NCBI GenBank assembly: GCA_002699105.1
Contig: PABJ01000026.1
Coordinates: 1-51,095, forward strand
Source of the DNA: Ectothiorhodospiraceae bacterium
GTDB taxonomy: Bacteria > Bacteroidota > Ignavibacteria > SZUA-365 > GCA-2699105
Reading direction: 5' to 3'
Length of the DNA: 51,095 nt
Shown here in pieces: positions 1 to 51,095 of this stretch. Position numbers and translations under genes: made by a program. Positions within the stretch are counted from its first letter, which is position 1; each line of letters starts with the position of its first letter. Below the pieces are notes generated by a model. That model did no database searches and was not told the DNA's origin. It saw nothing but the letters and a program-made list of their open reading frames with translations.

Positions 1-6
1 GGGCAA

Positions 7-52
7 GGGGGTCGACTCGTTGCCATGAAATGGCGCAACGAGTCGGGGGGAT
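7..52 (+). repeat. Hairpin module H1, copy 1 (G-run-flanked stem-loop)
   Basis: The sequence is GGGGGT CGACTCGTTGC catgaaatggc GCAACGAGTCG GGGGGAT. The 11-bp stem pairs 13-23 with 35-45. It lies directly 3' of the DUF559 stop codon. Related copies are at 14784-14830 and 15360-15406. Confidence 0.8.
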
Positions 53-56
53 CTCT

Positions 57-464
57 TCACCTATCGAGTGCGAACTCGGAATATAAAAGCTTGCAGACCG
101 CATCGAACTCCGATATGATCTCCAGATTCGTATAGCGCAGAACCTTGAGGTCATACAACTCTAACGTCTTGGTTCGTGTTGAATCCATTTGTTTCCCGAC
201 TTCACTGAAATGTTGGCCGCCATCGATTTCAATTACGGTATTTTGTGCTGGAATATAGAAGTCAACAATGTAGTGATCAATCGGCCGCTGACGCAGAACA
301 CGTATCGGAAGAGATTTAAGAAACTTCCAGAGTTTCCGCTCTTCAGGTGTTGCATGCTTCCGCAGATTTCTGGCATGTTCAAGAAGTGTTGGGTTGTATG
401 GCAGGAATCCACCTCTATACAAAAGGTTGCGGTCTTTTGCGAGTTGTATGAATTTCTTATTCAT
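57..464 (-). CDS. DUF559 / Vsr-like endonuclease-domain protein
   Basis: 135-aa ORF. The segment RKLWKFLKS..RVLRQRPIDHYIVDFYIP...VIEIDGGQHF is the pattern I associate with the DUF559 (very-short-patch-repair-like) endonuclease fold. GC is lower than the window background. Confidence 0.8.
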   Translation of the reverse strand: MNKKFIQLAKDRNLLYRGGFLPYNPTLLEHARNLRKHATPEERKLWKFLKSLPIRVLRQRPIDHYIVDFYIPAQNTVIEIDGGQHFSEVGKQMDSTRTKTLELYDLKVLRYTNLEIISEFDAVCKLLYSEFALDR

Positions 465-513
465 GGACTATTACTGGCGATTAGAGCGCTGCGGTGTACT
501 ATGTTCCGAAAAT

Positions 514-566
514 GATCCCCCCTCGCTCCCCCCTTGCCCGTCAGCCAAAGGCTGACTCAAGGGGGG
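514..566 (+). repeat. Module P variant: GATCCCCCC + CCCCCCTTG [nested hairpin] CAAGGGGGG
   Basis: CCCCCCTTG (528-536) pairs with CAAGGGGGG (558-566). An inner hairpin, GTCAGCC AAA GGCTGAC (540-556), sits in the loop. The element is related to 3987-4043, 19620-19677 and 47640-47677. Confidence 0.75.
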
Positions 567-590
567 ATGTAAGAATTTCCACGCACTCGC

Positions 591-604
591 GCTTTCCACT
601 TCTC
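591..604 (-). repeat. Purine-rich GTGGAAAG tract abutting a stop codon
   Basis: On the coding (minus) strand the T9SS gene ends TAA and is followed immediately by GAGAAGTGGAAAGC. The same tract type occurs at 2221-2291, 47776-47815, 48601-48640 and 49549-49585. Confidence 0.7.
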
Positions 605-1882
605 TTACCTGACCACCAGCATTGCCGTTTTCTTCTGGCCGTTTGCGAGGATGGAGTAGTAGTATACGCCAGGGGTTAGTCCAGCAGTGGCGAGGCTCTC
701 CGCGTGCTCGCCCGGCTCCACGCGCTTGCTGATGCGGCGGAGCTCACGCCCCAGGGCGTCATGCAGCAGGAGGGTGACGTTACCCGTCGTTGGCAGCGAG
801 TACTTCACCTGCGCGGGGTCGCCGGCGCTTACCGGGTTGGGGTAAGCCGGGGAGAGTGAGAATGAGGAGGGAGTCTGTTCAGTAGGCACAGTAGTGGGGT
901 AATCAAATTTCGCATGGATTACGCCGCCAACAGTTGCGATGTAGACGTATGGACCATTACTCGTGAAGTGATAAAATGGCGAAATGGTGCCATCGCTGTA
1001 GTGCCCCAGAACTTCGGGCATTTCCGGATTGCTAATATCCAGCAAGTAGAGGATTCCGGCGTCGGATAAGGCGTAGAGACGTTCGCCATCCATTTCAAAG
1101 CGGTTTATATAGATCACATCAGGGACGGAATAGACTTTATGAAGCCTGTAGTTTTCTCCCCACTGGTATATTTCCAATCCATTCCCCCCAATATAGAGAT
1201 AGTCGCCAACAGGTTGGTACGATTCAGCTGCCAAAGGCTCTGGCCAATATAAGAAGTGCATCTCGAATGCAAGCGTTTCGTCATGTTTGTACATCCAAAC
1301 CGATCCTTGGTCGTGCAGGGCGAAACCGTCTAAAAAATATGTATCTGGTGATTTGCCGGAATATGTAGGCCATGAACTCATGTAAGAGCCTGCAAGTCTT
1401 ACCGCCTCGCAAGGGTTGGAAATATCATAAACGTAAACGCTGTCCGCGGAGTTGACATACAGTAAGTCCTCCCGTATGTCGAGATTCATCAAATCATGTC
1501 TTGAATTGATTTCGATGGTATCGCAGATTCGAAGAGCTGTCGGATCTGAGATATCCAGCACTGTTACGCCAATAGTTCCTGAACATTGAAACACATACGG
1601 GTAGCGCATGAGCATGTCGCGCGCAATAGTCGGGTCTTCCTCGTTCCAGTACAAAGTGTCGAGCGGGATGGGATTCTCCGGATCGGAGACATCGAATGAG
1701 ACAAACGCATCGAATGCAGAGGCAACAAGCACCTCATCCGTACCGGCAATACCTGAAGCGCTCCAATTGAGAATAACTCCAAGTTCGGTACAGCCTTTGA
1801 GATCTTTAAACCCTTGCGAATGCACAGACGAGGACAGCAACACGAGAGAAGCGCAAAGAATAGTTAAAATCAATGTTTTCAT
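605..1882 (-). CDS. Secreted LVIVD-repeat beta-propeller protein with T9SS C-terminal sorting domain
   Basis: 425 aa with signal peptide MKTLILTILCASLVLLSSSVHSQ. It has recurring blades of the form ..FDVSDPENP.., ..VLDISDP.., ..VYDISNP.., ..LLDISNPEMP.. The C-terminal ~80 aa (AYPNPVSAG...GVYYYSILANGQKKTAMLVVR) look like a Por/T9SS sorting domain. Confidence 0.75.
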   Translation of the reverse strand: MKTLILTILCASLVLLSSSVHSQGFKDLKGCTELGVILNWSASGIAGTDEVLVASAFDAFVSFDVSDPENPIPLDTLYWNEEDPTIARDMLMRYPYVFQCSGTIGVTVLDISDPTALRICDTIEINSRHDLMNLDIREDLLYVNSADSVYVYDISNPCEAVRLAGSYMSSWPTYSGKSPDTYFLDGFALHDQGSVWMYKHDETLAFEMHFLYWPEPLAAESYQPVGDYLYIGGNGLEIYQWGENYRLHKVYSVPDVIYINRFEMDGERLYALSDAGILYLLDISNPEMPEVLGHYSDGTISPFYHFTSNGPYVYIATVGGVIHAKFDYPTTVPTEQTPSSFSLSPAYPNPVSAGDPAQVKYSLPTTGNVTLLLHDALGRELRRISKRVEPGEHAESLATAGLTPGVYYYSILANGQKKTAMLVVR

Positions 1883-2131
1883 AGTTATGATCCTGTTGTG
1901 TGCGAATATCCTGTGTGTATCGAGTCATTTTACAAAGAAATACACACAAATGCGATAGGGTACTCTCTTTTGAATGCTCACGGACGAAAGAAACGGATGG
2001 GCAATGTCCATACTGCTACAAATCCACCACGGCGCATCCGCCACGCCGCATCCGCCACGGCGGACCTACGGCCTTCGGCCTACGCGGGAATGACCCTTAG
2101 ACAGGTTCGGGGCGTGCAAGCAACACCGCAA

Positions 2132-2162
2132 CATCTCGAACCTCTGCGGTTCCTGCATACTC
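2132..2162 (-). repeat. Module E, inverted copy
   Basis: The sequence catctcGAACCtctgcGGTTCctgcatactc is the reverse complement of the GAGGATGCAGGAAC..CAGAGGTTCGAG module seen at 14837-14887 and 18975-19025. It contains a perfect 5-bp hairpin, GAACC/GGTTC. Confidence 0.65.
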
Positions 2163-2220
2163 TGAACAATGTCCTTCCGATTGCGCGGGGTAGACGCACG
2201 CTTGATTCTGTCTCTGAAAT

Positions 2221-2291
2221 TTTCCCATTTCCCCTCCTTCGACTACGCTCAGGACTTCGCCTGCGGCTTCGCTTTACCATTTCCACTTCTC
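2221..2291 (-). repeat. Composite purine-rich tract plus hairpin module abutting a stop codon
   Basis: On the minus strand the sequence reads TAA GAGAAGTGGAAATGGTAAAGCG aagccgcaggcgaagtcctgagcgtagtcgaagg AGGGGAAATGGGAAA. It starts directly after the stop of the 2292-3611 gene. Confidence 0.7.
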
Positions 2292-3611
2292 TTACCGTAC
2301 TATGAGCATTTCCGTTTTCTTCTGCCCGCTTGCGAGGAGTGAGTAGTAGTACACACCAGGTGTAAGCCCAACAGTTGGGATGCTCTCCGCGTGCTCACCC
2401 GGCTCTACGCGCTTGCTGATGCGGCGGAGCTCACGCCCCAGGGCATCATGAAGCAGCAGCGTGATGTTACCTGCTGATGGCAGCGAGTACCGCACTTGGG
2501 CTGTGCTGCCGGGGCTTACAGGGTTGGGGTACGCCGGGGAGAGGGAGAAGGAGGCGGCCTGAGGATTCGGAAGACTTGTTTGGGTGCTATCTAACTTGAT
2601 AATATGCAGCCCAATTGCGCCTGTGGTCATAAACACATATTCCCCATTGATGATCTGCCTATAAAAATAGCCTGCCCATGGATCAAAATACTTGGCGATG
2701 AGTTCTGGCTCGAGTGGCTCAGAGATATCATAGACAACGGTGTAGGGAGCCCTGAATGATATGCAATATAAAAGGTTGCCGATTATCTTGAAATCAGCAA
2801 TAAATGATTCGGTTGTTACAACATTTACTCTCGTGACTGTACCGGGAGCATCGATAGTGAATATCTCGAGGGAATGACCGAAGCCCCGGTACAGTATATT
2901 TCCGTGTAGAATGAGGCCTGAGGTTGGTCCATCACTGATCAATACTGAATCTATGGTATGCAATGAGCCATCCGGGAGAATTGTTTTCGTGAGTAAAGAT
3001 GTTTCGAGGAACCCAACAACGCTAGTGAATAGAACTGTATCTTCACTGATAAAATACCACGGATCGCCTTCTGTGCTTAGTTCGATAGGTGCATTGTAGG
3101 GATACGCATTTATTAATAGAGGGGCTTGAGTATCGGCTATCGAAAAAACGCGTGCACTATCCATGGTAAGCACAAAGAGGAGGTCGTTCTTCCTATGCAT
3201 AGCATGTGCACGACGTTTAAAAACATACGGAACCCGTGATGCGATTTGCAATGAATGAGGATCCGTAATATCGATGGTCAGCAGACCTTCATATGTTGTT
3301 GCAAGATGAAGGTAATTCCCATCAATCACCATATCTTGAACCATATCGAATCTTGGGTCGTAATTCCAGTCTATAGTGTCTAGGTAAACTGGGTTGTAAG
3401 GGTTCGAAACATCTACACTGAACAGGCTGGCTAAATCACAGAAATAAAGTATGTCATCCTCCAATGCTAATCCGGGGCAGGTCTCATGTTGGAGGACAGT
3501 GACCTGTTCTACATTGAAGCTGTTCTGTGAGAAGGTAGTCTGCGGGGCAATTAAGAACAGCAAGGCAAGGCTAGTAGCCAAACAGCAACGGAGTAATGAA
3601 GGGGAAACCAT
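2292..3611 (-). CDS. Secreted LVIVD-repeat beta-propeller protein with T9SS C-terminal sorting domain (paralog of 605-1882)
   Basis: 439 aa with a hydrophobic N-terminus (LLRCCLATSLALLFLIAPQTTFSQ). Blades include ..SVDVSNPYNP.., ..TIDITDPHS.., ..VYDISEPLEP.. The C-terminal domain is nearly identical to that of 605-1882. Confidence 0.75.
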   Translation of the reverse strand: MVSPSLLRCCLATSLALLFLIAPQTTFSQNSFNVEQVTVLQHETCPGLALEDDILYFCDLASLFSVDVSNPYNPVYLDTIDWNYDPRFDMVQDMVIDGNYLHLATTYEGLLTIDITDPHSLQIASRVPYVFKRRAHAMHRKNDLLFVLTMDSARVFSIADTQAPLLINAYPYNAPIELSTEGDPWYFISEDTVLFTSVVGFLETSLLTKTILPDGSLHTIDSVLISDGPTSGLILHGNILYRGFGHSLEIFTIDAPGTVTRVNVVTTESFIADFKIIGNLLYCISFRAPYTVVYDISEPLEPELIAKYFDPWAGYFYRQIINGEYVFMTTGAIGLHIIKLDSTQTSLPNPQAASFSLSPAYPNPVSPGSTAQVRYSLPSAGNITLLLHDALGRELRRISKRVEPGEHAESIPTVGLTPGVYYYSLLASGQKKTEMLIVR

Positions 3612-3864
3612 GTGCGTCTCGTATAGTGCTAGATGTGTGGAATGTACCTCATCGTGCTGCGAAGATCAAGGGCGTAAATGGCCCCCTTTATTGTCTGATG
3701 ACGGATTCTCTGGTCGCGCGCGCGGACGAGCAGAGCCCGCTGGGCTCGGCGCTTCCCGGGGCCGAGCGTATCCTTGGGATTCCTGCTTTCGCAGGATTAA
3801 TCCCGTTCTCCCGTCGCTGTGCATCCGGGGCGATGAGATCGGGACAGGCCTTCAACATCTGGTC

Positions 3865-3896
3865 GCTTCGAACCTCTGTGGTTTCTGCATGCTCGG
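3865..3896 (-). repeat. Module E, inverted copy
   Basis: The sequence is gcttcGAACCtctgtGGTTTctgcatgctcgg. It is the same module as 2132-2162, and the hairpin is kept through a G-U wobble. Confidence 0.6.
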
Positions 3897-3986
3897 AACG
3901 GCTGTTCAGATACATATAAATAACCACCACTCTCGGGGTAGGCGTGTAAATTGGTGCATCGTTTGAAGATAATATTGTAGTTGCAT

Positions 3987-4043
3987 CCAAATCCCCCCGT
4001 CGAACGCAGCGGGCTGCATTTGACGACCCCCTTGACAAGGGGG
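3987..4043 (+). repeat. Module P: CCAAATCCCCCC + variable hairpin + CCCCCTTG A CAAGGGGG
   Basis: CCAAATCCCCCC is at 3987-3998. The inserted hairpin GCAGC GG GCTGC is at 4006-4017. The palindrome CCCCCTTGACAAGGGGG is at 4027-4043. Confidence 0.8.
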
Positions 4044-4094
4044 TGAATATCCCATGCTCGCGCTCCACACGCACACCCCCTCTATACAACAAAC

Positions 4095-4116
4095 GGGCGC
4101 TCTGTTGAGAGCGCCC
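4095..4116 (-). terminator. Putative intrinsic terminator of iorAB
   Basis: GGGCGCTC tgttga GAGCGCCC is an 8-bp GC stem about 45 nt 3' of the iorB stop. It is followed on the minus strand by GTTTGTTG. Confidence 0.55.
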
Positions 4117-4161
4117 CGTTGAGACGGATACGGTGATATCCATCAGAGAATGATGCGGTAT

Positions 4162-4755
4162 TTATGCGGTCTTCAGTGCGCCTTGCTCGGCGAATTCGCG
4201 GCCGGCGCGGAGCGCGGCAATGTTGCCTTCTACAACCTTTTCGCCCTTGCGCTCGAAGATAACGCGGATGCCCTGTTCGAGGAGGTCGTACTCCAGCGGC
4301 AGGTGCGGTGTCGCAGCGCCGAGGATGACGATGTTCATCGCGCGGGCAGAGGCAACCTTCCGGGCAATGCCGTCGCCATCGAGGAGTACCGCGTTGGAAA
4401 GCGAATCCAGCCGCTGCCAGATCTTCTCCTGCTCGGGGTAGTCGACGATGTTCACGACCGGGGTCTTATTTGCGATCACCCAGCCCTCGGGGGATAGGAA
4501 CGATAGATAGCGCAGGGCTTCCATCGGCTCGACCGACATGATGATATCCGCCTTGCCCTCGGGGATGAGGGCGGAGTAGATTTCGCGGTCCGAGATGCGG
4601 AGGTGGCTCTGCACGTCGCCGCCGCGCTGGCTCATGCCGTGCACTTCGCTCTGCTTGAGATAGAGGCCTTTTTCGACGGCTGCATATCCGACGATCGTTG
4701 CGATGGTCAGGATACCCTGTCCGCCGACGCCTGCAAGAATGATATCGGATTTCAT
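4162..4755 (-). CDS. iorB: Indolepyruvate:ferredoxin oxidoreductase, beta subunit
   Basis: 197 aa. MKSDIILAGVGGQGILT...HGMSQRGG is typical of IorB and the 2-oxoacid:ferredoxin oxidoreductase gamma-type domain. The gene overlaps the upstream iorA by 4 nt. Confidence 0.85.
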   Translation of the reverse strand: MKSDIILAGVGGQGILTIATIVGYAAVEKGLYLKQSEVHGMSQRGGDVQSHLRISDREIYSALIPEGKADIIMSVEPMEALRYLSFLSPEGWVIANKTPVVNIVDYPEQEKIWQRLDSLSNAVLLDGDGIARKVASARAMNIVILGAATPHLPLEYDLLEQGIRVIFERKGEKVVEGNIAALRAGREFAEQGALKTA

Positions 4756-6359
4756 TTCGGCACATCTCCTGCTGTTTTCTTCTTATTCTGCCCAATCGTC
4801 ATAATGCATTCGCGGCGTTCGATGATGACCGAGACGCCATTGTATGCGAGCTCGCGCTTGATGATATCGGTATTTTCTTCGTGGTATTTCTTCAGCGGCT
4901 CTACAACGACCATGTGCTCAGGATCGACGCCGAGACCGAGGACGATATCGTCGAGTCTGCCGGTTGCCGAGGAAGCCTGTCCGCCGGTCATGCCGGTGGT
5001 GCCGTTATCCACAATGATCACCGTCACGGGGGTGTTCTCCGCGACGCAGTCGAGAAGTCCCGTCATACCGCTGTGGGTAAAGGTGCTGTCTCCGATGACT
5101 GCGACCGAGGGAATGAGGCCAGCATCCGCGGCGCCCTTCGCCATGGTGATTGATGCGCCCATATCAACGCAGCTGTTGATGGAGTTAAACGGCGGCAGCG
5201 CGCCCAGCGTGTAGCAGCCGATATCCGAGAAGACGCGGCCTTCATCCAGCGTGGCGAGCGCTTCGTTCAGCGCATTGTAGCTATCGACATGCGGACAGCC
5301 GGCGCAGAGCTTCGGCGGGCGGGGACTGAGGAGCTCTTTTTCCGCTTCGCCCGTCTGCACTTCCATTTTAAGCGCGCGCGCAACGATGTTCGGATTGAGT
5401 TCGCCTGCGCGGGGGATCGTGCCGTCCAAACGACCGAAGATCTTCTTGCCGCTATCCATGAATCCGCGGAGCTGCTCTTCGACGAACGGCATGCCGTCTT
5501 CGATGACGAGGATCGTCTCGCATTCCGCGAACATCCGCTGAATCATTGCCTTCGGCAGCGGGTACTGGCTGATCTTGAGCACGGGGTAGGGGCAGCCTTC
5601 CGGGTAGTTTTCCATCAGGTAGTTATAGCCGATACCGCATGCGATGATGCCGAGCGCCTTGTTTTCGGCGTCGGTGTAGGTGTTGAACGGACTGTTATCC
5701 GATGCCTCTTCGAACGCGGCCTGCTTGCCGAGCAGATCCTGGTAGTTTTTCCGTGCGATGGAGGGCAGCAGTACGAACTGGCGCTTGTTTTGCGGCAGGC
5801 GGAGCTCGTTCTGCGCTTTGGGCTCTACGGTTGCGACGCCGGAACGCGAGTGCGCGAGGCGGGTCGTGAGCCGCAGCAGCACGGGCGTACCGAGCTTTTC
5901 GCTCATATCGAAGCCGTAGCCCATGGCGTCGTAGGCTTCCTGCTGGTTGCTTGGTTCGAGGGTCGGGATAAGTGCAAACTTCCCGTAGAAGCGGCTATCC
6001 TGCTCGTTCTGCGAGCTGTGCATGGAGGGATCGTCGGCGGAGACGACGATGAGTCCGCCGTTCGCGCCCGTCACGCCTGCGTTCACGAATCCATCCGCGG
6101 CCACGTTCAGTCCGACGTGCTTCATACACGCCATTGCGCGTTTGCCTGCGTAGCTCATTCCGAGTGCGGCTTCCATGGCGGTTTTTTCGTTTGCGCTCCA
6201 CTGGGAGTGCACGCCGGATTCCTGCGCCTGCCTGGAATGCTGAATGTATTCGGTGATTTCGGTGGAGGGGGTTCCTGGGTACGCATAGACACCCGAAAGC
6301 CCGGCGTCGAGCGCGCCTTGCGCTATCGCTTCATCGCCGAGCAATAACATCCGTTTCAT
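4752..6359 (-). CDS. iorA: Indolepyruvate:ferredoxin oxidoreductase, alpha subunit (TPP-binding)
   Basis: 535 aa. The N-terminus reads LLLGDEAIAQGALDAGLSGVYAYPGTPSTEI. The TPP motif is GDSTFTHSG...VDNGTTGMTGGQ. The gene is translationally coupled to iorB. Confidence 0.85.
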   Translation of the reverse strand: MKRMLLLGDEAIAQGALDAGLSGVYAYPGTPSTEITEYIQHSRQAQESGVHSQWSANEKTAMEAALGMSYAGKRAMACMKHVGLNVAADGFVNAGVTGANGGLIVVSADDPSMHSSQNEQDSRFYGKFALIPTLEPSNQQEAYDAMGYGFDMSEKLGTPVLLRLTTRLAHSRSGVATVEPKAQNELRLPQNKRQFVLLPSIARKNYQDLLGKQAAFEEASDNSPFNTYTDAENKALGIIACGIGYNYLMENYPEGCPYPVLKISQYPLPKAMIQRMFAECETILVIEDGMPFVEEQLRGFMDSGKKIFGRLDGTIPRAGELNPNIVARALKMEVQTGEAEKELLSPRPPKLCAGCPHVDSYNALNEALATLDEGRVFSDIGCYTLGALPPFNSINSCVDMGASITMAKGAADAGLIPSVAVIGDSTFTHSGMTGLLDCVAENTPVTVIIVDNGTTGMTGGQASSATGRLDDIVLGLGVDPEHMVVVEPLKKYHEENTDIIKRELAYNGVSVIIERRECIMTIGQNKKKTAGDVPK

Positions 6360-6560
6360 GTGCGTTCCTTTCTATCAGTATGTGCGTAAAACGTCCGTCG
6401 ATCTATCGGAGCGAGCGTGCTGTGAGTTCAGCTCGCAGCGCCTTTGTACTCGGCGGGCCGCGAGGCCTCCGCGCCGCTTGCGCAGGGGACTTGCAGCACC
6501 CCGATCAACCTCAAATATAGCGAATCAGACCTCTATATCCTAGAGAAATCGGACAAGAAA

Positions 6561-6603
6561 GGTAGGGAATGGGGGGAGGGGTGGGAAAGGAGTAGTGGAA
6601 TGG
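6561..6603 (+). repeat. Purine-rich GGGAAAGG/GTGGAA tract, plus-strand orientation
   Basis: The sequence is ggtagggaatggggggaggggtgggaaaggagtagtggaatgg. It is compositionally the same tract type as those that follow minus-strand stop codons, but here it is on the other strand and does not follow a gene. It sits at the left border of the low-GC McrBC block. Confidence 0.5.
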
Positions 6604-6622
6604 CTATTTTTCCACGTACACA

Positions 6623-8647
6623 ATGGTAGTCGAACGCCAGAGGAGTAGCTATTTCATGAACAAGTACATCTTAGCTTGTCAAAAAGAGCATGAAGCTTTT
6701 TTACAACGGTGGCCCATAGATGAGGTCCATCGACTGACATTGAAGGACTACGTAGATGTGGGCAATCCAGATACGTTCTGCCAGTGGGTCGAGAGTAAGA
6801 CAAAGTCACTGGGTGGAATACGCGGTGCATTCTCCCGTAAGTTTGGGATCTGGAAGAGGGCAGACACATCGAAACAGATACCAAACTTCAATAATGACGT
6901 TGAGTATACATGGATACCTGAATTTGGTGAAACTCGGGATGAAGCGTTTGAGAATGTGAAATCAGAGGTTCTACAGATAATCGAAGCCGCGAGGGATAAA
7001 GATTATTCTACAATAGATGGCTTTACACTGGATAATATATTCAAGTGGAAAGTGGCATATCTCTACTCCGATGACAGATTAGTGCCGATATATTCAACCA
7101 ACGTACTTCAACAAATCGCTAAGCATTATGGTAGTACGAGAACCGGTGATGTACCTATTTCAGAGATTCAAGCAATGATGATGGAAAGAAAACCATCTGC
7201 TGTGAATATCCATGAATATGCAGCAAAGTTAGTCAGTCAATTTGGTGACTCTCGAGAATCAAATATGACTGAACCCCAGCGTCCATATTGGTTTGTCGGT
7301 GCGGCCATCGGGGGGAATGACGACAAGAGCGAGGAGTTTGTTGAAAAAGGAATATGGTTGACAGACAATACGTCGATTGGTGAAAAGGTCAACATGATCA
7401 AAGCAGGAGATCGAATCGCTATTAAATCTGTCTACGTCAAGAAGCACGACCTTCCCTTCGACAATCAAGGACTTCCAGTTTCCACTATGGCTATTAAAGC
7501 AATCGGAACTGTCCTGAAGAATCACCAAGATGGAAGAAGTCTGGATGTGGATTGGACGCCGGTAGTGCCTCTTCGGGAGTGGTACTTCTTTACTTTCTTC
7601 AAGACGATCTGGAAGGTAAAACCAGGAAAGCCAGCTGCGAATAAACTAATTGAGTTCACGTTTGATGACAAAGAACAAGATTATGACTGGTTCCTGAACG
7701 AACCATATTGGAAAGGGCGGTATTCAAGCACCGAAGAATCAGAAACTGAAGGCGAAGCAGAGGAGTATACCGTTGAGTCTATTGTGGAAGAAGGTTGTTT
7801 CCTTTCAGAGGATAGGTTGAACGATATTCTCGACAGGTTGCAGTCGAAGAAGAACATCATACTTCAGGGACCTCCGGGGACAGGAAAAACATGGCTGGCA
7901 AAACGCATAGGATACGCTTTGATCGGAGAAGTCGATGAGAGTAGGATATTCGCAGTTCAATTCCATCCAAATCTTTCGTATGAGGACTTTGTTCGTGGTT
8001 ATAGGCCTTCGGGAGATGGCCGTTTGTCAATCGTAGATGGCCCGTTACTAAACCTTGCAAAGCTAGCACAAGACGACCCGGAGAATGACTATGTGCTGGT
8101 GATTGAGGAAATAAACCGAGGGAATCCGGCTCAAATATTTGGAGAGATGTTGACACTACTTGAGGCAGATAAACGGATAGAGTCAGAAGCACTGTCGCTC
8201 TGCTATAGTACTGCAGATACCGAACGGGTTTATATTCCGAACAATCTCTACGTAATTGGAACAATGAATATCGCTGACAGATCTATCGCTTTGGTTGATT
8301 TGGCTTTACGGCGAAGGTTCGCTTTTATTACACTTGAACCTGAGTTCGGTGATGTTTGGCGCGCGTGGCTGGTCGATGAATTTGGACTGGAGAATAGCAC
8401 AGTGTTGGAGATTGGGAACCGATTGGTTTCCTTGAACGATATGATAGGACAAGATCCGAATCTTGGGCCACAGTTCAAAATTGGTCATAGTTACTTCACC
8501 CCTGGTATAAGTGATGAAGTTGGTGATACACTTGCATGGTACGAATCAATCGTAGAGACCGAGATAGTTCCTCTGTTGCAAGAGTATTGGTTCGACAATG
8601 CCGGAGAAGTGAAGAAGGCCCGAAATAACTTGCTGACCAATTTATAG
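6623..8647 (+). CDS. mcrB: McrB-like AAA+ GTPase subunit of a type IV (modification-dependent) restriction system, with ~400-aa N-terminal extension
   Basis: Motifs present are Walker A GPPGTGKTW (nt 7868-7891), FHPNLSYEDFVRGYRP, Walker B LVIEEINRGN, and the McrB signature GTMNIADRSIALVDLALRRRF. The start is ATG 6623 or ATG 6656; the latter is better placed behind GGAG. The stop lies 2 nt before the next start. Confidence 0.85.
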   Translation: MVVERQRSSYFMNKYILACQKEHEAFLQRWPIDEVHRLTLKDYVDVGNPDTFCQWVESKTKSLGGIRGAFSRKFGIWKRADTSKQIPNFNNDVEYTWIPEFGETRDEAFENVKSEVLQIIEAARDKDYSTIDGFTLDNIFKWKVAYLYSDDRLVPIYSTNVLQQIAKHYGSTRTGDVPISEIQAMMMERKPSAVNIHEYAAKLVSQFGDSRESNMTEPQRPYWFVGAAIGGNDDKSEEFVEKGIWLTDNTSIGEKVNMIKAGDRIAIKSVYVKKHDLPFDNQGLPVSTMAIKAIGTVLKNHQDGRSLDVDWTPVVPLREWYFFTFFKTIWKVKPGKPAANKLIEFTFDDKEQDYDWFLNEPYWKGRYSSTEESETEGEAEEYTVESIVEEGCFLSEDRLNDILDRLQSKKNIILQGPPGTGKTWLAKRIGYALIGEVDESRIFAVQFHPNLSYEDFVRGYRPSGDGRLSIVDGPLLNLAKLAQDDPENDYVLVIEEINRGNPAQIFGEMLTLLEADKRIESEALSLCYSTADTERVYIPNNLYVIGTMNIADRSIALVDLALRRRFAFITLEPEFGDVWRAWLVDEFGLENSTVLEIGNRLVSLNDMIGQDPNLGPQFKIGHSYFTPGISDEVGDTLAWYESIVETEIVPLLQEYWFDNAGEVKKARNNLLTNL

Positions 8648-8649
8648 CT

Positions 8650-9777
8650 ATGGATGAAGCTTCAACAAACGTTGTGAGCAAGGGACCTGTTGGCTTTGTC
8701 GGACGGATTCCAGTAAGAAATCTTTGGCTTTTGATGCTCTATGCTTCAAATCTTGTGCGGTATCTCAAGGATAATCGTCACTCAGTGGAGGAGTCGCCTG
8801 ACGAGTTACCTGATCTGATTGCAGAGCTACTGAGTGCCGCTGTCCATCGTAGATTGAGGCGAAATCTTACATTGGGCTACAGACAGAGTCGCACCATACT
8901 TTCCAGAATTCGTGGTAGAGTTGATATACTAGGGACGGAGAGGAAGCTACTGCTCGCGCGTGGAAGACTGGAGTGTGTGTTTGATGAACTCGTGTATGAT
9001 ACCCCAAGAAACAGGTATATTCTGGCTGCACTATTGAAATTGTCCGGTAATGTACAGTCTACTCAACTCGGAGGGAGATGTCGTACACTCGCCACCATTA
9101 TGAGACGTATGGGTGTTAGTAGTGAAAAGCCATCACGAGAACATCTATCGTTGAATCAATATGGAAGACATGATGCTGAGGATAGAAGGCTCATGGAGCT
9201 CTCGGCTTTGGCATTTGAGCTTGCTCTGCCAACTGAAGAGGCTGGTTTCCGAGACTTACCCTCACCGTTAAAGGAGAAAGAATATGTGCAGAAGCTATAC
9301 GAAAAGGCGGTAGCTGGATTTTACCGGAACTACCTACTGCACACCCAGTGGAATGTTATGGCGGGCAGGACTTTTGGTTGGAATTGGACAGAAAGAAGTC
9401 AGGGGATCGAAAAAATACTACCCATTATGAAGACCGATATAGAGATTATCAACCCAAGCTCTCAACAGCATATTATTATCGACACAAAATTCACAGAGAT
9501 CGTAGAGAAGGGGCGCTTTAATGAGGCACGGTTGAAGAGTAAGCATATATATCAGATATATGCGTATATTCGTTCTAAAGAGCTGCAAGGTGATCCTATG
9601 TCCATGAATTCAACTGGTATACTTCTATATCCCTCGATAGGAACGACGATTGATGAGTCGGTAGTTATTCAAGGTCATAGATTTCGCTATGCTACGCTAG
9701 ACTTGGCAGCTTCCCCTGTATCAATACGCCAGCAATTGATAACTCTGTTCGATACCTCTACTCCACCTTCCCCTTAA
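8650..9777 (+). CDS. mcrC: McrC-like nuclease subunit
   Basis: 375 aa, with an ATG 2 nt after the mcrB stop. The C-terminal core is PD-(D/E)xK-like: MKTDIEI...HIIIDTKF...IYQIYAY. GC is as low as in mcrB. Confidence 0.75.
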   Translation: MDEASTNVVSKGPVGFVGRIPVRNLWLLMLYASNLVRYLKDNRHSVEESPDELPDLIAELLSAAVHRRLRRNLTLGYRQSRTILSRIRGRVDILGTERKLLLARGRLECVFDELVYDTPRNRYILAALLKLSGNVQSTQLGGRCRTLATIMRRMGVSSEKPSREHLSLNQYGRHDAEDRRLMELSALAFELALPTEEAGFRDLPSPLKEKEYVQKLYEKAVAGFYRNYLLHTQWNVMAGRTFGWNWTERSQGIEKILPIMKTDIEIINPSSQQHIIIDTKFTEIVEKGRFNEARLKSKHIYQIYAYIRSKELQGDPMSMNSTGILLYPSIGTTIDESVVIQGHRFRYATLDLAASPVSIRQQLITLFDTSTPPSP

Positions 9778-10351
9778 TCTCCCCGTACCCGCAGGGCTCT
9801 ATGCCGATGGCTTTGAGGCGGGACAGCCCGATGGACTTGGAATCGCTGCAGTGCTGATCGATAAGTGGGGTAGGTACGACGTAGAAATCCCATTGATCGA
9901 GATTGAGGGGATCGATTGTCGACTGGTCTTTGTGCTTCAGGTGACAAAACACATAGAAATCCGAGTGACGAGCTATCTGATCTCTCCATTCGTTGGTATC
10001 ATCGTCCCAATAGTACGTCTTAGGTATTCCAAAAATGATTGCAGAATACTTCCGCTGCGGCCAGGTCTGAATATAGGCGGAGGATTTCACTTCGATCTTT
10101 TTGCCATCTTTCGTCTCGAGGTCGTACGGCGCCCATTTATAACGGACTGCATCGTCCATGTCGATACCCAATGCGCACGCAACGATGTATTCGGCGAGTA
10201 TTCCGCGCTGTGCATTGCCCACCAGCGTCGATCCGGACCAGCGCCAGAAATCAAGAACGGTGTGTGGGGTGGCATTGCCGCCACTGATCAGCTCTTCCTC
10301 GCCGGTGAGGCGAACAGGTTCGATAGCAGGGTAGATGAAGGCCTTATCCAT
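9758..10351 (-). CDS. PD-(D/E)xK (restriction-endonuclease-like) superfamily protein, function unknown
   Basis: 197 aa. A helix RGILAEYIVACALG is followed by YDLETKDGKKIEVKSS, which fits a D ... E-x-K arrangement. GC is low, about 43% on one sample line, like mcrBC. The gene is convergent with mcrC and their 3' ends overlap by 20 nt. Confidence 0.55.
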   Translation of the reverse strand: MDKAFIYPAIEPVRLTGEEELISGGNATPHTVLDFWRWSGSTLVGNAQRGILAEYIVACALGIDMDDAVRYKWAPYDLETKDGKKIEVKSSAYIQTWPQRKYSAIIFGIPKTYYWDDDTNEWRDQIARHSDFYVFCHLKHKDQSTIDPLNLDQWDFYVVPTPLIDQHCSDSKSIGLSRLKAIGIEPCGYGEIKGKVE

Positions 10352-10562
10352 AAGTGTACCCGGTGATGATGGATCAGGGTAAGGATACGAATCCCCGGGA
10401 ATAAACTCAATGCCCGGCTGTGTTGGCTTGGACCGCGGTTAATGCCAGTAGGTTTGTGCCCACCCGGATTCGCTGCAAAACTTTGTTTCAGCGAATCCAC
10501 CCTCCCAACCCTTCGGCTTCGCTCAGGGCAGGCGGGAGGGTATGCCTGTAAATCCATATCTC

Positions 10563-11012
10563 CTAGAACGGCACCTTCACACGGCTTTTCAATCCGATCT
10601 GCTGCAGGCGGATGCGGAGTACGGGCAGGGTGACCTTGTACCAGTCGGCGAGCACGGTAAGCGAGGCACGGCGCAGATCGGCAAGGATCCACTCGTGCGG
10701 CATGAGCAGGCAAGCGCTGAACGTATTGCAGCTCAGTTCGTGGTAGTCCGGCGGCAGGATGTAGTGCCCCAGCTCGTGCCCGAGATAGAACCGCCTCCGC
10801 TGCTCGGACATCGGGCGGATGTAGATGGTCTTTGTCAGCCGGTCGAACAGCGCCGGGGCCAGCTTCAGCGGGCGCTCGACGATCTCGATACCGTAATTCG
10901 CGATGATGCGCTCTATCGCGACCGGCCTGCGCGTGATTCCGTGCTGGCGCAGCAGTCCCTCCGTAAGCCTGCACGCCTTCATGTACCCTGATCGCACAGG
11001 ATGATACTGCAT
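10563..11012 (-). CDS. ImmA/IrrE-family (COG2856-like) zinc metallopeptidase
   Basis: 149 aa. An HEXXH motif sits in the context FYLGHELGHYILPP and is followed by FSACLLMP. An RBS GGAGGAG lies upstream. GC is high, about 67% on one sample line, unlike the adjacent McrBC block. Confidence 0.7.
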   Translation of the reverse strand: MQYHPVRSGYMKACRLTEGLLRQHGITRRPVAIERIIANYGIEIVERPLKLAPALFDRLTKTIYIRPMSEQRRRFYLGHELGHYILPPDYHELSCNTFSACLLMPHEWILADLRRASLTVLADWYKVTLPVLRIRLQQIGLKSRVKVPF

Positions 11013-11056
11013 TCTCTTTCTCCTCCCAGAAGTTAGCGAAATGTCTAACTAAAAAA

Positions 11057-11120
11057 CGAAATTTCCCCGATACATGCAAGCGGAAAATTCTCAGAACCAC
11101 CGCACTGCGGAAAATTCCCC
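11057..11120 (-). promoter_or_regulatory. Three direct repeats (GGAAAATTC-type) upstream of the ImmA gene
   Basis: CGAAATTTCCCC is at 11057-11068, GCGGAAAATTCTC at 11080-11092 and GCGGAAAATTCCCC at 11107-11120. They are spaced about 25-27 bp apart and lie 45-108 bp upstream of the ImmA start. Each has GGAA..TTCC dyad character. Confidence 0.4.
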
Positions 11121-11324
11121 TAAATCGTTGGAAATGAACAAGTTTAGCGGACTCGGTGAAACAAAATGCCCGGTTTGCGCGTTATTAATGGGGACAGCGT
11201 TGTGACCTTTTTGCCGCTTGCGCTGTCATATAGACAACGCCCCGGTTGCATGTCGGGGAGGCGACACAGAACAGAGGTTCGCCATCCAAATTGCATTTTC
11301 GGCCAAGGTACATATACTATAGTA

Positions 11325-11354
11325 TTGACTTGTATCCCGGTTAAGACGTATACT
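11325..11354 (+). promoter_or_regulatory. Sigma-70-like promoter candidate
   Basis: TTGACT (11325-11330), an 18-nt spacer, then TATACT (11349-11354). The site is about 48 nt upstream of the ATG at 11402. Confidence 0.4.
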
Positions 11355-11401
11355 TAGGTTACGATCGAATATTCTATCACTCCGCTCAGAACGGAACGCG
11401 T

Positions 11402-12139
11402 ATGAAACATATACAGATACAGCTTCTCACAGTTTTTGGAATCCTCGTCCTGGCAGCGACAGCTTCTGCGCAGGTCTTCACCGTGAGCGCGAACAGCGCC
11501 GAAAAGCAAGGGGACGTCGATTCGTTCCTCGAGCCGTACGTCATGGTGACGAACAACACCGCGGATTACCTGAACCTGAAAATCACCGTCACGAACCACA
11601 CGCTTCCGGAAGGCTGGACGATCTCGATGTGCCTCGTGAACTGCTTCGCTCCCGGCGTGCTCGATGCAACCGATCAGATGCCGCCGAGCAGCACACATCC
11701 GTTGAAGTTTATCGTGACCACAGGCTCCGAGCCGGCAAGCGGTACGATTACGGTTTCGCTCTCCGATCCTTCCGATCCATTCGGCGGGGAGACGATCGTC
11801 TTCCATGTCTCGACGACGACAACCGGACTCGACGAAATCAGCGTAGCGCGCGCATTGACGCTTGCACAAAACTATCCGAACCCGTTTTCGCTCAGCGAAC
11901 GCAACAGCACGGCGATCTCCTACAGCATCCCGAAGAACGCCCGCGCATCGCTGAAGATCTACAACCTGCTCGGTAAAGAAGTACGGACGCTGTTCCAAGA
12001 GAACAGACTCTCCGGGCTTTATACCACGATCTGGGACGGCCGCAATCAGAGCGGTAACCTGGTTCCGCCGGGCATCTACGTCTACAAGCTGACGGCAGGC
12101 AACCAAACGCAGACCCGCCGCATGCTGCTGACGCGCTAA
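11402..12139 (+). CDS. Secreted protein with T9SS C-terminal sorting domain
   Basis: 245 aa with signal peptide MKHIQIQLLTVFGILVLAATASAQ. The C-terminus LAQNYPNPFS...SLKIYNLLGKEVRTL...GIYVYKLTAGNQTQTRRMLLTR is a classic Por_Secre_tail pattern. Confidence 0.8.
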   Translation: MKHIQIQLLTVFGILVLAATASAQVFTVSANSAEKQGDVDSFLEPYVMVTNNTADYLNLKITVTNHTLPEGWTISMCLVNCFAPGVLDATDQMPPSSTHPLKFIVTTGSEPASGTITVSLSDPSDPFGGETIVFHVSTTTTGLDEISVARALTLAQNYPNPFSLSERNSTAISYSIPKNARASLKIYNLLGKEVRTLFQENRLSGLYTTIWDGRNQSGNLVPPGIYVYKLTAGNQTQTRRMLLTR

Positions 12140-12165
12140 AGCGCACGTTTCATACGCAAGAATGT

Positions 12166-12198
12166 AGGGCAGTCATTTTTGACTGCCCTCTTTTGTTT
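12166..12198 (+). terminator. Intrinsic terminator
   Basis: AGGGCAGTC attttt GACTGCCCT is a 9-bp stem followed by CTTTTGTTTG. Confidence 0.8.
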
Positions 12199-12221
12199 GA
12201 AAGCTGTATCTTGCGTGCTGG

Positions 12222-12671
12222 ATGAACGATGTACGATATGAATTCGATATGAACAGCAGACGACTTCTCACACTTCTGACCTATATCGCCCTGGGAATCG
12301 GGGCCAGCGGATGCTCGACGCTCCTCCGCATGCCGGAGCCTCCGGCTGGCGCTGCGGCGTACCGCCCCGGCACGGCAGGTCCGCAGCCCGCAGGCATATT
12401 GCTGACGACGCACAGCGGCTCGCGGCTGCACTTCCGCGACGGCTGGTCGCTGACATGGTCGGGCGTTGCCGGTTCGGCGGATCTTCTCGATGACGGCGCC
12501 CCCGGCGCGTATACGGATACGACGATTTCCTACTACGAGGTGAAACAGACCACCGGCACCGGACGGCACAATACCATGCGCCAGTTCCTGCTCACCATCC
12601 TGGGCGTGATCCTCATCATCGGCCTTGCGGCCATTATTTTGTATGCAGCGTTTATTGCCACCGACAGGTAG
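12222..12671 (+). CDS. Putative lipoprotein with C-terminal transmembrane helix
   Basis: 149 aa. The likely start is the internal MNSRRLLTLLTYIALGIGASGC (ATG 12249), which carries a lipobox ASGC. The C-terminus QFLLTILGVILIIGLAAIILYAAFIA is hydrophobic. Confidence 0.55.
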   Translation: MNDVRYEFDMNSRRLLTLLTYIALGIGASGCSTLLRMPEPPAGAAAYRPGTAGPQPAGILLTTHSGSRLHFRDGWSLTWSGVAGSADLLDDGAPGAYTDTTISYYEVKQTTGTGRHNTMRQFLLTILGVILIIGLAAIILYAAFIATDR

Positions 12672-13647
12672 CGCCCTCCGGATTGCCCGCCTCACCGTCC
12701 TTCTCGCCGCGGTCTTTCTTTCGGGCTGCGGGGTCACGAGCTTCTACGTCCCGGTTCAGCGCCCGATGGAGATCAACCTTACCCGCATGCAGCGCATCGG
12801 CGTTGCGGTAGCCATCGTCAATCGCGACTCTGTCAACGTGCAGTTTTCCGAAGAAGCGCTCACCGGGCTCTACACCGATCTGTTCCGCAAGGATGGACGC
12901 CACACCTGGGTGCCCGTTCTTCCCTACGATGCCAACCCGCTGTTCGAAATCCTCTCGCAGGATTCGCTGCGCAAGGGCGACCTGAGCGCGCTCCGCGAGA
13001 AATACGAGCTCGACGGGCTGATAGCAGGGGAGGTAGATCTCATGCGCTACACCGAAGAGGTGGTCGCAGCCGAGGTGAAGCAAAGCGATAATCCCGATGC
13101 GAAGAAATACGTGCGAATGGGACTCATGGAGATGTCGATTTTCCTGCGGGTGTACGACATGGCCGATGAGGCATTCATCTGGTCGGGCGGCGCGTACCAT
13201 AATGTGCGCGATGAGAAGCGTTCGCTGCTGCCCGTGCCGCCCTCGCTGAATGTGGACGGAATGCTCCGGGAGACGGCCGCATATCTTGTCGATGAGTTCC
13301 TCGAACTCACCCGCGTGATTACCGAGCGGCGCATCGTTACCTTCCTCACCGACGGCGAGTTTCCGGAAATCAAGCACGGGATCGAAAAAGCGAAAGCAGG
13401 GGAGTGGAACGAAGCCGCGGCGCTCTTCAAGAAACTGGCCGAGGAAAACCCGCTTGCCGAAGAGGCCGATAAGCTCTGGTATAATCTGGGCGTGGCGTAT
13501 CAGTTCGGGGGAGATTTCCGCAGTGCGATAGAAAGCTACGAACGTGCACAGGCGATAGAAAACAGCAAACGCTACGAATACGCCATCGAAGACTGTCTCA
13601 AAATGGAGCAGGAATACCTCCAGCTCATCGAATTGAACAGGGAATAA
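12625..13647 (+). CDS. Lipoprotein with C-terminal TPR-like repeats
   Basis: 340 aa with lipobox LLAAVFLSGC. The C-terminus WNEAAALFKKLAEENP...WYNLGVAYQFGGDFRSAIESYERA is TPR-like. The exact start is uncertain because it overlaps the previous ORF. Confidence 0.6.
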   Translation: MRPLFCMQRLLPPTGSALRIARLTVLLAAVFLSGCGVTSFYVPVQRPMEINLTRMQRIGVAVAIVNRDSVNVQFSEEALTGLYTDLFRKDGRHTWVPVLPYDANPLFEILSQDSLRKGDLSALREKYELDGLIAGEVDLMRYTEEVVAAEVKQSDNPDAKKYVRMGLMEMSIFLRVYDMADEAFIWSGGAYHNVRDEKRSLLPVPPSLNVDGMLRETAAYLVDEFLELTRVITERRIVTFLTDGEFPEIKHGIEKAKAGEWNEAAALFKKLAEENPLAEEADKLWYNLGVAYQFGGDFRSAIESYERAQAIENSKRYEYAIEDCLKMEQEYLQLIELNRE

Positions 13648-14084
13648 GAAGCTTGTCTTAGAACTGGACACTCGAATCCCACACGTCCATGCGCTGTGTT
13701 TACAGAAAAGTGCTCACTAGTAGGCTCATTTTGGCGGATTTTCGAGGCGAATTGGGGCGATTTCAGCGCAATGTCGACGTTCGGACAAATCGGTATCGCC
13801 TCGTGGCACGCGAATTGCGCGATTCCGGGCAGGTGATCGGCGTTCATGGAGGGCTTTCCGGAAGATCGGCGGCGTCTGCCTCGTGAAGCGGCAATTCAAT
13901 GCCATCGAATGCTCGCATGGTCATTGCGCAGATCACTCGCGTCGAGCGGTAGGTGGAACCCGGAAGGGGAATACCATTGTATTTTATATATGATACCGTG
14001 AGCAGCCGCTGTATGGCGGTGAACGCCCGGTAGCGGCCCAGAGAAGAAATCAGTTTACGTTTTATTAGAGTAGTAGAGGCATCA

Positions 14085-14621
14085 ATGTCCACCAAAGCAC
14101 TGCTATGTGCTCTTGCGTTTTTACCCTTGTTCGCAGCAGGGGCGCAGAATGTGGTAACCACGAAGATGGAAGGGTTGACCCATTACGAGCATAAGTTCAA
14201 GGATATCCACGAGCTTGGTACGGTCTCCGATCCGTATCCCCAGGTCCAGGTGTATTGCCGCAGCGGCAACCAGGGTATCATGATCATGAAGCTTATCGTC
14301 ACGCTCCGTAACGAGCAGCCCTGTTGTTCAGAGATCGATATCCCGCGCCTGTTAATGGACGGGAAGGTGTACCAGAGCACCGCTGTGACCTACGAGGAGT
14401 TCCCGCTGAATGAAGGCGTGCTGGAGACGTTCGAGTTTTACCTCTCGAATCCATTCCTCGATAAGCTCGTCAGCAGTGCCGACGTCGTGATCGAAATCAA
14501 GGATATGCAGTTCAACTACCCGATGGCGCTCCGCCAGGACTACAACGATATTATCGGCGCGGCAACGCCGCAGGAAGCCGGCACCACTGATGGTACCGAC
14601 GCGACCTACCAGGTGAAATAA
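14085..14621 (+). CDS. Secreted hypothetical protein
   Basis: 178 aa with signal peptide MSTKALLCALAFLPLFAAGAQN. I recognise no family. A strong terminator follows. Confidence 0.6.
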   Translation: MSTKALLCALAFLPLFAAGAQNVVTTKMEGLTHYEHKFKDIHELGTVSDPYPQVQVYCRSGNQGIMIMKLIVTLRNEQPCCSEIDIPRLLMDGKVYQSTAVTYEEFPLNEGVLETFEFYLSNPFLDKLVSSADVVIEIKDMQFNYPMALRQDYNDIIGAATPQEAGTTDGTDATYQVK

Positions 14622-14645
14622 CCTCCGCACAGAACGCGTTTCCCC

Positions 14646-14678
14646 AAACGGCATCCCATCGGGATGCCGTTTGCTGTT
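14646..14678 (+). terminator. Intrinsic terminator
   Basis: AAACGGCATCCC atc GGGATGCCGTTT is a 12-bp stem followed by GCTGTT. Confidence 0.8.
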
Positions 14679-14783
14679 AGGCCACGCCCGCCTACCACCC
14701 GCGGGGCGTGCCTGCAACACGCCCCGGCGCATCTGCGACCCCTCTTGAGTCGAGTGACGTCGCAGACGGCACTCGGCGGACAA

Positions 14784-14830
14784 GGGGGGTGACTCGCCGC
14801 ATACCTTCTTCAGCGGCGAGTCGGGGGAAT
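14784..14830 (+). repeat. Hairpin module H1, copy 2 (compensated stem)
   Basis: The sequence is GGGGGGT GACTCGCCGC ataccttcttca GCGGCGAGTC GGGGGAAT. The architecture matches 7-52, but the stem has TT>CC on one arm and AA>GG on the other. Confidence 0.8.
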
Positions 14831-14836
14831 TCTTCT

Positions 14837-14887
14837 CTGCACAGCCGTTTCGAGGATGCAGGAACTTCAGAGGTTCGAGGTGAAGCC
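14837..14887 (+). repeat. Module E, direct copy
   Basis: ctgcacagccgtttcGAGGATGCAGGAACTTCAGAGGTTCGAGGTGAAGCC is nearly identical to 18975-19025. Confidence 0.8.
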
Positions 14888-14964
14888 ACGCACAGCCCCG
14901 GGCGGCCGGAGGCCGCAACACGCGGAGCGTGTGTATTTACCGGCATCCTGTCGATATTGTCAAT

Positions 14965-15133
14965 TGTGTCCACATGCGTACCGGACGTTCTCTATGGACA
15001 CGATGGACTGTATGGACAGCATTTGATTCACTTGGAGCCGTCCGTTTTTCAGCGCCGCTCGGGCGCTGGAAGTAGATCATGAATTCCAGTCAGGTTGCCG
15101 CATCGTGTCCAGATTGTCCATGTTGTCCATACA
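14965..15133. repeat. TGGACA/TGTCCA iteron cluster in 3+3 inverted arrangement
   Basis: The left arm has TATGGACA (14993), ATGGAC (15003) and TATGGACA (15011). The right arm has GTGTCCA (15105), TGTCCAT (15115) and TGTCCATA (15124). A central hairpin CAGCGCC gctcg GGCGCTG is at 15050-15068. An extra GTGTCCA is at 14966. Confidence 0.65.
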
Positions 15134-15175
15134 TGGTGGTCAGGGCTTTCATCCAAGCCGAGCTGGAGCTCAGCC
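15131..15175 (+). repeat. Module S
   Basis: The sequence is acatggtggtcaGGGCTTTCATCCAAGCCGAGCTGGAGCTCAGCC. It recurs at 19189-19234 and 19484-19523. Confidence 0.8.
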
Positions 15176-15279
15176 ATCCGGGCGCGTTCTACTGGCAGGG
15201 TTCGAAGTCGGCAATTTGGGCGGGCTAAGCCAACGGCTTTTGCGGGCATGAGGAGATTGAGAGTTAAATCCGTACCGAC

Positions 15280-15355
15280 TTTCCCCTAAGAGGGGAAAGT
15301 CCTCGACGCTATAATCTTCTGCGTCGAGGGATAGGGGTCAGCACGAAGCGCTGCG
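15280..15355 (+). repeat. Module T (two stacked hairpins)
   Basis: TTTCCCCT aag AGGGGAAA is an 8-bp stem. It is followed by CCTCGACGC tataatcttct GCGTCGAGG, a 9-bp stem. The module recurs at 19346-19425. Confidence 0.8.
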
Positions 15356-15359
15356 CAGA

Positions 15360-15406
15360 GATCCCCCTGACTCGTTGCGCCATTATATGGCAACGAGTCG
15401 ACCCCT
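15360..15406 (-). repeat. Hairpin module H1, copy 3 (inverted)
   Basis: The reverse complement reads AGGGGT CGACTCGTTGC catataatggc GCAACGAGTC AGGGGGATC. It is near-identical to 7-52 apart from the loop and one flank base. Confidence 0.8.
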
Positions 15407-15491
15407 ACGCCACGGCGCACTTTCAGCCTTGTCCGACAATCGACGCGGCAAGCCGTAGCGTCGATCGCCTCAAGAGGGGAAAGAAACGACA

Positions 15492-15509
15492 CGGCACCGC
15501 ACCGTGCCG
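15492..15509 (-). terminator. Possible terminator of the lipoprotein array
   Basis: CGGCAC cgcacc GTGCCG is a 6-bp stem just 3' of the stop at 15515-15517. On the minus strand it is followed by TGTCGTTTCTTTCC. Confidence 0.4.
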
Positions 15510-15514
15510 CCGCG

Positions 15515-16600
15515 TCACTCACTCTTCACCTGTCTGCCGCGGAGGACGACAACGTCTCTGATGGTAGGGCTGATTTCACCGCACACGAATAGCACACTAT
15601 CGATAAATGTCATCGCGTTAATCCTTCTGAATCCCGGAACTTGTTGCTGCATTTCATTCCAGAGATGTTTTGTCGTACTGCCATTGTAATGCCAGAAGTT
15701 AGAAAGCTGCCAACCAATGAAAGTGTTATCCTTTGTACCGGCAATGAGTGAACCGCCAACATCCAGAATTTTTTGCCATTCACCTTCTTGCCAGAGGAAC
15801 GTACTGCTGAGTCCTGTAGCCAGGACATTCTCTTCGTTTTCGAATATGCTGTACCCGAATCGATTGGCATCGTAGTCCTTTATTTCTGTCGGAAACGAAT
15901 CGACAACTACGAACTGCTCATTCTTCCATCTCCACTGCACGGCATTACTTAAGGCATCGGCATGTTTAATCGTGACCAGTTCCAATGTCCCATCCGGAAA
16001 TTTGTGGATATACTGAGGATAGAACTCGTTGCCTATCGTCTCTGTGCTATCCAGCAGCCATTCCCATTCGGTGCCGTTGTAGCGCTGCACGCCCTGCACC
16101 GAGCCGAGGTAAATCTCATCCCGCGCGGCAACATGAACGCAGGTGCGGGGATTTCTATCTCCTTTCGGCCATGGCAGCATTGTAATGTTTCCATCCTCAT
16201 ATGTGATAATCCCTGTATTGACATGCGTACCGTGATACCAACTCGCGAATACGATGTAGCTAGAATCCAATCCATCAACGTCTACGATGTGCCCGCCCAG
16301 TGCCGTTCCCAGATTGAGGACACTCCATTCTTCTCCATCCCAGTGCCAACACCGCTCTAATCCGGTTGAATATCCCACCATATACACATTTGTTGCGCTG
16401 GTGGCATAGATCGCTTTCGCAGTGAAGAATGCAGGGTCGTTTGTTCCGGGCCGGAACAACGTATCCACCTCCCAGATGAACTCGTGAGAAGTCGTGTCCT
16501 TCTGAGTCGGCGGCGGCGGCTCAGTGGGGGTATCGTCCGCACAGCGCTGGAAGGCGAGAAGCAGCAGGGCGGTGGTGGCTATGTAGAGAGCTGTTTTCAT
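15515..16600 (-). CDS. Beta-propeller-like repeat lipoprotein, paralog 1
   Basis: 361 aa. The N-terminus is MKTALYIATTALLLLAFQRC-ADDTPTEPPPP. Motifs WHWDGEEW, RYNGTEWEW and WHYNGST recur. Confidence 0.7.
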   Translation of the reverse strand: MKTALYIATTALLLLAFQRCADDTPTEPPPPTQKDTTSHEFIWEVDTLFRPGTNDPAFFTAKAIYATSATNVYMVGYSTGLERCWHWDGEEWSVLNLGTALGGHIVDVDGLDSSYIVFASWYHGTHVNTGIITYEDGNITMLPWPKGDRNPRTCVHVAARDEIYLGSVQGVQRYNGTEWEWLLDSTETIGNEFYPQYIHKFPDGTLELVTIKHADALSNAVQWRWKNEQFVVVDSFPTEIKDYDANRFGYSIFENEENVLATGLSSTFLWQEGEWQKILDVGGSLIAGTKDNTFIGWQLSNFWHYNGSTTKHLWNEMQQQVPGFRRINAMTFIDSVLFVCGEISPTIRDVVVLRGRQVKSE

Positions 16601-16627
16601 GCTGTGTGTTATTGTATATGGAATGGT

Positions 16628-17725
16628 TTACTCACTCTTCACTTGCCTACCGCGGAGGACGACGACGTCGCGGGACGATTGGTCATATTCCGCGCAGACA
16701 AACAACACGCCGTCGATGAACGTAACCGCATTGATCATGGTTATCCTTGGGACGAGCGCAGATATTTCACTCCAAAGGTTCTTCATCGTGCTGCCGTTGT
16801 AGTGCCAGAAGTATGTCCAATGCGAACCAATAATCAGATTGTTCATACTCCCGGAAAGATAAATTCCACCTACATCGTGGATCTTAACCCAATCGGAACC
16901 ACTTCTTTTGAATGTTTTATCGAGCCCGGTTGAGAAAACATCTGATCCGCTTTCGTGAATGCTATACCCGAACCTGTTATCGGGAAATGGGCGAATCTCT
17001 GTTGGAAACGAATCGACTACAACGAACCGTTGATCTTCCCATGTCCATCGCACGATATTGCTCAAAGCATTAGCATTTTTTTGCGACACCAGTTCAAGCG
17101 TTCCATCCTGGAACTTGTGGATGTATACCGGATAAAACTCGTTGCCTATCGTCTCCGTGCTATCCAGCAGCCATTCCCACTCGGTGCCGTTGTAGCGCTG
17201 CACGCCCTGCACCGAGCCGAGGTATATCTCATCCCGCGCTGCAACATGGACGCAGGTTCTCCATTTGTCGCCCAATGGGATGGGTAAGGTCTCAAAATAT
17301 CCATTGTTGAAAACTCCCATGCTCGAATAACGAGTCCCGCCATAATCTCTGCCTGCCATGACAATGTAGGTTGAATCTACTCCGTCGATATCAACAATAT
17401 CACCGGCAAGGTAGTCACCTACATTTATGGAAGTCCATTCACTGCCAGCCCAGTGCCAGCAGATGTTATGGTCTGTGGAATACCCAACCATATAGACATT
17501 CGTAGCGCTTGTGGCATAGATTGCCTCAGCGGTAAAGAATGCTGGGAAGTTTGTTCCGGGCCGGAACAGCGTATCCACCTCCCAGATGAACGTGTGTGAA
17601 GTCGTGTCCTTCTGAGTCGGTGGCGGCGGCTCGGTGGGGGTGTCATCGCTGCACCGCTGGAAAGCGAGAAGCAGCAGTGCGGTGGTGGCTATGACGGTAC
17701 AGGCTTGGAGGAATCGTTGTATCAT
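16628..17725 (-). CDS. Beta-propeller-like repeat lipoprotein, paralog 2
   Basis: 365 aa. It shares ..LLLLAFQRCSDDTPTEPPPPTQKDTTSH.. and an almost identical central patch, CVHVAARDEIYLGSVQGVQRYNGTEWEWLLDSTETIGNEFYP, with paralog 1. The C-terminus RDVVVLRGRQVKSE is identical. Confidence 0.7.
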   Translation of the reverse strand: MIQRFLQACTVIATTALLLLAFQRCSDDTPTEPPPPTQKDTTSHTFIWEVDTLFRPGTNFPAFFTAEAIYATSATNVYMVGYSTDHNICWHWAGSEWTSINVGDYLAGDIVDIDGVDSTYIVMAGRDYGGTRYSSMGVFNNGYFETLPIPLGDKWRTCVHVAARDEIYLGSVQGVQRYNGTEWEWLLDSTETIGNEFYPVYIHKFQDGTLELVSQKNANALSNIVRWTWEDQRFVVVDSFPTEIRPFPDNRFGYSIHESGSDVFSTGLDKTFKRSGSDWVKIHDVGGIYLSGSMNNLIIGSHWTYFWHYNGSTMKNLWSEISALVPRITMINAVTFIDGVLFVCAEYDQSSRDVVVLRGRQVKSE

Positions 17726-18873
17726 CTCAGCGTACCTTTATATATCACTGCCTGCCCAGATACGTTATTGACTCCCGCTGCATAGACATTCCTCTCCGTC
17801 ACTGTGACCGCATAAAAAACGACTCGATGCTCTTCCGTATATTTATTTGCACTCGTAAACGGGAACAACATCCTCCAGGATATTCCGTTATAGTGAATGA
17901 GTGTCTTGAAGTGACCGGCAGCGAAGATATTGTTATGCCCTGTTCCACGCATTGCTTCGATCCAGCCGATCTCATCGGCAAAACTTTCACCCTCTACATA
18001 ACGCCAATGCGAAGTATCGTTGATCGATCGGATACAAAATCCTCTCCCATTAAATGTGTACAGAGAATCTCCAAACGCATAAATCGCAGATGCACCATAT
18101 AGATTTGGCGACCACCGAGGGAACGAAAAGCCATCCTTAATTCGGAAAAAAGCACCACGGGCGGGAGGAGTATTCGTATATCCCCCCGTCCAGATTCTGT
18201 GGTCGTCCAGGCCGTAGATATCGTTCAACGGGACGTCCGTCCATGTCTCTATCAACCGAAACTGACCGTTGGTGTAGTGGGTGAGAGAACCGTTGCTTCC
18301 CGCCAAGTAGATGTTATCCGGGGAAGTCCCCCAAATCTTATATATACTACCTCGCCTCGTTCCTTGAGGCGTGATTTTCTTTAACGTGTCCTTGTGATTC
18401 CAAAATTGTAATTGTCCTACCTGGTCGACGGCCAGATTCGTACCATCCTCAAAGAGATAAACAGAAAACAAGGCTTTATAACTCGGCACTCCCCACCAGG
18501 TTTTCTCAGCGTTGATGCGGTGGAGCGTCCATTCCTTTCCGTTCCAGTGAACTGCATTGTAATGCTGATCCCATCTTCCCAGGGAGTCGACTTCATGGGC
18601 GTGTTCATTGACGATTTCTCCAACAGCCCAGACGCACGTGTCATTGAGTGCATAGATATCTCTAATAACAGAATGATTGGGGCCGGCAGGTCCAAACTCG
18701 AACACCTCCCAGGTAATATCGTGGCTGGTGGTATCCTGCTGCTGGTGTACCGCGGTAGTATCGTTGTCATCCGGCGGCGGCTCGGTTGGGGTGTCGTCGC
18801 TGCAGCGCTGGAAGGCGAGAAGCAGCAGTGCGGCGGAAAGGAGCGCATAGAGCAAATGAGAAGAGGATTTCAT
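17722..18873 (-). CDS. Beta-propeller-like repeat lipoprotein, paralog 3 (divergent)
   Basis: 383 aa. The N-terminus ALLLLAFQRCSDDTPTEPPP is shared with the other two paralogs. Repeats include HWNGKEW, HYTNGQF and HYNGISW. The gene overlaps paralog 2 by 4 nt. Confidence 0.7.
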   Translation of the reverse strand: MKSSSHLLYALLSAALLLLAFQRCSDDTPTEPPPDDNDTTAVHQQQDTTSHDITWEVFEFGPAGPNHSVIRDIYALNDTCVWAVGEIVNEHAHEVDSLGRWDQHYNAVHWNGKEWTLHRINAEKTWWGVPSYKALFSVYLFEDGTNLAVDQVGQLQFWNHKDTLKKITPQGTRRGSIYKIWGTSPDNIYLAGSNGSLTHYTNGQFRLIETWTDVPLNDIYGLDDHRIWTGGYTNTPPARGAFFRIKDGFSFPRWSPNLYGASAIYAFGDSLYTFNGRGFCIRSINDTSHWRYVEGESFADEIGWIEAMRGTGHNNIFAAGHFKTLIHYNGISWRMLFPFTSANKYTEEHRVVFYAVTVTERNVYAAGVNNVSGQAVIYKGTLR

Positions 18874-18974
18874 ACTGCACCTTTAATAGCGGACGACGAA
18901 CACCGGAATGTATCGAAAAGAATGGATAGAAGATAGTCCAAAATCCCGCCCTAGTGGATTGTAGAATCGGGTAT

Positions 18975-19025
18975 CTGCACAGGCGTTCCGAGGATGCAGG
19001 AACTTCAGAGGTTCGAGGTGAAGCC
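18975..19025 (+). repeat. Module E, direct copy
   Basis: The sequence is ctgcacaggcgttccGAGGATGCAGGAACTTCAGAGGTTCGAGGTGAAGCC. Confidence 0.8.
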
Positions 19026-19188
19026 GCGCCCTCCCGTTGGGAGGGCAGGCCCGTCGCTATCATTCTTTTGCGACGGGTCGGGTGGGCGCAGGCGTTTGTG
19101 CGCGTACAGGGGTCCCAGCCAAACGGATGCCGTAGGTTGAAAATCCGCCGTGGAGGGTCCGCCGTGGCGGAGCGCTGAGGGATGGTAA

Positions 19189-19297
19189 ACATGGTGGTAC
19201 TTGGCTTTCATCCAAAGCCGAGCTGGAGCTCAGCTAAGCCGTCCCGGGGGGCGATCAGAGATCGCCATGCACGCGGGGCGTGCAGAGATTCCGGCTC
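19189..19297 (+). repeat. Module S plus ~95-bp unit (copy B1)
   Basis: Module S occupies 19189-19234. It is followed by gccgtcccgggggGCGATCagaGATCGCCaTGCACGCgggGCGTGCAgagattccgg. The unit is a direct repeat of 19484-19579. Confidence 0.8.
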
Positions 19298-19345
19298 TGC
19301 GGTCACTTCGTGACCTTGTCCGGAATGAGGAGAAGGATTAAACTT

Positions 19346-19425
19346 TTTTCCCCTAAGAGGGGAAAGTCCTCGACGCTACAATCTTCTGCGTCGAGGGAAT
19401 GGGGTGCAGCGCAATGCGCTGCACA
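19346..19425 (+). repeat. Module T plus perfect 8-bp hairpin
   Basis: The sequence is TTTCCCCTaagAGGGGAAAgtCCTCGACGCtacaatcttctGCGTCGAGG, followed by TGCAGCGC aat GCGCTGCA. Confidence 0.8.
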
Positions 19426-19483
19426 GCCGTCCGTATGTACCGGGGTGTTCGTCGCAAGAACCAATTCGCGCTTGTCAGCAATT

Positions 19484-19579
19484 CAGGGCTTTCATCCAAG
19501 CCGAGCTGGAGGGCAGCTCAGCCGTCCCGGGGGGGCGATCAGAGATCGCCATACGCGCGAGGCGCGTGGAGATTCCGGT
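19484..19579 (+). repeat. Module S plus ~95-bp unit (copy B2)
   Basis: The sequence is cagGGCTTTCATCCAAGCCGAGCTGGAGggcAGCTCAGCCgtcccggggggGCGATCagaGATCGCCatACGCGCgagGCGCGTggagattccgg. Confidence 0.8.
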
Positions 19580-19619
19580 CGTTCGCTAACTCCGATCCGA
19601 AGACAATATTGATATGTTT

Positions 19620-19677
19620 CCAAATCCCCCCGCTGAATCCGGCATCGCCGTATTCAGCGACCCCCTTGACAAGGGGG
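19620..19677 (+). repeat. Module P
   Basis: CCAAATCCCCCC is at 19620-19631. The insert hairpin GCTGAAT...ATTCAGC is at 19632-19658. CCCCCTTGACAAGGGGG is at 19661-19677. Confidence 0.8.
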
Positions 19678-19774
19678 TCGTCACACGCGCGCGCATGAAC
19701 TGCGGGGTGGGTTGCGGTGTTGTTCTAGCAAGCAGCGCAGCAAGCGCGTTTATATAGACTAAGCACTTTGCATT

Positions 19775-20218
19775 ATGATACAAGCACTTCGCTCGGCGTT
19801 CCATCGGCTGGATCCGCACATAGCCGCATGGATGAGCAAACACGGTATCGCGTTCCTGCGGTACACCCTGGCAATCATCTTCATCTGGTTCGGCGCTCTG
19901 AAACCCCTGGGCATCAGTCCGGCGGCGGAGCTCGTCAAAAACACCGTCTACTGGTTCAACGGCGATGACTTCCTCGTCATCCTCGGTGTGTGGGAGGTCC
20001 TTATCGGCGTGTTTCTCGTCGTCCCAAAAATGACCCGCGCGGCAATCCTGCTGCTCTTCCTCCAAATGCCCGGTACCATGCTTCCCCTCGTGCTTCTTCC
20101 CGAGGTGTGTTTCACGGACTTCCCCTATGGACTTACGCTGGAAGGGCAGTACATCATCAAAAACCTGATCCTCATCAGCGCGGGCATCGTGGTAGGCGGT
20201 ACCGTCCGGGAGCGGTAG
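19775..20218 (+). CDS. Small integral membrane protein, DoxX/DUF417-like
   Basis: 147 aa with about 4 hydrophobic helices. The motif LRYTLAIIFIWFGALKPLGISPAAELV resembles DoxX/DUF417-type proteins. The family assignment is tentative. Confidence 0.55.
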   Translation: MIQALRSAFHRLDPHIAAWMSKHGIAFLRYTLAIIFIWFGALKPLGISPAAELVKNTVYWFNGDDFLVILGVWEVLIGVFLVVPKMTRAAILLLFLQMPGTMLPLVLLPEVCFTDFPYGLTLEGQYIIKNLILISAGIVVGGTVRER

Positions 20219-20363
20219 GGCAGTGCTTTGCGGCCTGCGGGAACTACATAGCCTTGGATATGCGTATTGAAGATGTATTTTAGAGACATCATTTATCCAT
20301 TGTAACATCGTAACCCGGCCGCCAGGCGGCAGGGGATAGGTATAACTGAGCGTAGGAAACCGC

Positions 20364-21557
20364 ATGGCTTCGAAATTGTTCTGGCAGCGTCCGCAGCTGC
20401 GAACCGATGAAACCGAAAACAAGGAACGCAAAGCGACGTGGCTCGAGCTCTTCTTCGATCTCGTGTTCGTGGCCGTCGTTGCGCAGCTTTCGCATTCACT
20501 TGCTGCCGATACGACCTGGCCCGGCGTCACCAAGTTTGTGCTGCTGTTCGTGCCCGTTTGGTGGGTATGGATAGGAAGCACGTTTTATAACGATAGGTTC
20601 GAGACCGACGACGTAAGCCACAGGCTGTTTGCGTATCTGCAGATGATTGCCGTTGCGTCGTTGGCCTTCCATGTGCACGACGGCCTCGGAGCTTCATCGG
20701 TCGGATTCGCGATTTCGTACATTGCTGTGCGCGTCATCATCATCGTCATGTGGCTGCGCGGCGGGCATCACAGTCCCGAAGCCAGGCCGCTCACCAACCG
20801 CTACGCTATCGGGTTCTCGATCTCAGTCGCGCTGTGGATTGTCTCCATCTTCATTCCGCCGCCTTTCCGGTTCGTTCTTTGGGCCGCCGGTATCCTCATC
20901 GATATCATCACCCCGCTGACGACGCTGGAGATTCAGCGCAAGATGCCCAAGCTCAGCACATCGCATCTGCCGGAGCGCTTCGGCCTGTTTACGATCATCG
21001 TGCTCGGCGAATCCATCGTGGGCGTTGTTGCCGGCGCATCGGAAACCCACCACATGAGCGTGCCGGTCGCAGTCACGGGCATCCTCGGTCTCGCGCTGTC
21101 GTTTTCCATGTGGTGGCTGTACTTCGATAAGGTTGCGAGCAGGAGGGTAAAACCGCATCCCTGGTGGCTTGCAACGTGGGTCTACACGCACCTCTTCCTT
21201 GTCCTGTCGCTGACGGGAATCGGCTCGGGCATCCTGAATGTGGTCGCGCACGACGGCGCGATTCTCTCCCAACCGGCGCTCTGGCTCATCTGCGGATCGG
21301 TGGCGCTCTCGTTTGTGACGCTAGGACTCTTCGAATTCACCCTCGCCGGTGCGTATGAAAACCCGAAGGCAGCAAAGCGCACGGCAGGCTTCAGGTTTGC
21401 AGGCGCTGTGCTCGCGATGGTGACGGGGCTCGTGCTTGGCTCAGCGAGCTCTATCGCCGTAATCTCCGTCCTGGCAGCGCTCGCGATCATCCAAATTGCC
21501 CTGATCCTGTTTGAAGGCGATAGCGAGAAAGAAGAAGACATGCCTGAGCTCGCATAG
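20364..21557 (+). CDS. ltrA: Low-temperature-requirement protein A family membrane protein
   Basis: 397 aa and polytopic. The N-terminus ..RKATWLELFFDLVFVAVVAQLSHSL.. is the LtrA signature as I remember it. Confidence 0.75.
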   Translation: MASKLFWQRPQLRTDETENKERKATWLELFFDLVFVAVVAQLSHSLAADTTWPGVTKFVLLFVPVWWVWIGSTFYNDRFETDDVSHRLFAYLQMIAVASLAFHVHDGLGASSVGFAISYIAVRVIIIVMWLRGGHHSPEARPLTNRYAIGFSISVALWIVSIFIPPPFRFVLWAAGILIDIITPLTTLEIQRKMPKLSTSHLPERFGLFTIIVLGESIVGVVAGASETHHMSVPVAVTGILGLALSFSMWWLYFDKVASRRVKPHPWWLATWVYTHLFLVLSLTGIGSGILNVVAHDGAILSQPALWLICGSVALSFVTLGLFEFTLAGAYENPKAAKRTAGFRFAGAVLAMVTGLVLGSASSIAVISVLAALAIIQIALILFEGDSEKEEDMPELA

Positions 21558-21727
21558 CAGGCAGCTTCCCCGGAATGCGCAACTATTCGGGTGCGTATTT
21601 CGTGCAGGAGCAGTCCAGCGGTTGTAATTTCATGCAATCATACGCTTAAAGCATTAAATGAAAAAAAATCCGTAAGCTGTTGATTTTTAATGTGGAATTC
21701 TCTATTTAGCACCTGAGAAATCCACCA

Positions 21728-21817
21728 TCGAGCGTGCATTGCCGGGCGGGACTGTCCGGCAGCCGACATTGTGTCGAGGCATCTAGCCCACAAGTCCAGA
21801 GGTGCCGAGCCGCTCGA
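21728..21817 (+). other. Candidate structured leader (four-helix junction) upstream of the porin gene
   Basis: P1 pairs TCGAGCG 21728-34 with CGCTCGA 21811-17. P2 pairs TGCCGG 21740-45 with CCGGCA 21756-61. P3 pairs CGAC 21764-67 with GTCG 21773-76. P4 pairs GGCATC 21778-83 with GGTGCC 21801-06, including one G-U. The element ends about 80 nt before ATG 21896. Confidence 0.3.
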
Positions 21818-21895
21818 AGTGCTATTTCGCTCTATTCATCGATTCGAACACAAACATATTCACTCTTACTTCTTAACTACTTACGAGGTGATTTA

Positions 21896-23206
21896 ATGAG
21901 AAGAGTCCTTACAGCTATCCTGTTACTTATGGTGATGGGACTTGGCGAAGCTTTTGCACAGGAATTCAATTTCGGCGTGCAGCTTCGCGAACGGTCGGAA
22001 TTCGACGCCAAGGAGTTTTCCCTTAGCGGCGGTGACGGCGGTTCCAACTACCTTGATGTCTATCATTACCTCCGTACCCGTTTCCGCGCAGATGCGACGG
22101 TAAACGAGCACGTGAACGTTGTCGTCGAACTGCAGGATTCCCGCAAGTTCGGTACCGAAGGCGGTACGCTGAACGACGGTTTCCACGATGGCGATGAGCA
22201 CTCGAATGCATTCGATGTCCGCCAGGCGTTTGTGCACATGCGCCGGATCAACAATACGGCTGTCGATGCAAAGGTCGGCCGCATGGTCCTCAGCTATGCG
22301 AATCAGCGTCTCCTCGGAGCGATCGACTGGAATAACTTCGGTCAGAGCTTCGACGGCGGTGTGCTGACGTTCCACATGAAGAACGCCAGCCTTGACATTA
22401 TCGGCGCAGCGGTAGACCGCAACGACAACACGATCCGCCACATCCGCGATGAGTTCCTCGCAGGCGCGTGGTTCACATGGAATCCCATGGCAGACCAGAC
22501 GACCGTGCAGGTATTCTACCTCTACACCAACCCGATGAGTATGGGTATGGACAGCAGAATGTGGCTCCACACGCCCGGTATCTATGTCTCCGGCGAAACC
22601 AACGGCTTCGACTATGCAGTCGACGGTGCGTTCCAGTTCGGCGAATTCCCGAACGTCAAGCTCCAGGACGGCGAATCCACGCTCGGCATCTCGGCATATA
22701 TGGCCGGTGTGCGCGCTGGTTATACGCTCCCCGGTAACGCCAACTTCCGTATCGGCGCTGGTGTGGATATTCTTTCCGGCGACGACCCGGCAGGCGAAGG
22801 CGAAGAGGACGACAGCTTCGGCGCGTTCAACACGCTGTTCGCAACGAACCACAAGTTCTACGGGCACATGGACTACTTCCCGGGCGCCATCGGCGACCTC
22901 GGCCTGATGGATATCATCGTACAGCTTAGCGCAGAGCCGCGCGAAAACTTCCGCGTTGGCGCAGATTTCCACATGTTCAGCATCATGGTCGATCCGGCTG
23001 ACTTCCCCGGCAACGAGGATACGGAAATCGAGACGAACATCGGTATGGAGCTCGATCTCTACACGCAGTTCCAGGTGGTGGATGCTGTCTGGTCGCAAGT
23101 CGGTGTTTCGGTGATCGATCTCGCCGACCGCGTAAACCGTCCGGTCCTCCGCGGCCTGAACAAGACGAACAAGTGGGCATACATCATGCTCATGGTCAAC
23201 GTCTAA
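21896..23206 (+). CDS. Alginate-export-domain outer-membrane beta-barrel (AlgE-like porin)
   Basis: I chose the internal ATG at 21896, which lies behind GAGGTG and gives the signal peptide MRRVLTAILLLMVMGLGEAFAQ. FGVQLRERSEF...YHYLRTRFRADA...VGRMVLSYANQRLLGAIDWNNFGQSFDG fits the Alginate_exp pattern. Confidence 0.75.
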   Translation: MRRVLTAILLLMVMGLGEAFAQEFNFGVQLRERSEFDAKEFSLSGGDGGSNYLDVYHYLRTRFRADATVNEHVNVVVELQDSRKFGTEGGTLNDGFHDGDEHSNAFDVRQAFVHMRRINNTAVDAKVGRMVLSYANQRLLGAIDWNNFGQSFDGGVLTFHMKNASLDIIGAAVDRNDNTIRHIRDEFLAGAWFTWNPMADQTTVQVFYLYTNPMSMGMDSRMWLHTPGIYVSGETNGFDYAVDGAFQFGEFPNVKLQDGESTLGISAYMAGVRAGYTLPGNANFRIGAGVDILSGDDPAGEGEEDDSFGAFNTLFATNHKFYGHMDYFPGAIGDLGLMDIIVQLSAEPRENFRVGADFHMFSIMVDPADFPGNEDTEIETNIGMELDLYTQFQVVDAVWSQVGVSVIDLADRVNRPVLRGLNKTNKWAYIMLMVNV

Positions 23207-23233
23207 GTCGAAATACCTTACTACGTACAGCAG

Positions 23234-23260
23234 ACGCCCGGGCTTCCCGGGCGTTTGTTA
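23234..23260 (+). terminator. Intrinsic terminator
   Basis: ACGCCCGGG ctt CCCGGGCGT is a 9-bp stem followed by TTGTTATT. Confidence 0.8.
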
Positions 23261-23538
23261 TTACCCCGCCGCGCTCGCCGCAATTCACTCCCCGAAAAGC
23301 GTCACAAACTTGTTGCACTGCCTGTGCTTCCTCTCGTGGTTTTCCATGTTTTTGCGATTGTTTTCTGCGATTTCGCGTCGAAATGCACGTTATGGGAATG
23401 TTACCATGAAAATAATTGCGATAAAATGCATCCGGATTGATCTCAGGCGTATCTGCAAATCGTCAATAACGACGGGCATATTGTCGGATAAGCCCATTTT
23501 TTCGCGCAAATACGCCGATTTCAGGACATTTCGCTCGT

Positions 23539-23570
23539 TTGACAATGATGAAAATTCGGGCGTACATTTG
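23539..23570 (+). promoter_or_regulatory. Promoter candidate for the downstream operon
   Basis: TTGACA (23539-44), an 18-nt spacer, then TACATT (23563-68). The -10 region also reads TAcaTTTG, the Bacteroidetes-type -7 box. It would give a leader of about 185 nt. Confidence 0.35.
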
Positions 23571-23637
23571 CGCATTCCCAAAAACAAAACCTTTACGCCG
23601 GTCCTGCCGCAATGGCTGGAAACCTGAAGAGGAGGAA

Positions 23638-23714
23638 CTGTAGATATTCACGCGAGGGATACGCGTCTACAGGCACGGCACTGAGAACAGGAATTCAATT
23701 GTCTTGCCGGGTGC
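23638..23714 (+). other. Two adjacent hairpins in the long 5' leader
   Basis: The first is CTGTAGA tattca CGCG agggata CGCG TCTACAG (23638-23672). The second pairs GCACGGCA with TGCCG(G)GTGC (23673-23714). I recognise no known riboswitch. Confidence 0.3.
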
Positions 23715-23760
23715 ATTAGCCCCCGGATAGAGATATTAAACTCATAAGGAGATCCTCTCG

Positions 23761-24600
23761 ATGAAAAATATCCTCATTGTCCTATCCGAATACGGCTTTT
23801 GGGGCGAAGAGCTGGTCGGACCGCTGGAAGTGCTGGAGGAGCGCGGATACAAGTGCGACTTCATGACACCGAACGGTGTGCGGCCGCGCGCCCTGCCCGT
23901 CAGCATGGATACGACATTTAACGATCCTCCGCTCGATCGCTGCGTGACCAACGAATACTACGCGCAGAAAACCAAAGAGATCGACGAGTCCGACCGCCTC
24001 AAGAATCCCATCAGTCTTGCCGGCTGGTTCCCCGAGCGTCCGTACTTCAGCGCACAGAACTACCTGCGCGAACTCGAGAAGTACAACGATGCAGTGGACG
24101 CCGCACAGGCAGAGCTCGAAAAGTACGATGCGCTTCTGCTCGTCGGCGGAAGCGGCCCGATTGTGGATATGGTCAATAACCAGCGTCTCCACGATGTGAT
24201 CCTCGGCTTCTACAAGATGAACAAGCCCATCGCTGCCGAGTGCTACGGCGTTACCTGCCTCGCATTTGCCCGCGACTGGTACACCCGCGAAAGCATCATC
24301 GCAGGAAAGCATGTCACAGGCCATCCGCTCGAATACGACTACCACGACGGTACCGGGTTCTTCGACGCAGCGAAGGGCGACTGGGTCGATTTCAACATGG
24401 GACCACCCCCGTATCCGCTGGAGCACATCCTCCGCGATGCCACGAAGCCGGGTGGCGCATATCACAGCGGCGTGGGCCGGAAGATCAGCGCGCTGGTGGA
24501 CTATCCGTTCATCACGAGCCGTTCGACGGCATCCTCGCGCAAGTGCGGCGAACTCATGGTGGAAGTGCTTGAAAACGGCATGAAATCGTACGGCTGGTAA
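23761..24600 (+). CDS. DJ-1/PfpI-superfamily (class I glutamine amidotransferase-like) protein, long form
   Basis: 279 aa. ..YDALLLVGGSGP...NKPIAAECYGVTCLAFA contains the nucleophile-elbow Cys. An RBS AAGGAG lies upstream. Confidence 0.7.
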   Translation: MKNILIVLSEYGFWGEELVGPLEVLEERGYKCDFMTPNGVRPRALPVSMDTTFNDPPLDRCVTNEYYAQKTKEIDESDRLKNPISLAGWFPERPYFSAQNYLRELEKYNDAVDAAQAELEKYDALLLVGGSGPIVDMVNNQRLHDVILGFYKMNKPIAAECYGVTCLAFARDWYTRESIIAGKHVTGHPLEYDYHDGTGFFDAAKGDWVDFNMGPPPYPLEHILRDATKPGGAYHSGVGRKISALVDYPFITSRSTASSRKCGELMVEVLENGMKSYGW

Positions 24601-24633
24601 TAGACCGCCGCACGAACGACGTCTGAACGATTC

Positions 24634-24668
24634 CGGCGGGAGCCCCGCGCTCCCGCCGATTTTCTCTC
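24634..24668 (+). terminator. Intrinsic terminator or attenuator after the first DJ-1 gene
   Basis: CGGCGGGAGC cccgc GCTCCCGCCG is a 10-bp stem followed by ATTTTCTCTCT. Confidence 0.6.
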
Positions 24669-24709
24669 TCAACGAGTCTGTTACATAACAATTCGCACCA
24701 AGGAGCGAC

Positions 24710-26416
24710 ATGGCCGGTAAAACTGGACGCTACGCTATTATCGAACAATTCCTCGCCGACGGCATTACGCACATGTTCGGCAATCCGGGAACGGTGGAGC
24801 AGGGTTTTCTGGATACCATCAAGGATTACCCTGAAATGAAATACATCCTCACACTGCAGGAAACCATTGCAGTGGCGATCGGGGATGGATACGCGCGTTC
24901 TACCAAGCAGCCCACAGTCGTGCAGTTGCACTCCGGCGTCGGGCTCGGCAACGGGATCGGGATGATGTACCAGGCCATGCGCGGACACGCGCCCCTCGTC
25001 GTCATCGCCGGCGAGGCGGGCATCCAGTACGATTCCATGGATGCACAGATGGCAGCCGACCTTGTTTCCATGGCGCGCCCGGTCACCAAGTGGTCGACCC
25101 GCGTGGTCGAGAAAGGCTCGCTGCTCCGCGTCCTTCGCCGCGCCATCAAGATGGCCTGCACCGCGCCGATGGGTCCGGTGTTCGTCAGCCTGCCGATGGA
25201 TATCCTTGATGCTGAAATCGAAGAGCCCATCCTCCCGACCACGCGGCCGCACACCACAGTTTCTCCGATGGATACCGACGTGACGGCGATCGCCGACATG
25301 CTGGCCAATTCCCGCAACCCGATGATCATCATGGGCGATGGTATATGCGCATCAGGTGCGCAGGCAGAGCTGGCTGAGGTCGCAGAGCTCGTCGGTGCGG
25401 AAGTCTGGGGCGCGGATAATTCCGAGGTCAACATCCCGCAGGAGCATCCGCTGTACATGGGCAACCTCGGGCATATGTTCGGCAGCCACAGCCAGGAAAT
25501 CACCACCAAGGCCGACGCCGTGCTGATCTGCGGAACCTACGTGTTCCCGGAAGTCTTCCCGGCGATGGATAATGTGTTCGCCAAGGACGCACAGGTGATG
25601 CATATCGATCTCAATGCATACGAGATCGCGAAGAATTTTAACATCGACCTCGGCGTGGTTGCCGATCCGAAGCAGACCCTACTCAAGGTCGCCAACACAT
25701 TGAAGGCCGGACTGAAAGACGACCGGAAGAAACTTGCCGCCGACAGAGTCTCGAAGATCAGCGGTGAAAAGCTTGAGACGCTCAAGCAGTTGAAGGAGCA
25801 CGACGAGTCGGTGAAGAACGATACGCCGATGCATGCAAGCGTGTTCATGAAGGCGCTCAGCGAAAAGCTCGACGACGATGCGATCATCTTCGACGAGGCG
25901 CTGACGAGTTCGCCCGAAATGACGCGCTACATCCCCGCGAACAAGCCCGGCACGTTCTTCCAGACGCGCGGCGGTTCGCTCGGCGTTGGATTCCCCGGCG
26001 CGATCGGGCTGAAGCTGGCGAATCCTGATAAGACGGTCATCGGATTCAGCGGCGATGGCGGCAGCATGTACACCATCCAGGCGATGTGGACGGCTGCGCA
26101 CCACAACGTGCCGGCGAAGTTCGTCGTCTGTAATAACCACAGCTACATGCTGCTCAAGCTGAACATCATGCAGTATTGGAAGGAGCGGGGGATCGACGAG
26201 CATGAGTTCCCTGCATCCTTCACGCTGGACGGGCCATCCATCAACTTTGCCGACCTGGCCGAGAGCATGGGCGTCAAGGCCGTCCGCGTGGAAAAACCGG
26301 AAGAAGTCCCCGCAGCGGTGGAGCAGATGCTCTCGCACGACGGGCCCTTCCTCGTCGATCTCGTTATCACGAACCACGTCCCCGGTTCAAAAATGAATTG
26401 TAAATGCGGTCAGTAA
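24710..26416 (+). CDS. Thiamine-pyrophosphate enzyme (benzoylformate decarboxylase / acetolactate synthase large-subunit family)
   Basis: 568 aa. The N-terminal Pyr domain reads ..DGITHMFGNPGTVEQGF.. The TPP motif is GDGGSMYTIQAMWTAAHHNVPAKFVVCNNHSY. Confidence 0.85.
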   Translation: MAGKTGRYAIIEQFLADGITHMFGNPGTVEQGFLDTIKDYPEMKYILTLQETIAVAIGDGYARSTKQPTVVQLHSGVGLGNGIGMMYQAMRGHAPLVVIAGEAGIQYDSMDAQMAADLVSMARPVTKWSTRVVEKGSLLRVLRRAIKMACTAPMGPVFVSLPMDILDAEIEEPILPTTRPHTTVSPMDTDVTAIADMLANSRNPMIIMGDGICASGAQAELAEVAELVGAEVWGADNSEVNIPQEHPLYMGNLGHMFGSHSQEITTKADAVLICGTYVFPEVFPAMDNVFAKDAQVMHIDLNAYEIAKNFNIDLGVVADPKQTLLKVANTLKAGLKDDRKKLAADRVSKISGEKLETLKQLKEHDESVKNDTPMHASVFMKALSEKLDDDAIIFDEALTSSPEMTRYIPANKPGTFFQTRGGSLGVGFPGAIGLKLANPDKTVIGFSGDGGSMYTIQAMWTAAHHNVPAKFVVCNNHSYMLLKLNIMQYWKERGIDEHEFPASFTLDGPSINFADLAESMGVKAVRVEKPEEVPAAVEQMLSHDGPFLVDLVITNHVPGSKMNCKCGQ

Positions 26417-26438
26417 TCCAGGAAAGGGAAGTACGCAA

Positions 26439-27293
26439 ATGATATTACTTGTAGGCGCTTCGGGAAATGTAGGAAAAGAAGTACTCCGCCAGTTAAGCGC
26501 AAGCGGCAGAGACCTCCGTGCCACAGTGCGCGATGAAAGCAAGGCTGCCGACATGCGCAATGCAGGCGCCGAGCCTGTCGTTGCAGATATGAGCGACCCG
26601 GCATCGCTGGGCAAGGCGCTGGAAGGCGTCGAGGCAGTGTTCGTATCCACCACCGCCACACCGACGATGACCGACGACCAGATTAACCTCGTCAACGCAG
26701 CGAAGGCTGCGGGCGTGAAGCGGTTCGTCAAGCTCTCGGTCGCAAAGGCAGACCAGGAAGGCTGCATTTACGCAAGGTGGCATCACCCGGTTGAGAAGGC
26801 CATCATGGATTCCGGCATGAGCTATACCATCCTGCGCCCGAACGGGTTCATGCAGAACTTCATCATGAATGCCGGCACGATCCAGTCCGATAGCGCCATC
26901 TATGCGCCGGTCGGCGAAGGCAAGGTCAGCTTCGTGGATATCCGCGATGTCGCCGAGGTTGCAGCGAAGGCGCTCACCGAAGCATCGCACGAAAACACCG
27001 TGTACGAACTCACCGGACCTGCCGCACTGAGTCACGGCGAGATTGCATCCATCATCGGCAAGGCAATCGGCAAGGATGTGAACTACGTCCCGATCAGCGA
27101 CGAGCAGGCGCACGAAGTATTCATGAGCTGGGGCATCGGCCAATGGTTCGCCGACGCGCTGCTTGATCTCTTCGTGTTCTACCGCGGCAACAACATGGAT
27201 CACGTTGCAGACGACTTCACGAAGGTGACCGGGCATAAGCCGCGGTCGATGGAGACGTTTGCGAACGATTTCGCCGCCGCGTTCAAAGGCTGA
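26439..27293 (+). CDS. NmrA-family NAD(P)-binding protein
   Basis: 284 aa with a Rossmann N-terminus MILLVGASGNVGKEVLRQL. The length and motifs are NmrA/atypical-SDR-like. Confidence 0.8.
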   Translation: MILLVGASGNVGKEVLRQLSASGRDLRATVRDESKAADMRNAGAEPVVADMSDPASLGKALEGVEAVFVSTTATPTMTDDQINLVNAAKAAGVKRFVKLSVAKADQEGCIYARWHHPVEKAIMDSGMSYTILRPNGFMQNFIMNAGTIQSDSAIYAPVGEGKVSFVDIRDVAEVAAKALTEASHENTVYELTGPAALSHGEIASIIGKAIGKDVNYVPISDEQAHEVFMSWGIGQWFADALLDLFVFYRGNNMDHVADDFTKVTGHKPRSMETFANDFAAAFKG

Positions 27294-27341
27294 AAGCAGA
27301 ATTTCAAACAGTAACATTTCATCGAAGATAGAGGAGTCACT

Positions 27342-27785
27342 ATGAGCGATCTCGCTCCACTCACACAGGAAGAAGTCAAAAATATGGCCGTCGAATGGTA
27401 CAAGAAGCTCGACGTGCATGCGCCGATGGTCGAGATTCTGCCGATGCTCAACGACGGCGATCTCGAGATGGTGTTCCCCGAGGCCACGCTGCACGGCCTG
27501 GCAGCATTTGAAGGCTGGTACCAGGGCGTTATCCGGATTTTCTTCGACGAAGAACACGAAGTCACCGAATGCGCAGTCGCCGTGAACGGCACTGTCGCCG
27601 AAGTGAAGATCGTGGTGCGCTGGGCAGCCAGCCGCTGGAATCCGCCCGCACGCTACAGCGACCGCATCGTGCTTGATGCATACCAGACCTGGACGGTAAA
27701 GCGCCACGAGAAGACGGGGCTGCCGGTCGTGACCAAGTACACGGTCGATAGGCTCGAATACCAGGAAGGCTCCGCGAAGCTCTAA
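27342..27785 (+). CDS. NTF2/SnoaL-like fold protein
   Basis: 147 aa. The size and secondary-structure-type pattern (..VEWYKKLD......EVKIVVRW...LDAYQTWTVKR) are typical of NTF2-like cone-fold proteins. Confidence 0.55.
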   Translation: MSDLAPLTQEEVKNMAVEWYKKLDVHAPMVEILPMLNDGDLEMVFPEATLHGLAAFEGWYQGVIRIFFDEEHEVTECAVAVNGTVAEVKIVVRWAASRWNPPARYSDRIVLDAYQTWTVKRHEKTGLPVVTKYTVDRLEYQEGSAKL

Positions 27786-27831
27786 GCGGCAACGATACAA
27801 CGATATTTATCCCAACTCATAAGGAAGAACT

Positions 27832-28698
27832 ATGTCTGCTGCAAATATCCGTACCGCCCGCAGGTACTTCAAAGAGATCATGAATCTCAACAACCGCGAG
27901 ACCATGAACGAAATCCTGGCTCCGGACTTTGTGTTCACGCTCCCCACGCATCCCGATCCGTACCGCGGCCCGGACGGGTTCTCCGAACTCGTCGGCATGC
28001 TCCACGGCTGCTTCCCGGATTTCTACATGCACGTCCACGATATGGTAGCCAACGGCGATACGGTTGTCGCGCGCTGGCGCGGCGGCGGCACCCATGAAGG
28101 CGTGCCCTTGCACACCATCCAGGGCGATCTGCCCGCAAACGGCCGTTCCTTCGAGATCGACGGGATGAGCTGGATGCAGTTCAAGGACGGCAAGATCGTG
28201 GAAGTGAAAGGCAACGAGGACACCGTCGGTCTGCTGATGCAGCTCGGCCACATCCCGGCACCGGACCAGCCGGCGCAGCCTTCCGGCGATGAGCTTATTG
28301 CCGTCACACACCGCTACTTCGAAGAAGTCATGAGCGGCGGCAAGCTGGACGTAATTCCCGAGATCATGGACGAAAATGTGCAGTTCATCATCCCGACGCA
28401 GCCCGAGCCGTTCCGCGGCCACGAAGGACTGACGGGATTCGTGGGCTATCTGCGAAGCGCTTTCCCGGACATCAAGTTCGAGGTCGAGCGCGAAGTCGCA
28501 TCCGGCAACAAGGTCGCCAGCCGCTGGCACATCACCGGAACGCACGAAGGCGAATTCCTCGGCGCACCGCCGACGGGCAACAAGATCTCGGACTACGGCG
28601 TGGATATCTTCACGTTCAAGGGCAACAAGATCCTGACGATCCATGTGAACGAGAACGACTTCGGTCTGATGCAGCAATTGGGGATGATCCCCTCGTAA
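27832..28698 (+). CDS. Tandem (2x) SnoaL-type 'ester cyclase' protein
   Basis: 288 aa. Both halves carry the pattern ..RYF.E(I/V)M......E(I)(L/M).....F..P..P.P(Y/F)RG.(D/E)G......L...FPD.......(M/E)VA.G(D/N).VA.RW...GTHEG...G......... The first half ends in LLMQLG and the second in LMQQLG. Confidence 0.75.
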   Translation: MSAANIRTARRYFKEIMNLNNRETMNEILAPDFVFTLPTHPDPYRGPDGFSELVGMLHGCFPDFYMHVHDMVANGDTVVARWRGGGTHEGVPLHTIQGDLPANGRSFEIDGMSWMQFKDGKIVEVKGNEDTVGLLMQLGHIPAPDQPAQPSGDELIAVTHRYFEEVMSGGKLDVIPEIMDENVQFIIPTQPEPFRGHEGLTGFVGYLRSAFPDIKFEVEREVASGNKVASRWHITGTHEGEFLGAPPTGNKISDYGVDIFTFKGNKILTIHVNENDFGLMQQLGMIPS

Positions 28699-28816
28699 CG
28701 CTTTCTGCGATAGCCGTCCCGCATCGGCGGGGCGGCGCATCGCACGCTTTCGGCCAAGTTCCCTGCGCGTGTCCCGAGCCTATCATGCGCGTTTCAAGAG
28801 TCATCGAAATACCTAC

Positions 28817-30337
28817 ATGAACATAGACTTTCACATAGCATCCCGGCTGCGCAGTTTCACATCGGCAGTGATGTGCGCAGCGTTTCTGCTGTCTTCTACC
28901 GCCTTCGCCGAGCGCCCCGACCCGGCCAACGACGAGAGTACCCACGAAGCGGATACCGTCGCCGTTGCACCGCAGCCGCAGGCCGAAGGCAAGCCGAAGA
29001 TGTCCCGCGCGGTCAATATCCACTGCCTGCGCGCATTCAAAAAGCCGACCTTTCTCCCGCAAGGCGACCAGGACGATCTCTGGGAACGCGACTTCCTCAC
29101 CGGATGGTGGGGCGGCGTGCGCAGCGATCTGTGGGATAACGGAATCGAGTTCGTTGCTGCAATGATCTGGGAAACCTACAACAACGTTGGCGGAGTGAAC
29201 CAGGGATTTTTCGGCGGCGGCGATCCGAAGACGGGCTGGGCGCAGTTCAGCATCCTCATCGCCAGCTTCGATATCCAGACCGGCGAAGCCGGACTCTGGC
29301 ACGGCGGTATGATCCACTTGACGACCGCAATGACGAACGGCGAGAGCATGGCGTATGAATTCGCCGGCAATCTCAACCCGAACTACTACTACGATAATTC
29401 GTTCGCCGACTACTTCAAGGTCTTCGAGATGTTCTACGAGCAGAAGATCCTCGAAGATAAGTTCGCGATCCGGTTCGGGCAGATATACCCGTACGTGCTG
29501 ATAGGCGCATGCCCCACGGGCTGCGCGCTGATGAACGGCTCGTTCCATTACCCGACCTACATCGGATCGAGCCTGTTCCGCACCTCCGACGGCAGGGCAT
29601 ACGGCCAGGGCCTCGGCCCGGCATTCATTGCCGCGCCGCTTGGGCTTCACCTCCGCTACGATCCCAGCCGCGCATGGCGCGCGATCCTGCAGGTCAACGA
29701 CGGTCACGTCGATCCGAGCGGCGGGCGCTTCCTCGATAACGAGCACGGCCTGAATCCCGTCATCAAGGACGAGGAAGGCTACGAGATCATCGGGCATCTG
29801 AGCCACAACACGAACACGCGCCCCGAAGACGAAGGTCTGCCGGGCACCTACACCGTCGGTTTCCAGGCGCATACCGGAACCTTCGGGCACAAGTTCGCGA
29901 CCGAAAGCGGCGAGCCCGTCCTCGTGGACGGCAACCACATGTTCTTCGCCATCGGCGAGCAGAAGATCTTCGAAGGCCAGGCAAAGGTGAAGGAGATTTC
30001 CGTATTCGGCAAGCTGATGGTGGCGCCGGGAGATATCAACCTGGTGACATCGAACACCGCCCTCGGCATCAGCGCCAAGGGCTTCCTGTTCGGCAGGTCG
30101 AAGGACTACCTGACGGTGGGGTATTCGCGGACGGAGTTCGGCGATGCCTACGTGCAGGCAGTTGCAAGCGGCGGCGGCCGTGTCGTCCCCGAGCAGGTCA
30201 TCGAAGCGACCTACTCCGCGTACTTCTCGCCCTGGCTGCTTCTCCGGCCCGGTATCCAATGGGTGATGAACCCGTTCGGCAACGACATCGGTGAAGATCC
30301 GTTCATCATCGGAATGAGCACACGAATTTCGCTATAA
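28817..30337 (+). CDS. OprB-family (carbohydrate-selective) porin
   Basis: I chose ATG 28817, which gives MNIDFHIASRLRSFTSAVMCAAFLLSSTAFAE. DLWERDFLTGWWGGVRSDLWDNGIEFVAAMIWE matches the OprB N-terminal motif as I remember it (LTGDWGG.R..L...G). Confidence 0.7.
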   Translation: MNIDFHIASRLRSFTSAVMCAAFLLSSTAFAERPDPANDESTHEADTVAVAPQPQAEGKPKMSRAVNIHCLRAFKKPTFLPQGDQDDLWERDFLTGWWGGVRSDLWDNGIEFVAAMIWETYNNVGGVNQGFFGGGDPKTGWAQFSILIASFDIQTGEAGLWHGGMIHLTTAMTNGESMAYEFAGNLNPNYYYDNSFADYFKVFEMFYEQKILEDKFAIRFGQIYPYVLIGACPTGCALMNGSFHYPTYIGSSLFRTSDGRAYGQGLGPAFIAAPLGLHLRYDPSRAWRAILQVNDGHVDPSGGRFLDNEHGLNPVIKDEEGYEIIGHLSHNTNTRPEDEGLPGTYTVGFQAHTGTFGHKFATESGEPVLVDGNHMFFAIGEQKIFEGQAKVKEISVFGKLMVAPGDINLVTSNTALGISAKGFLFGRSKDYLTVGYSRTEFGDAYVQAVASGGGRVVPEQVIEATYSAYFSPWLLLRPGIQWVMNPFGNDIGEDPFIIGMSTRISL

Positions 30338-30386
30338 CATGAGCTTCAAACATTTACACATTTCATCACTTTTATCGGAGTTACAC

Positions 30387-30947
30387 ATGAAGAAGCAATT
30401 CGCACTGTTAGCGTTTGCATTCGTTATCGCATTCACCGGCTGCCAGCAGCAGGATCAGGAAGCGATGAAGATGAAAGAGCAGGAGGAAGCGAATAAAGCC
30501 GCTGCCACCCGCTTGTTCGAAACCGCCTGGAACACCGGCGATTTCACCGTGATCGACGAACTTATCCCCGCCGATGCGAACGACCATGCAAGCCTGCCGG
30601 GCAAGGAGCCTGAGAAGGGTCCGGAAAGCTTCAAGAAAATCATCGGTATGTTCCGCGGCGCCATGCCTGATACCAAGATGACGATCCTCGATGAATTCGC
30701 AGAAGGCGATAAGGTCGTTCACCGCTGGTTCATCGAAGGCACGCACACCGGCGATCCGCTCTTCGGCGTTCCGCCCTCCGGCAACCCCGTGCGCTTCGGC
30801 GGCATCACGATCGTCCGCATTGAAGACGGCATGGTCATGGACCGCTGGTCGCAGGTCGATCAGTTGGCGATTCTCCAGCAGCTCGGCCTCGTTCCGCCGA
30901 TGGGTCCGCCGCCGGCAGAAGACGGTGCAGAGGACGCAGAAGGTTAA
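30387..30947 (+). CDS. Lipoprotein form of a SnoaL-type ester cyclase
   Basis: I chose ATG 30387, which gives MKKQFALLAFAFVIAFTGC with a lipobox. The domain reads ..ATRLFETAWNTGDF...GAMPDTKMTILDEFAEGDKVVHRWFIEGTHTGDPLFGVPPSGNPV...LAILQQLG. Confidence 0.75.
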   Translation: MKKQFALLAFAFVIAFTGCQQQDQEAMKMKEQEEANKAAATRLFETAWNTGDFTVIDELIPADANDHASLPGKEPEKGPESFKKIIGMFRGAMPDTKMTILDEFAEGDKVVHRWFIEGTHTGDPLFGVPPSGNPVRFGGITIVRIEDGMVMDRWSQVDQLAILQQLGLVPPMGPPPAEDGAEDAEG

Positions 30948-30990
30948 TCAGCGGTATTCGAATCACATTTAGCACAAGGAAGGTAGAGGC

Positions 30991-31821
30991 ATGAGCCACG
31001 CTCCCGACACCACCCTCGGAAACATGTACAAGGAACACATCGGCTTCATCAAGGCGAAGAACGTCGAGGGCATACTCAACCAGTACGCCGAAGACGCGCT
31101 CCTTATCGGAACGCTGACGCCCGACAGGAAGCCGGTGTACATCCGCGGACGCGATCAGCTCCGGGAATTCTTCACGAACAACTTCATGAACCTCAAGGAT
31201 CTCAACGTCGATCTCACCCAATGGGCCGAAGATAAAGACCGCTTGATGATCGTCGAGGAAGTGGAGGTTATCGGCGCGGACGATTCCAAAGCGAACATGC
31301 GCTTTTACGATAACTGGTTCCTGAAGGACGGACAGATCAAGATTCACTTTGCGGGCGTTGTGCGCTACCCCGACGGCACCTATGCCGACGGCACGGGCTT
31401 CCCGGAAGGCGAAGCGCCGCCGAAATCCGAGCCGCCCGACTCTCCGCTCGGCAATCTCTACAAGGAACACATCGGCTTCATCCATGAAAAGAACGTCGAA
31501 GGCATCCTCAACCAGTACGACGAAAACGCCCTGCTTATCGGTACGCTGACAGAGGGCAGGAAGCCGCGCTTCGTGCGCGGACGCGACGAACTGCGCGAGT
31601 TCTTCAACGGCAACTTCATGGGGCTGAAAGACCTCGATACGAAAATCGATCAGTGGGCGGAGACCGAAAACACGCTCATGATGGTCGAGAGCATCGACCT
31701 TGAGACGATCGACGGGCAGAAGATCAACACGAGCTTCTACGATAACTGGGTGCTCGAAAACGGCAAGATCATCATGCATTACGCCGGAGTGGTGCGCTAC
31801 CCCGACGGCAGCTACGCATAA
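30991..31821 (+). CDS. Tandem (2x) NTF2/SnoaL-like protein
   Basis: 276 aa. Both halves begin LGN(M/L)YKEHIGFI..KNVEGILNQY.E.ALLIGTLT and end AGVVRYPDG(T/S)YA. Confidence 0.65.
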   Translation: MSHAPDTTLGNMYKEHIGFIKAKNVEGILNQYAEDALLIGTLTPDRKPVYIRGRDQLREFFTNNFMNLKDLNVDLTQWAEDKDRLMIVEEVEVIGADDSKANMRFYDNWFLKDGQIKIHFAGVVRYPDGTYADGTGFPEGEAPPKSEPPDSPLGNLYKEHIGFIHEKNVEGILNQYDENALLIGTLTEGRKPRFVRGRDELREFFNGNFMGLKDLDTKIDQWAETENTLMMVESIDLETIDGQKINTSFYDNWVLENGKIIMHYAGVVRYPDGSYA

Positions 31822-31922
31822 TTCGGCAAGCGGTTACGGCGCGCACTGCGCGCCGCCGCTTCCAGCCGGATCGATGACCGACACAGACGACGAACGAATT
31901 CTTTCAAACAGGAGCGAATACA

Positions 31923-33446
31923 GTGCATCATCATTTTGATTATATCATCGTCGGCGGCGGATCGGCAGGGTGTATCCTCGCAGCACGGTTAAGCGAGGAC
32001 CCGAACGTGAACGTCCTTCTGCTCGAAGCCGGCGGAACGGAGATCCCTGAAACAGTAGAAAATCCCGCTACATGGTATATGACCTGGGGCGGCGATATCG
32101 ATTGGAACTACCAGACAGTACCGCAGCCCGGCCTCGACGGGCGGCAGACATTCGAACCGCGCGGCAAGATTATCGGCGGAAGTTCCTGCCTCAACCTGAT
32201 GATGTACATCCGGGGCAGCCAGGAAGACTACGATAACTGGGCATACAACGGCGCACCCGGCTGGGGCTACGACGACATGCTCCCGTTCTTCCAGCGCGTG
32301 GAAAACCAGGACGACGATTCCAGTCCGTGGGCGGGGCACCAGGGTCCTTTCGCCGTGAACACCGCGGCAGCGAACCCGAACCCGACCTCCGCGGCATTTA
32401 TCGACGCCTGCCTCGAACTCGGCTACCCATGGACGGACGATGTCAACGGCCCGCAGATGGAAGGCGTGAGTTGGCACCACATCAACGTGAAGAACGGCAA
32501 GCGCGACAGCCTCGCGACATCGTACCTCTTCCCGGTACTCAAGCGCCCCAATCTCACGCTCGAATCGCAGGCGCATGCGATGAACCTCATCTTCGACGGC
32601 AAACGCTGCGTCGGAGTGAAGTACAGCCAGAACTTCGAGGAGAAGGAAGTGCGCTGCAACCGCGAGGTTATCGTCGCCGCAGGCGCGATGGGTTCGCCGC
32701 AATTGCTCATGCTCTCCGGCGTCGGCAATCCTGAGCACCTGAAGGAGCACGGCATCCATGTGCACCACGAACTGCCGGGCGTCGGCGAGAACTTCCACAA
32801 CCACGTCCTGACGGGCGTGACGTACGAATGCGGTCCGCAGGTTCCGCCCCCGACGCAGAATATGAGCGAGGCCGTGATGTACACGACGTCGTTCCCCGGT
32901 TGGGTCGGCCCCGATCTTCAGATTGCGTTCGTGCATGCATCGTTCGATATCATCATCGGGCAGGCGCACCCGAACTCCATCAGCATTGTGCCCGGTCTCA
33001 CGCGGCCGATGTCGCGCGGCTGGGTCCGCCTGAACAGCAGCGATCCGTTCGATAAGCCGCTGATCAATCCGAACTACCTCGCAGTGAAGGCCGATCTCGA
33101 CCGGCTTATCCGCGCAATCGAGATTGCGCGCGAGATATTCGGCTCCGAGGCAATGAGCGACTGGGTGACCCAGGAACTCCTCCCCGGACCGGACAAGAAA
33201 ACTTACGAGCAGCTCGCTGCCTACGTGAAGTCCAAAGCGGATAGCTACCACCACCAGTGCGGTTCCTGCAAGATGGGACTCGACGATATGGCAGTGGTCG
33301 ATCCCGAGCTTCGCGTACATGGCGTGGACGGGCTCCGCGTTATCGACGCCAGCATTATGCCGACCGTGACGTCGGGCAATATCCATGCTGCCGTCCTCGC
33401 AATCGCAGAAAAAGGCGCGCATCTCATCAAAACCGCCAACAGTTAA
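31923..33446 (+). CDS. GMC-family FAD oxidoreductase (choline-dehydrogenase-like)
   Basis: The GTG start lies behind AGGAG. Motifs are [42 protein letters not shown] and the C-terminal [10 protein letters not shown]...RVIDASIMP. Confidence 0.9.
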
Positions 33447-33469
33447 CAGTAGTACGAAAGGGGGCCTTT

Positions 33470-33865
33470 ATGGCTGCCGCAATTGACATTGTAAAAGAGG
33501 CATACCAGGCATTCATGCGAAACGATATGGAAGGATTACTCGGGCAGATGTCCGGCGATATCGTCTGGCATGGGCACTTCCTCGGCGGTATTCCGATGAA
33601 CGGCACCTACCGCGGCAAGGACGGCGTCAAGCTCTGGCTCGGCAACCTGCGGGAGAGCATCGAGATGCTTGAATTCACGCCGGATACCTATCTGGGCGAT
33701 GAAGAAACCGTAGCCGTCACCGGAAGCGGACGCGCACGGGTCCGGCAGACGGCCGCGGAATACGAAAACGCCTGGGTCCACGTCTACAAGGTCAAAGACG
33801 GCAAGATTGTCTCCGGCGAACTATTTAACGATGTGCAGTCGATGAAGACCGCATTCAAACTTTAG
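33470..33865 (+). CDS. NTF2/SnoaL-like (ketosteroid-isomerase-like) protein
   Basis: I chose ATG 33470 behind AAGGGGG. The product is 131 aa and reads ..VKEAYQAFMRNDMEGLLGQMSGDIVWH...NAWVHVYKVKDGKIV.. It is a paralog of the next gene. Confidence 0.65.
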   Translation: MAAAIDIVKEAYQAFMRNDMEGLLGQMSGDIVWHGHFLGGIPMNGTYRGKDGVKLWLGNLRESIEMLEFTPDTYLGDEETVAVTGSGRARVRQTAAEYENAWVHVYKVKDGKIVSGELFNDVQSMKTAFKL

Positions 33866-33925
33866 GCATGCAGCCGCGGCAGGAGCTGCGGCTGTCACCT
33901 TTGCACCAAAGGAAAGGATGAGTCG

Positions 33926-34324
33926 ATGGCAACACCGCTCGAAACCGTTCAAAAAATGTATCAGGCATTCGGCACCGGCGATATGGAAACGTTCTTCGGC
34001 TATTTGCACGAGGACGTCGTCTGGGAATCGCGGTACCCTGAAGGCGTGCCGCTCGGCGGTTCGTTCCAGGGCCATACCGGCGTCGGCGAATTCCTCGGCA
34101 AGCTCGGAACCGTGCTCGAGATGCACGACTTCGCGCCCGTGAAGATGATCGGCGATGACGATACCGTCTTCAGCGCAGGCTACGAGGTTGTGACGCCGAA
34201 ATCGACAGGCAAGCAGTACCGCAACGAATGGGTGCACATGTTTTCGTTCAAGGACGGCAAGGTGACGCGCGTGCAGACGAGCAACGATGCCGCCGCTGCC
34301 GAGCAAGCGTTCAAGAGCGAATAA
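33926..34324 (+). CDS. NTF2/SnoaL-like (ketosteroid-isomerase-like) protein
   Basis: 132 aa, reading ..VQKMYQAFGTGDMETFFGYLHEDVVWE...NEWVHMFSFKDGKVTRV.. Confidence 0.65.
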   Translation: MATPLETVQKMYQAFGTGDMETFFGYLHEDVVWESRYPEGVPLGGSFQGHTGVGEFLGKLGTVLEMHDFAPVKMIGDDDTVFSAGYEVVTPKSTGKQYRNEWVHMFSFKDGKVTRVQTSNDAAAAEQAFKSE

Positions 34325-34382
34325 CCGGATAGCGAAACACGCAGATATACAAATCATCCGATAGAGAAGGACTTACATAGAT

Positions 34383-34955
34383 ATGGGCTTAGAAGGCAAA
34401 AAGGTCGCGATCCTGATGGAAGGCGACTACTACGAACCGGAAATATTCTATTACCAGCGCCGCTTTCTGGAGGAAGGCATCGACGCGCATTTCATGACGC
34501 GGCTCTGGGGCCAGCCGTCCCTCGAATTTCAGGGGCACGAATACAAGATTCCCTTCCACGTCGACAAGACGTTCGAAGGTATGTCCGACGATGACCTGCG
34601 CAGCTACAGCGCCGTGATCGTCCCGTCGGGCATGGTCTCCGACAGGCTGCGCTACACCGAAGACGTGAACCAGCTCCCGCCGGCGACAGAATTCCTCAAG
34701 CGCGCGTTCGCAGAGAAGAGTGTGCTGAAGGGCATTATCTGCCACGGGATGTGGCTCGTCGCTCCGGCGCCCGAGCTCGTGCGCGGCAGACCCGTCGTAG
34801 TGCATAACAACCTCCACGGCGACGCTGTGAACATGGGCGCGATCTACACGGATCAGGACGTCGTTGTGGACGACGATCTTGTCACCGGCCGCAGCGGCGG
34901 ACATTGCCATCTCTTCGCCCGCAAGATTATTGACATGATGTACGAGAGGGGGTAG
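34383..34955 (+). CDS. DJ-1/PfpI-family protein
   Basis: 190 aa. ..KKVAILMEGDY...YSAVIVPSG...LKGIICHGMWLVA.. contains the PfpI-type ICHG nucleophile elbow. Confidence 0.75.
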   Translation: MGLEGKKVAILMEGDYYEPEIFYYQRRFLEEGIDAHFMTRLWGQPSLEFQGHEYKIPFHVDKTFEGMSDDDLRSYSAVIVPSGMVSDRLRYTEDVNQLPPATEFLKRAFAEKSVLKGIICHGMWLVAPAPELVRGRPVVVHNNLHGDAVNMGAIYTDQDVVVDDDLVTGRSGGHCHLFARKIIDMMYERG

Positions 34956-34957
34956 CA

Positions 34958-35386
34958 ATGGGTAATCTGGTATTTCATCACATGGCAATCGCATGCAAGG
35001 ATCAGGATACGATCGAACGCTGGTACTGCAAGTACTTCGGCTTCGAGCGCGCACGCCTGATCGATCTCGGCGAGGAGAAGATCGTCTTCATCAAGAACGG
35101 CGATGCATATTTGGAACTCTTCGCCGCAAAGGAAGACCGGCCGTACCCCAGCCCCGTCGCCGACGGCGTGTGGTTCCCCGACTGGCGCCACATCGCATTC
35201 AAGGTCGATGACATCGATGCGAAGATCGCGGAGATGGGCGACGATGCGAACATCACGCAGGGTCCGATGGACTTCAGCGGCTTTATCCCCGGCTGGAAGA
35301 CCGTCTGGGTCGCCGATCCCGAAGGCAATATCGTGGAGATCAGCCAGGGCTACGTGGATCAGGATAATCCTCCTCCGCTCGACTAG
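34958..35386 (+). CDS. VOC / glyoxalase-bleomycin-resistance-fold protein
   Basis: 142 aa. ..FHHMAIACKD...YLELF...WRHIAFKVDDID...VADPEGNIVEI.. The start is 2 nt after the previous stop. Confidence 0.8.
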   Translation: MGNLVFHHMAIACKDQDTIERWYCKYFGFERARLIDLGEEKIVFIKNGDAYLELFAAKEDRPYPSPVADGVWFPDWRHIAFKVDDIDAKIAEMGDDANITQGPMDFSGFIPGWKTVWVADPEGNIVEISQGYVDQDNPPPLD

Positions 35387-35481
35387 CCTTCAGCCGGAGG
35401 GCTGCGCACAGCAGCCGGAAACATGGAGCATACAAGACATCATAACAATTAACATACAATCTCGACCCAGGAGGTATTTCT

Positions 35482-37308
35482 GTGAATCAATTTAACTTCA
35501 CGTTCTCCGATACCATCGGAGGATACGCAACATCGAATGTTGCCGACGACGGCACGTTTACCATGAAGACGTCCGACGGACGTGAATACAAAGTCAGGTT
35601 GAAAGGGAATTCGTACGCCCAAATGATTCGCAACCTGGGCGAACCGTACCACGACTGTACGGGCCAAATGCGCAGCATGATCGAACCGGACCGCCACTTG
35701 TACGTCTACGGGATTTTCTACCCGGAGGCCGGCGACGCCACGTTCGAAGCACAGTTTCTCCTCTTCGACGGACGCCGCACAGGCGAATTCGTCTTCGAAC
35801 GCCAGGACTGGTGGATTAACCAGATTCGGCAGCTCGGCGATTTCTACCTGAACGCGCAGTTCGGCGATCAGCCGGTGGACTACCGCAACTACCGCACGAC
35901 GATCTCGCTCACCGGCGAGCGCCCGCGCGATCACTTCCGTCAGGAAACAGATACGATCTCGCGCCTCGTGTACGGTTTCGCATCGGCATTCCTTCTCACC
36001 GGCGACGACCGCTACCTGGAGGGCGCCGAAAAGGGTACCGAGTACCTGCGCGATCACATGCGCTTCTACGATCTCGACGAAAACATTATCTACTGGTACC
36101 ACGGTATCGACGTACACGGTCAGCGCGAGGACAAGGTGTTCGCATCGGAGTTCGGCGACGACTTTAACGCTATTCCAGCATACGAGCAGATCTACGCCCT
36201 CGCCGGTCCTATCCAGACCTACCGCATCACCGGCGATCCCCGCATCCTGCAGGACGCAGAAATGACGGTGGATCTGTTCGATAAGTACTATCTCGATAAG
36301 GAAAAAGGCGGGTACTTCTCGCACCTCGATCCCATCACGCTCGATCCGCGCAGCGATGCGCTCGGCGAAAACAAGGGCAAGAAGAACTGGAACTCCGTCG
36401 GCGATCACGCTCCGGCATATCTGATCAACCTTTATCTCGCTACCGAGGACGAACGCTACGCGAAGTTCCTTGAGTACACGTTCGATACCATCGCGAAGTA
36501 CTTCCCCGACTACGACGAGAGTCCGTTTGTGCAGGAGAAGTTCTTCGAGGATTGGAGCCACGACCGCACCCACATGTGGCAGCAGAACCGCGGCGTTGTC
36601 GGGCATAACCTGAAGATCGCCTGGAACCTCATGCGCATGTACGGTCTTGAAACCAAGCCTGAGTACGAAGAGCTCGCCCGGAAGATCGCAGAGGTTATGC
36701 CGATGATCGGCGGCGACCGCCAGCGCCACGGCTGGTACGACGTCATGGAACGCGCCAAGCAGGACGGCGAAGACTGGTACCGGTATGCCTTCCATGATCG
36801 TAAGGCATGGTGGCAGCAGGAGCAGGGTATCCTCGCATACCTGATTCTCTGCGGCGTCCTCGGCGACGACGAATACCGCCGTATCGCGCGCGAGTCCTCA
36901 TCGTTCTACAACGCCTTCTTCCTCGATCACGACGACGGCGCGGTGTTCTTCAACGTGCTGGCAAACGGTATCCCGTATCTCATGGGCACCGAGCGCTTCA
37001 AGGGCAGCCACTCGATGAGCGGGTACCATTCGTTCGAACTCTGCTACCTCGCGCAGATATACACGAACCTCCTCATCACGAAACGTCCGCTGGATCTGTG
37101 GTTCAAGCCGCATCCGGGCGGGTTCTCGAACGGCAAGCTGTACGTCAGTCCGGACATCCTGCCGAAGGGCGCGATCAAGATTACCGAAGTCTGGATGGAC
37201 GAAGATCCGTACACGGCGTTCGACGCCGATGGGCTCACCGTCGATATCCCGGACGACGGCAAGCATCACAAATTCCAGGTCCGTGTGGCACCAGTCGACG
37301 CGAAATAA
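35482..37308 (+). CDS. N-acylglucosamine 2-epimerase (AGE) superfamily, (alpha/alpha)6-barrel protein with N- and C-terminal extensions
   Basis: 608 aa with a GTG start behind AGGAGG. ..ISRLVYGFASAFLLTGDDRYLEGAEKGTEYL...YEQIYALAGPIQTYRITGD...GDHAPAYLINLY...VVGHNLKIAWNLMRMY is the AGE/cellobiose-epimerase-like repeat pattern. Confidence 0.65.
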   Translation: MNQFNFTFSDTIGGYATSNVADDGTFTMKTSDGREYKVRLKGNSYAQMIRNLGEPYHDCTGQMRSMIEPDRHLYVYGIFYPEAGDATFEAQFLLFDGRRTGEFVFERQDWWINQIRQLGDFYLNAQFGDQPVDYRNYRTTISLTGERPRDHFRQETDTISRLVYGFASAFLLTGDDRYLEGAEKGTEYLRDHMRFYDLDENIIYWYHGIDVHGQREDKVFASEFGDDFNAIPAYEQIYALAGPIQTYRITGDPRILQDAEMTVDLFDKYYLDKEKGGYFSHLDPITLDPRSDALGENKGKKNWNSVGDHAPAYLINLYLATEDERYAKFLEYTFDTIAKYFPDYDESPFVQEKFFEDWSHDRTHMWQQNRGVVGHNLKIAWNLMRMYGLETKPEYEELARKIAEVMPMIGGDRQRHGWYDVMERAKQDGEDWYRYAFHDRKAWWQQEQGILAYLILCGVLGDDEYRRIARESSSFYNAFFLDHDDGAVFFNVLANGIPYLMGTERFKGSHSMSGYHSFELCYLAQIYTNLLITKRPLDLWFKPHPGGFSNGKLYVSPDILPKGAIKITEVWMDEDPYTAFDADGLTVDIPDDGKHHKFQVRVAPVDAK

Positions 37309-37323
37309 AACCAAGAAGGAATC

Positions 37324-37659
37324 ATGGAAGTTAACGTAACTACACAGGGTGATGTCACGATCGTCGATCTCTCCGGAGACATCGACGGCCGGACATCGCC
37401 CCAGGCGCAGTCGGTCATCTCGGCAAATCTGAGCGACGGCGTCAAACTGCTATTGAACATGACCCAGGTACCATATATGTCCAGCGCAGGCCTGCGGATG
37501 CTGCTGCTCGTCTACCGGCAGATCATCGCGAAGCAGGGCAAGGTTGTCCTTGTCGGGCTATCGGAAGATCTGCAGGACACGATGGCCGCCACCGGCTTTC
37601 TGGATCATTTCGATACGTTTGGCACTGTCGAAGACGGCATCACTCACTTAAACGCCTAG
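37324..37659 (+). CDS. STAS-domain anti-sigma-factor antagonist (SpoIIAA/RsbV-like)
   Basis: 111 aa. ..DVTIVDLSGDIDG...LLLNMTQVPYMSSAGLRMLL contains the conserved phospho-Ser context. Confidence 0.85.
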   Translation: MEVNVTTQGDVTIVDLSGDIDGRTSPQAQSVISANLSDGVKLLLNMTQVPYMSSAGLRMLLLVYRQIIAKQGKVVLVGLSEDLQDTMAATGFLDHFDTFGTVEDGITHLNA

Positions 37660-37670
37660 AGGACTGACTG

Positions 37671-39851
37671 ATGGAAATAGAACGCATAGATATCTACCCG
37701 ACGCACGAGCACCGGGGCTACAAACTGCGCCCCGGAAAGCCGTACCCGTTCGGCGCGACGATCGTCAACGGCGGCGTGAACTTCTCCGTGTTTTCCAAGC
37801 ACGCGAGCTACTGTACGCTGGTGCTGTTCGATAAAGGCGCCTCGGAGCCGAAGGTCGAAATCCCGTTCCGCGGCATGTTCGAACGGCCCGAAACCAAAGA
37901 ACCGTTCTGGGGCGACTTCCGGATCGGCGCGGTGTATTCCATGGTCGTCTTCGATCTCGATCCCGAAGAAATCGAGTACGGCTTCCGCATGGATGCACCC
38001 TACGACAGCGCCAAAAAAGGCGAGCCGGGATTCCACCGTTTCGATCACGGCAACATCCTCCTCGATCCCTATGCCAAGTCGATAGGCGGGCGCGAGGTCT
38101 GGGGCGAGCAGCCCGATTGGAACGATATCTATCAGCACCGCGCTCGGATCGTGCAGGACGACTTCGACTGGGAGGACGACCGCCCGCTCGAAATCCCGAT
38201 GGAAGACCTCGTGATCTACGAAGCCCATGTGCGCAGCTTTACGCGCCACGAAAGTTCAGGCGTTCGCTTCCCGGGCACCTTTGCCGGACTCAGGGAGAAG
38301 ATCCCGTACCTCAAAGAACTGGGTATCAACTGCCTGGAGCTTATGCCGATTTACGAGTTCGATGAATTCGAGAACAGCCGCGAAAGCCCCATCACCGGCG
38401 AAACGCTGATGAACTACTGGGGCTACAGTACGGTCGGATTCTTCGCGCCGAAGGCAGGCTTTGCCGCGATGGGCAAGAGCAAGGACGGCACCATGGTCGC
38501 CGACGAGCTCAAGAACCTCATCAAGGAGCTGCACCTCAACGGCATCGAGGTCATCCTCGACGTGGTGTTCAACCACACGGCGGAGGGGAACGAGTTCGGT
38601 CCGACGATCTCCTTCCGGGGCATCGATAACGTGACCTACTACATGCTCACGCCGGAGGGCTACTACTATAACTTCAGCGGAACGGGCAACACGCTGAACT
38701 GCAACAACCCCGTTGTGCGCGGCATCGTGCTGGACTGCCTGCGCTACTGGGCGTCGGAATTCCACATCGACGGCTTCCGCTTCGATCTTGCCGCCATCCT
38801 GGGCCGCGATCAGAACGGCGCGCCGCTCCCGAATCCGCCCCTGCTCGAAATCCTCGCCCACGATCCGATCCTTGCGAAGTGCAAGCTTATCGCCGAGGCA
38901 TGGGATGCAGGCGGGCTGTACCAGGTGGGTTCGTTCCCGGCATACGGACGCTGGGCGGAATGGAACGGCAAGTACCGCGATGCGATCCGCCAGTACCTGA
39001 AAGGCGACATGGGCCTTATCGGCGAGATGTCGCAGCGGCTGCAGGGCTCGCCCGATCTGTATTCCTCGCGCGGCACGACGGCATCGATCAACTTCATCAC
39101 GTGCCACGATGGGTTCACGCTCTACGATACCGTCTCCTATAACGATAAGCACAACGACGCCAACGGCGAGGGCGGCGCGGACGGCGCCAACGACAACAAC
39201 AGCTGGAACTGCGGCTGGGAAGGCGAGACCGACGACCCTGCGATAAACGCGCTGCGTAAAAAGCAGATTAAGAATGCGTTTGCCATGCTGCTCACCAGCC
39301 AGGGCGTCCCCATGATGCTCATGGGCGATGAGGTCGCACGGACGAAATACGGCAACAACAACACCTACTGCCAGGATAACGATCTGAACTGGCTGGATTG
39401 GGAGAAATTCAAAAAGCACGAAGACCTCTACCGCTTCGTCCGTAACTGTATCGCCTTCCGGCACGAGCACTACGTGCTGCGAAATCGTTGGCATCTGCGG
39501 AACGAAGACTACGTCGGCAGCGGTTATCCTGATATAAGCTGGCACGGTACTACTCCATGGCAACCTGACTGGGACGGCACCAGCAGGCTTCTTGCCTTCA
39601 TGCTCTGCGGCAAGCACGCCCGCGGCGGTACCGAAGTGGATAACTACATCTACGTGGCAACCAACATGCACTGGGAAGGCCATGAATTCGGGCTCCCCAT
39701 GCTCCCCGACGGGATGCAGTGGCATGTCTTTGCGAACACCGGCATGCCGTCGCCCGACGATATCGCATCGCCTGGGCATGAGCCCCGCCTCGAAGACCAG
39801 TCGCGGTTCTTCGTCGGCGATCGCTCGGTTGTTATTCTTGTCGGTAAATAG
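37671..39851 (+). CDS. glgX: Glycogen debranching enzyme GlgX (GH13 isoamylase type)
   Basis: 726 aa. GH13 regions present are NYWGYSTVGFFAP, DVVFNHTAEG, GFRFDLAAILGRD, IAEAWDAGG and FITCHDGFTLYD. Confidence 0.9.
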   Translation: MEIERIDIYPTHEHRGYKLRPGKPYPFGATIVNGGVNFSVFSKHASYCTLVLFDKGASEPKVEIPFRGMFERPETKEPFWGDFRIGAVYSMVVFDLDPEEIEYGFRMDAPYDSAKKGEPGFHRFDHGNILLDPYAKSIGGREVWGEQPDWNDIYQHRARIVQDDFDWEDDRPLEIPMEDLVIYEAHVRSFTRHESSGVRFPGTFAGLREKIPYLKELGINCLELMPIYEFDEFENSRESPITGETLMNYWGYSTVGFFAPKAGFAAMGKSKDGTMVADELKNLIKELHLNGIEVILDVVFNHTAEGNEFGPTISFRGIDNVTYYMLTPEGYYYNFSGTGNTLNCNNPVVRGIVLDCLRYWASEFHIDGFRFDLAAILGRDQNGAPLPNPPLLEILAHDPILAKCKLIAEAWDAGGLYQVGSFPAYGRWAEWNGKYRDAIRQYLKGDMGLIGEMSQRLQGSPDLYSSRGTTASINFITCHDGFTLYDTVSYNDKHNDANGEGGADGANDNNSWNCGWEGETDDPAINALRKKQIKNAFAMLLTSQGVPMMLMGDEVARTKYGNNNTYCQDNDLNWLDWEKFKKHEDLYRFVRNCIAFRHEHYVLRNRWHLRNEDYVGSGYPDISWHGTTPWQPDWDGTSRLLAFMLCGKHARGGTEVDNYIYVATNMHWEGHEFGLPMLPDGMQWHVFANTGMPSPDDIASPGHEPRLEDQSRFFVGDRSVVILVGK

Positions 39852-39892
39852 GAACTACTATACAACAAGTTTGAGTCAGAAGGAGAACGTAC

Positions 39893-40210
39893 ATGGCGTT
39901 TGAAGCACATTTGGAAATGGACGGGCAGGTTGCAAAGATCTTCCTCAAGGGGCAGCTCGATGCGAACGCTGCGCCCGAATTCAGAGACGAAGTGGAAAAA
40001 GCCGCAGGCAACAACCCGACCCGCCTCGCATTGATGCTCCACGATTTGGAGTATATCGCCAGCGCGGGGATTCGCGTCCTGATCTTCGCAAAGCAGAAGA
40101 TGGGCGGCGGCGTGGATGTTGTCGCCGTATCGCCGCAGGAGCAGATCGTCGAAACACTGGAAATGACCGGCCTGACCCACAGCATCGAGATTATCGAGAC
40201 GCTCGACTAA
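39893..40210 (+). CDS. STAS-domain anti-sigma-factor antagonist, second copy
   Basis: 105 aa. ..VAKIFLKGQLDA...LMLHDLEYIASAGIRVLI contains the conserved Ser. Confidence 0.8.
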   Translation: MAFEAHLEMDGQVAKIFLKGQLDANAAPEFRDEVEKAAGNNPTRLALMLHDLEYIASAGIRVLIFAKQKMGGGVDVVAVSPQEQIVETLEMTGLTHSIEIIETLD

Positions 40211-40288
40211 CGCAACGCTGATTGCAGGCTAGCCCTACGCATCACGCACGAACGAGAAGTATTACAGACTAACTTTCGGAAGAGCATC

Positions 40289-40699
40289 GTGAAGACACTA
40301 ACCGTACCGGGAACACTGGAAGCACTCGACGAGATCGGTGAATTTGTCATGGATTTCGGGCAGGGCGCTGGATTGGAAAAAAAGAAAATCTACAGGCTCC
40401 GCCTTGCCGTCGATGAGATATCCACAAACGTCATCCTCCACGGCTATAAAGAGGCCGGGATCGACGGGAAACTGACGTTCGAGGCCGAGGAAACCGGCGA
40501 GGACATCACCATACGCCTCTTCGATACCGGCGTGGAGTACGATCCCAACGAAAAAGCCAACCCGGAAAGTCTGAACAAACCCCTCGAAGAGCGTCCCATC
40601 GGCGGACTCGGCGTCTTCCTCTCGATCCAGAGCGTGGACAAATTCCTCTACGAGCGCAAGGACGGCAAGAACATCCATACCTTCGTCGTCAGGAAATAG
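40289..40699 (+). CDS. RsbW/SpoIIAB-like anti-sigma serine kinase (HATPase_c)
   Basis: 136 aa with a GTG start. The N-box is EISTNVILHG, the G1 box is LFDTGVEYD and the G2 box is GGLGVFL. Confidence 0.8.
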   Translation: MKTLTVPGTLEALDEIGEFVMDFGQGAGLEKKKIYRLRLAVDEISTNVILHGYKEAGIDGKLTFEAEETGEDITIRLFDTGVEYDPNEKANPESLNKPLEERPIGGLGVFLSIQSVDKFLYERKDGKNIHTFVVRK

Positions 40700-40724
40700 C
40701 AGCCCGTGCATCGCAGATCTTTCG

Positions 40725-40751
40725 CAGCCCGCTTCGGCGGGCTGTTTGCGT
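40725..40751 (+). terminator. Intrinsic terminator of the kinase operon
   Basis: CAGCCCGC ttcg GCGGGCTG is an 8-bp stem followed by TTTGCGTT. Confidence 0.7.
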
Positions 40752-40771
40752 TGGAGGGGGATTATCTTCGC

Positions 40772-40825
40772 TATTTTAGAAAAAGCCCTTAACCTAAAAT
40801 AACGCTGTTTGTTATTTTAGGATGA
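40772..40825 (+). repeat. Fic-leader core, orphan upstream copy (U1)
   Basis: The sequence is TATTTTAGaaaaagcccttaacCTAAAATAACgctgtttGTTATTTTAGGATGA. It contains three TATTTTAG-type arms: direct, inverted, direct. Confidence 0.8.
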
Positions 40826-40836
40826 AACTACCCGCT

Positions 40837-40854
40837 GGCCCGCTTCGGCGGGCC
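40837..40854 (+). terminator. Second copy of the GC hairpin (part of the ~112-bp duplication)
   Basis: GGCCCGC ttcg GCGGGCC has no U-tract after it. Confidence 0.35.
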
Positions 40855-40890
40855 GATTGGGGAGGCGATTGTAATTCTCCGGATTATCAT

Positions 40891-40944
40891 TATTTTAGGA
40901 AAGGCCGTTAAGCTAAAATAACGGTGACTGCTATTTTAGGATGA
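40891..40944 (+). repeat. Fic-leader core, gene-proximal copy (U2)
   Basis: TATTTTAGgaaaggccgttaagCTAAAATAACggtgactGCTATTTTAGGATGA lies directly before the Fic start region. Confidence 0.8.
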
Positions 40945-40951
40945 TTTGATA

Positions 40952-42121
40952 ATGAAACGGAAACTGCAAGGCAGGTACGTAGAGATTTCTACCGTGGGCG
41001 AGCGGGCGAAGGCATTCGTGCCGGACCCGCTTCCGCCAACACCGCCGATTACGTGGACGCCCGCGCTGCGCCAGGGCTTCGATGCCGCGATGCATGCCCT
41101 CGGGCGCCTCGATGCAGCTTCCGATCTCCTGCCGGATACGCCTCTTTTCCTCTATACCTATATCCGGAAGGAAGCCGTGCTCTCCTCGATGATCGAAGGA
41201 ACGCAGTCCTCGCTTTCGGATCTCCTTGTCTATGAACTCGATGAAGCGCCCGGCGTCCCGCTGGACGATGTGCAGGAAGTGAGTAACTATGTCGCTGCGC
41301 TGGAACACGGAATGCAGCTCCTCAGGTCGGGGTTGCCCATTTCGCTGCGTCTTATCCGCGAGGTGCACGGGGTGCTGCTCCAGAAGGGAAGAGGGGCCGG
41401 GATAACGCCGGGGAGATTCCGGCGCTCGCAGAACTGGATCGGCGGGACAAGGCCCTGCAACGCCAGCTTTATCCCTCCGCCGCCGCAGGATGTGCGCGCA
41501 TGCATGTCCGAACTCGAATCGTTCATGCACGGCAGTCCGCAATCGGGGCAGGCGCTGCTTACGGCCGGGTTGGCGCACGTGCAGTTCGAAACCATCCACC
41601 CGTTCCTCGACGGGAACGGACGGGTGGGGCGGCTACTCGTTACGCTCCTTCTTTGCGAACGAGGCGTTCTGCGCGAGCCTCTGCTGTATCTCAGTTTGTA
41701 TTTCAAAAATCACCGCGCCTATTGCTACGAACTGCTCAACGCCGTTCGCATGCGAGGCGAGTGGGAGGACTGGCTTGCGTTCTTCGCCGAGGCCGTGAAA
41801 ACGGCCGCCGTCCAGGCAGTGGATACCGCACAGCAGCTTCATACGCTGGCGGAGGCCGACCGCAAGAGCATAGCCGCACTCGGCAAGGCTGCGGATTCGG
41901 CGTTGGCGGTGCACGAGGCGATGAAGCAGCAGCCTATCGCGAATGCGAACCGGCTTGTTCAGCGGACCGGGTTGACGCATGCAACCGTGAATCTTGCCCT
42001 CTCGCATCTGGAGCGGCTTGGAGTCGTGCGCGAGATAACCGGCAAGCAGCGCGGACGTATCTATGCCTACACCGCATACATGGATGCCCTGAACCACGGA
42101 ATTGAACAGCCCCCCGGCTAG
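40952..42121 (+). CDS. Fic-family protein (AMPylase-type), class II with intramolecular inhibitory motif
   Basis: The Fic motif HPFLDGNGRVGR is at nt 41597-41632. An N-terminal inhibitory-type motif S-x-x-x-E-G is present in VLSSMIEGTQ. The C-terminal ~80 aa look winged-helix-like. I prefer ATG 40952; the track starts at TTG 40946. Confidence 0.85.
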   Translation: MKRKLQGRYVEISTVGERAKAFVPDPLPPTPPITWTPALRQGFDAAMHALGRLDAASDLLPDTPLFLYTYIRKEAVLSSMIEGTQSSLSDLLVYELDEAPGVPLDDVQEVSNYVAALEHGMQLLRSGLPISLRLIREVHGVLLQKGRGAGITPGRFRRSQNWIGGTRPCNASFIPPPPQDVRACMSELESFMHGSPQSGQALLTAGLAHVQFETIHPFLDGNGRVGRLLVTLLLCERGVLREPLLYLSLYFKNHRAYCYELLNAVRMRGEWEDWLAFFAEAVKTAAVQAVDTAQQLHTLAEADRKSIAALGKAADSALAVHEAMKQQPIANANRLVQRTGLTHATVNLALSHLERLGVVREITGKQRGRIYAYTAYMDALNHGIEQPPG

Positions 42122-42131
42122 CACCTTCCCA

Positions 42132-42149
42132 AGCCCGCCCCTGCGGGCT
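42132..42149. terminator. Bidirectional hairpin between convergent genes
   Basis: AGCCCGC ccct GCGGGCT sits between the Fic stop (42121) and the formyltransferase stop (42167). It is followed by GGGGGAGGGGGGATT. Confidence 0.55.
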
Positions 42150-42166
42150 GGCAGGGGGAGGGGGGA

Positions 42167-43189
42167 TTAACAAATTAAAGATAAGATGTCACGGGAGAGC
42201 GGCAGGTCAGGGTATTTCTCTTGGTGGGCCTCGGCAATCTCTAGCATTTGCTCCCTGAAATCTGCGCTCTCAAATACCAAGCCTGTTTCAAGATTGAGAT
42301 CATCACTCTCGGTTGAATAGTCGTCGACAAGCAACAACCCACCGCCTGTTTGTACTATCATATCGCCATTTGGATAAATCTTGAGCACAGTGCCAGGCGG
42401 TTGATTACTCCGTAATTCCAGAGCGAATGGTCGCGCCGCCCAAATACGGCACTTTATTCCAGAGACGGAAGTGAATGCTCCAGGGTAGGGGCGTGTCTGT
42501 GCACGAATGAAATTGAATATTTCTCTCGATGAGCGGCGCCAATCAATAGCACCATGCTTTGGTGATCGTTTTGGTAAATACTCAGGAGTGTCATCCTGCG
42601 GAACAACTTCTCCTCTCTGGATCTTCCCGCTCGATAGGCAGTCAACAAGCATTTCACCGGTCAGCCATGCTACTTTATAGTAGCTCGTGTTGATATCATC
42701 ATGATCATCGTAACTGAACGTACGGGTATCTATCACAGAGCCTGAATCTATCCCGGGATCAATTTTGAAGATAGACAGTTGGAATTGTTCATGCCCGAGT
42801 ATCAACGCCCAGTTTTGGGGGGAGCGTCCTCTGCCTTTCGTGATACCGCGGGAACTGCCATGAACACCGATTGCGCCATATGTACTGTGTTCGATTAACC
42901 AATCAGGAATAAGGCGCTGCCACCCTACGACAAGCAGAAGATCGATACGTTCTCGCGACAGCAGTTCTTTCGTAGCTTCGTCGCGCATAGAATAATTATC
43001 CACAGGGATATGTGTGATACCATGTTGCCGGCAGTACGGCGCATAGTTCATATATCCGGAAACAGCATCGGAGTCGTGGCGATCCGTAAGCCCAATAAAC
43101 CCGCTGATTTCAAGGTTCTGCCGTACGATATCAATCGTATCGTAATATGTATTCAACGTCGAGACAATGTAGATGCGCATGTTACTCAC
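42167..43189 (-). CDS. Formyltransferase-family protein (Fmt/ArnA-N-like, probably sugar N-formyltransferase)
   Basis: 340 aa. ..IDLLLVVGWQRLIP...GAIGVHGS....GRGRSPQNWALI.. resembles the formyl-transferase core. GC is low, about 40% on a sample line. Confidence 0.7.
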   Translation of the reverse strand: MSNMRIYIVSTLNTYYDTIDIVRQNLEISGFIGLTDRHDSDAVSGYMNYAPYCRQHGITHIPVDNYSMRDEATKELLSRERIDLLLVVGWQRLIPDWLIEHSTYGAIGVHGSSRGITKGRGRSPQNWALILGHEQFQLSIFKIDPGIDSGSVIDTRTFSYDDHDDINTSYYKVAWLTGEMLVDCLSSGKIQRGEVVPQDDTPEYLPKRSPKHGAIDWRRSSREIFNFIRAQTRPYPGAFTSVSGIKCRIWAARPFALELRSNQPPGTVLKIYPNGDMIVQTGGGLLLVDDYSTESDDLNLETGLVFESADFREQMLEIAEAHQEKYPDLPLSRDILSLIC

Positions 43190-43922
43190 TTCGCATCATA
43201 TAGTCGTACAGCCCTGTATTCTTCGAAGCTGCATATCCACTGTTCACCTTCGTATGCTCTTCATCAATATGAGCAATATGACGCTTGATGTATTCAGCAT
43301 GTATATCCGGATACCCTATCCCATCTTCTGTAAAATGCAAAGGATGAAGTAATACCTGTAAAGGTTTCTCTACAGCTCGCTTTACGAACTCATATGGATT
43401 CTTTCCACGAAAGTTCATCCTTGAGTCGGACATGTATACAAAGTCGTTAAAGATACGCTCATCATACGCATTGAAGAATCCATCGAAGAAAGGGTATTCA
43501 CCATGCAAGGATGGAATGTGAATACTTATCGACTCTACTTTTTGTCCGGTAATATCCTCCAGAATACGACACTCAAGTCTCATCTTTTCGTCAAGGAGTA
43601 CATTATCCTCGGTCCGATAGATTGACGGATCGTAATGGAGACCGATTTCCCAGCCGCCATCAGCCAGGTTCTTCAATATCCCGGCATTGTAGTTCGACCT
43701 GGGATTATATGAATGACACGAGGTAAGGATGAAAAACGTTGATCGGACGCCGGCATTCTCTTCTTGTTCTGCCATCTTCACAAGAGGCTCAATATCGAGA
43801 TCTACATCATGCCGCATTACTATTTCACCGGGCGAGTAGGTAGTCGAACGCATTGGGATAATACTCCCAAATTGCTTCGCGTGTAGAAGAAAATCGAGAT
43901 ACTGAGAGTACGTGTAAATCAT
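43182..43922 (-). CDS. Polysaccharide-deacetylase-like protein
   Basis: 246 aa. ..VMRHDVDLD...AGVRSTFFILT...GWEIGLHYD.. resembles deacetylase-fold proteins from capsule and O-antigen loci. The call is tentative. Confidence 0.5.
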   Translation of the reverse strand: MIYTYSQYLDFLLHAKQFGSIIPMRSTTYSPGEIVMRHDVDLDIEPLVKMAEQEENAGVRSTFFILTSCHSYNPRSNYNAGILKNLADGGWEIGLHYDPSIYRTEDNVLLDEKMRLECRILEDITGQKVESISIHIPSLHGEYPFFDGFFNAYDERIFNDFVYMSDSRMNFRGKNPYEFVKRAVEKPLQVLLHPLHFTEDGIGYPDIHAEYIKRHIAHIDEEHTKVNSGYAASKNTGLYDYMMRSE

Positions 43923-43947
43923 CTAGTTGATATCCTTAAAGAATGAG

Positions 43948-44916
43948 CTAAAATGAAGTTTGGTTGATGGCTCGAAGCAAAGATCGAGGCAGCCGTCTAA
44001 TAATATCGCTGAACAAATCGTCAAATAAAACCTTGGCATGACGATATATCTCGAAATGAACCGTGGCGGACGCCCCTGTTGGATAACGTGAGATTAATCC
44101 CATCCATTTCCCGATGGCAAAGCGCTTTATCTGTTCAGTCTGCTCCGGTGTAAATGTATATGCACCGAAGAGGTACCGGAGAATACGCATGTATTCCAGT
44201 ACCGCCGTGCCGTTCCGGACGCTAGCGCTGCGCACGGTTCCGCCGTGCGTACGAAACCTGTTGAGCGGTTCGGCAATGTAGGCGATCTTCCGGCTGCGGA
44301 TCATCTGCGCGTAGAGCAGCCAATCGGCGCTGAGGCGGTTACGCAGATCGTACCCGCCGCATTCCAGGAACGCATCGCGCCGAAGCAGCGCAGCGCTGGA
44401 GTTGGGGATGATGTTCTTGAAGGCGAGGTAGGGCGCCATCTCCCGACCCGTTGCGATGAAATCGCTATCCCATTTATCGGTGCCCAGGTCGCGCAGCCAA
44501 TCCGCCCACGTGCCGATGACCTTCCCTTGGCTATCGATACTGTGCGATTGCGCGTACGCAATGGCAATCTCCTCATCCTGCTTCATCACATCGTAGAGCC
44601 GTTCGAGTAGCTGCGGCTCTGCGGAGTCGTCGGCTTCGGCGAACAAAATGAAATCGGCGGTTTCGTTGCGTACAACCTCGTTCCGCATCGCATAGGGCGA
44701 TCCGCTATTGATCATCCGGTACTGCGTTCGAACCAGATCATGCGTTTCGTACTGCCGAATGATCGATCTACTCCGATCCTGAGAACCGTCATCAATAATG
44801 AGAAACGAATCGGGCAGGCGGCTCTGATGCAGTATACTCTCGATCCGGTCTGCGAGGTAGGCTTCGTAGTTGTAGTTCGGCAGGAACACCGCAATAGAAT
44901 GATGCGGACCTTCCAT
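43948..44916 (-). CDS. Family 2 glycosyltransferase
   Basis: 322 aa. ..IAVFLPNYNYEAYLADRIESILHQS...LIIDDGSQDRS...FAEADD.. Confidence 0.85.
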   Translation of the reverse strand: MEGPHHSIAVFLPNYNYEAYLADRIESILHQSRLPDSFLIIDDGSQDRSRSIIRQYETHDLVRTQYRMINSGSPYAMRNEVVRNETADFILFAEADDSAEPQLLERLYDVMKQDEEIAIAYAQSHSIDSQGKVIGTWADWLRDLGTDKWDSDFIATGREMAPYLAFKNIIPNSSAALLRRDAFLECGGYDLRNRLSADWLLYAQMIRSRKIAYIAEPLNRFRTHGGTVRSASVRNGTAVLEYMRILRYLFGAYTFTPEQTEQIKRFAIGKWMGLISRYPTGASATVHFEIYRHAKVLFDDLFSDIIRRLPRSLLRAINQTSF

Positions 44917-44917
44917 C

Positions 44918-45859
44918 TTAAGCGCGGTTTGTTTCTCTGAGCATAAATGCGAGACCTAGAAGAGACAGGATGTACATCGCACCAAGCCTGAGAGAAGGAC
45001 GGTACTTTAGTGCGGTACCGATGAACTGACGCCGCTTTGGGTACTTGATACGATAGAGCTTTTGGGCTATCCGATTCATCTTGTCCTTATACAGTTCAGC
45101 AATCGCTGGTTGGAGGCGGCCCGTCTGCAGCATCTTCTCGTACACATGAAAATCAGAGACTTCTGCTTTCGCAGAACGTGCATGAAGTTCGGTCCTTGTT
45201 AATGATGAGCTGACGATGCGTATGCTCGTAGTCATGACAGGTAAATACTTGAATTTATACTGAAGCGCGAGTCTAAGCCACATATCCCAATCTTCATAAA
45301 CGAGCCGTTCATCATACAGCCCTACATTGTCTAGACATTCTCTCCTAATAATAGTCGCTATTGCTGATAACCAGTTCCGTTTCGATAGCTCGTCAAAGAT
45401 ATCACCCTCAGGGAGGTCGTTTATGCTTCTATATTGCTCAATGTAAGTCGGAGTGATGGTGTTGCTAGACTCGTCAATTAATTCACTGTTACTGTAAACT
45501 ACAGCGTAGTCCGATGCAAGGTCCAAAATGCTGTCCACATGTACTTCAACATTGTTAGGTGCCCATCTGTCGTCCGCTGCAACCATGCAAATATACTCTC
45601 CACTAGAGATGGAGACTAGCTCATTCAAAGTTGCACAAATACCCTTATTCTTGTCGTGTTTAACAAACGTACAATCGAAGTTATTGTTTTCTATCCACTG
45701 CTCGATTAGCTCGACTGAATTGTCTCTTGAGCAATCGTCTGATATAATCACTTCGATTTTTGGGTATGTTTGCTTTTTAATGCTCTCAAGACATTCAATA
45801 ATAAATGGAGCTTGATTGAAGCACATACAAAATACGGAGACTAAAGGTCTATCTACCAT
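44918..45859 (-). CDS. Family 2 glycosyltransferase
   Basis: 313 aa. ..VSVFCMCFNQAPFIIECLESIKKQTY...VIISDDCSRDNS...MVAADD.. GC is low, about 40%. Confidence 0.85.
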   Translation of the reverse strand: MVDRPLVSVFCMCFNQAPFIIECLESIKKQTYPKIEVIISDDCSRDNSVELIEQWIENNNFDCTFVKHDKNKGICATLNELVSISSGEYICMVAADDRWAPNNVEVHVDSILDLASDYAVVYSNSELIDESSNTITPTYIEQYRSINDLPEGDIFDELSKRNWLSAIATIIRRECLDNVGLYDERLVYEDWDMWLRLALQYKFKYLPVMTTSIRIVSSSLTRTELHARSAKAEVSDFHVYEKMLQTGRLQPAIAELYKDKMNRIAQKLYRIKYPKRRQFIGTALKYRPSLRLGAMYILSLLGLAFMLRETNRA

Positions 45860-45879
45860 GCCGCTAAAAGTTAGACTTG

Positions 45880-46698
45880 CTAATATGACTTCACGTTGGT
45901 GTAAGTATTCCCTTGTCCACCGTTATAGTACCAATTGATAAAAGCGGCAGAAACTGAATACCCTCTCCAATAGAAAACCTCATCAATTGTCCCATATTGG
46001 GGATATGTATTGCTACCTGTAGCCCCGATTGTAAAAGGCGAGGAAAGAAATACTTGGTTCGGGATGTATGTTGTTGCTATATGGGAGCCGTTGATGTATA
46101 CGCGCAAAGAATCGATGGCTCTATCGAACACTATTGCGGTATGAAAGTACACTGTATCCACACCATTTGTACTTTGTCTGGTTGAACCATCACAAACCCT
46201 GACAATCCCCGTACTTGATTGTACAACGAATATATACTCAATCGCTGAGCAACTGATACCCGTGCCTCTGCTAATAAGTGTGCGGATATCTACACTTCCC
46301 GGTTCATAGACGCGGGCCCAGAACATGAGGCTCCAGTCCCCATCGCCGACGGCGAGAGCTGGGGAAGTGGATCGCAGGTACTGGCTCTGCTGGCTATCGA
46401 ACCGCGCTGCCCGGCCAATGACCCCGGCCGTATCGCCGGGGTTGTTATAGGCTGTCAGGTGGTTCGAGCCGTGACTATCGTATCGTGTTCCTGAGGATTC
46501 TTCCATACCGTAATAGGCCACCAGGCTGTCTACAAGGGGGTTCGGGGCGCCTGCGGGGGCTGCCGCCTGCGGTCCGTACCGTTCCAAACGTCCGTAACTG
46601 GGGATATCGCCCGGTTGACTGTACCCAATATACGAGATTCCGGCAAGGAAGCACAACGCGGCAAGAAGGCGCTGGATGCGTGCGAAGGTTGTATGCAT
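45880..46698 (-). CDS. Secreted LamG / concanavalin-A-like lectin-domain protein
   Basis: I chose the internal ATG 46698, giving MHTTFARIQRLLAALCFLAGISYIGYSQ. ..LVAYYGMEESSGTRYDSHGSNHLT...GRAARFDS...DWSLMFWARV...IDEVFYWRG fits the Laminin_G_3 pattern. Confidence 0.7.
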   Translation of the reverse strand: MHTTFARIQRLLAALCFLAGISYIGYSQPGDIPSYGRLERYGPQAAAPAGAPNPLVDSLVAYYGMEESSGTRYDSHGSNHLTAYNNPGDTAGVIGRAARFDSQQSQYLRSTSPALAVGDGDWSLMFWARVYEPGSVDIRTLISRGTGISCSAIEYIFVVQSSTGIVRVCDGSTRQSTNGVDTVYFHTAIVFDRAIDSLRVYINGSHIATTYIPNQVFLSSPFTIGATGSNTYPQYGTIDEVFYWRGYSVSAAFINWYYNGGQGNTYTNVKSY

Positions 46699-46706
46699 GG
46701 CGGACC

Positions 46707-47099
46707 TCATTCGAACGTGATGACTGCTGCGGAGTTTGCGCGCAGGGTGCCGCGCCGGACGTAGACCCGGTGGTACTTGCGCCAGTAGAGGTAGACGGCC
46801 TGCTCGGGCCGGGCGCGCACTAGCAGCGTATCGACCGCATCGGTGAGTGGATCGTAGAGCGGCATGGTTGCCTCCGCGCCCTCGGCGGTGATGTAGCGGA
46901 CCTTGAGCGTATCGGGCGCGAGGGAGCCCTTCCATGTGACGGTGAGCAGCGTGGGCCAGAGGTTCCATGTGGTATCCGAGGAAAGCTCGGCGCTGAAGTC
47001 GACGCTATCCCGCACAACGGAACGCACCTGCGCACCGGCGGGAGACTGCAATCCGAGGATCGCCGCAAGCAATAGTGTGAATAAGAAGAATGATTTCAT
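46707..47099 (-). CDS. Small secreted protein, unknown function
   Basis: 130 aa with signal peptide MKSFFLFTLLLAAILGLQSPAGAQ and an RBS GGGAG. It lies 8 nt upstream of the LamG start. Confidence 0.55.
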   Translation of the reverse strand: MKSFFLFTLLLAAILGLQSPAGAQVRSVVRDSVDFSAELSSDTTWNLWPTLLTVTWKGSLAPDTLKVRYITAEGAEATMPLYDPLTDAVDTLLVRARPEQAVYLYWRKYHRVYVRRGTLRANSAAVITFE

Positions 47100-47123
47100 G
47101 ATGTACTCCCTGATGTGGTTGTG

Positions 47124-47564
47124 TTATCTGTAACTCTGGATGTATTCAATAAATATGCGCACGCGCCCCGCGCTGCCACCGCCGGAGGCGCTCAGGTACA
47201 CGCTGATATCGGTCTCCTCGCGGATGTGATAGAGCGTCTCGCGAATGGTGTACTGGCCGGGGCTCTCTGCCGCATCGGCAGTGGGGAAGGCACCCAGCTC
47301 CGTCCGTGCGCCCGGCACCCCGACCGAGACGGTATCTGCTGCGGTATATACCGAATCGCTCCATGCTATAATCCGCGTGATGGTTGTGCCGGGCTCGGCA
47401 CGCAGTGCCAGCACGGAGTCCGCACCGGTATCAGCCATATCATCGGCTGATAGATGCACCATCACCGTCCGCGGTGGATTATACCATTGTATAGCATGCT
47501 GCGTACGCGCAGCACAGGGCAGGAGCGCAAGAAGGATGAGAAGGCAGGTGTAGAATGTATTCAT
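47124..47564 (-). CDS. Small secreted protein, unknown function
   Basis: I chose the internal ATG 47564, giving MNTFYTCLLILLALLPCAARTQ (146 aa). The signal peptide and 5' UTR resemble those of 47816-48553. Confidence 0.55.
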   Translation of the reverse strand: MNTFYTCLLILLALLPCAARTQHAIQWYNPPRTVMVHLSADDMADTGADSVLALRAEPGTTITRIIAWSDSVYTAADTVSVGVPGARTELGAFPTADAAESPGQYTIRETLYHIREETDISVYLSASGGGSAGRVRIFIEYIQSYR

Positions 47565-47639
47565 GATTGATGTTGTAAGGTATATTAGTTTGTTCTTTTT
47601 ATCTTTGATTTGAGAAAGAAGATTATATAGTATAGTCAT

Positions 47640-47677
47640 CCAAATCCCCCCTCTGTCCCCCCTTGACAAGGGGGGGG
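47640..47677 (+). repeat. Module P (minimal form)
   Basis: The sequence is CCAAATCCCCCC tctgt CCCCCCTTG A CAAGGGGGGgg. Confidence 0.8.
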
Positions 47678-47775
47678 TGTGTGCGCCCGTGGTTCCTGGT
47701 CACGCTAAATATATAATCCGGATAGGACATCTGTTTACTTACATTCTTTTCCCCCCTTCGGCAAGGCTCAGGGCA

Positions 47776-47815
47776 CGCTTTCCCATTTCCCCTTTCCAAT
47801 TTCCACTTTCTTCTC
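47776..47815 (-). repeat. Purine-rich GGA-repeat tract abutting a stop codon
   Basis: The minus strand reads TAG GAGAAGAAAGTGGAAATTGGAAAGGGGAAATGGGAAAGCG. Confidence 0.75.
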
Positions 47816-48553
47816 CTACCATCTGCGCCGTTCGATATACAACCCGAGGTGGAGGTTAACGCTTTGGTTGCCGGGGAAGCGGTTCGCAGGGATCTGCTGC
47901 GAGCCGACGAGCGTGCCCTGCGTAATGAACGGCGAGGCGGGCGTGGCGTCCGCATCGTGTTTATAGATACGCAGATAGTACTGGCTGCCCTGGTTGCTCA
48001 GGTGCGCACTGATGACTGTACTATCCCCGCCAATGGGTTGCGCGGAGTTGAAGCTTGCAGCGAATTCCTGCGGGTTCCCCGGCCAGCCTATCTGCAGGCG
48101 GAAGCTCGTCACGCGAACGGCCTCCGCGGGCAGGGGCAGGCTCGTCAGGTACGGACCCAGCGCAGAGAAGATTGCGCTGTCATCCACCGCCGCCCCGCCT
48201 ACATCGTTAAATTGTGTATACCCGGAGACGAGCATCTTATCGCGCAGCGGGTACTTGAGGACGTAGCTCGTATCACCGTAATTCGTGACCGGGCGCGAGC
48301 TTGTGCTGTCGCTCACCTCGGTTGTAGGAATCCATCCGGCGGTGCCCGCGCCCGCGCTATCTATCAGCCTGCGTGCCAGTCCGCGTATCGTGATGGTATC
48401 GAGTGCTATATAATAGATGGCGCAGGTATCGCAGGGTTCCACAAGTATGTGGCTGCGGCCTGCAAGCTGCCTGCCCAAAAGCCCCTGCGCCTCAGCACCG
48501 ATTGGCAGAAGAGCGAGGAGTATGAGGAGGTAGGTGTAGATATTTATATGCAT
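47816..48553 (-). CDS. Secreted protein, unknown function
   Basis: 245 aa with signal peptide MHINIYTYLLILLALLPIGAEAQ. I recognise no family. Confidence 0.55.
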   Translation of the reverse strand: MHINIYTYLLILLALLPIGAEAQGLLGRQLAGRSHILVEPCDTCAIYYIALDTITIRGLARRLIDSAGAGTAGWIPTTEVSDSTSSRPVTNYGDTSYVLKYPLRDKMLVSGYTQFNDVGGAAVDDSAIFSALGPYLTSLPLPAEAVRVTSFRLQIGWPGNPQEFAASFNSAQPIGGDSTVISAHLSNQGSQYYLRIYKHDADATPASPFITQGTLVGSQQIPANRFPGNQSVNLHLGLYIERRRW

Positions 48554-48600
48554 AATTATTGATGTCGTAAGATGATAGATGATATACCGCGGTTGTTCTG

Positions 48601-48640
48601 TTCTTCTTTCCCCCTTCCCCCTTCCTCCTTCCCAATTTCT
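48601..48640 (-). repeat. Purine-rich tract abutting a stop codon (variant)
   Basis: The minus strand reads TGA AGAAATTGGGAAGGAGGAAGGGGGAAGGGGGAAAGAAGAA. Confidence 0.6.
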
Positions 48641-48976
48641 TCAGATGTACATAAAGTGTATCCTGTCCGCGCCGGGATTATAGTTGAGCCAGATGCGCAG
48701 GGTCGTTGTTTCCTCGCCGGTTTTGGGGCGGAGTTCATCGGCGCCGAGATAGCGGTTGGCAACGCCATCGTAGATCATGAGGAACACCATCGATCTGCCT
48801 TTGCGGTGTTCCAGATCGTAGTAATACCTGTCGCCGTCGGCCGTCCAGCTCCCAGCGGTTGTATATCCGACGGGCTCCAGCGCGGCCGTCCCGCTGCGGT
48901 AGCCCGCGTTGCGCAGTCCGCCGCTGCCGAGTTCCACGCGACGCGCATATCTGTTGGCTTGTCTATTCCGGGCCAT
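48641..48976 (-). CDS. Hypothetical protein
   Basis: I chose the internal ATG 48976 behind GGAGG, giving 111 aa beginning MARNRQANRYARRVELG... It has no signal peptide and I recognise no family. The longer track ORF (to 49297) overlaps the upstream gene. Confidence 0.45.
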   Translation of the reverse strand: MARNRQANRYARRVELGSGGLRNAGYRSGTAALEPVGYTTAGSWTADGDRYYYDLEHRKGRSMVFLMIYDGVANRYLGADELRPKTGEETTTLRIWLNYNPGADRIHFMYI

Positions 48977-48984
48977 ACATCCTC

Positions 48985-49443
48985 CTACGGTGTAATGTCG
49001 TATCCATCCCTGCTTGTGAGTGTGAATTCCACCGACCGCAGCCGCGTGCCGTCCGTGGCGATGTATTCTATATCCGGCGCATCGTCCGGGACGAGGTAGT
49101 TGGTGTTGCCTGTGCTTGCCCACTCGGTGAACCCGTCTAGATCGGCGGTGCCGTTGTGGTGCAGGTGAATGAGCGGCGCGCAGCGGAGCTTGTTCATGAA
49201 GACGAACTTCGCGTTCGCCGCGGCATCTTTCAGCGGATCGAACTGGTTCATATCGCACTGAATGCTGAGAGCAAGCCGCGCAATGCCTCGCCAGCAAATG
49301 CGGTCGGTTCCCATGGTGACGGGCTGCTCGCCGGTGGTTTCAGGCCGCAGCCATGCATGCGCACGGGATACCGAGATTGCAGTTGAAGTGCTCCAGGTCG
49401 TCCCCCCGTCGGTTGAATATTTAAATGTGATTGTACCTTGCAT
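48985..49443 (-). CDS. Hypothetical protein with one Asp-box (BNR-like) motif
   Basis: 152 aa. The N-terminus MQGTITFKYSTDGGTTWST contains S-x-D-x-G-x-T-W. Confidence 0.5.
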   Translation of the reverse strand: MQGTITFKYSTDGGTTWSTSTAISVSRAHAWLRPETTGEQPVTMGTDRICWRGIARLALSIQCDMNQFDPLKDAAANAKFVFMNKLRCAPLIHLHHNGTADLDGFTEWASTGNTNYLVPDDAPDIEYIATDGTRLRSVEFTLTSRDGYDITP

Positions 49444-49548
49444 AGTAGGATGTTATATAGTGTAGACATGCCTGTATGGTATTTAGAGGGATGGTATACT
49501 GATGATACGACCCCGTCGAGTCCCATTTCCGTAGGTGTGGATCTGAAG

Positions 49549-49585
49549 CGCTTTCCACTTTCCAATTTCCCCTTTCCACTTTCAT
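49549..49585 (-). repeat. Purine-rich GGA-repeat tract abutting a stop codon
   Basis: The minus strand reads TAA ATGAAAGTGGAAAGGGGAAATTGGAAAGTGGAAAGCG. Confidence 0.75.
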
Positions 49586-51094
49586 TTACCAGTCTCCGGA
49601 CTCTGCGGTGAATGATGTACTGTGGTTTCGGAAATCGAAGCGCTTGCCGGTAATCCACCACCTCTTGCCGTCCCATGTTATATACTGGCCGATCTCGTGC
49701 AGAGGTGCTGCAGGATCGTGTTTAATGCCCGGCACGGTAATATCAAGACCGCGCATACGGCGGCGGTAGATGCCGAGGGGCGTGCTGTTCGTGCCTGTCG
49801 TCGGCACACCGACATTGAACCAGTAGTGCGCCATGGCCTCCGCCATCACCATGCCGGCATAGTCGTGATCGTAGTCGCGGCTGAAAATATGGCTGTTCGC
49901 AAACAGCCCTGAGCCGGTGTTCCCGTCCGTGCGGACCTTAATCTTGTATATACTGTATATCCGGTCGTTGGCAGCGTCGTAGTACCAGAGGGAGCCGAGG
50001 AAGGCGCTGTAATCGTCGCAGCGGCCGGGTTCCGCACCGGCAGGATCGTGGCGCCATTGGTAGCAGTTCGGGATGCGGTTCGCAGTTGTGAAATGCGTTA
50101 GCATCGGGATGCTGCCGTCCCCGGCCGAGAACGTCACCAGATCGCCCACGCCTGTTTGCCGCACCTTGATGCCGTAGAGTCCGCGCAGCGCGGGGTTGAG
50201 TCCGGCGGGAGTAAGCCATTCGGTGTAGGTGTTCGATGTATAGTCCTGGATTTCGCGGTATTCAAGATAGCGGTCGCCGGAAGAATCCAGTCGCATGCGG
50301 GCGATCATCCCGAACGGCAGCAGGATATGCTTCAGCATTTCCAGGACGGAGCCTGCGTTGTAGAAGCTGATCTCGCTCTGCCCGCTGGAATCGAAGAAGC
50401 CGTGGTCCTGGATGACAGGATTCACGCCGTCATCGACCTTGCTGATGATGGCGAGGTCTTCGAAATCCGCTTCCTGATCCGCGCTGCCGTCGTAATAGAC
50501 GAACTTCCATGTGTGCGCAGGCGCGGAGCCGAGGTTTGCACTGCCCGTCACACCGATAGCGTTACTCAACGCCTGCAGTATATCGGTCAGCCGCATTATA
50601 TATAGATGATCCTTCGTGTACGAGCGCCACCCGAGCCGTGCGGGATCGCTGTAGACGTCGATGTCGAGCTTCTGCAGCGCGGTGGAATGCGCCGTGCCGC
50701 CATCGCTCCAGCTGATATACACACCGCCGGAAACAGATTTCGAATACGAGGCGTGCGTCAGGAAGCTCCCGAATGCATCCAGCGATGTAGGCTTCTCCTC
50801 CATTTGCAGGATGGTATCGACGGCGGTGAACTTCACGCTCCATGTGTCGGGGTCGGAGTCGTTCTGCATCTCGACTTCCGTATCCTCGGCGTCGATCACG
50901 CCCTGCCAGAGATAGCTGTACGATCCGCCGGCGGGTTTGTAGGAGAGGCGCACATGCCAGGCCGAGAACAGCGGATCGTCGTCGAACAGCACGTTGCTCA
51001 TCCGCGTGCTGCCCGCGAACGCCGTGTTGACGCATTCGAACGAGACGTTATCCGCACCGAAGGCGCCGAGCTCCGGCTCCGCGTTGAAGTCCAC
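49586..51094 (-). CDS. Large hypothetical protein, probably 5'-truncated by the window edge
   Basis: The reading frame is open for at least 502 aa up to the last full codon of the window (GTG at 51094). No signal peptide is visible and I recognise no family. The C-terminus reads ..WDGKRWWITGKRFDFRNHSTSFTAESGDW. Confidence 0.6.
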   Translation of the reverse strand: MDFNAEPELGAFGADNVSFECVNTAFAGSTRMSNVLFDDDPLFSAWHVRLSYKPAGGSYSYLWQGVIDAEDTEVEMQNDSDPDTWSVKFTAVDTILQMEEKPTSLDAFGSFLTHASYSKSVSGGVYISWSDGGTAHSTALQKLDIDVYSDPARLGWRSYTKDHLYIMRLTDILQALSNAIGVTGSANLGSAPAHTWKFVYYDGSADQEADFEDLAIISKVDDGVNPVIQDHGFFDSSGQSEISFYNAGSVLEMLKHILLPFGMIARMRLDSSGDRYLEYREIQDYTSNTYTEWLTPAGLNPALRGLYGIKVRQTGVGDLVTFSAGDGSIPMLTHFTTANRIPNCYQWRHDPAGAEPGRCDDYSAFLGSLWYYDAANDRIYSIYKIKVRTDGNTGSGLFANSHIFSRDYDHDYAGMVMAEAMAHYWFNVGVPTTGTNSTPLGIYRRRMRGLDITVPGIKHDPAAPLHEIGQYITWDGKRWWITGKRFDFRNHSTSFTAESGDW

Positions 51095-51095
51095 C

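Follow-up and report, generated by a model that had tools for sequence, protein, structure and literature searches.

The icfG cluster of Synechocystis (slr1852-1862) has been described in the literature as one co-regulated operon. Its products include Slr1854 (GSP18, a DJ-1/PfpI protein), Slr1855 (AGE), Slr1856 (STAS), Slr1857 (GlgX), Slr1859 (STAS), Slr1860 (PP2C) and Slr1861 (kinase/anti-SigC). The operon has phenotypes on glucose at low inorganic carbon, phosphorylation of Slr1856 and Slr1859 peaks early in resuscitation from chlorosis, and the system has been studied solely as a regulatory switch. In Ectothiorhodospiraceae bacterium, we identified a cluster that joins small putative carbonyl-chemistry enzymes to icfG-type glycogen-debranching and protein-switch genes. 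Coordinates below refer to the window, the whole 51,095-nucleotide stretch that was analysed, and all features lie on the + strand.

A first-pass annotation had described thirteen co-directional genes with short gaps at 23761-35386, and all 13 ORFs were found at these coordinates. It had placed the end of the set at 35386, but the run continues without a break to 40699, with intergenic gaps of 2-109 nt throughout. The added genes (35482-40699) encode an AGE-like sugar epimerase/isomerase, a STAS protein, GlgX, a second STAS protein and an RsbW-like kinase. The thirteen genes are the front two-thirds, the enzyme-rich upstream part, of one co-linear cluster of approximately 17 kb. A hairpin with a 9-bp GC stem and a UUCG loop (40724..40745) lies directly 3' of the RsbW-like gene and likely marks where the transcription unit ends; an unrelated Fic gene follows. 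Upstream of the first gene, a sigma-70-like promoter sequence (23539..23568; TTGACA-18-TACATT, 10/12) is a consensus match only, and the region has no more matches of this kind than expected from shuffling. No SigB/F-type promoter was seen, and no genes for PP2C, ParA or a sigma factor were found within the window.

The core module comprises the DJ-1/PfpI protein, (VOC), AGE, STAS, GlgX, STAS and the RsbW-like kinase. The AGE-superfamily protein (35482..37308; 608 aa; Pfam GlcNAc_2-epim, 9e-13) resembles (alpha/alpha)6 sugar 2-epimerases/isomerases, to which beta domains are added at the N and C termini. It has more than 4800 homologues and shares 72-83% identity with those in Chloroflexota, Ignavibacteriae and Deltaproteobacteria. 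A Foldseek search with its AF2 model (pTM 0.77) ranks glucose 2-epimerase, cellobiose 2-epimerase, mannose isomerase and YihS highest. The glycogen debranching enzyme GlgX (37671..39851; TIGR02100, 651.8 bits, cut-off 640.9) has intact catalytic motifs (GFRFD, AEAWD and CHDGF) and is 65-71% identical across phyla. The two STAS anti-sigma-factor antagonists carry the serine in YMSSAG (37324..37659; Pfam STAS, 5e-22; TIGR00377, 88.6 bits, cut-off 53.45) and in IASAG (39893..40210; family match). The RsbW/SpoIIAB-like Ser kinase/anti-sigma factor (40289..40699; Pfam HATPase_c_2, 3e-19) has an N-box (EISTNVILHG) and a G-box (GGLGV); its best NCBIfam match is RsbW, under the cut-off. Judged from these motifs, the switch parts look functional. 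In the whole cluster, curated family cut-offs are reached by GlgX and the STAS proteins alone; none of the thirteen genes at 23761-35386 reaches a curated NCBIfam equivalog cut-off.

The TPP, NmrA, GMC, VOC, OprB and two DJ-1 assignments made earlier are each backed by Pfam matches. The ThiJ-like protein and the TPP enzyme form a second module. The former (23761..24600; 279 aa; Pfam ThiJ_like/DJ-1, 1e-19) has a class-I glutamine-amidotransferase fold with a cysteine in AECYG, and is found in 41 of 45 related loci with 55-81% identity. Its gene directly precedes that of the TPP enzyme. The two genes overlap in most genomes, L011, L012 and L063 among them, and are probably translationally coupled there. 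The 568-aa TPP-dependent enzyme (24710..26416; all three Pfam TPP_enzyme domains, N, M and C) is benzoylformate-decarboxylase-like. BFDC is its best match in both NCBIfam (336 bits, under the cut-off of 493) and PDB (E 6e-71). The cofactor Glu, the His70 equivalent and the GDG...NN motif are present, and the His281 equivalent is not.

The core DJ-1/PfpI/YhbO-class protein (34383..34955; Pfam DJ-1_PfpI, 1e-16) has an ICHG nucleophile elbow, aligns with PfpI in PDB at its Cys-His pair (4e-15), and is 66-77% identical across phyla. The VOC/glyoxalase-I-like protein (34958..35386; Pfam Glyoxalase, 3e-13) is closest to the YaeR glyoxalase-I-like family in NCBIfam, under the cut-off, and occurs in 32/45 loci.

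A third module consists of the small NTF2-like protein, the conserved tandem SnoaL-type protein, single NTF2 proteins and a GMC oxidoreductase, replaced elsewhere by a molybdenum enzyme. The GMC flavoprotein (31923..33446; Pfam GMC N+C) lacks a signal peptide and is cytosolic. It is choline-dehydrogenase-like (NCBIfam, 521 bits, under the cut-off of 605) and occurs in 41/45 loci with 35-44% identity; in L067 its slot is held by a Mo-hydroxylase of the Mo aldehyde-oxidase type. Eight NTF2/SnoaL-type domains in six genes had been proposed, and Pfam confirmed seven. The eighth, in a conserved 147-aa protein (27342..27785), is weakly supported: the protein alone gives no significant Pfam match (best E 0.013), while SnoaL_2 matches 9 and SnoaL_4 matches 3 of 14 family members (best 9e-6). 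In PDB the family profile matches a de novo NTF2 only (E 0.018), and hhalign against the SnoaL_2 singles gives E 0.034. The protein is present in 39/45 loci (37-71% identity), and its NTF2 assignment is probable.

The tandem SnoaL "ester cyclase"-type protein (27832..28698; Pfam SnoaL in two stretches, 3e-56) is the most conserved NTF2 member of the cluster, with 387 homologues that are 56-79% identical across phyla. Mean column identity is 75% in an alignment of 19 sequences picked from its top matches. Its AF2 model (pLDDT 89) contains two NTF2 domains, and Lsd19 and MonBI/BII are the best two-domain structural matches. A tandem SnoaL_2 protein (30991..31821; two Pfam stretches, 8e-20) has homologues in L006 and L013 (74-75%), on the Nostoc C052 plasmid (352 bits) and in some Hymenobacter. 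Single SnoaL_2 proteins are encoded at 33470..33865 (1e-15) and 33926..34324 (1e-16). The "saturation" with NTF2 proteins is a conserved trait, with a median of 6 NTF2 genes per locus.

The OprB porin, a lipoprotein cyclase and an NmrA-like reductase form a lineage-specific layer. The OprB-family porin (28769..30337; Pfam OprB, 1e-35; gene start at 28817 in the ENA call) has a signal peptide (...STAFA/ER). The SnoaL-type cyclase (30387..30947; Pfam SnoaL, 2e-32) is an exported paralogue, with the leader MKKQFALLAFAFVIAFTGC in the ORF starting at 30339 or 30387 and a plausible lipobox (AFTGC) from the 30387 start. Together they hint at an external substrate in the Ectothiorhodospiraceae bacterium lineage; the first-pass annotation had taken them to imply that such a substrate is taken up and processed in the periplasm. 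However, OprB is found in only one of 45 genome loci and one close metagenomic relative (L006 and L013, 42-51% identity). Lipoprotein signals of the cyclase recur in L006 and L044, but its homologues in Cytophagales and Chloroflexaceae are signal-peptide-free and cytosolic; exported NTF2 proteins recur in few lineages, Ignavibacteria and one other. The porin is a lineage-specific insertion and no defining part of the cluster, and external-substrate processing is at most a lineage-specific extension. The NmrA-like NAD(P)-binding protein (26439..27293; Pfam NmrA, 2e-37), with homologues limited to L006, L013 and the Nostoc NIES-3756 plasmid, is a sporadic accessory.

Two loose accessories lie upstream of the cluster. 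The Alginate_exp-type (AlgE-type) outer-membrane porin (21896..23206; Pfam Alginate_exp, 4e-33) has a signal peptide and a 436-aa start that agrees with the gene call on identical ENA contigs. Its homologues among related loci are limited to L006 and L013, and like OprB and NmrA it is a lineage-specific or sporadic add-on. The LtrA-family membrane protein (20364..21557; Pfam LtrA, 7e-90) is a recurrent accessory neighbour outside the core, also adjoining the cluster in L013, L014 (Ca. Electronema), L059 (Deinococcus plasmid) and L064 (Nostoc C052 plasmid, 44% identity). Next to the cluster, cation/proton or K+ channel genes turn up repeatedly (LtrA, TMEM175, CPA antiporters and a KefB-like gene). 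Kef-type systems are part of electrophile defence in E. coli.

All three hairpins reported at sub-operon junctions were recovered, with folding z-scores of -2.3 to -2.7. The terminator-like one (24634..24658) has a 10-bp stem with 9 GC pairs followed by the T-rich tail ATTTTCTCTC, and could be read as a partial terminator or mRNA stabiliser; the equivalent junction in L006 has a hairpin of unrelated sequence. The GC-rich hairpins at 28713..28736 (10-bp GC stem) and 31828..31861 have no U tract. At the junction equivalent to 28713..28736, L013 has a 14-bp stem of different sequence.

The order ThiJ-like, TPP, small NTF2, tandem cyclase, GMC, DJ-1, VOC, AGE, STAS, GlgX, STAS, RsbW recurs in at least eight phyla, in Cytophagales, Chloroflexota, Ignavibacteria, Desulfobulbales, Deinococcus, Streptomyces, Alpha- and Gammaproteobacteria and cyanobacteria. 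Using tblastn and phmmer, strings of the form ThiJL-TPP-(GMC)-u147-NTF2s-DJ1-VOC-AGE-STAS-GlgX-(STAS-RsbW) were retrieved from Dyadobacter, Runella, Hymenobacter, Nibrella, Chloroflexaceae, Ignavibacteria, Ca. Electronema and an Ectothiorhodospiraceae-labelled MAG. Accidental adjacency, with no co-conservation in other genomes, had been named as one finding that would overturn the cluster. Among the 28 loci found via the tandem cyclase with full 10-kb flanks, 26-27 carry the ThiJ-like, TPP, 147-aa, GMC, DJ-1, VOC and AGE genes. Because corresponding genes follow one another in this order in dozens of genomes, the arrangement is no product of chance. With the AGE protein as an independent entry, plasmid copies were found in Deinococcus, Streptomyces, Runella, Gemmobacter, Nostoc, Gloeothece and Gloeocapsopsis, and chromosomal copies in Anaerolineae and a deltaproteobacterium. 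The deltaproteobacterial locus contains AGE-STAS-GlgX-STAS-RsbW-PP2C only, and L008 has the enzyme module with no AGE or GlgX within 10 kb; the two halves can exist apart.

Other glycogen and sugar genes are linked to the cluster in some genomes: glycogen synthase adjoins it in Runella, GlgE and GlgB adjoin it in Streptomyces, the Nostoc C052 cluster contains a glucosidase and a glucose 1-dehydrogenase, and a sugar nucleotidyltransferase is linked in some genomes. GlgX makes the link to glycogen genes universal, and this link favours an endogenous chemistry of sugar-derived compounds over the plant phenolics proposed earlier as candidate substrates. Of the carbonyl, quinone or aromatic chemistry suggested from DJ-1, VOC and GMC, the carbonyl part is still a reasonable guess. 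It is favoured by three distinct folds of the glyoxalase/deglycase type (ThiJ-like, PfpI-type with Cys-His, and VOC), a TPP enzyme of 2-oxo-acid decarboxylase/carboligase type, the GMC to Mo aldehyde-oxidase-type replacement, and the recurrent channel neighbours.

Our best explanation, held tentatively and with less than even confidence, is a switch-controlled module for glycogen mobilisation and reactive-carbonyl processing. It builds on what was observed, namely the content, order and conservation of the genes, the intact catalytic and phospho-acceptor motifs and the correspondence to icfG, whereas the regulation in this organism and all substrates belong to the proposal. The RsbW kinase would act on the two STAS proteins in a Ser-phosphorylation partner switch, with the phosphatase presumably encoded elsewhere in the genome, and the unit would be turned on at carbon or stress transitions. 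GlgX would debranch stored glycogen, and the AGE enzyme would epimerise or isomerise the released reducing sugars. We infer that the remaining enzymes share one family of sugar-derived carbonyl compounds: the ThiJ-like, TPP, flavin, NTF2, DJ-1 and VOC enzymes may convert or remove reactive 2-oxo-aldehydes, alpha-dicarbonyls and 2-oxo-acids. The exported cyclase and porin may carry the same chemistry into the periplasm in the Ectothiorhodospiraceae bacterium lineage. Dicarbonyl detoxification does not explain the need for 6-8 NTF2 domains or the cross-phylum identity of the tandem cyclase (about 60-79%). The separable halves, the porin and exported cyclase, the absence of PP2C, ParA and sigma factor genes from the window, the lack of a SigB/F-type promoter and the shortage of matches above curated cut-offs also count against this explanation.

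The first-pass annotation knew of no described pathway of this composition. This holds for the upstream enzymes, as our literature search found no paper describing the ThiJ-like/TPP/NTF2/GMC set, but AGE-STAS-GlgX-STAS-RsbW with DJ-1 and VOC is the counterpart of the named icfG operon. From DJ-1 to RsbW, families and order match slr1854-1861, with DJ-1/PfpI corresponding to Slr1854, AGE to Slr1855 and the RsbW-like kinase to Slr1861. Orthology to the Synechocystis proteins is suggested by shared families, gene order and homologues on cyanobacterial plasmids (60-65% identity for AGE). In other genomes the core additionally includes genes for a PP2C phosphatase and a ParA-like ATPase.

The thirteen co-directional genes that the first-pass annotation had outlined at 23761–35386 are present as open reading frames on the + strand, separated by gaps of 2 to 109 nt. 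The families assigned to twelve of them are borne out by Pfam, including ThiJ_like/DJ-1, a three-domain TPP enzyme, NmrA-like, OprB, GMC, PfpI-type DJ-1, and VOC. The other Pfam matches among the thirteen are a tandem SnoaL, a single SnoaL, a tandem SnoaL_2, and two single SnoaL_2 proteins. The 12-kb boundary drawn for the unit did not hold; the unit runs past 35386 and covers about 17 kb (23761–40699). Past 35386 there are 95 nt, followed by five further co-directional + strand genes with gaps of 11 to 78 nt. They encode a 608-aa AGE-superfamily protein (35482; assigned by Pfam), a STAS protein (37324), GlgX (37671), a second STAS protein (39893), and an RsbW-like kinase (40289). From the DJ-1 gene (34383, + strand) onward, the window runs DJ-1, VOC, AGE, STAS, GlgX, STAS, and RsbW, and the order DJ-1, AGE, STAS, isoamylase, STAS, (PP2C), kinase is that of the icfG operon of Synechocystis (slr1852–1862). 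The correspondence is shown for families and gene order; orthology of the individual proteins would rest on these and on the cyanobacterial plasmid copies. The gene set is real and non-random, and the main contention, that it is conserved and uncharacterised, stands; its 3′ part is of an already known operon type, and the cluster is best filed as a much extended version of the icfG-type cluster.

The three hairpins noted within the unit were confirmed, and their folding is better than that of shuffled controls. Hairpins also occur at the same gene junctions in close relatives, where their sequence is unrelated; this suits signals for processing or attenuation inside the operon better than it suits repeats. 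In most genomes (L011, L012, L063, and L008 were compared) the ThiJ-like gene either overlaps the TPP gene or directly adjoins it. In the window and in its close relative L006 this gap (24600–24710 in the window) is about 100 nt and holds a strong hairpin, and expression levels of the two genes may be uncoupled in the window's lineage. A further GC hairpin (40724–40745) lies 3′ of the kinase stop, and the gene after it is unrelated, encoding a Fic/DOC protein (40946–42121) directly after the cluster. No RNA families, including the TPP riboswitch, and no tRNAs were found when the sequence was searched for them. The SigB/SigF-type promoter GTTT-N13-18-GGGWA has a single match in the window, distant from the cluster, which is fewer than expected by chance.

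Identical contigs are present in marine metagenome assemblies, those of Tara Oceans among them. Of the named genomes, the closest is a MAG that bears the label uncultured Ectothiorhodospiraceae, with 66–83% protein identity for most cluster genes and lower identity for NmrA, the porin, and the single SnoaL_2 proteins; it too carries LtrA and AlgE-type porin genes upstream. Several features of the window lie outside the cluster. A weak match to a T9SS C-terminal sorting domain at the far left (605–1882; E-value 8e-4, below the cut-off) would, if real, sit oddly with a gammaproteobacterial origin. A restriction system, consisting of a McrB-like AAA_5 GTPase and McrC, is encoded at 6623–9777 (+ strand) in a stretch with a G+C content of 43–46%, markedly below the surroundings. 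Three tandem lipoprotein-like genes at 15515–18873 (− strand) encode proteins of 361, 365, and 383 aa that Pfam does not recognise. Identity between the first and second is 66%; what the third has in common with them is limited to the leader and the 'FQRCSDDTPTEPPP' region.

Gene neighbourhoods were compared among relatives, as the first-pass annotation had proposed, and the same genes in the same order were recovered. A total of 387 homologues of the tandem cyclase (the 2x SnoaL protein encoded at 27832) were detected, with about 60–79% identity across phyla, and the contexts of three of them contain the same neighbours as in the window. A scan of one genome per species yielded 45 related loci, a taxonomically uneven sample dominated by Cytophagales. 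Gene counts were taken on the 28 loci with complete 10-kb flanks. The ThiJ-like and GMC genes are present at 27 of these, and the TPP, DJ-1, VOC, and AGE genes and the gene for the 147-aa protein (27342 in the window) at 26 of 28 each. STAS and GlgX were seen at every locus whose flank extended far enough. Gene order is conserved among the loci, which carry a median of six NTF2 genes, and the synteny rules out chance adjacency. AGE as an independent query retrieved more than 4800 homologues plus 23 plasmid records. Among the top matches listed, identities were 72–83%, from Chloroflexota, Ignavibacteriae, Deltaproteobacteria, and others. AGE is also 60–65% identical to plasmid copies in Nostoc, Gloeothece, and Gloeocapsopsis that lie beside GlgX and DJ-1.

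Plasmid copies of the cluster were found in seven genera. A Deinococcus plasmid carries the full gene set together with a SpoIIE phosphatase and ParA. A Streptomyces plasmid encodes ThiJ-like, TPP, DJ-1, AGE, STAS, GlgX, STAS, RsbW, SpoIIE, ParA, GlgE, and GlgB. On the Runella rosea plasmid, glycogen synthase, ThiJ-like, TPP, GMC, and eight NTF2-type genes are followed by DJ-1, VOC, AGE, STAS, GlgX, STAS, and RsbW. The icfG-like plasmid copy of the cyanobacterium Nostoc C052 also has ThiJ-like, TPP, the small (probably NTF2-like) protein, NTF2, tandem NTF2, and VOC, together with aquaporin, glucose dehydrogenase, glucosidase, GlgX, AGE, and LtrA. In an Anaerolineae locus (L067), the enzyme module (167–7464) and the AGE-STAS-GlgX-STAS module (10001–17196) diverge around a BTAD/guanylate-cyclase gene, and a three-subunit molybdenum hydroxylase occupies the usual place of GMC. 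A deltaproteobacterial locus (L066) contains only the core from AGE to PP2C. As the differing content of these plasmid and chromosomal loci shows, the cluster is modular, comprising a core, the ThiJ-like/TPP pair, an NTF2/oxidoreductase module, and lineage-specific extras. The cross-phylum identities of AGE, GlgX, and DJ-1 (60–77%) were judged above expectation for vertical descent between phyla and, together with the plasmid copies, suggest that the whole island moves horizontally.

The 3′ genes have the features of a partner switch. Both STAS proteins contain the phospho-acceptor Ser (SSAG/ASAG motifs), and the RsbW-like protein retains the N and G boxes and is predicted from these motifs to be the Ser kinase of the STAS proteins; the switch proteins of the window score under the RsbW and SpoIIAA equivalog cut-offs. 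No SpoIIE/PP2C domain was found among the scanned ORFs of the window, and such phosphatases are present in the Deinococcus, Streptomyces, deltaproteobacterial, and Anaerolineae versions. In the Anaerolineae version, a single protein combines RsbW, a receiver domain, and SpoIIE, and the genes after it encode ParA and a HEAT protein that binds cNMP. The deltaproteobacterial phosphatase has a cNMP-GAF-SpoIIE architecture, and cyclic-nucleotide input to the STAS/RsbW switch seems common. In Deinococcus, Streptomyces, Nostoc NIES-3756, and Anaerolineae, the last gene of the cluster encodes a MinD/ParA-family ATPase, a possible hint that a granule or a protein assembly is being positioned; none was found in the window.

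In Synechocystis, slr1852–1862 form one salt-repressed operon that includes Slr1855 (epimerase-like), Slr1856, GlgX, and IcfG, and Slr1861 is the kinase of Slr1856, Slr1859, and Ssr1600 as well as an anti-SigC factor (PMC12329169; PMC8670252). The gene cluster has been linked to inorganic-carbon and glucose metabolism (PMC12329169; PMC8670252). In the icfG phenotype, growth on glucose fails at low inorganic carbon. Expression of slr1857 goes up under nitrogen starvation, and phosphorylation of Slr1856/1859 peaks early in resuscitation from chlorosis. In this literature the operon is studied as a regulatory switch only; no role is given to the slr1852–1855 enzymes, and the ThiJ-like/TPP/NTF2 module is not mentioned. 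A literature search for combinations of the cluster families returned nothing besides the Synechocystis papers.

None of the thirteen genes reaches an NCBIfam equivalog. GlgX, further downstream, passes its equivalog cut-off (TIGR02100; 651.8 bits against 640.9) and keeps the GH13 catalytic Asp/Glu/Asp motifs (GFRFD, AEAWD, and CHDGF). AGE passes the Pfam GlcNAc_2-epim cut-off (48.6 bits against 23.4). Its model, with pTM 0.77 and mean pLDDT 67, is an (alpha/alpha)6 barrel with added beta domains. In Foldseek the model comes closest to glucose 2-epimerase, cellobiose 2-epimerase, mannose isomerase, and YihS (probability 1.00, TM 0.55–0.67 on the target), and the cellobiose 2-epimerase equivalog is not reached (30 against a cut-off of 800). 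Both DJ-1-fold proteins have the nucleophile Cys, which stands at the elbow position in the ThiJ-like protein and forms a Cys-His arrangement in the 190-aa PfpI-type protein. Glyoxalase/deglycase scores lie far under the cut-offs (HchA 19 against 365, PfpI 67 against 139, and YaeR-type VOC 38 against 140). The GMC protein falls under both cut-offs for choline dehydrogenase BetA (475 against 732 for TIGR01810 and 521 against 605 for PRK02106), and no BetB or BetI neighbours of GMC were found.

We favour, tentatively and short of an even chance, the reading that the cluster is a switch-controlled unit for glycogen mobilisation, sugar rearrangement, and the conversion or removal of sugar-derived carbonyls. 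GlgX would mobilise glycogen, and AGE would rearrange the reducing sugars. Sugar-derived 2-oxo-aldehydes, dicarbonyls, and 2-oxo-acids would then be converted or removed by the three glyoxalase/deglycase-type folds and the TPP decarboxylase/carboligase, together with an alcohol/aldehyde oxidoreductase and NTF2-fold isomerase/cyclase/dehydratase-type enzymes. Hints in this direction come from genes for glycogen synthesis next to the cluster, from the glucosidase and glucose dehydrogenase of the Nostoc copy, from the molybdenum aldehyde-oxidase-type enzyme that stands in for GMC, and from the recurrent ion-channel/antiporter neighbours. The structural statements within this reading are near certain, and its chemistry is possible but doubtful. 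The anatomy of the cluster, its conservation, and its correspondence to icfG are shown, and the mechanism is inferred. Weak points are the number of NTF2 domains, which it leaves unaccounted for, the very high conservation of the tandem cyclase, and the ability of the two halves of the cluster to exist apart.

The ion-transport neighbours vary among lineages. An LtrA-family membrane protein gene (20364–21557 in the window) adjoins the cluster in five unrelated lineages, namely the window, locus L013, Ca. Electronema, Deinococcus, and Nostoc C052, and the window protein is 44% identical to the Nostoc C052 copy. In other cluster versions, TMEM175, CPA-type antiporters, or a KefB-like gene are found instead. 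Together these neighbours suggest a recurrent tie of the cluster to K+/H+ transport. LtrA was also considered as a relative of the TMEM175 protein of L008 and rejected, since BLASTP gave no significant similarity and a literature search gave no support.

A rather unlikely alternative is a stress regulon in a row, in which independent general-stress proteins, sharing neither substrate nor pathway, are held together by common partner-switch control and resemble what the sigma-B regulon of Bacillus or the SigF regulon of mycobacteria comprises. The RsbV/RsbW-type regulators and the lineage-dependent membership of the enzyme module are consistent with it, and the families are typical of general stress regulons. 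Slr1854, of the GSP18/PfpI type and induced by the solvents butanol and ethanol, is listed as general stress protein 18, a name that in B. subtilis belongs to a member of the DJ-1/PfpI family. The SigF regulon of M. smegmatis includes VOC, DoxX, muconolactone isomerase, and GlgX, but it was rejected as a description of the cluster because its similar families are encoded by scattered genes. The strong conservation of gene order, the overlap of the ThiJ-like and TPP genes in several phyla, and the very high cross-phylum identity of the tandem cyclase, AGE, and DJ-1 argue against independent stress proteins. The side-by-side NTF2 expansion also looks more like successive steps on related substrates.

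The porin had been taken as a key to function, and this did not hold: it is a local addition, found at one of the 45 genome loci and in one metagenomic relative only. OprB, NmrA, and the AlgE-type porin are lineage-specific extras. This bears on the earlier view that the cluster breaks down an aromatic, quinone, or phenolic compound taken up from outside, which we consider distinctly unlikely. Such a compound would enter through the porin and meet the periplasmic lipoprotein cyclase before cytoplasmic GMC oxidation, mandelate-pathway-like TPP decarboxylation, and NTF2/VOC ring chemistry. The window does have OprB and AlgE-type porins and an exported cyclase, the SnoaL protein acquiring a lipoprotein-type leader (…FAFVIAFTGC) from an internal start at 30387. 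Exported NTF2 proteins also occur at L044 and L008, the lineages in which they recur being Ignavibacteria and one other, and some versions carry muconolactone-isomerase, carboxymuconolactone-decarboxylase, and EthD family genes. Most versions, however, are wholly cytosolic, as are the cyclase/NTF2 homologues of Cytophagales and Chloroflexaceae. The cluster has no conserved ring-cleaving dioxygenase, CoA-ligase/thiolase funnel, inner-membrane transporter, or catabolic regulator, and its tight universal link is to GlgX, AGE, and STAS rather than to aromatic-pathway genes.

The TPP enzyme bears on the same alternative. Benzoylformate decarboxylase (BFDC; MdlC of the mandelate pathway) is its best sequence and PDB match, with the same three-domain fold. 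The cofactor-activating Glu, the His70 equivalent, and the GDG...NN motif are kept, but the His281 equivalent is missing, so that one of the two catalytic His residues remains, and the score of 336 bits is under the BFDC equivalog cut-off of 493. No mandelate racemase or dehydrogenase genes were found among its neighbours in the window. Unlike BFDC, the cluster enzyme is always paired with a ThiJ-like protein.

Eight NTF2/SnoaL domains had been counted in the unit. Seven are confirmed by Pfam, and the eighth, in the 147-aa protein encoded at 27342, is probable. This protein has no significant Pfam match alone; within its family, 9 of 14 members match SnoaL_2 and 3 of 14 match SnoaL_4, all weakly (best E-value 9e-6). 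The sole PDB match of the family profile is a designed (de novo) NTF2 protein, again weak (E-value 0.018), as is the hhalign match of the protein (E-value 0.034). The model of the tandem cyclase, with pLDDT 89, consists of two NTF2 cones. Over the whole chain, the structures that match it best are the two-domain polyether epoxide-opening cyclases Lsd19 and MonBI/MonBII; it also resembles single-domain SnoaL-type proteins and shares its fold with the polyketide ester cyclases SnoaL/AknH. Identity to SnoaL/Lsd19/MonB is just 12–32% in the structural matches listed.

These resemblances, SnoaL-type and Lsd19/MonB-type tandem NTF2 enzymes being natural-product cyclases, invite the improbable reading of small-molecule biosynthesis, in which a protectant, pigment, or signal would be made from a glycogen sugar with the TPP enzyme as carboligase and the NTF2 proteins as cyclases, as in polyketide/polyether tailoring. 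TPP enzymes of the BFDC-type superfamily also catalyse carboligation. A TPP gene of Gloeothece, weakly related and about 6 kb upstream of the core, adjoins KAS-III-like and methyltransferase genes, and sugar-nucleotide genes adjoin the cluster in Streptomyces and Gemmobacter. The cluster itself has no conserved PKS, ACP, NRPS, glycosyltransferase, or exporter, and no PKS domains (KS/CLF/ACP) were found in the window. The NCBIfam SnoaL methyl-ester-cyclase cut-off of 200 is not reached (scores of 51 and 34 bits), and no carrier has a known product. Compared with natural-product tailoring enzymes, the tandem cyclase family is far more conserved and more widely spread than usual and lacks a PKS context.

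A role in inorganic carbon is very improbable. Here some of the NTF2 proteins would resemble the metal-free, tandem NTF2-like iota-carbonic anhydrases and serve the decarboxylase or a carbon-sensing switch. In its favour, icfG has a known connection with SigC signalling and with the coordination of inorganic carbon and glucose, and iota-carbonic anhydrase ranks 22nd among the structural matches of the tandem cyclase. In Foldseek that match reflects no more than the common NTF2 fold (TM 0.2–0.3) and no sequence match was found, and the identity was rejected on these grounds. The Pfam families are moreover SnoaL/SnoaL_2 rather than CaMKII_AD-type, and heterotrophs commonly carry the cluster. LCIB-type carbonic anhydrase and bestrophin-family channel genes do adjoin the Dyadobacter frigoris cluster, just upstream on the opposite strand (3059–9412 of L011) and next to KefB-like and flavodoxin-like genes. 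These neighbours are possibly relevant to the inorganic-carbon link of icfG.

Beyond the favoured reading of glycogen mobilisation and carbonyl removal, an unrecognised route shared by many phyla is conceivable but unlikely. Glycogen sugars released by GlgX/AGE would pass through the ThiJ-like/TPP pair, a flavin or molybdenum oxidoreductase, and the NTF2 series, and the route may either yield a defined small molecule or serve as a shunt dedicated to dicarbonyl proofing. Direct action of the STAS phospho-switch on the enzymes, instead of or besides a sigma factor, is conceivable as well. If true, the icfG phenotype with respect to glucose and low inorganic carbon would gain a biochemical basis.

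That icfG regulates carbon metabolism in a model cyanobacterium has been recognised since the 1990s, the gene cluster reportedly going back to work by Beuf in 1994 and by Shi, Bischoff and Kennelly in 1999. The icfG operon is one trimmed version of a far larger, highly conserved, and horizontally mobile cluster carried by heterotrophs and phototrophs of at least eight phyla. In this larger cluster, GlgX and a very conserved sugar epimerase-like protein adjoin DJ-1-type enzymes and, in most lineages, TPP- and NTF2-type enzymes as well. A cyanobacterial curiosity, together with the old icfG question, thereby becomes a general question testable in many organisms, with culturable and genetically tractable carriers in Synechocystis, Nostoc, Deinococcus, Streptomyces, and Dyadobacter. 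Three large, well conserved, and uncharacterised families are involved, namely the 608-aa AGE (>4800 sequence clusters), the tandem 'ester cyclase', and the ThiJ-like/TPP pair; a function established for just one of these would allow thousands of genes to be annotated. The breadth of the cluster and its attached enzyme battery would surprise specialists in carbon storage or cyanobacterial regulation.

Among known systems, the E. coli glyoxalase/DJ-1 systems (GloA, HchA/Hsp31, and YhbO/PfpI) comprise three folds that are all found in the window cluster, with the nucleophile Cys kept in both DJ-1-fold proteins, and the ion-channel/antiporter genes that recur beside the cluster recall the Kef-type K+/H+ electrophile defence of E. 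coli. In contrast to those systems, the cluster proteins score below the HchA, PfpI, and GloA-type cut-offs and lack the glutathione-dependent partner GloB. With the B. subtilis RsbV/RsbW/RsbU and sigma-B system and with SpoIIAA/SpoIIAB, the window shares STAS proteins with a phosphorylatable Ser and a GHKL-type Ser kinase/anti-sigma factor. PP2C phosphatases are present in related clusters, and stress-type enzymes (PfpI/GSP18, VOC) are grouped with the switch as in the sigma-B regulon. The window differs in having no sigma factor gene in or near the cluster and two STAS genes with the GlgX gene between them; what the switch acts on could be an enzyme and not a sigma factor. The icfG operon contains the PP2C phosphatase IcfG (Slr1860), which the window cluster lacks, whereas the window carries about 11 kb of extra upstream sequence with enzymes, porin, and lipoprotein. 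Families and order are shared between the icfG operon and the 3′ half of the window cluster for DJ-1/PfpI (Slr1854, 'GSP18'), the AGE-type protein (Slr1855), STAS (Slr1856), the GlgX-type isoamylase (Slr1857), STAS (Slr1859), and the RsbW/SpoIIAB-like kinase (Slr1861).

Follow-up and report, generated by a model that had tools for sequence, protein, structure and literature searches.

The 51-kb window (51,095 nucleotides, the whole stretch of DNA that was analysed) carries a known cassette, the icfG type, in a new gene-content variant: an AGE-fold enzyme, two STAS proteins, a GlgX-type glycogen debranching enzyme and an RsbW/SpoIIAB-type serine kinase are encoded together in an operon that lacks the PP2C phosphatase gene. 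We consider it somewhat probable that this core is a Ser-phosphorylation partner switch arranged around two carbohydrate enzymes, for which the PP2C is likely encoded elsewhere in the genome.

Five genes of the icfG core are intact in the window

The cassette consists of five intact ORFs on the plus strand (35482-40699). The first (35482..37308) encodes a 608 aa AGE-fold enzyme that matches PF07221 (GlcNAc_2-epim, 48.6 bits) and is an ortholog of Synechocystis Slr1855; it is followed by STAS1 (37324..37659, 111 aa; PF01740, E 5e-22; TIGR00377, 88.6 bits), a predicted phosphoprotein of the Slr1856 type, and by a 726 aa GlgX-type glycogen debranching enzyme (37671..39851; TIGR02100, 651.8 bits), the ortholog of Slr1857. 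STAS2 (39893..40210, 105 aa; PF01740, E 4e-15; TIGR00377, 77.9 bits), a predicted phosphoprotein of the Slr1859 type, precedes the RsbW/SpoIIAB-type serine kinase (40289..40699, 136 aa; PF13581 HATPase_c_2, E 3e-19), the ortholog of Slr1861. From the AGE gene to the kinase gene, the intergenic gaps measure 15, 11, 41 and 78 nt. The ORFs and domain matches bear out the order AGE, STAS, GlgX, STAS, kinase that had been proposed in a sequence-only reading of this DNA, together with its gaps of 11-78 nt. The same reading placed a terminator after the kinase, and a strong GC-rich hairpin with a 9-bp stem does stand there on the plus strand (40727..40746), followed by UUUGCGUU and with a local fold energy of -33.8 kcal/mol (z -3.64). 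The hairpin was passed over in the consensus terminator scan on account of its weak T-run, but its sequence and fold energy make it the probable end of the cassette transcript.

On the same strand, Pfam matches in the upstream block (23761..35386) identify a ThiJ-like protein, a TPP enzyme, NmrA, several SnoaL-fold proteins, an OprB porin, a GMC oxidoreductase, DJ-1/PfpI and a glyoxalase. This block also lies 5' of the cassette at four other loci (L001, L002, L085 and L086), where, as in the window, it differs from the upstream genes of Synechocystis, and it was detected via DNA similarity at L005. It is a frequent companion of the cassette and belongs to its context, outside the switch. On the 3' side, a plus-strand gene for a Fic-domain protein (40946-42121; Fic_N-Fic-wHTH) begins 246 nt after the kinase gene.

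Both STAS proteins exceed the cut-off of TIGR00377, the anti-sigma-antagonist superfamily model, and they fall into two orthologous groups, each with its own motif. The STAS1 motif, YMSSAGLR, holds the predicted phospho-site Ser54 and is retained in 56 orthologs, with S53, S54, A55, G56, L57 and R58 invariant among 33 aligned orthologs. In STAS2 the motif is YIASAGIRVLIFAKQKMG, which contains YIASAGI and the predicted phospho-site Ser57; across 47 orthologs the form xYMASAGLRVLIFAKQKMG is conserved. The phosphorylatable Ser context reported earlier from the sequence (YMSSAGL and YIASAGI) is thus present in both proteins, and the Ser is conserved in their orthologs. Ser54 and Ser57 align with Ser58 of SpoIIAA. 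The kinase displays an N-box (AVDEISTN), a D-T-G motif (FDTGVEYD) and a lid (IGGLGVFL) that are conserved against 55 orthologs, and its best named NCBIfam matches are RsbW and SpoIIAB, both under cut-off. It shares 60-64 % identity with the kinases of L001 and L005, the two closest relatives of the window. Comparisons among these three loci gave dN of 0.13-0.37 with dS saturated or undefined, and dN/dS never exceeded 0.2 in the comparisons that allowed its calculation, among them the single calculable one for the kinase; by these substitution rates, all five cassette genes evolve under purifying selection.

The AGE-fold enzyme and GlgX

The AF2 model of the AGE-fold protein (pLDDT 80.6, pTM 0.87) displays an N-terminal beta domain of ~100 aa, an (alpha/alpha)6 barrel and a C-terminal beta sandwich of ~70 aa. 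Its best PDB match in Foldseek is the glucose 2-epimerase 8h1l (E 4e-12, TM 0.67-0.70), with cellobiose 2-epimerases and mannose isomerase as further matches. The modelled barrel fold, together with a Pfam score over the gathering threshold of PF07221 (23.4 bits), assigns the predicted product of 35482..37308 to the AGE superfamily. The barrel is common to this protein and to the superfamily enzymes (8H1K/8H1L, cellobiose 2-epimerase 3WKF, mannose isomerase 5X32, YihS) at a target-normalised TM of 0.67-0.74, whereas identity to them is just 13-21 % and PDB profile E-values run from 3e-5 to 0.03; both beta domains are extra to the window protein. It is also much more conserved across phyla than usual members of the superfamily, with 62-84 % identity to over 4800 proteins. 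Conservation of F6, F8 and D10 near the N-terminus backs the GTG start at 35482. H309 and H375, both invariant, line up with His residues of the family, Lys378 occupies the Glu position of the family GHxxE motif, and the region of the C-terminal catalytic His lies beyond the HMM alignment, with the invariant H510 and H516 as candidates.

The product of 37671..39851 is, as predicted from its sequence, a GlgX glycogen debranching enzyme: it passes the TIGR02100 cut-off of 640.9 bits, has CBM_48, Alpha-amylase and ISOA1-3_C domains, and the GH13 catalytic motifs GFRFDLA, EAWD and FITCHDG are readable in its translation. Its identity to the cassette GlgX proteins of other phyla is 64-82 %.

The cassette is shared with Synechocystis and spread over many phyla

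In Synechocystis sp. PCC 6803 the icfG cluster or operon comprises slr1852-slr1862 (Beuf 1994; Shi, Bischoff & Kennelly 1999; Gonzalez 2001; Kurkela 2025, PMC12329169). Its core runs Slr1855 (AGE-like), Slr1856 (STAS), Slr1857 (GlgX), Slr1859 (STAS) and Slr1861 (kinase), with the PP2C IcfG between Slr1859 and Slr1861. The parallel with slr1855-slr1861 drawn in the sequence-only reading is therefore confirmed by the literature, and also by synteny with a MAG of the genus Synechocystis (L067), against whose proteins the window shows 64 % identity for AGE, 54 % for STAS1, 70 % for GlgX, 47 % for STAS2 and 46 % for the kinase. By this comparison every cassette protein of the window is orthologous to its cyanobacterial counterpart. 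The five core genes and their order are common to both clusters, as are the STAS phospho-Ser context and the kinase motifs. They differ in that a GAFx2-PP2C stands between STAS2 and the kinase in Synechocystis and the window operon lacks an IcfG-type PP2C, and in that the window host is Bacteroidota/Ignavibacteria-like, has T9SS sorting domains and is no phototroph.

A survey of species-representative genomes found at least 548 cassette loci, the best 80 of which span at least 12 phyla, so that the arrangement is conserved well beyond Synechocystis, a point that had been left as a conjecture. The same five-gene order is found at more than 50 loci, in Chloroflexota, Cyanobacteriota, Deinococcota, Planctomycetota, Spirochaetota, Myxococcota, Bacteroidota, Ignavibacteriota, Omnitrophota and Verrucomicrobiota as well as in Gammaproteobacteria-labelled MAGs; one Armatimonadota contig stops after AGE-STAS. 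Identity to the window at cassette loci is 62-84 % for AGE, 64-82 % for GlgX, 34-57 % for STAS1, 31-61 % for STAS2 and 29-64 % for the kinase.

At 12 loci GlgX is followed by an AGE::STAS2-type fusion, with no kinase nearby. The fused C-terminal domain scores 77-113 bits on the STAS2 model (104-113 at eleven Nostocales loci, 76.9 at L077) and only 24-30 bits on the STAS1 model at all 12, and a profile search with STAS1 returned no enzyme fusions of STAS1. These fusions independently favour a direct action of the switch on the AGE-like enzyme. Thr often stands in place of the phospho-Ser when STAS2 is fused, and at L077 and L078 the residue is neither Ser nor Thr; with the phospho-Ser replaced, the fusions may function in another way.

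The phosphatase gene is missing from the operon

Searches of the window by phmmer, hmmsearch and tblastn, with the PP2Cs of 46 cassettes as queries, detected neither a PP2C-like ORF nor a remnant of one in the 51 kb, and there is no PP2C remnant at L001, L005 or L021 (Gemmataceae) either; the earlier observation that the cluster has no phosphatase holds for both the operon and the window. Among the 53 loci whose sequence extends 3 kb or more past GlgX, a SpoIIE-type PP2C adjoins the kinase or is fused to it at 46 (87 %). Kinase then PP2C is the arrangement at 34 loci and PP2C then kinase at 11, three of them kinase::PP2C fusions; one locus has the PP2C only, four have the kinase only and three have neither. 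The sensor domains of these PP2Cs differ among loci (REC-GAF, cNMP-GAF, dCache-HAMP, GAFx2).

Absence of the PP2C is specific to the window, L001 and L005, and independently to L021; the next-closest relatives (AGE identity 76 %) retain it. Because 46 of the 53 loci carry a PP2C, and the window, L001 and L005 are without one, leave no remnant and have genes under purifying selection, the missing phosphatase is a lineage-specific loss from the operon. The sequence-only reading had located the vacant phosphatase slot between STAS2 and the kinase. The 78 nt there do hold no gene, and the Synechocystis-type order occurs at 11 loci; in most relatives, however, and in the majority of other phyla, the PP2C comes after the kinase, and the STAS2-kinase gap is 15 nt in L001 and L005.

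Proposed working of the switch and rival explanations

In the partner switch that we favour, the kinase would phosphorylate STAS1 at Ser54 and STAS2 at Ser57, after the model of Slr1861, which phosphorylates Slr1856 and Slr1859, and the phosphorylation state of each STAS protein would set its binding partner. STAS2 at least would act directly on the AGE-fold enzyme, and STAS1 may target GlgX; the outcome would be a post-translational gate on glycogen debranching and on the onward conversion of the freed malto-oligosaccharides. The kinase may additionally hold a sigma factor whose gene lies at another site. Nearly all relatives have as their input a PP2C, beside or fused to the kinase, whose sensor domain varies; in the window, L001 and L005 the STAS proteins would most likely be dephosphorylated by a PP2C from another part of the genome. 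Trans-acting regulators are documented for the icfG-type system, since Slr1861 phosphorylates the unlinked Ssr1600 as well as Slr1856 and Slr1859, and the kinase PmgA too acts on or binds these STAS proteins (PMC12329169, PMC11619594). A bolder version, which we put forward tentatively, is that the cassette is a self-contained, enzyme-directed switch in many phyla, in which STAS2 gates the AGE enzyme and STAS1 gates GlgX post-translationally rather than transcriptionally; selection would then maintain the enzyme-STAS-kinase core, and the sensor phosphatase could be exchanged, unlinked or even dispensed with.

No sigma-70-like ORF is present in the 51-kb window, and no sigma-70 group 1-3 gene was found within 10 kb at 85 loci, in a search that ECF sigmas could have escaped. 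The cluster is without a sigma factor at every locus examined, as first read from the window. This is no proof of a non-sigma output, because an anti-SigC role has been reported for Slr1861, with sigC at an unlinked site (PMC12329169); SigC is the only experimentally supported output reported for the orthologous kinase, on indirect grounds, namely holoenzyme westerns and an AlphaFold model. The idea that the output is metabolic rather than a sigma factor consequently stands in part: the AGE::STAS2 fusions speak for direct enzyme control, and Slr1861-SigC speaks against it, the latter coming some way towards the sigma/anti-sigma pair encoded elsewhere that the sequence-only reading had named as the finding that would count against it.

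A canonical anti-sigma switch, in which the kinase sequesters an unlinked sigma factor, the STAS proteins release it, and GlgX and AGE are merely co-transcribed in a carbon-storage response, is in our judgement an unlikely alternative. The Slr1861 precedent, the resemblance of the window kinase to RsbW and SpoIIAB and the TIGR00377 scores of both STAS proteins all fit it. It is weakened by the indirect nature of the SigC link, by the strict interleaving of STAS1, GlgX and STAS2 in at least 12 phyla and by the lack of a neighbouring sigma gene at the 85 loci, and the kinase-less AGE::STAS2 fusions are hard to square with a STAS2 that merely titrates the kinase. Some of the cassette phyla, moreover, are not known to have group-2, SigC-type sigma factors. 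Clean loss of the PP2C at three related loci and independently at L021, with the kinase and both STAS genes under purifying selection, could also mean that the switch runs one way, the kinase setting STAS phosphorylation by the ATP/ADP ratio, as proposed for RsbW and SpoIIAB, and reset occurring via new synthesis of the STAS proteins or their turnover. We regard this as a minor prospect: PP2C is kept in 87 % of comparable loci and is kinase-fused in three, which argues that the pair normally cooperates, several SpoIIE-type PP2Cs are common in Bacteroidota/Ignavibacteria-type genomes, and in Synechocystis the modules are documented to cross-talk.

The phosphatase-free operon and the wider STAS2-kinase gap of the window would suit a decaying remnant, in which loss of the PP2C inactivated the regulatory module and the enzymes alone matter; with all five ORFs intact, the catalytic and phospho-site motifs conserved and dN/dS well under 1 among three diverged PP2C-less loci, decay is very improbable. 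Still harder to credit is a takeover of the PP2C role by the Fic protein as a second modifying enzyme. Its gene has the same orientation and sits at the PP2C position of relatives, but it is missing from L001 and L005, which are also PP2C-less, two hairpins separate it from the kinase gene, it opens a 5.5-kb stretch found in the window only, with lower GC in the 42-46 kb part, and its Fic_N-Fic-wHTH architecture is typical of stand-alone proteins.

Relation to other partner-switching systems

The Bacillus modules RsbV-RsbW-RsbU/P and SpoIIAA-SpoIIAB-SpoIIE share with the window a STAS antagonist whose phosphorylatable Ser lies in (D/S)S(S/A)GL, and a small GHKL-type serine kinase (136-160 aa); their SpoIIE-family PP2C recurs in relatives of the cassette, whereas the window has none in cis. 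The window proteins score far under the Bacillus equivalog cut-offs (RsbW, 39 against 145 bits; SpoIIAB, 25 against 135; SpoIIAA, 43 against 115), and, unlike the Bacillus modules, the cassette has no adjoining sigma gene and two dedicated STAS paralogs interleaved with enzymes. Partner switches with a non-sigma output, in which STAS or STAS-P binds a non-sigma target, follow the same concept in Pseudomonas (HsbR-HsbA), Vibrio (SypE-SypA) and Bordetella (BtrU/V/W). Their targets are signalling or secretion proteins, and none among them is known to be a carbohydrate-active enzyme.

The icfG cluster has so far been studied in Synechocystis alone and viewed as a cyanobacterial locus of carbon regulation. 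Retention of its core in a non-photosynthetic Bacteroidota/Ignavibacteria-like host and in about a dozen phyla, with enzymes 62-84 % identical, indicates a general control point of glycogen (alpha-glucan) turnover. Natural variants that lack the PP2C, as in the window, or the kinase, together with the kinase::PP2C and AGE::STAS2 fusions, offer experimental handles on the partners of the STAS proteins. The AGE-fold enzyme is among the most conserved uncharacterised enzymes of the cassette genomes, and identification of its substrate would probably explain the entire cassette.

Gene organisation of the cassette and its 3' end

ORF calling of the window recovered five consecutive genes on the + strand, as the sequence-only reading had described them. 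The first encodes a 608 aa AGE family enzyme (35482–37308, +; PF07221) and is followed by genes for a 111 aa STAS domain protein, STAS1 (37324–37659, +; motif YMSSAGLR), a 726 aa GlgX (37671–39851, +; TIGR02100, 651.8 bits for a cut-off of 640.9), a 105 aa second STAS domain protein, STAS2 (39893–40210, +; motif YMASAGLRVLIFAKQKMG), and a 136 aa HATPase_c_2 kinase (40289–40699, +) with weak RsbW and SpoIIAB matches, both below cut-off. The intergenic gaps are 15, 11, 41 and 78 nt. As for the terminator proposed at the cassette end, the kinase stop codon is followed 28 nt later by a 9-bp GC hairpin and then UUUGCGUU, and the local fold is stable (-33.8 kcal/mol, z -3.6), while a consensus scan made no terminator call. 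An Rfam search of 35000–41200 gave a sole match, a sub-threshold isrB on this same hairpin.

The interval from the kinase stop to the start of the next gene, which encodes a Fic protein, contains two tandem units of about 113 nt each (40720–40945). The first carries the GC hairpin GCAGCCCGC-TTCG-GCGGGCTG and the second GGCCCGC-TTCG-GCGGGCC, each followed by ATTTTAG..AAA.GCC.TTAA.CTAAAATAACG...TATTTTAGGATGA with an internal inverted repeat. Each unit has one copy of the 13-mer TATTTTAGGATGA, and the window has no other, for a chance expectation of 0.05; no Rfam family matches the units.

Orthology with the icfG cluster and spread over phyla

In Synechocystis, the icfG operon includes the isoamylase/GlgX Slr1857, the antagonist Slr1859, the PP2C phosphatase IcfG/Slr1860 and the kinase Slr1861 (PMC8670252, PMC12329169). 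Both Slr1856 and Slr1859 are phosphorylated by Slr1861, while IcfG dephosphorylates Slr1856 but not Slr1859 (PMC12329169, PMC11619594). The gene order that the sequence-only reading gave for this cluster is correct according to these papers (PMC8670252, PMC12329169), and it is found again in L067, the locus of a Synechocystis-genus MAG, which reads AGE, STAS, GlgX, STAS, GAFx2-PP2C (691 aa) and kinase. The window proteins share 64, 54, 70, 47 and 46% identity with their L067 counterparts (AGE, STAS1, GlgX, STAS2 and kinase, respectively). These comparisons identify the window cluster as a true icfG-cassette ortholog, carried by a Bacteroidota/Ignavibacteria-like bacterium.

The arrangement had also been suspected to be widely conserved, which it is. 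More than 4800 homologs of the AGE-like protein were found, the best 120 all at 72–83% identity, and a scan with one genome per species returned at least 548 cassette loci. The best 80 of these are spread over Chloroflexota, Cyanobacteriota, Deinococcota, Planctomycetota, Spirochaetota, Myxococcota, Gammaproteobacteria-labelled MAGs, Armatimonadota, Bacteroidota, Ignavibacteriota, Omnitrophota and Verrucomicrobiota. Among the loci annotated by ORF calling and models made from the cassette proteins, the order AGE-STAS1-GlgX-STAS2 is nearly universal; the STAS counts are lower bounds, since the ORF and overlap filter missed some genes, such as the STAS1 genes that the gene calls of L001 and L005, the two loci closest to the window, do show. 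STAS1 and STAS2 form separate orthologous groups. All 33 aligned STAS1 orthologs have the phosphorylatable Ser, as do nearly all STAS2 orthologs, and the N-box, D-x-G and GGLG motifs of the kinase are kept in every locus, window included. Our literature search returned nothing relevant on cross-phylum conservation of the icfG cluster, nor anything relevant linking GlgX with partner switching.

Two architectural variants of the cassette were seen: a tandem STAS2-STAS2 fusion of 230 aa in L082 (14447–15139), and a cNMP-GAF-PP2C gene directly 3' of STAS2 in L015 (14803–16665). No kinase gene was found in the L015 locus, whose contig ends about 1.8 kb past the PP2C gene.

Loss of the cis-encoded phosphatase

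We classified the phosphatase in the 53 loci that extend at least 3 kb past GlgX. The kinase is followed by a PP2C in 34 of them, and the two genes stand in the reverse, Synechocystis order in 11; a PP2C only is present in one locus, a kinase only in four, and neither in three. In two of the last three (L042 and L053), the opposite strand carries a set of STAS, kinase and PP2C genes at a distance of 5.4 kb. Kinase::PP2C fusions were found three times (L019, L073, L080). The sensor part of the phosphatase differs from locus to locus (REC, REC-GAF, cNMP-GAF, dCache-HAMP, HAMP or GAFx2); a constant enzyme-STAS-kinase core is thus combined with a modular input phosphatase.

A kinase without PP2C was seen in four loci: the window, L001 and L005 (AGE identity to the window of 83–84%) and the Gemmataceae locus L021. 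A search for a PP2C pseudogene 3' of the kinase in all four revealed no remnant, the only matches being to the kinase domain of fusion queries. The window, L001 and L005 are syntenic to either side of the cassette. A convergent gene begins 47 nt past the kinase in L005. In the next-closest relatives (76% identity) the kinase is still followed by a REC-GAF-PP2C or GAF-PP2C gene. Because the three loci are syntenic and free of any remnant, while relatives at 76% identity keep the phosphatase, the comparison shows that PP2C loss from the operon is real and clean and that it predates the divergence of this small clade. The phosphatase had been reported as absent from the cluster, and indeed the whole 51-kb window, which spans its entire contig, lacks a PP2C; no further STAS or kinase gene was found in it either. 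The cassette is not decaying but under purifying selection: pairwise comparison of the three related loci gives saturated dS, a dN of only 0.13–0.37 and, wherever calculable, a dN/dS of at most 0.2. By gene content, the window cluster is thus best described as a variant of the icfG cassette without a cis-encoded sensor phosphatase.

The Fic protein (Fic_N-Fic-wHTH; 40946–42121, +) was rejected as a replacement for PP2C: it is missing from L001 and L005 and starts a stretch found in the window only. This stretch of about 5.5 kb (40700–46300) has no similarity to L001 or L005 and lies between the kinase and a Laminin_G_3 gene, the downstream neighbour common to all three loci; the kinase-to-Laminin_G_3 interval is much shorter in L001 and L005. 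It also encodes a formyltransferase (42167–43189, -), a 246-aa protein without Pfam match and two GT2 glycosyltransferases, and the GC content of its 42–46 kb part is 0.47–0.48 versus about 0.58. It is probably an inserted polysaccharide-modification island.

Output of the switch

The sequence-only reading had proposed that the output of the switch would be glycogen or compatible-solute metabolism rather than a sigma factor. The absence of a sigma gene from the cluster, which it had noted, holds: no sigma-70-like ORF was detected in the 51-kb window, and none of 85 loci has a sigma-70 group 1–3 gene within 10 kb of the cassette, although ECF sigmas might be missed. This search used an approximate RpoD C-terminal seed, with a best match at E 1.3 and a positive self-match control. 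However, Slr1861 is reported to be the kinase for Ssr1600, an unlinked antagonist, and "most probably" an anti-SigC factor (Kurkela et al. 2025, PMC12329169), on the basis of RNAP-holoenzyme westerns and an AlphaFold model (PMC12329169); hence, the lack of a sigma gene in the cluster does not speak for a non-sigma output.

In favour of an enzyme output, 12 loci (eleven from Nostocales, and L077) encode an AGE-like protein with a STAS domain at its C-terminus. The fused domains score 77–113 bits with the STAS2 model (Nostocales 104–113; L077 76.9) but only 24–30 bits with the STAS1 model, and the fusion loci read GlgX, AGE::STAS2, PP2C, a separate STAS or kinase gene being absent nearby. Since gene fusion is classical evidence of physical interaction, STAS2 very likely acts on the AGE-like enzyme. 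For STAS1, ten long matches were examined from the best 150 of a profile search against 1.8 billion representative proteins. They comprise multi-STAS proteins, STAS-kinase fusions and PP2C-HTH-STAS proteins, and none is fused to GlgX or another carbohydrate enzyme. The proposal of enzyme rather than sigma output hence gains from the AGE::STAS2 fusions and loses from the anti-SigC report, the two lines of evidence pointing opposite ways. In the most likely mechanism, the kinase would phosphorylate STAS1 at Ser54 and STAS2 at Ser57, a PP2C encoded elsewhere would reverse this, and STAS2, perhaps together with STAS1, would exert direct control over the adjacent enzymes, while the kinase may have a sigma-factor output as well.

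The AGE-like enzyme

The AF2 model of the AGE-like enzyme (pLDDT 80.6, pTM 0.87) displays an N-terminal beta domain, an (alpha/alpha)6 barrel and a C-terminal beta sandwich. Its best matches among solved structures are glucose 2-epimerase, cellobiose 2-epimerases, mannose isomerase and YihS, with marginal sequence similarity (E 3e-5 to 0.03). H309 and H375 are invariant and align with family His residues. The AGE-like protein is probably a catalytically active enzyme of the sugar epimerase or isomerase type. The family GHxxE motif reads GHNLK in the window protein and all 23 aligned orthologs, and Lys378 in place of the conserved Glu may imply a chemistry unlike that of known 2-epimerases. From gene context only, it is reasonable to guess that GlgX-released malto-oligosaccharides are its substrate and that it acts at their reducing end.

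Host and genomic surroundings

The description of the host as a T9SS-bearing organism is reasonable given weak T9SS C-terminal sorting domains on two window ORFs and an indolepyruvate:ferredoxin oxidoreductase subunit whose best named relatives, 75–78% identical, belong to Bacteroidota and Ignavibacteria MAGs. Although the L005 contig (CAYPBB010000009.1) bears the label 'uncultured Ectothiorhodospiraceae bacterium', it is syntenic with the window to the left and right of the cassette, and the markers in the window itself suggest Bacteroidota/Ignavibacteria. Mis-binning of the contig or transfer of the entire region may account for this.

A co-directional block (23761–35386) accompanies the cassette in several phyla and lies likewise upstream of the L001, L002, L085 and L086 cassettes; its products are many SnoaL/NTF2-fold proteins, an OprB porin, a GMC oxidoreductase, DJ-1/PfpI, a glyoxalase, a TPP enzyme and NmrA. 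In L086 the GMC oxidoreductase of this block (4780–6663) has an N-terminal FHA (phospho-Thr-binding) domain, which hints that the upstream enzymes could also be wired to Ser/Thr phospho-signalling. Elsewhere in the window, a stretch of lower GC (0.46–0.48) contains a McrBC-type restriction pair (6623–9777), with a 674-aa AAA_5 GTPase-like McrB and a 375-aa McrC.
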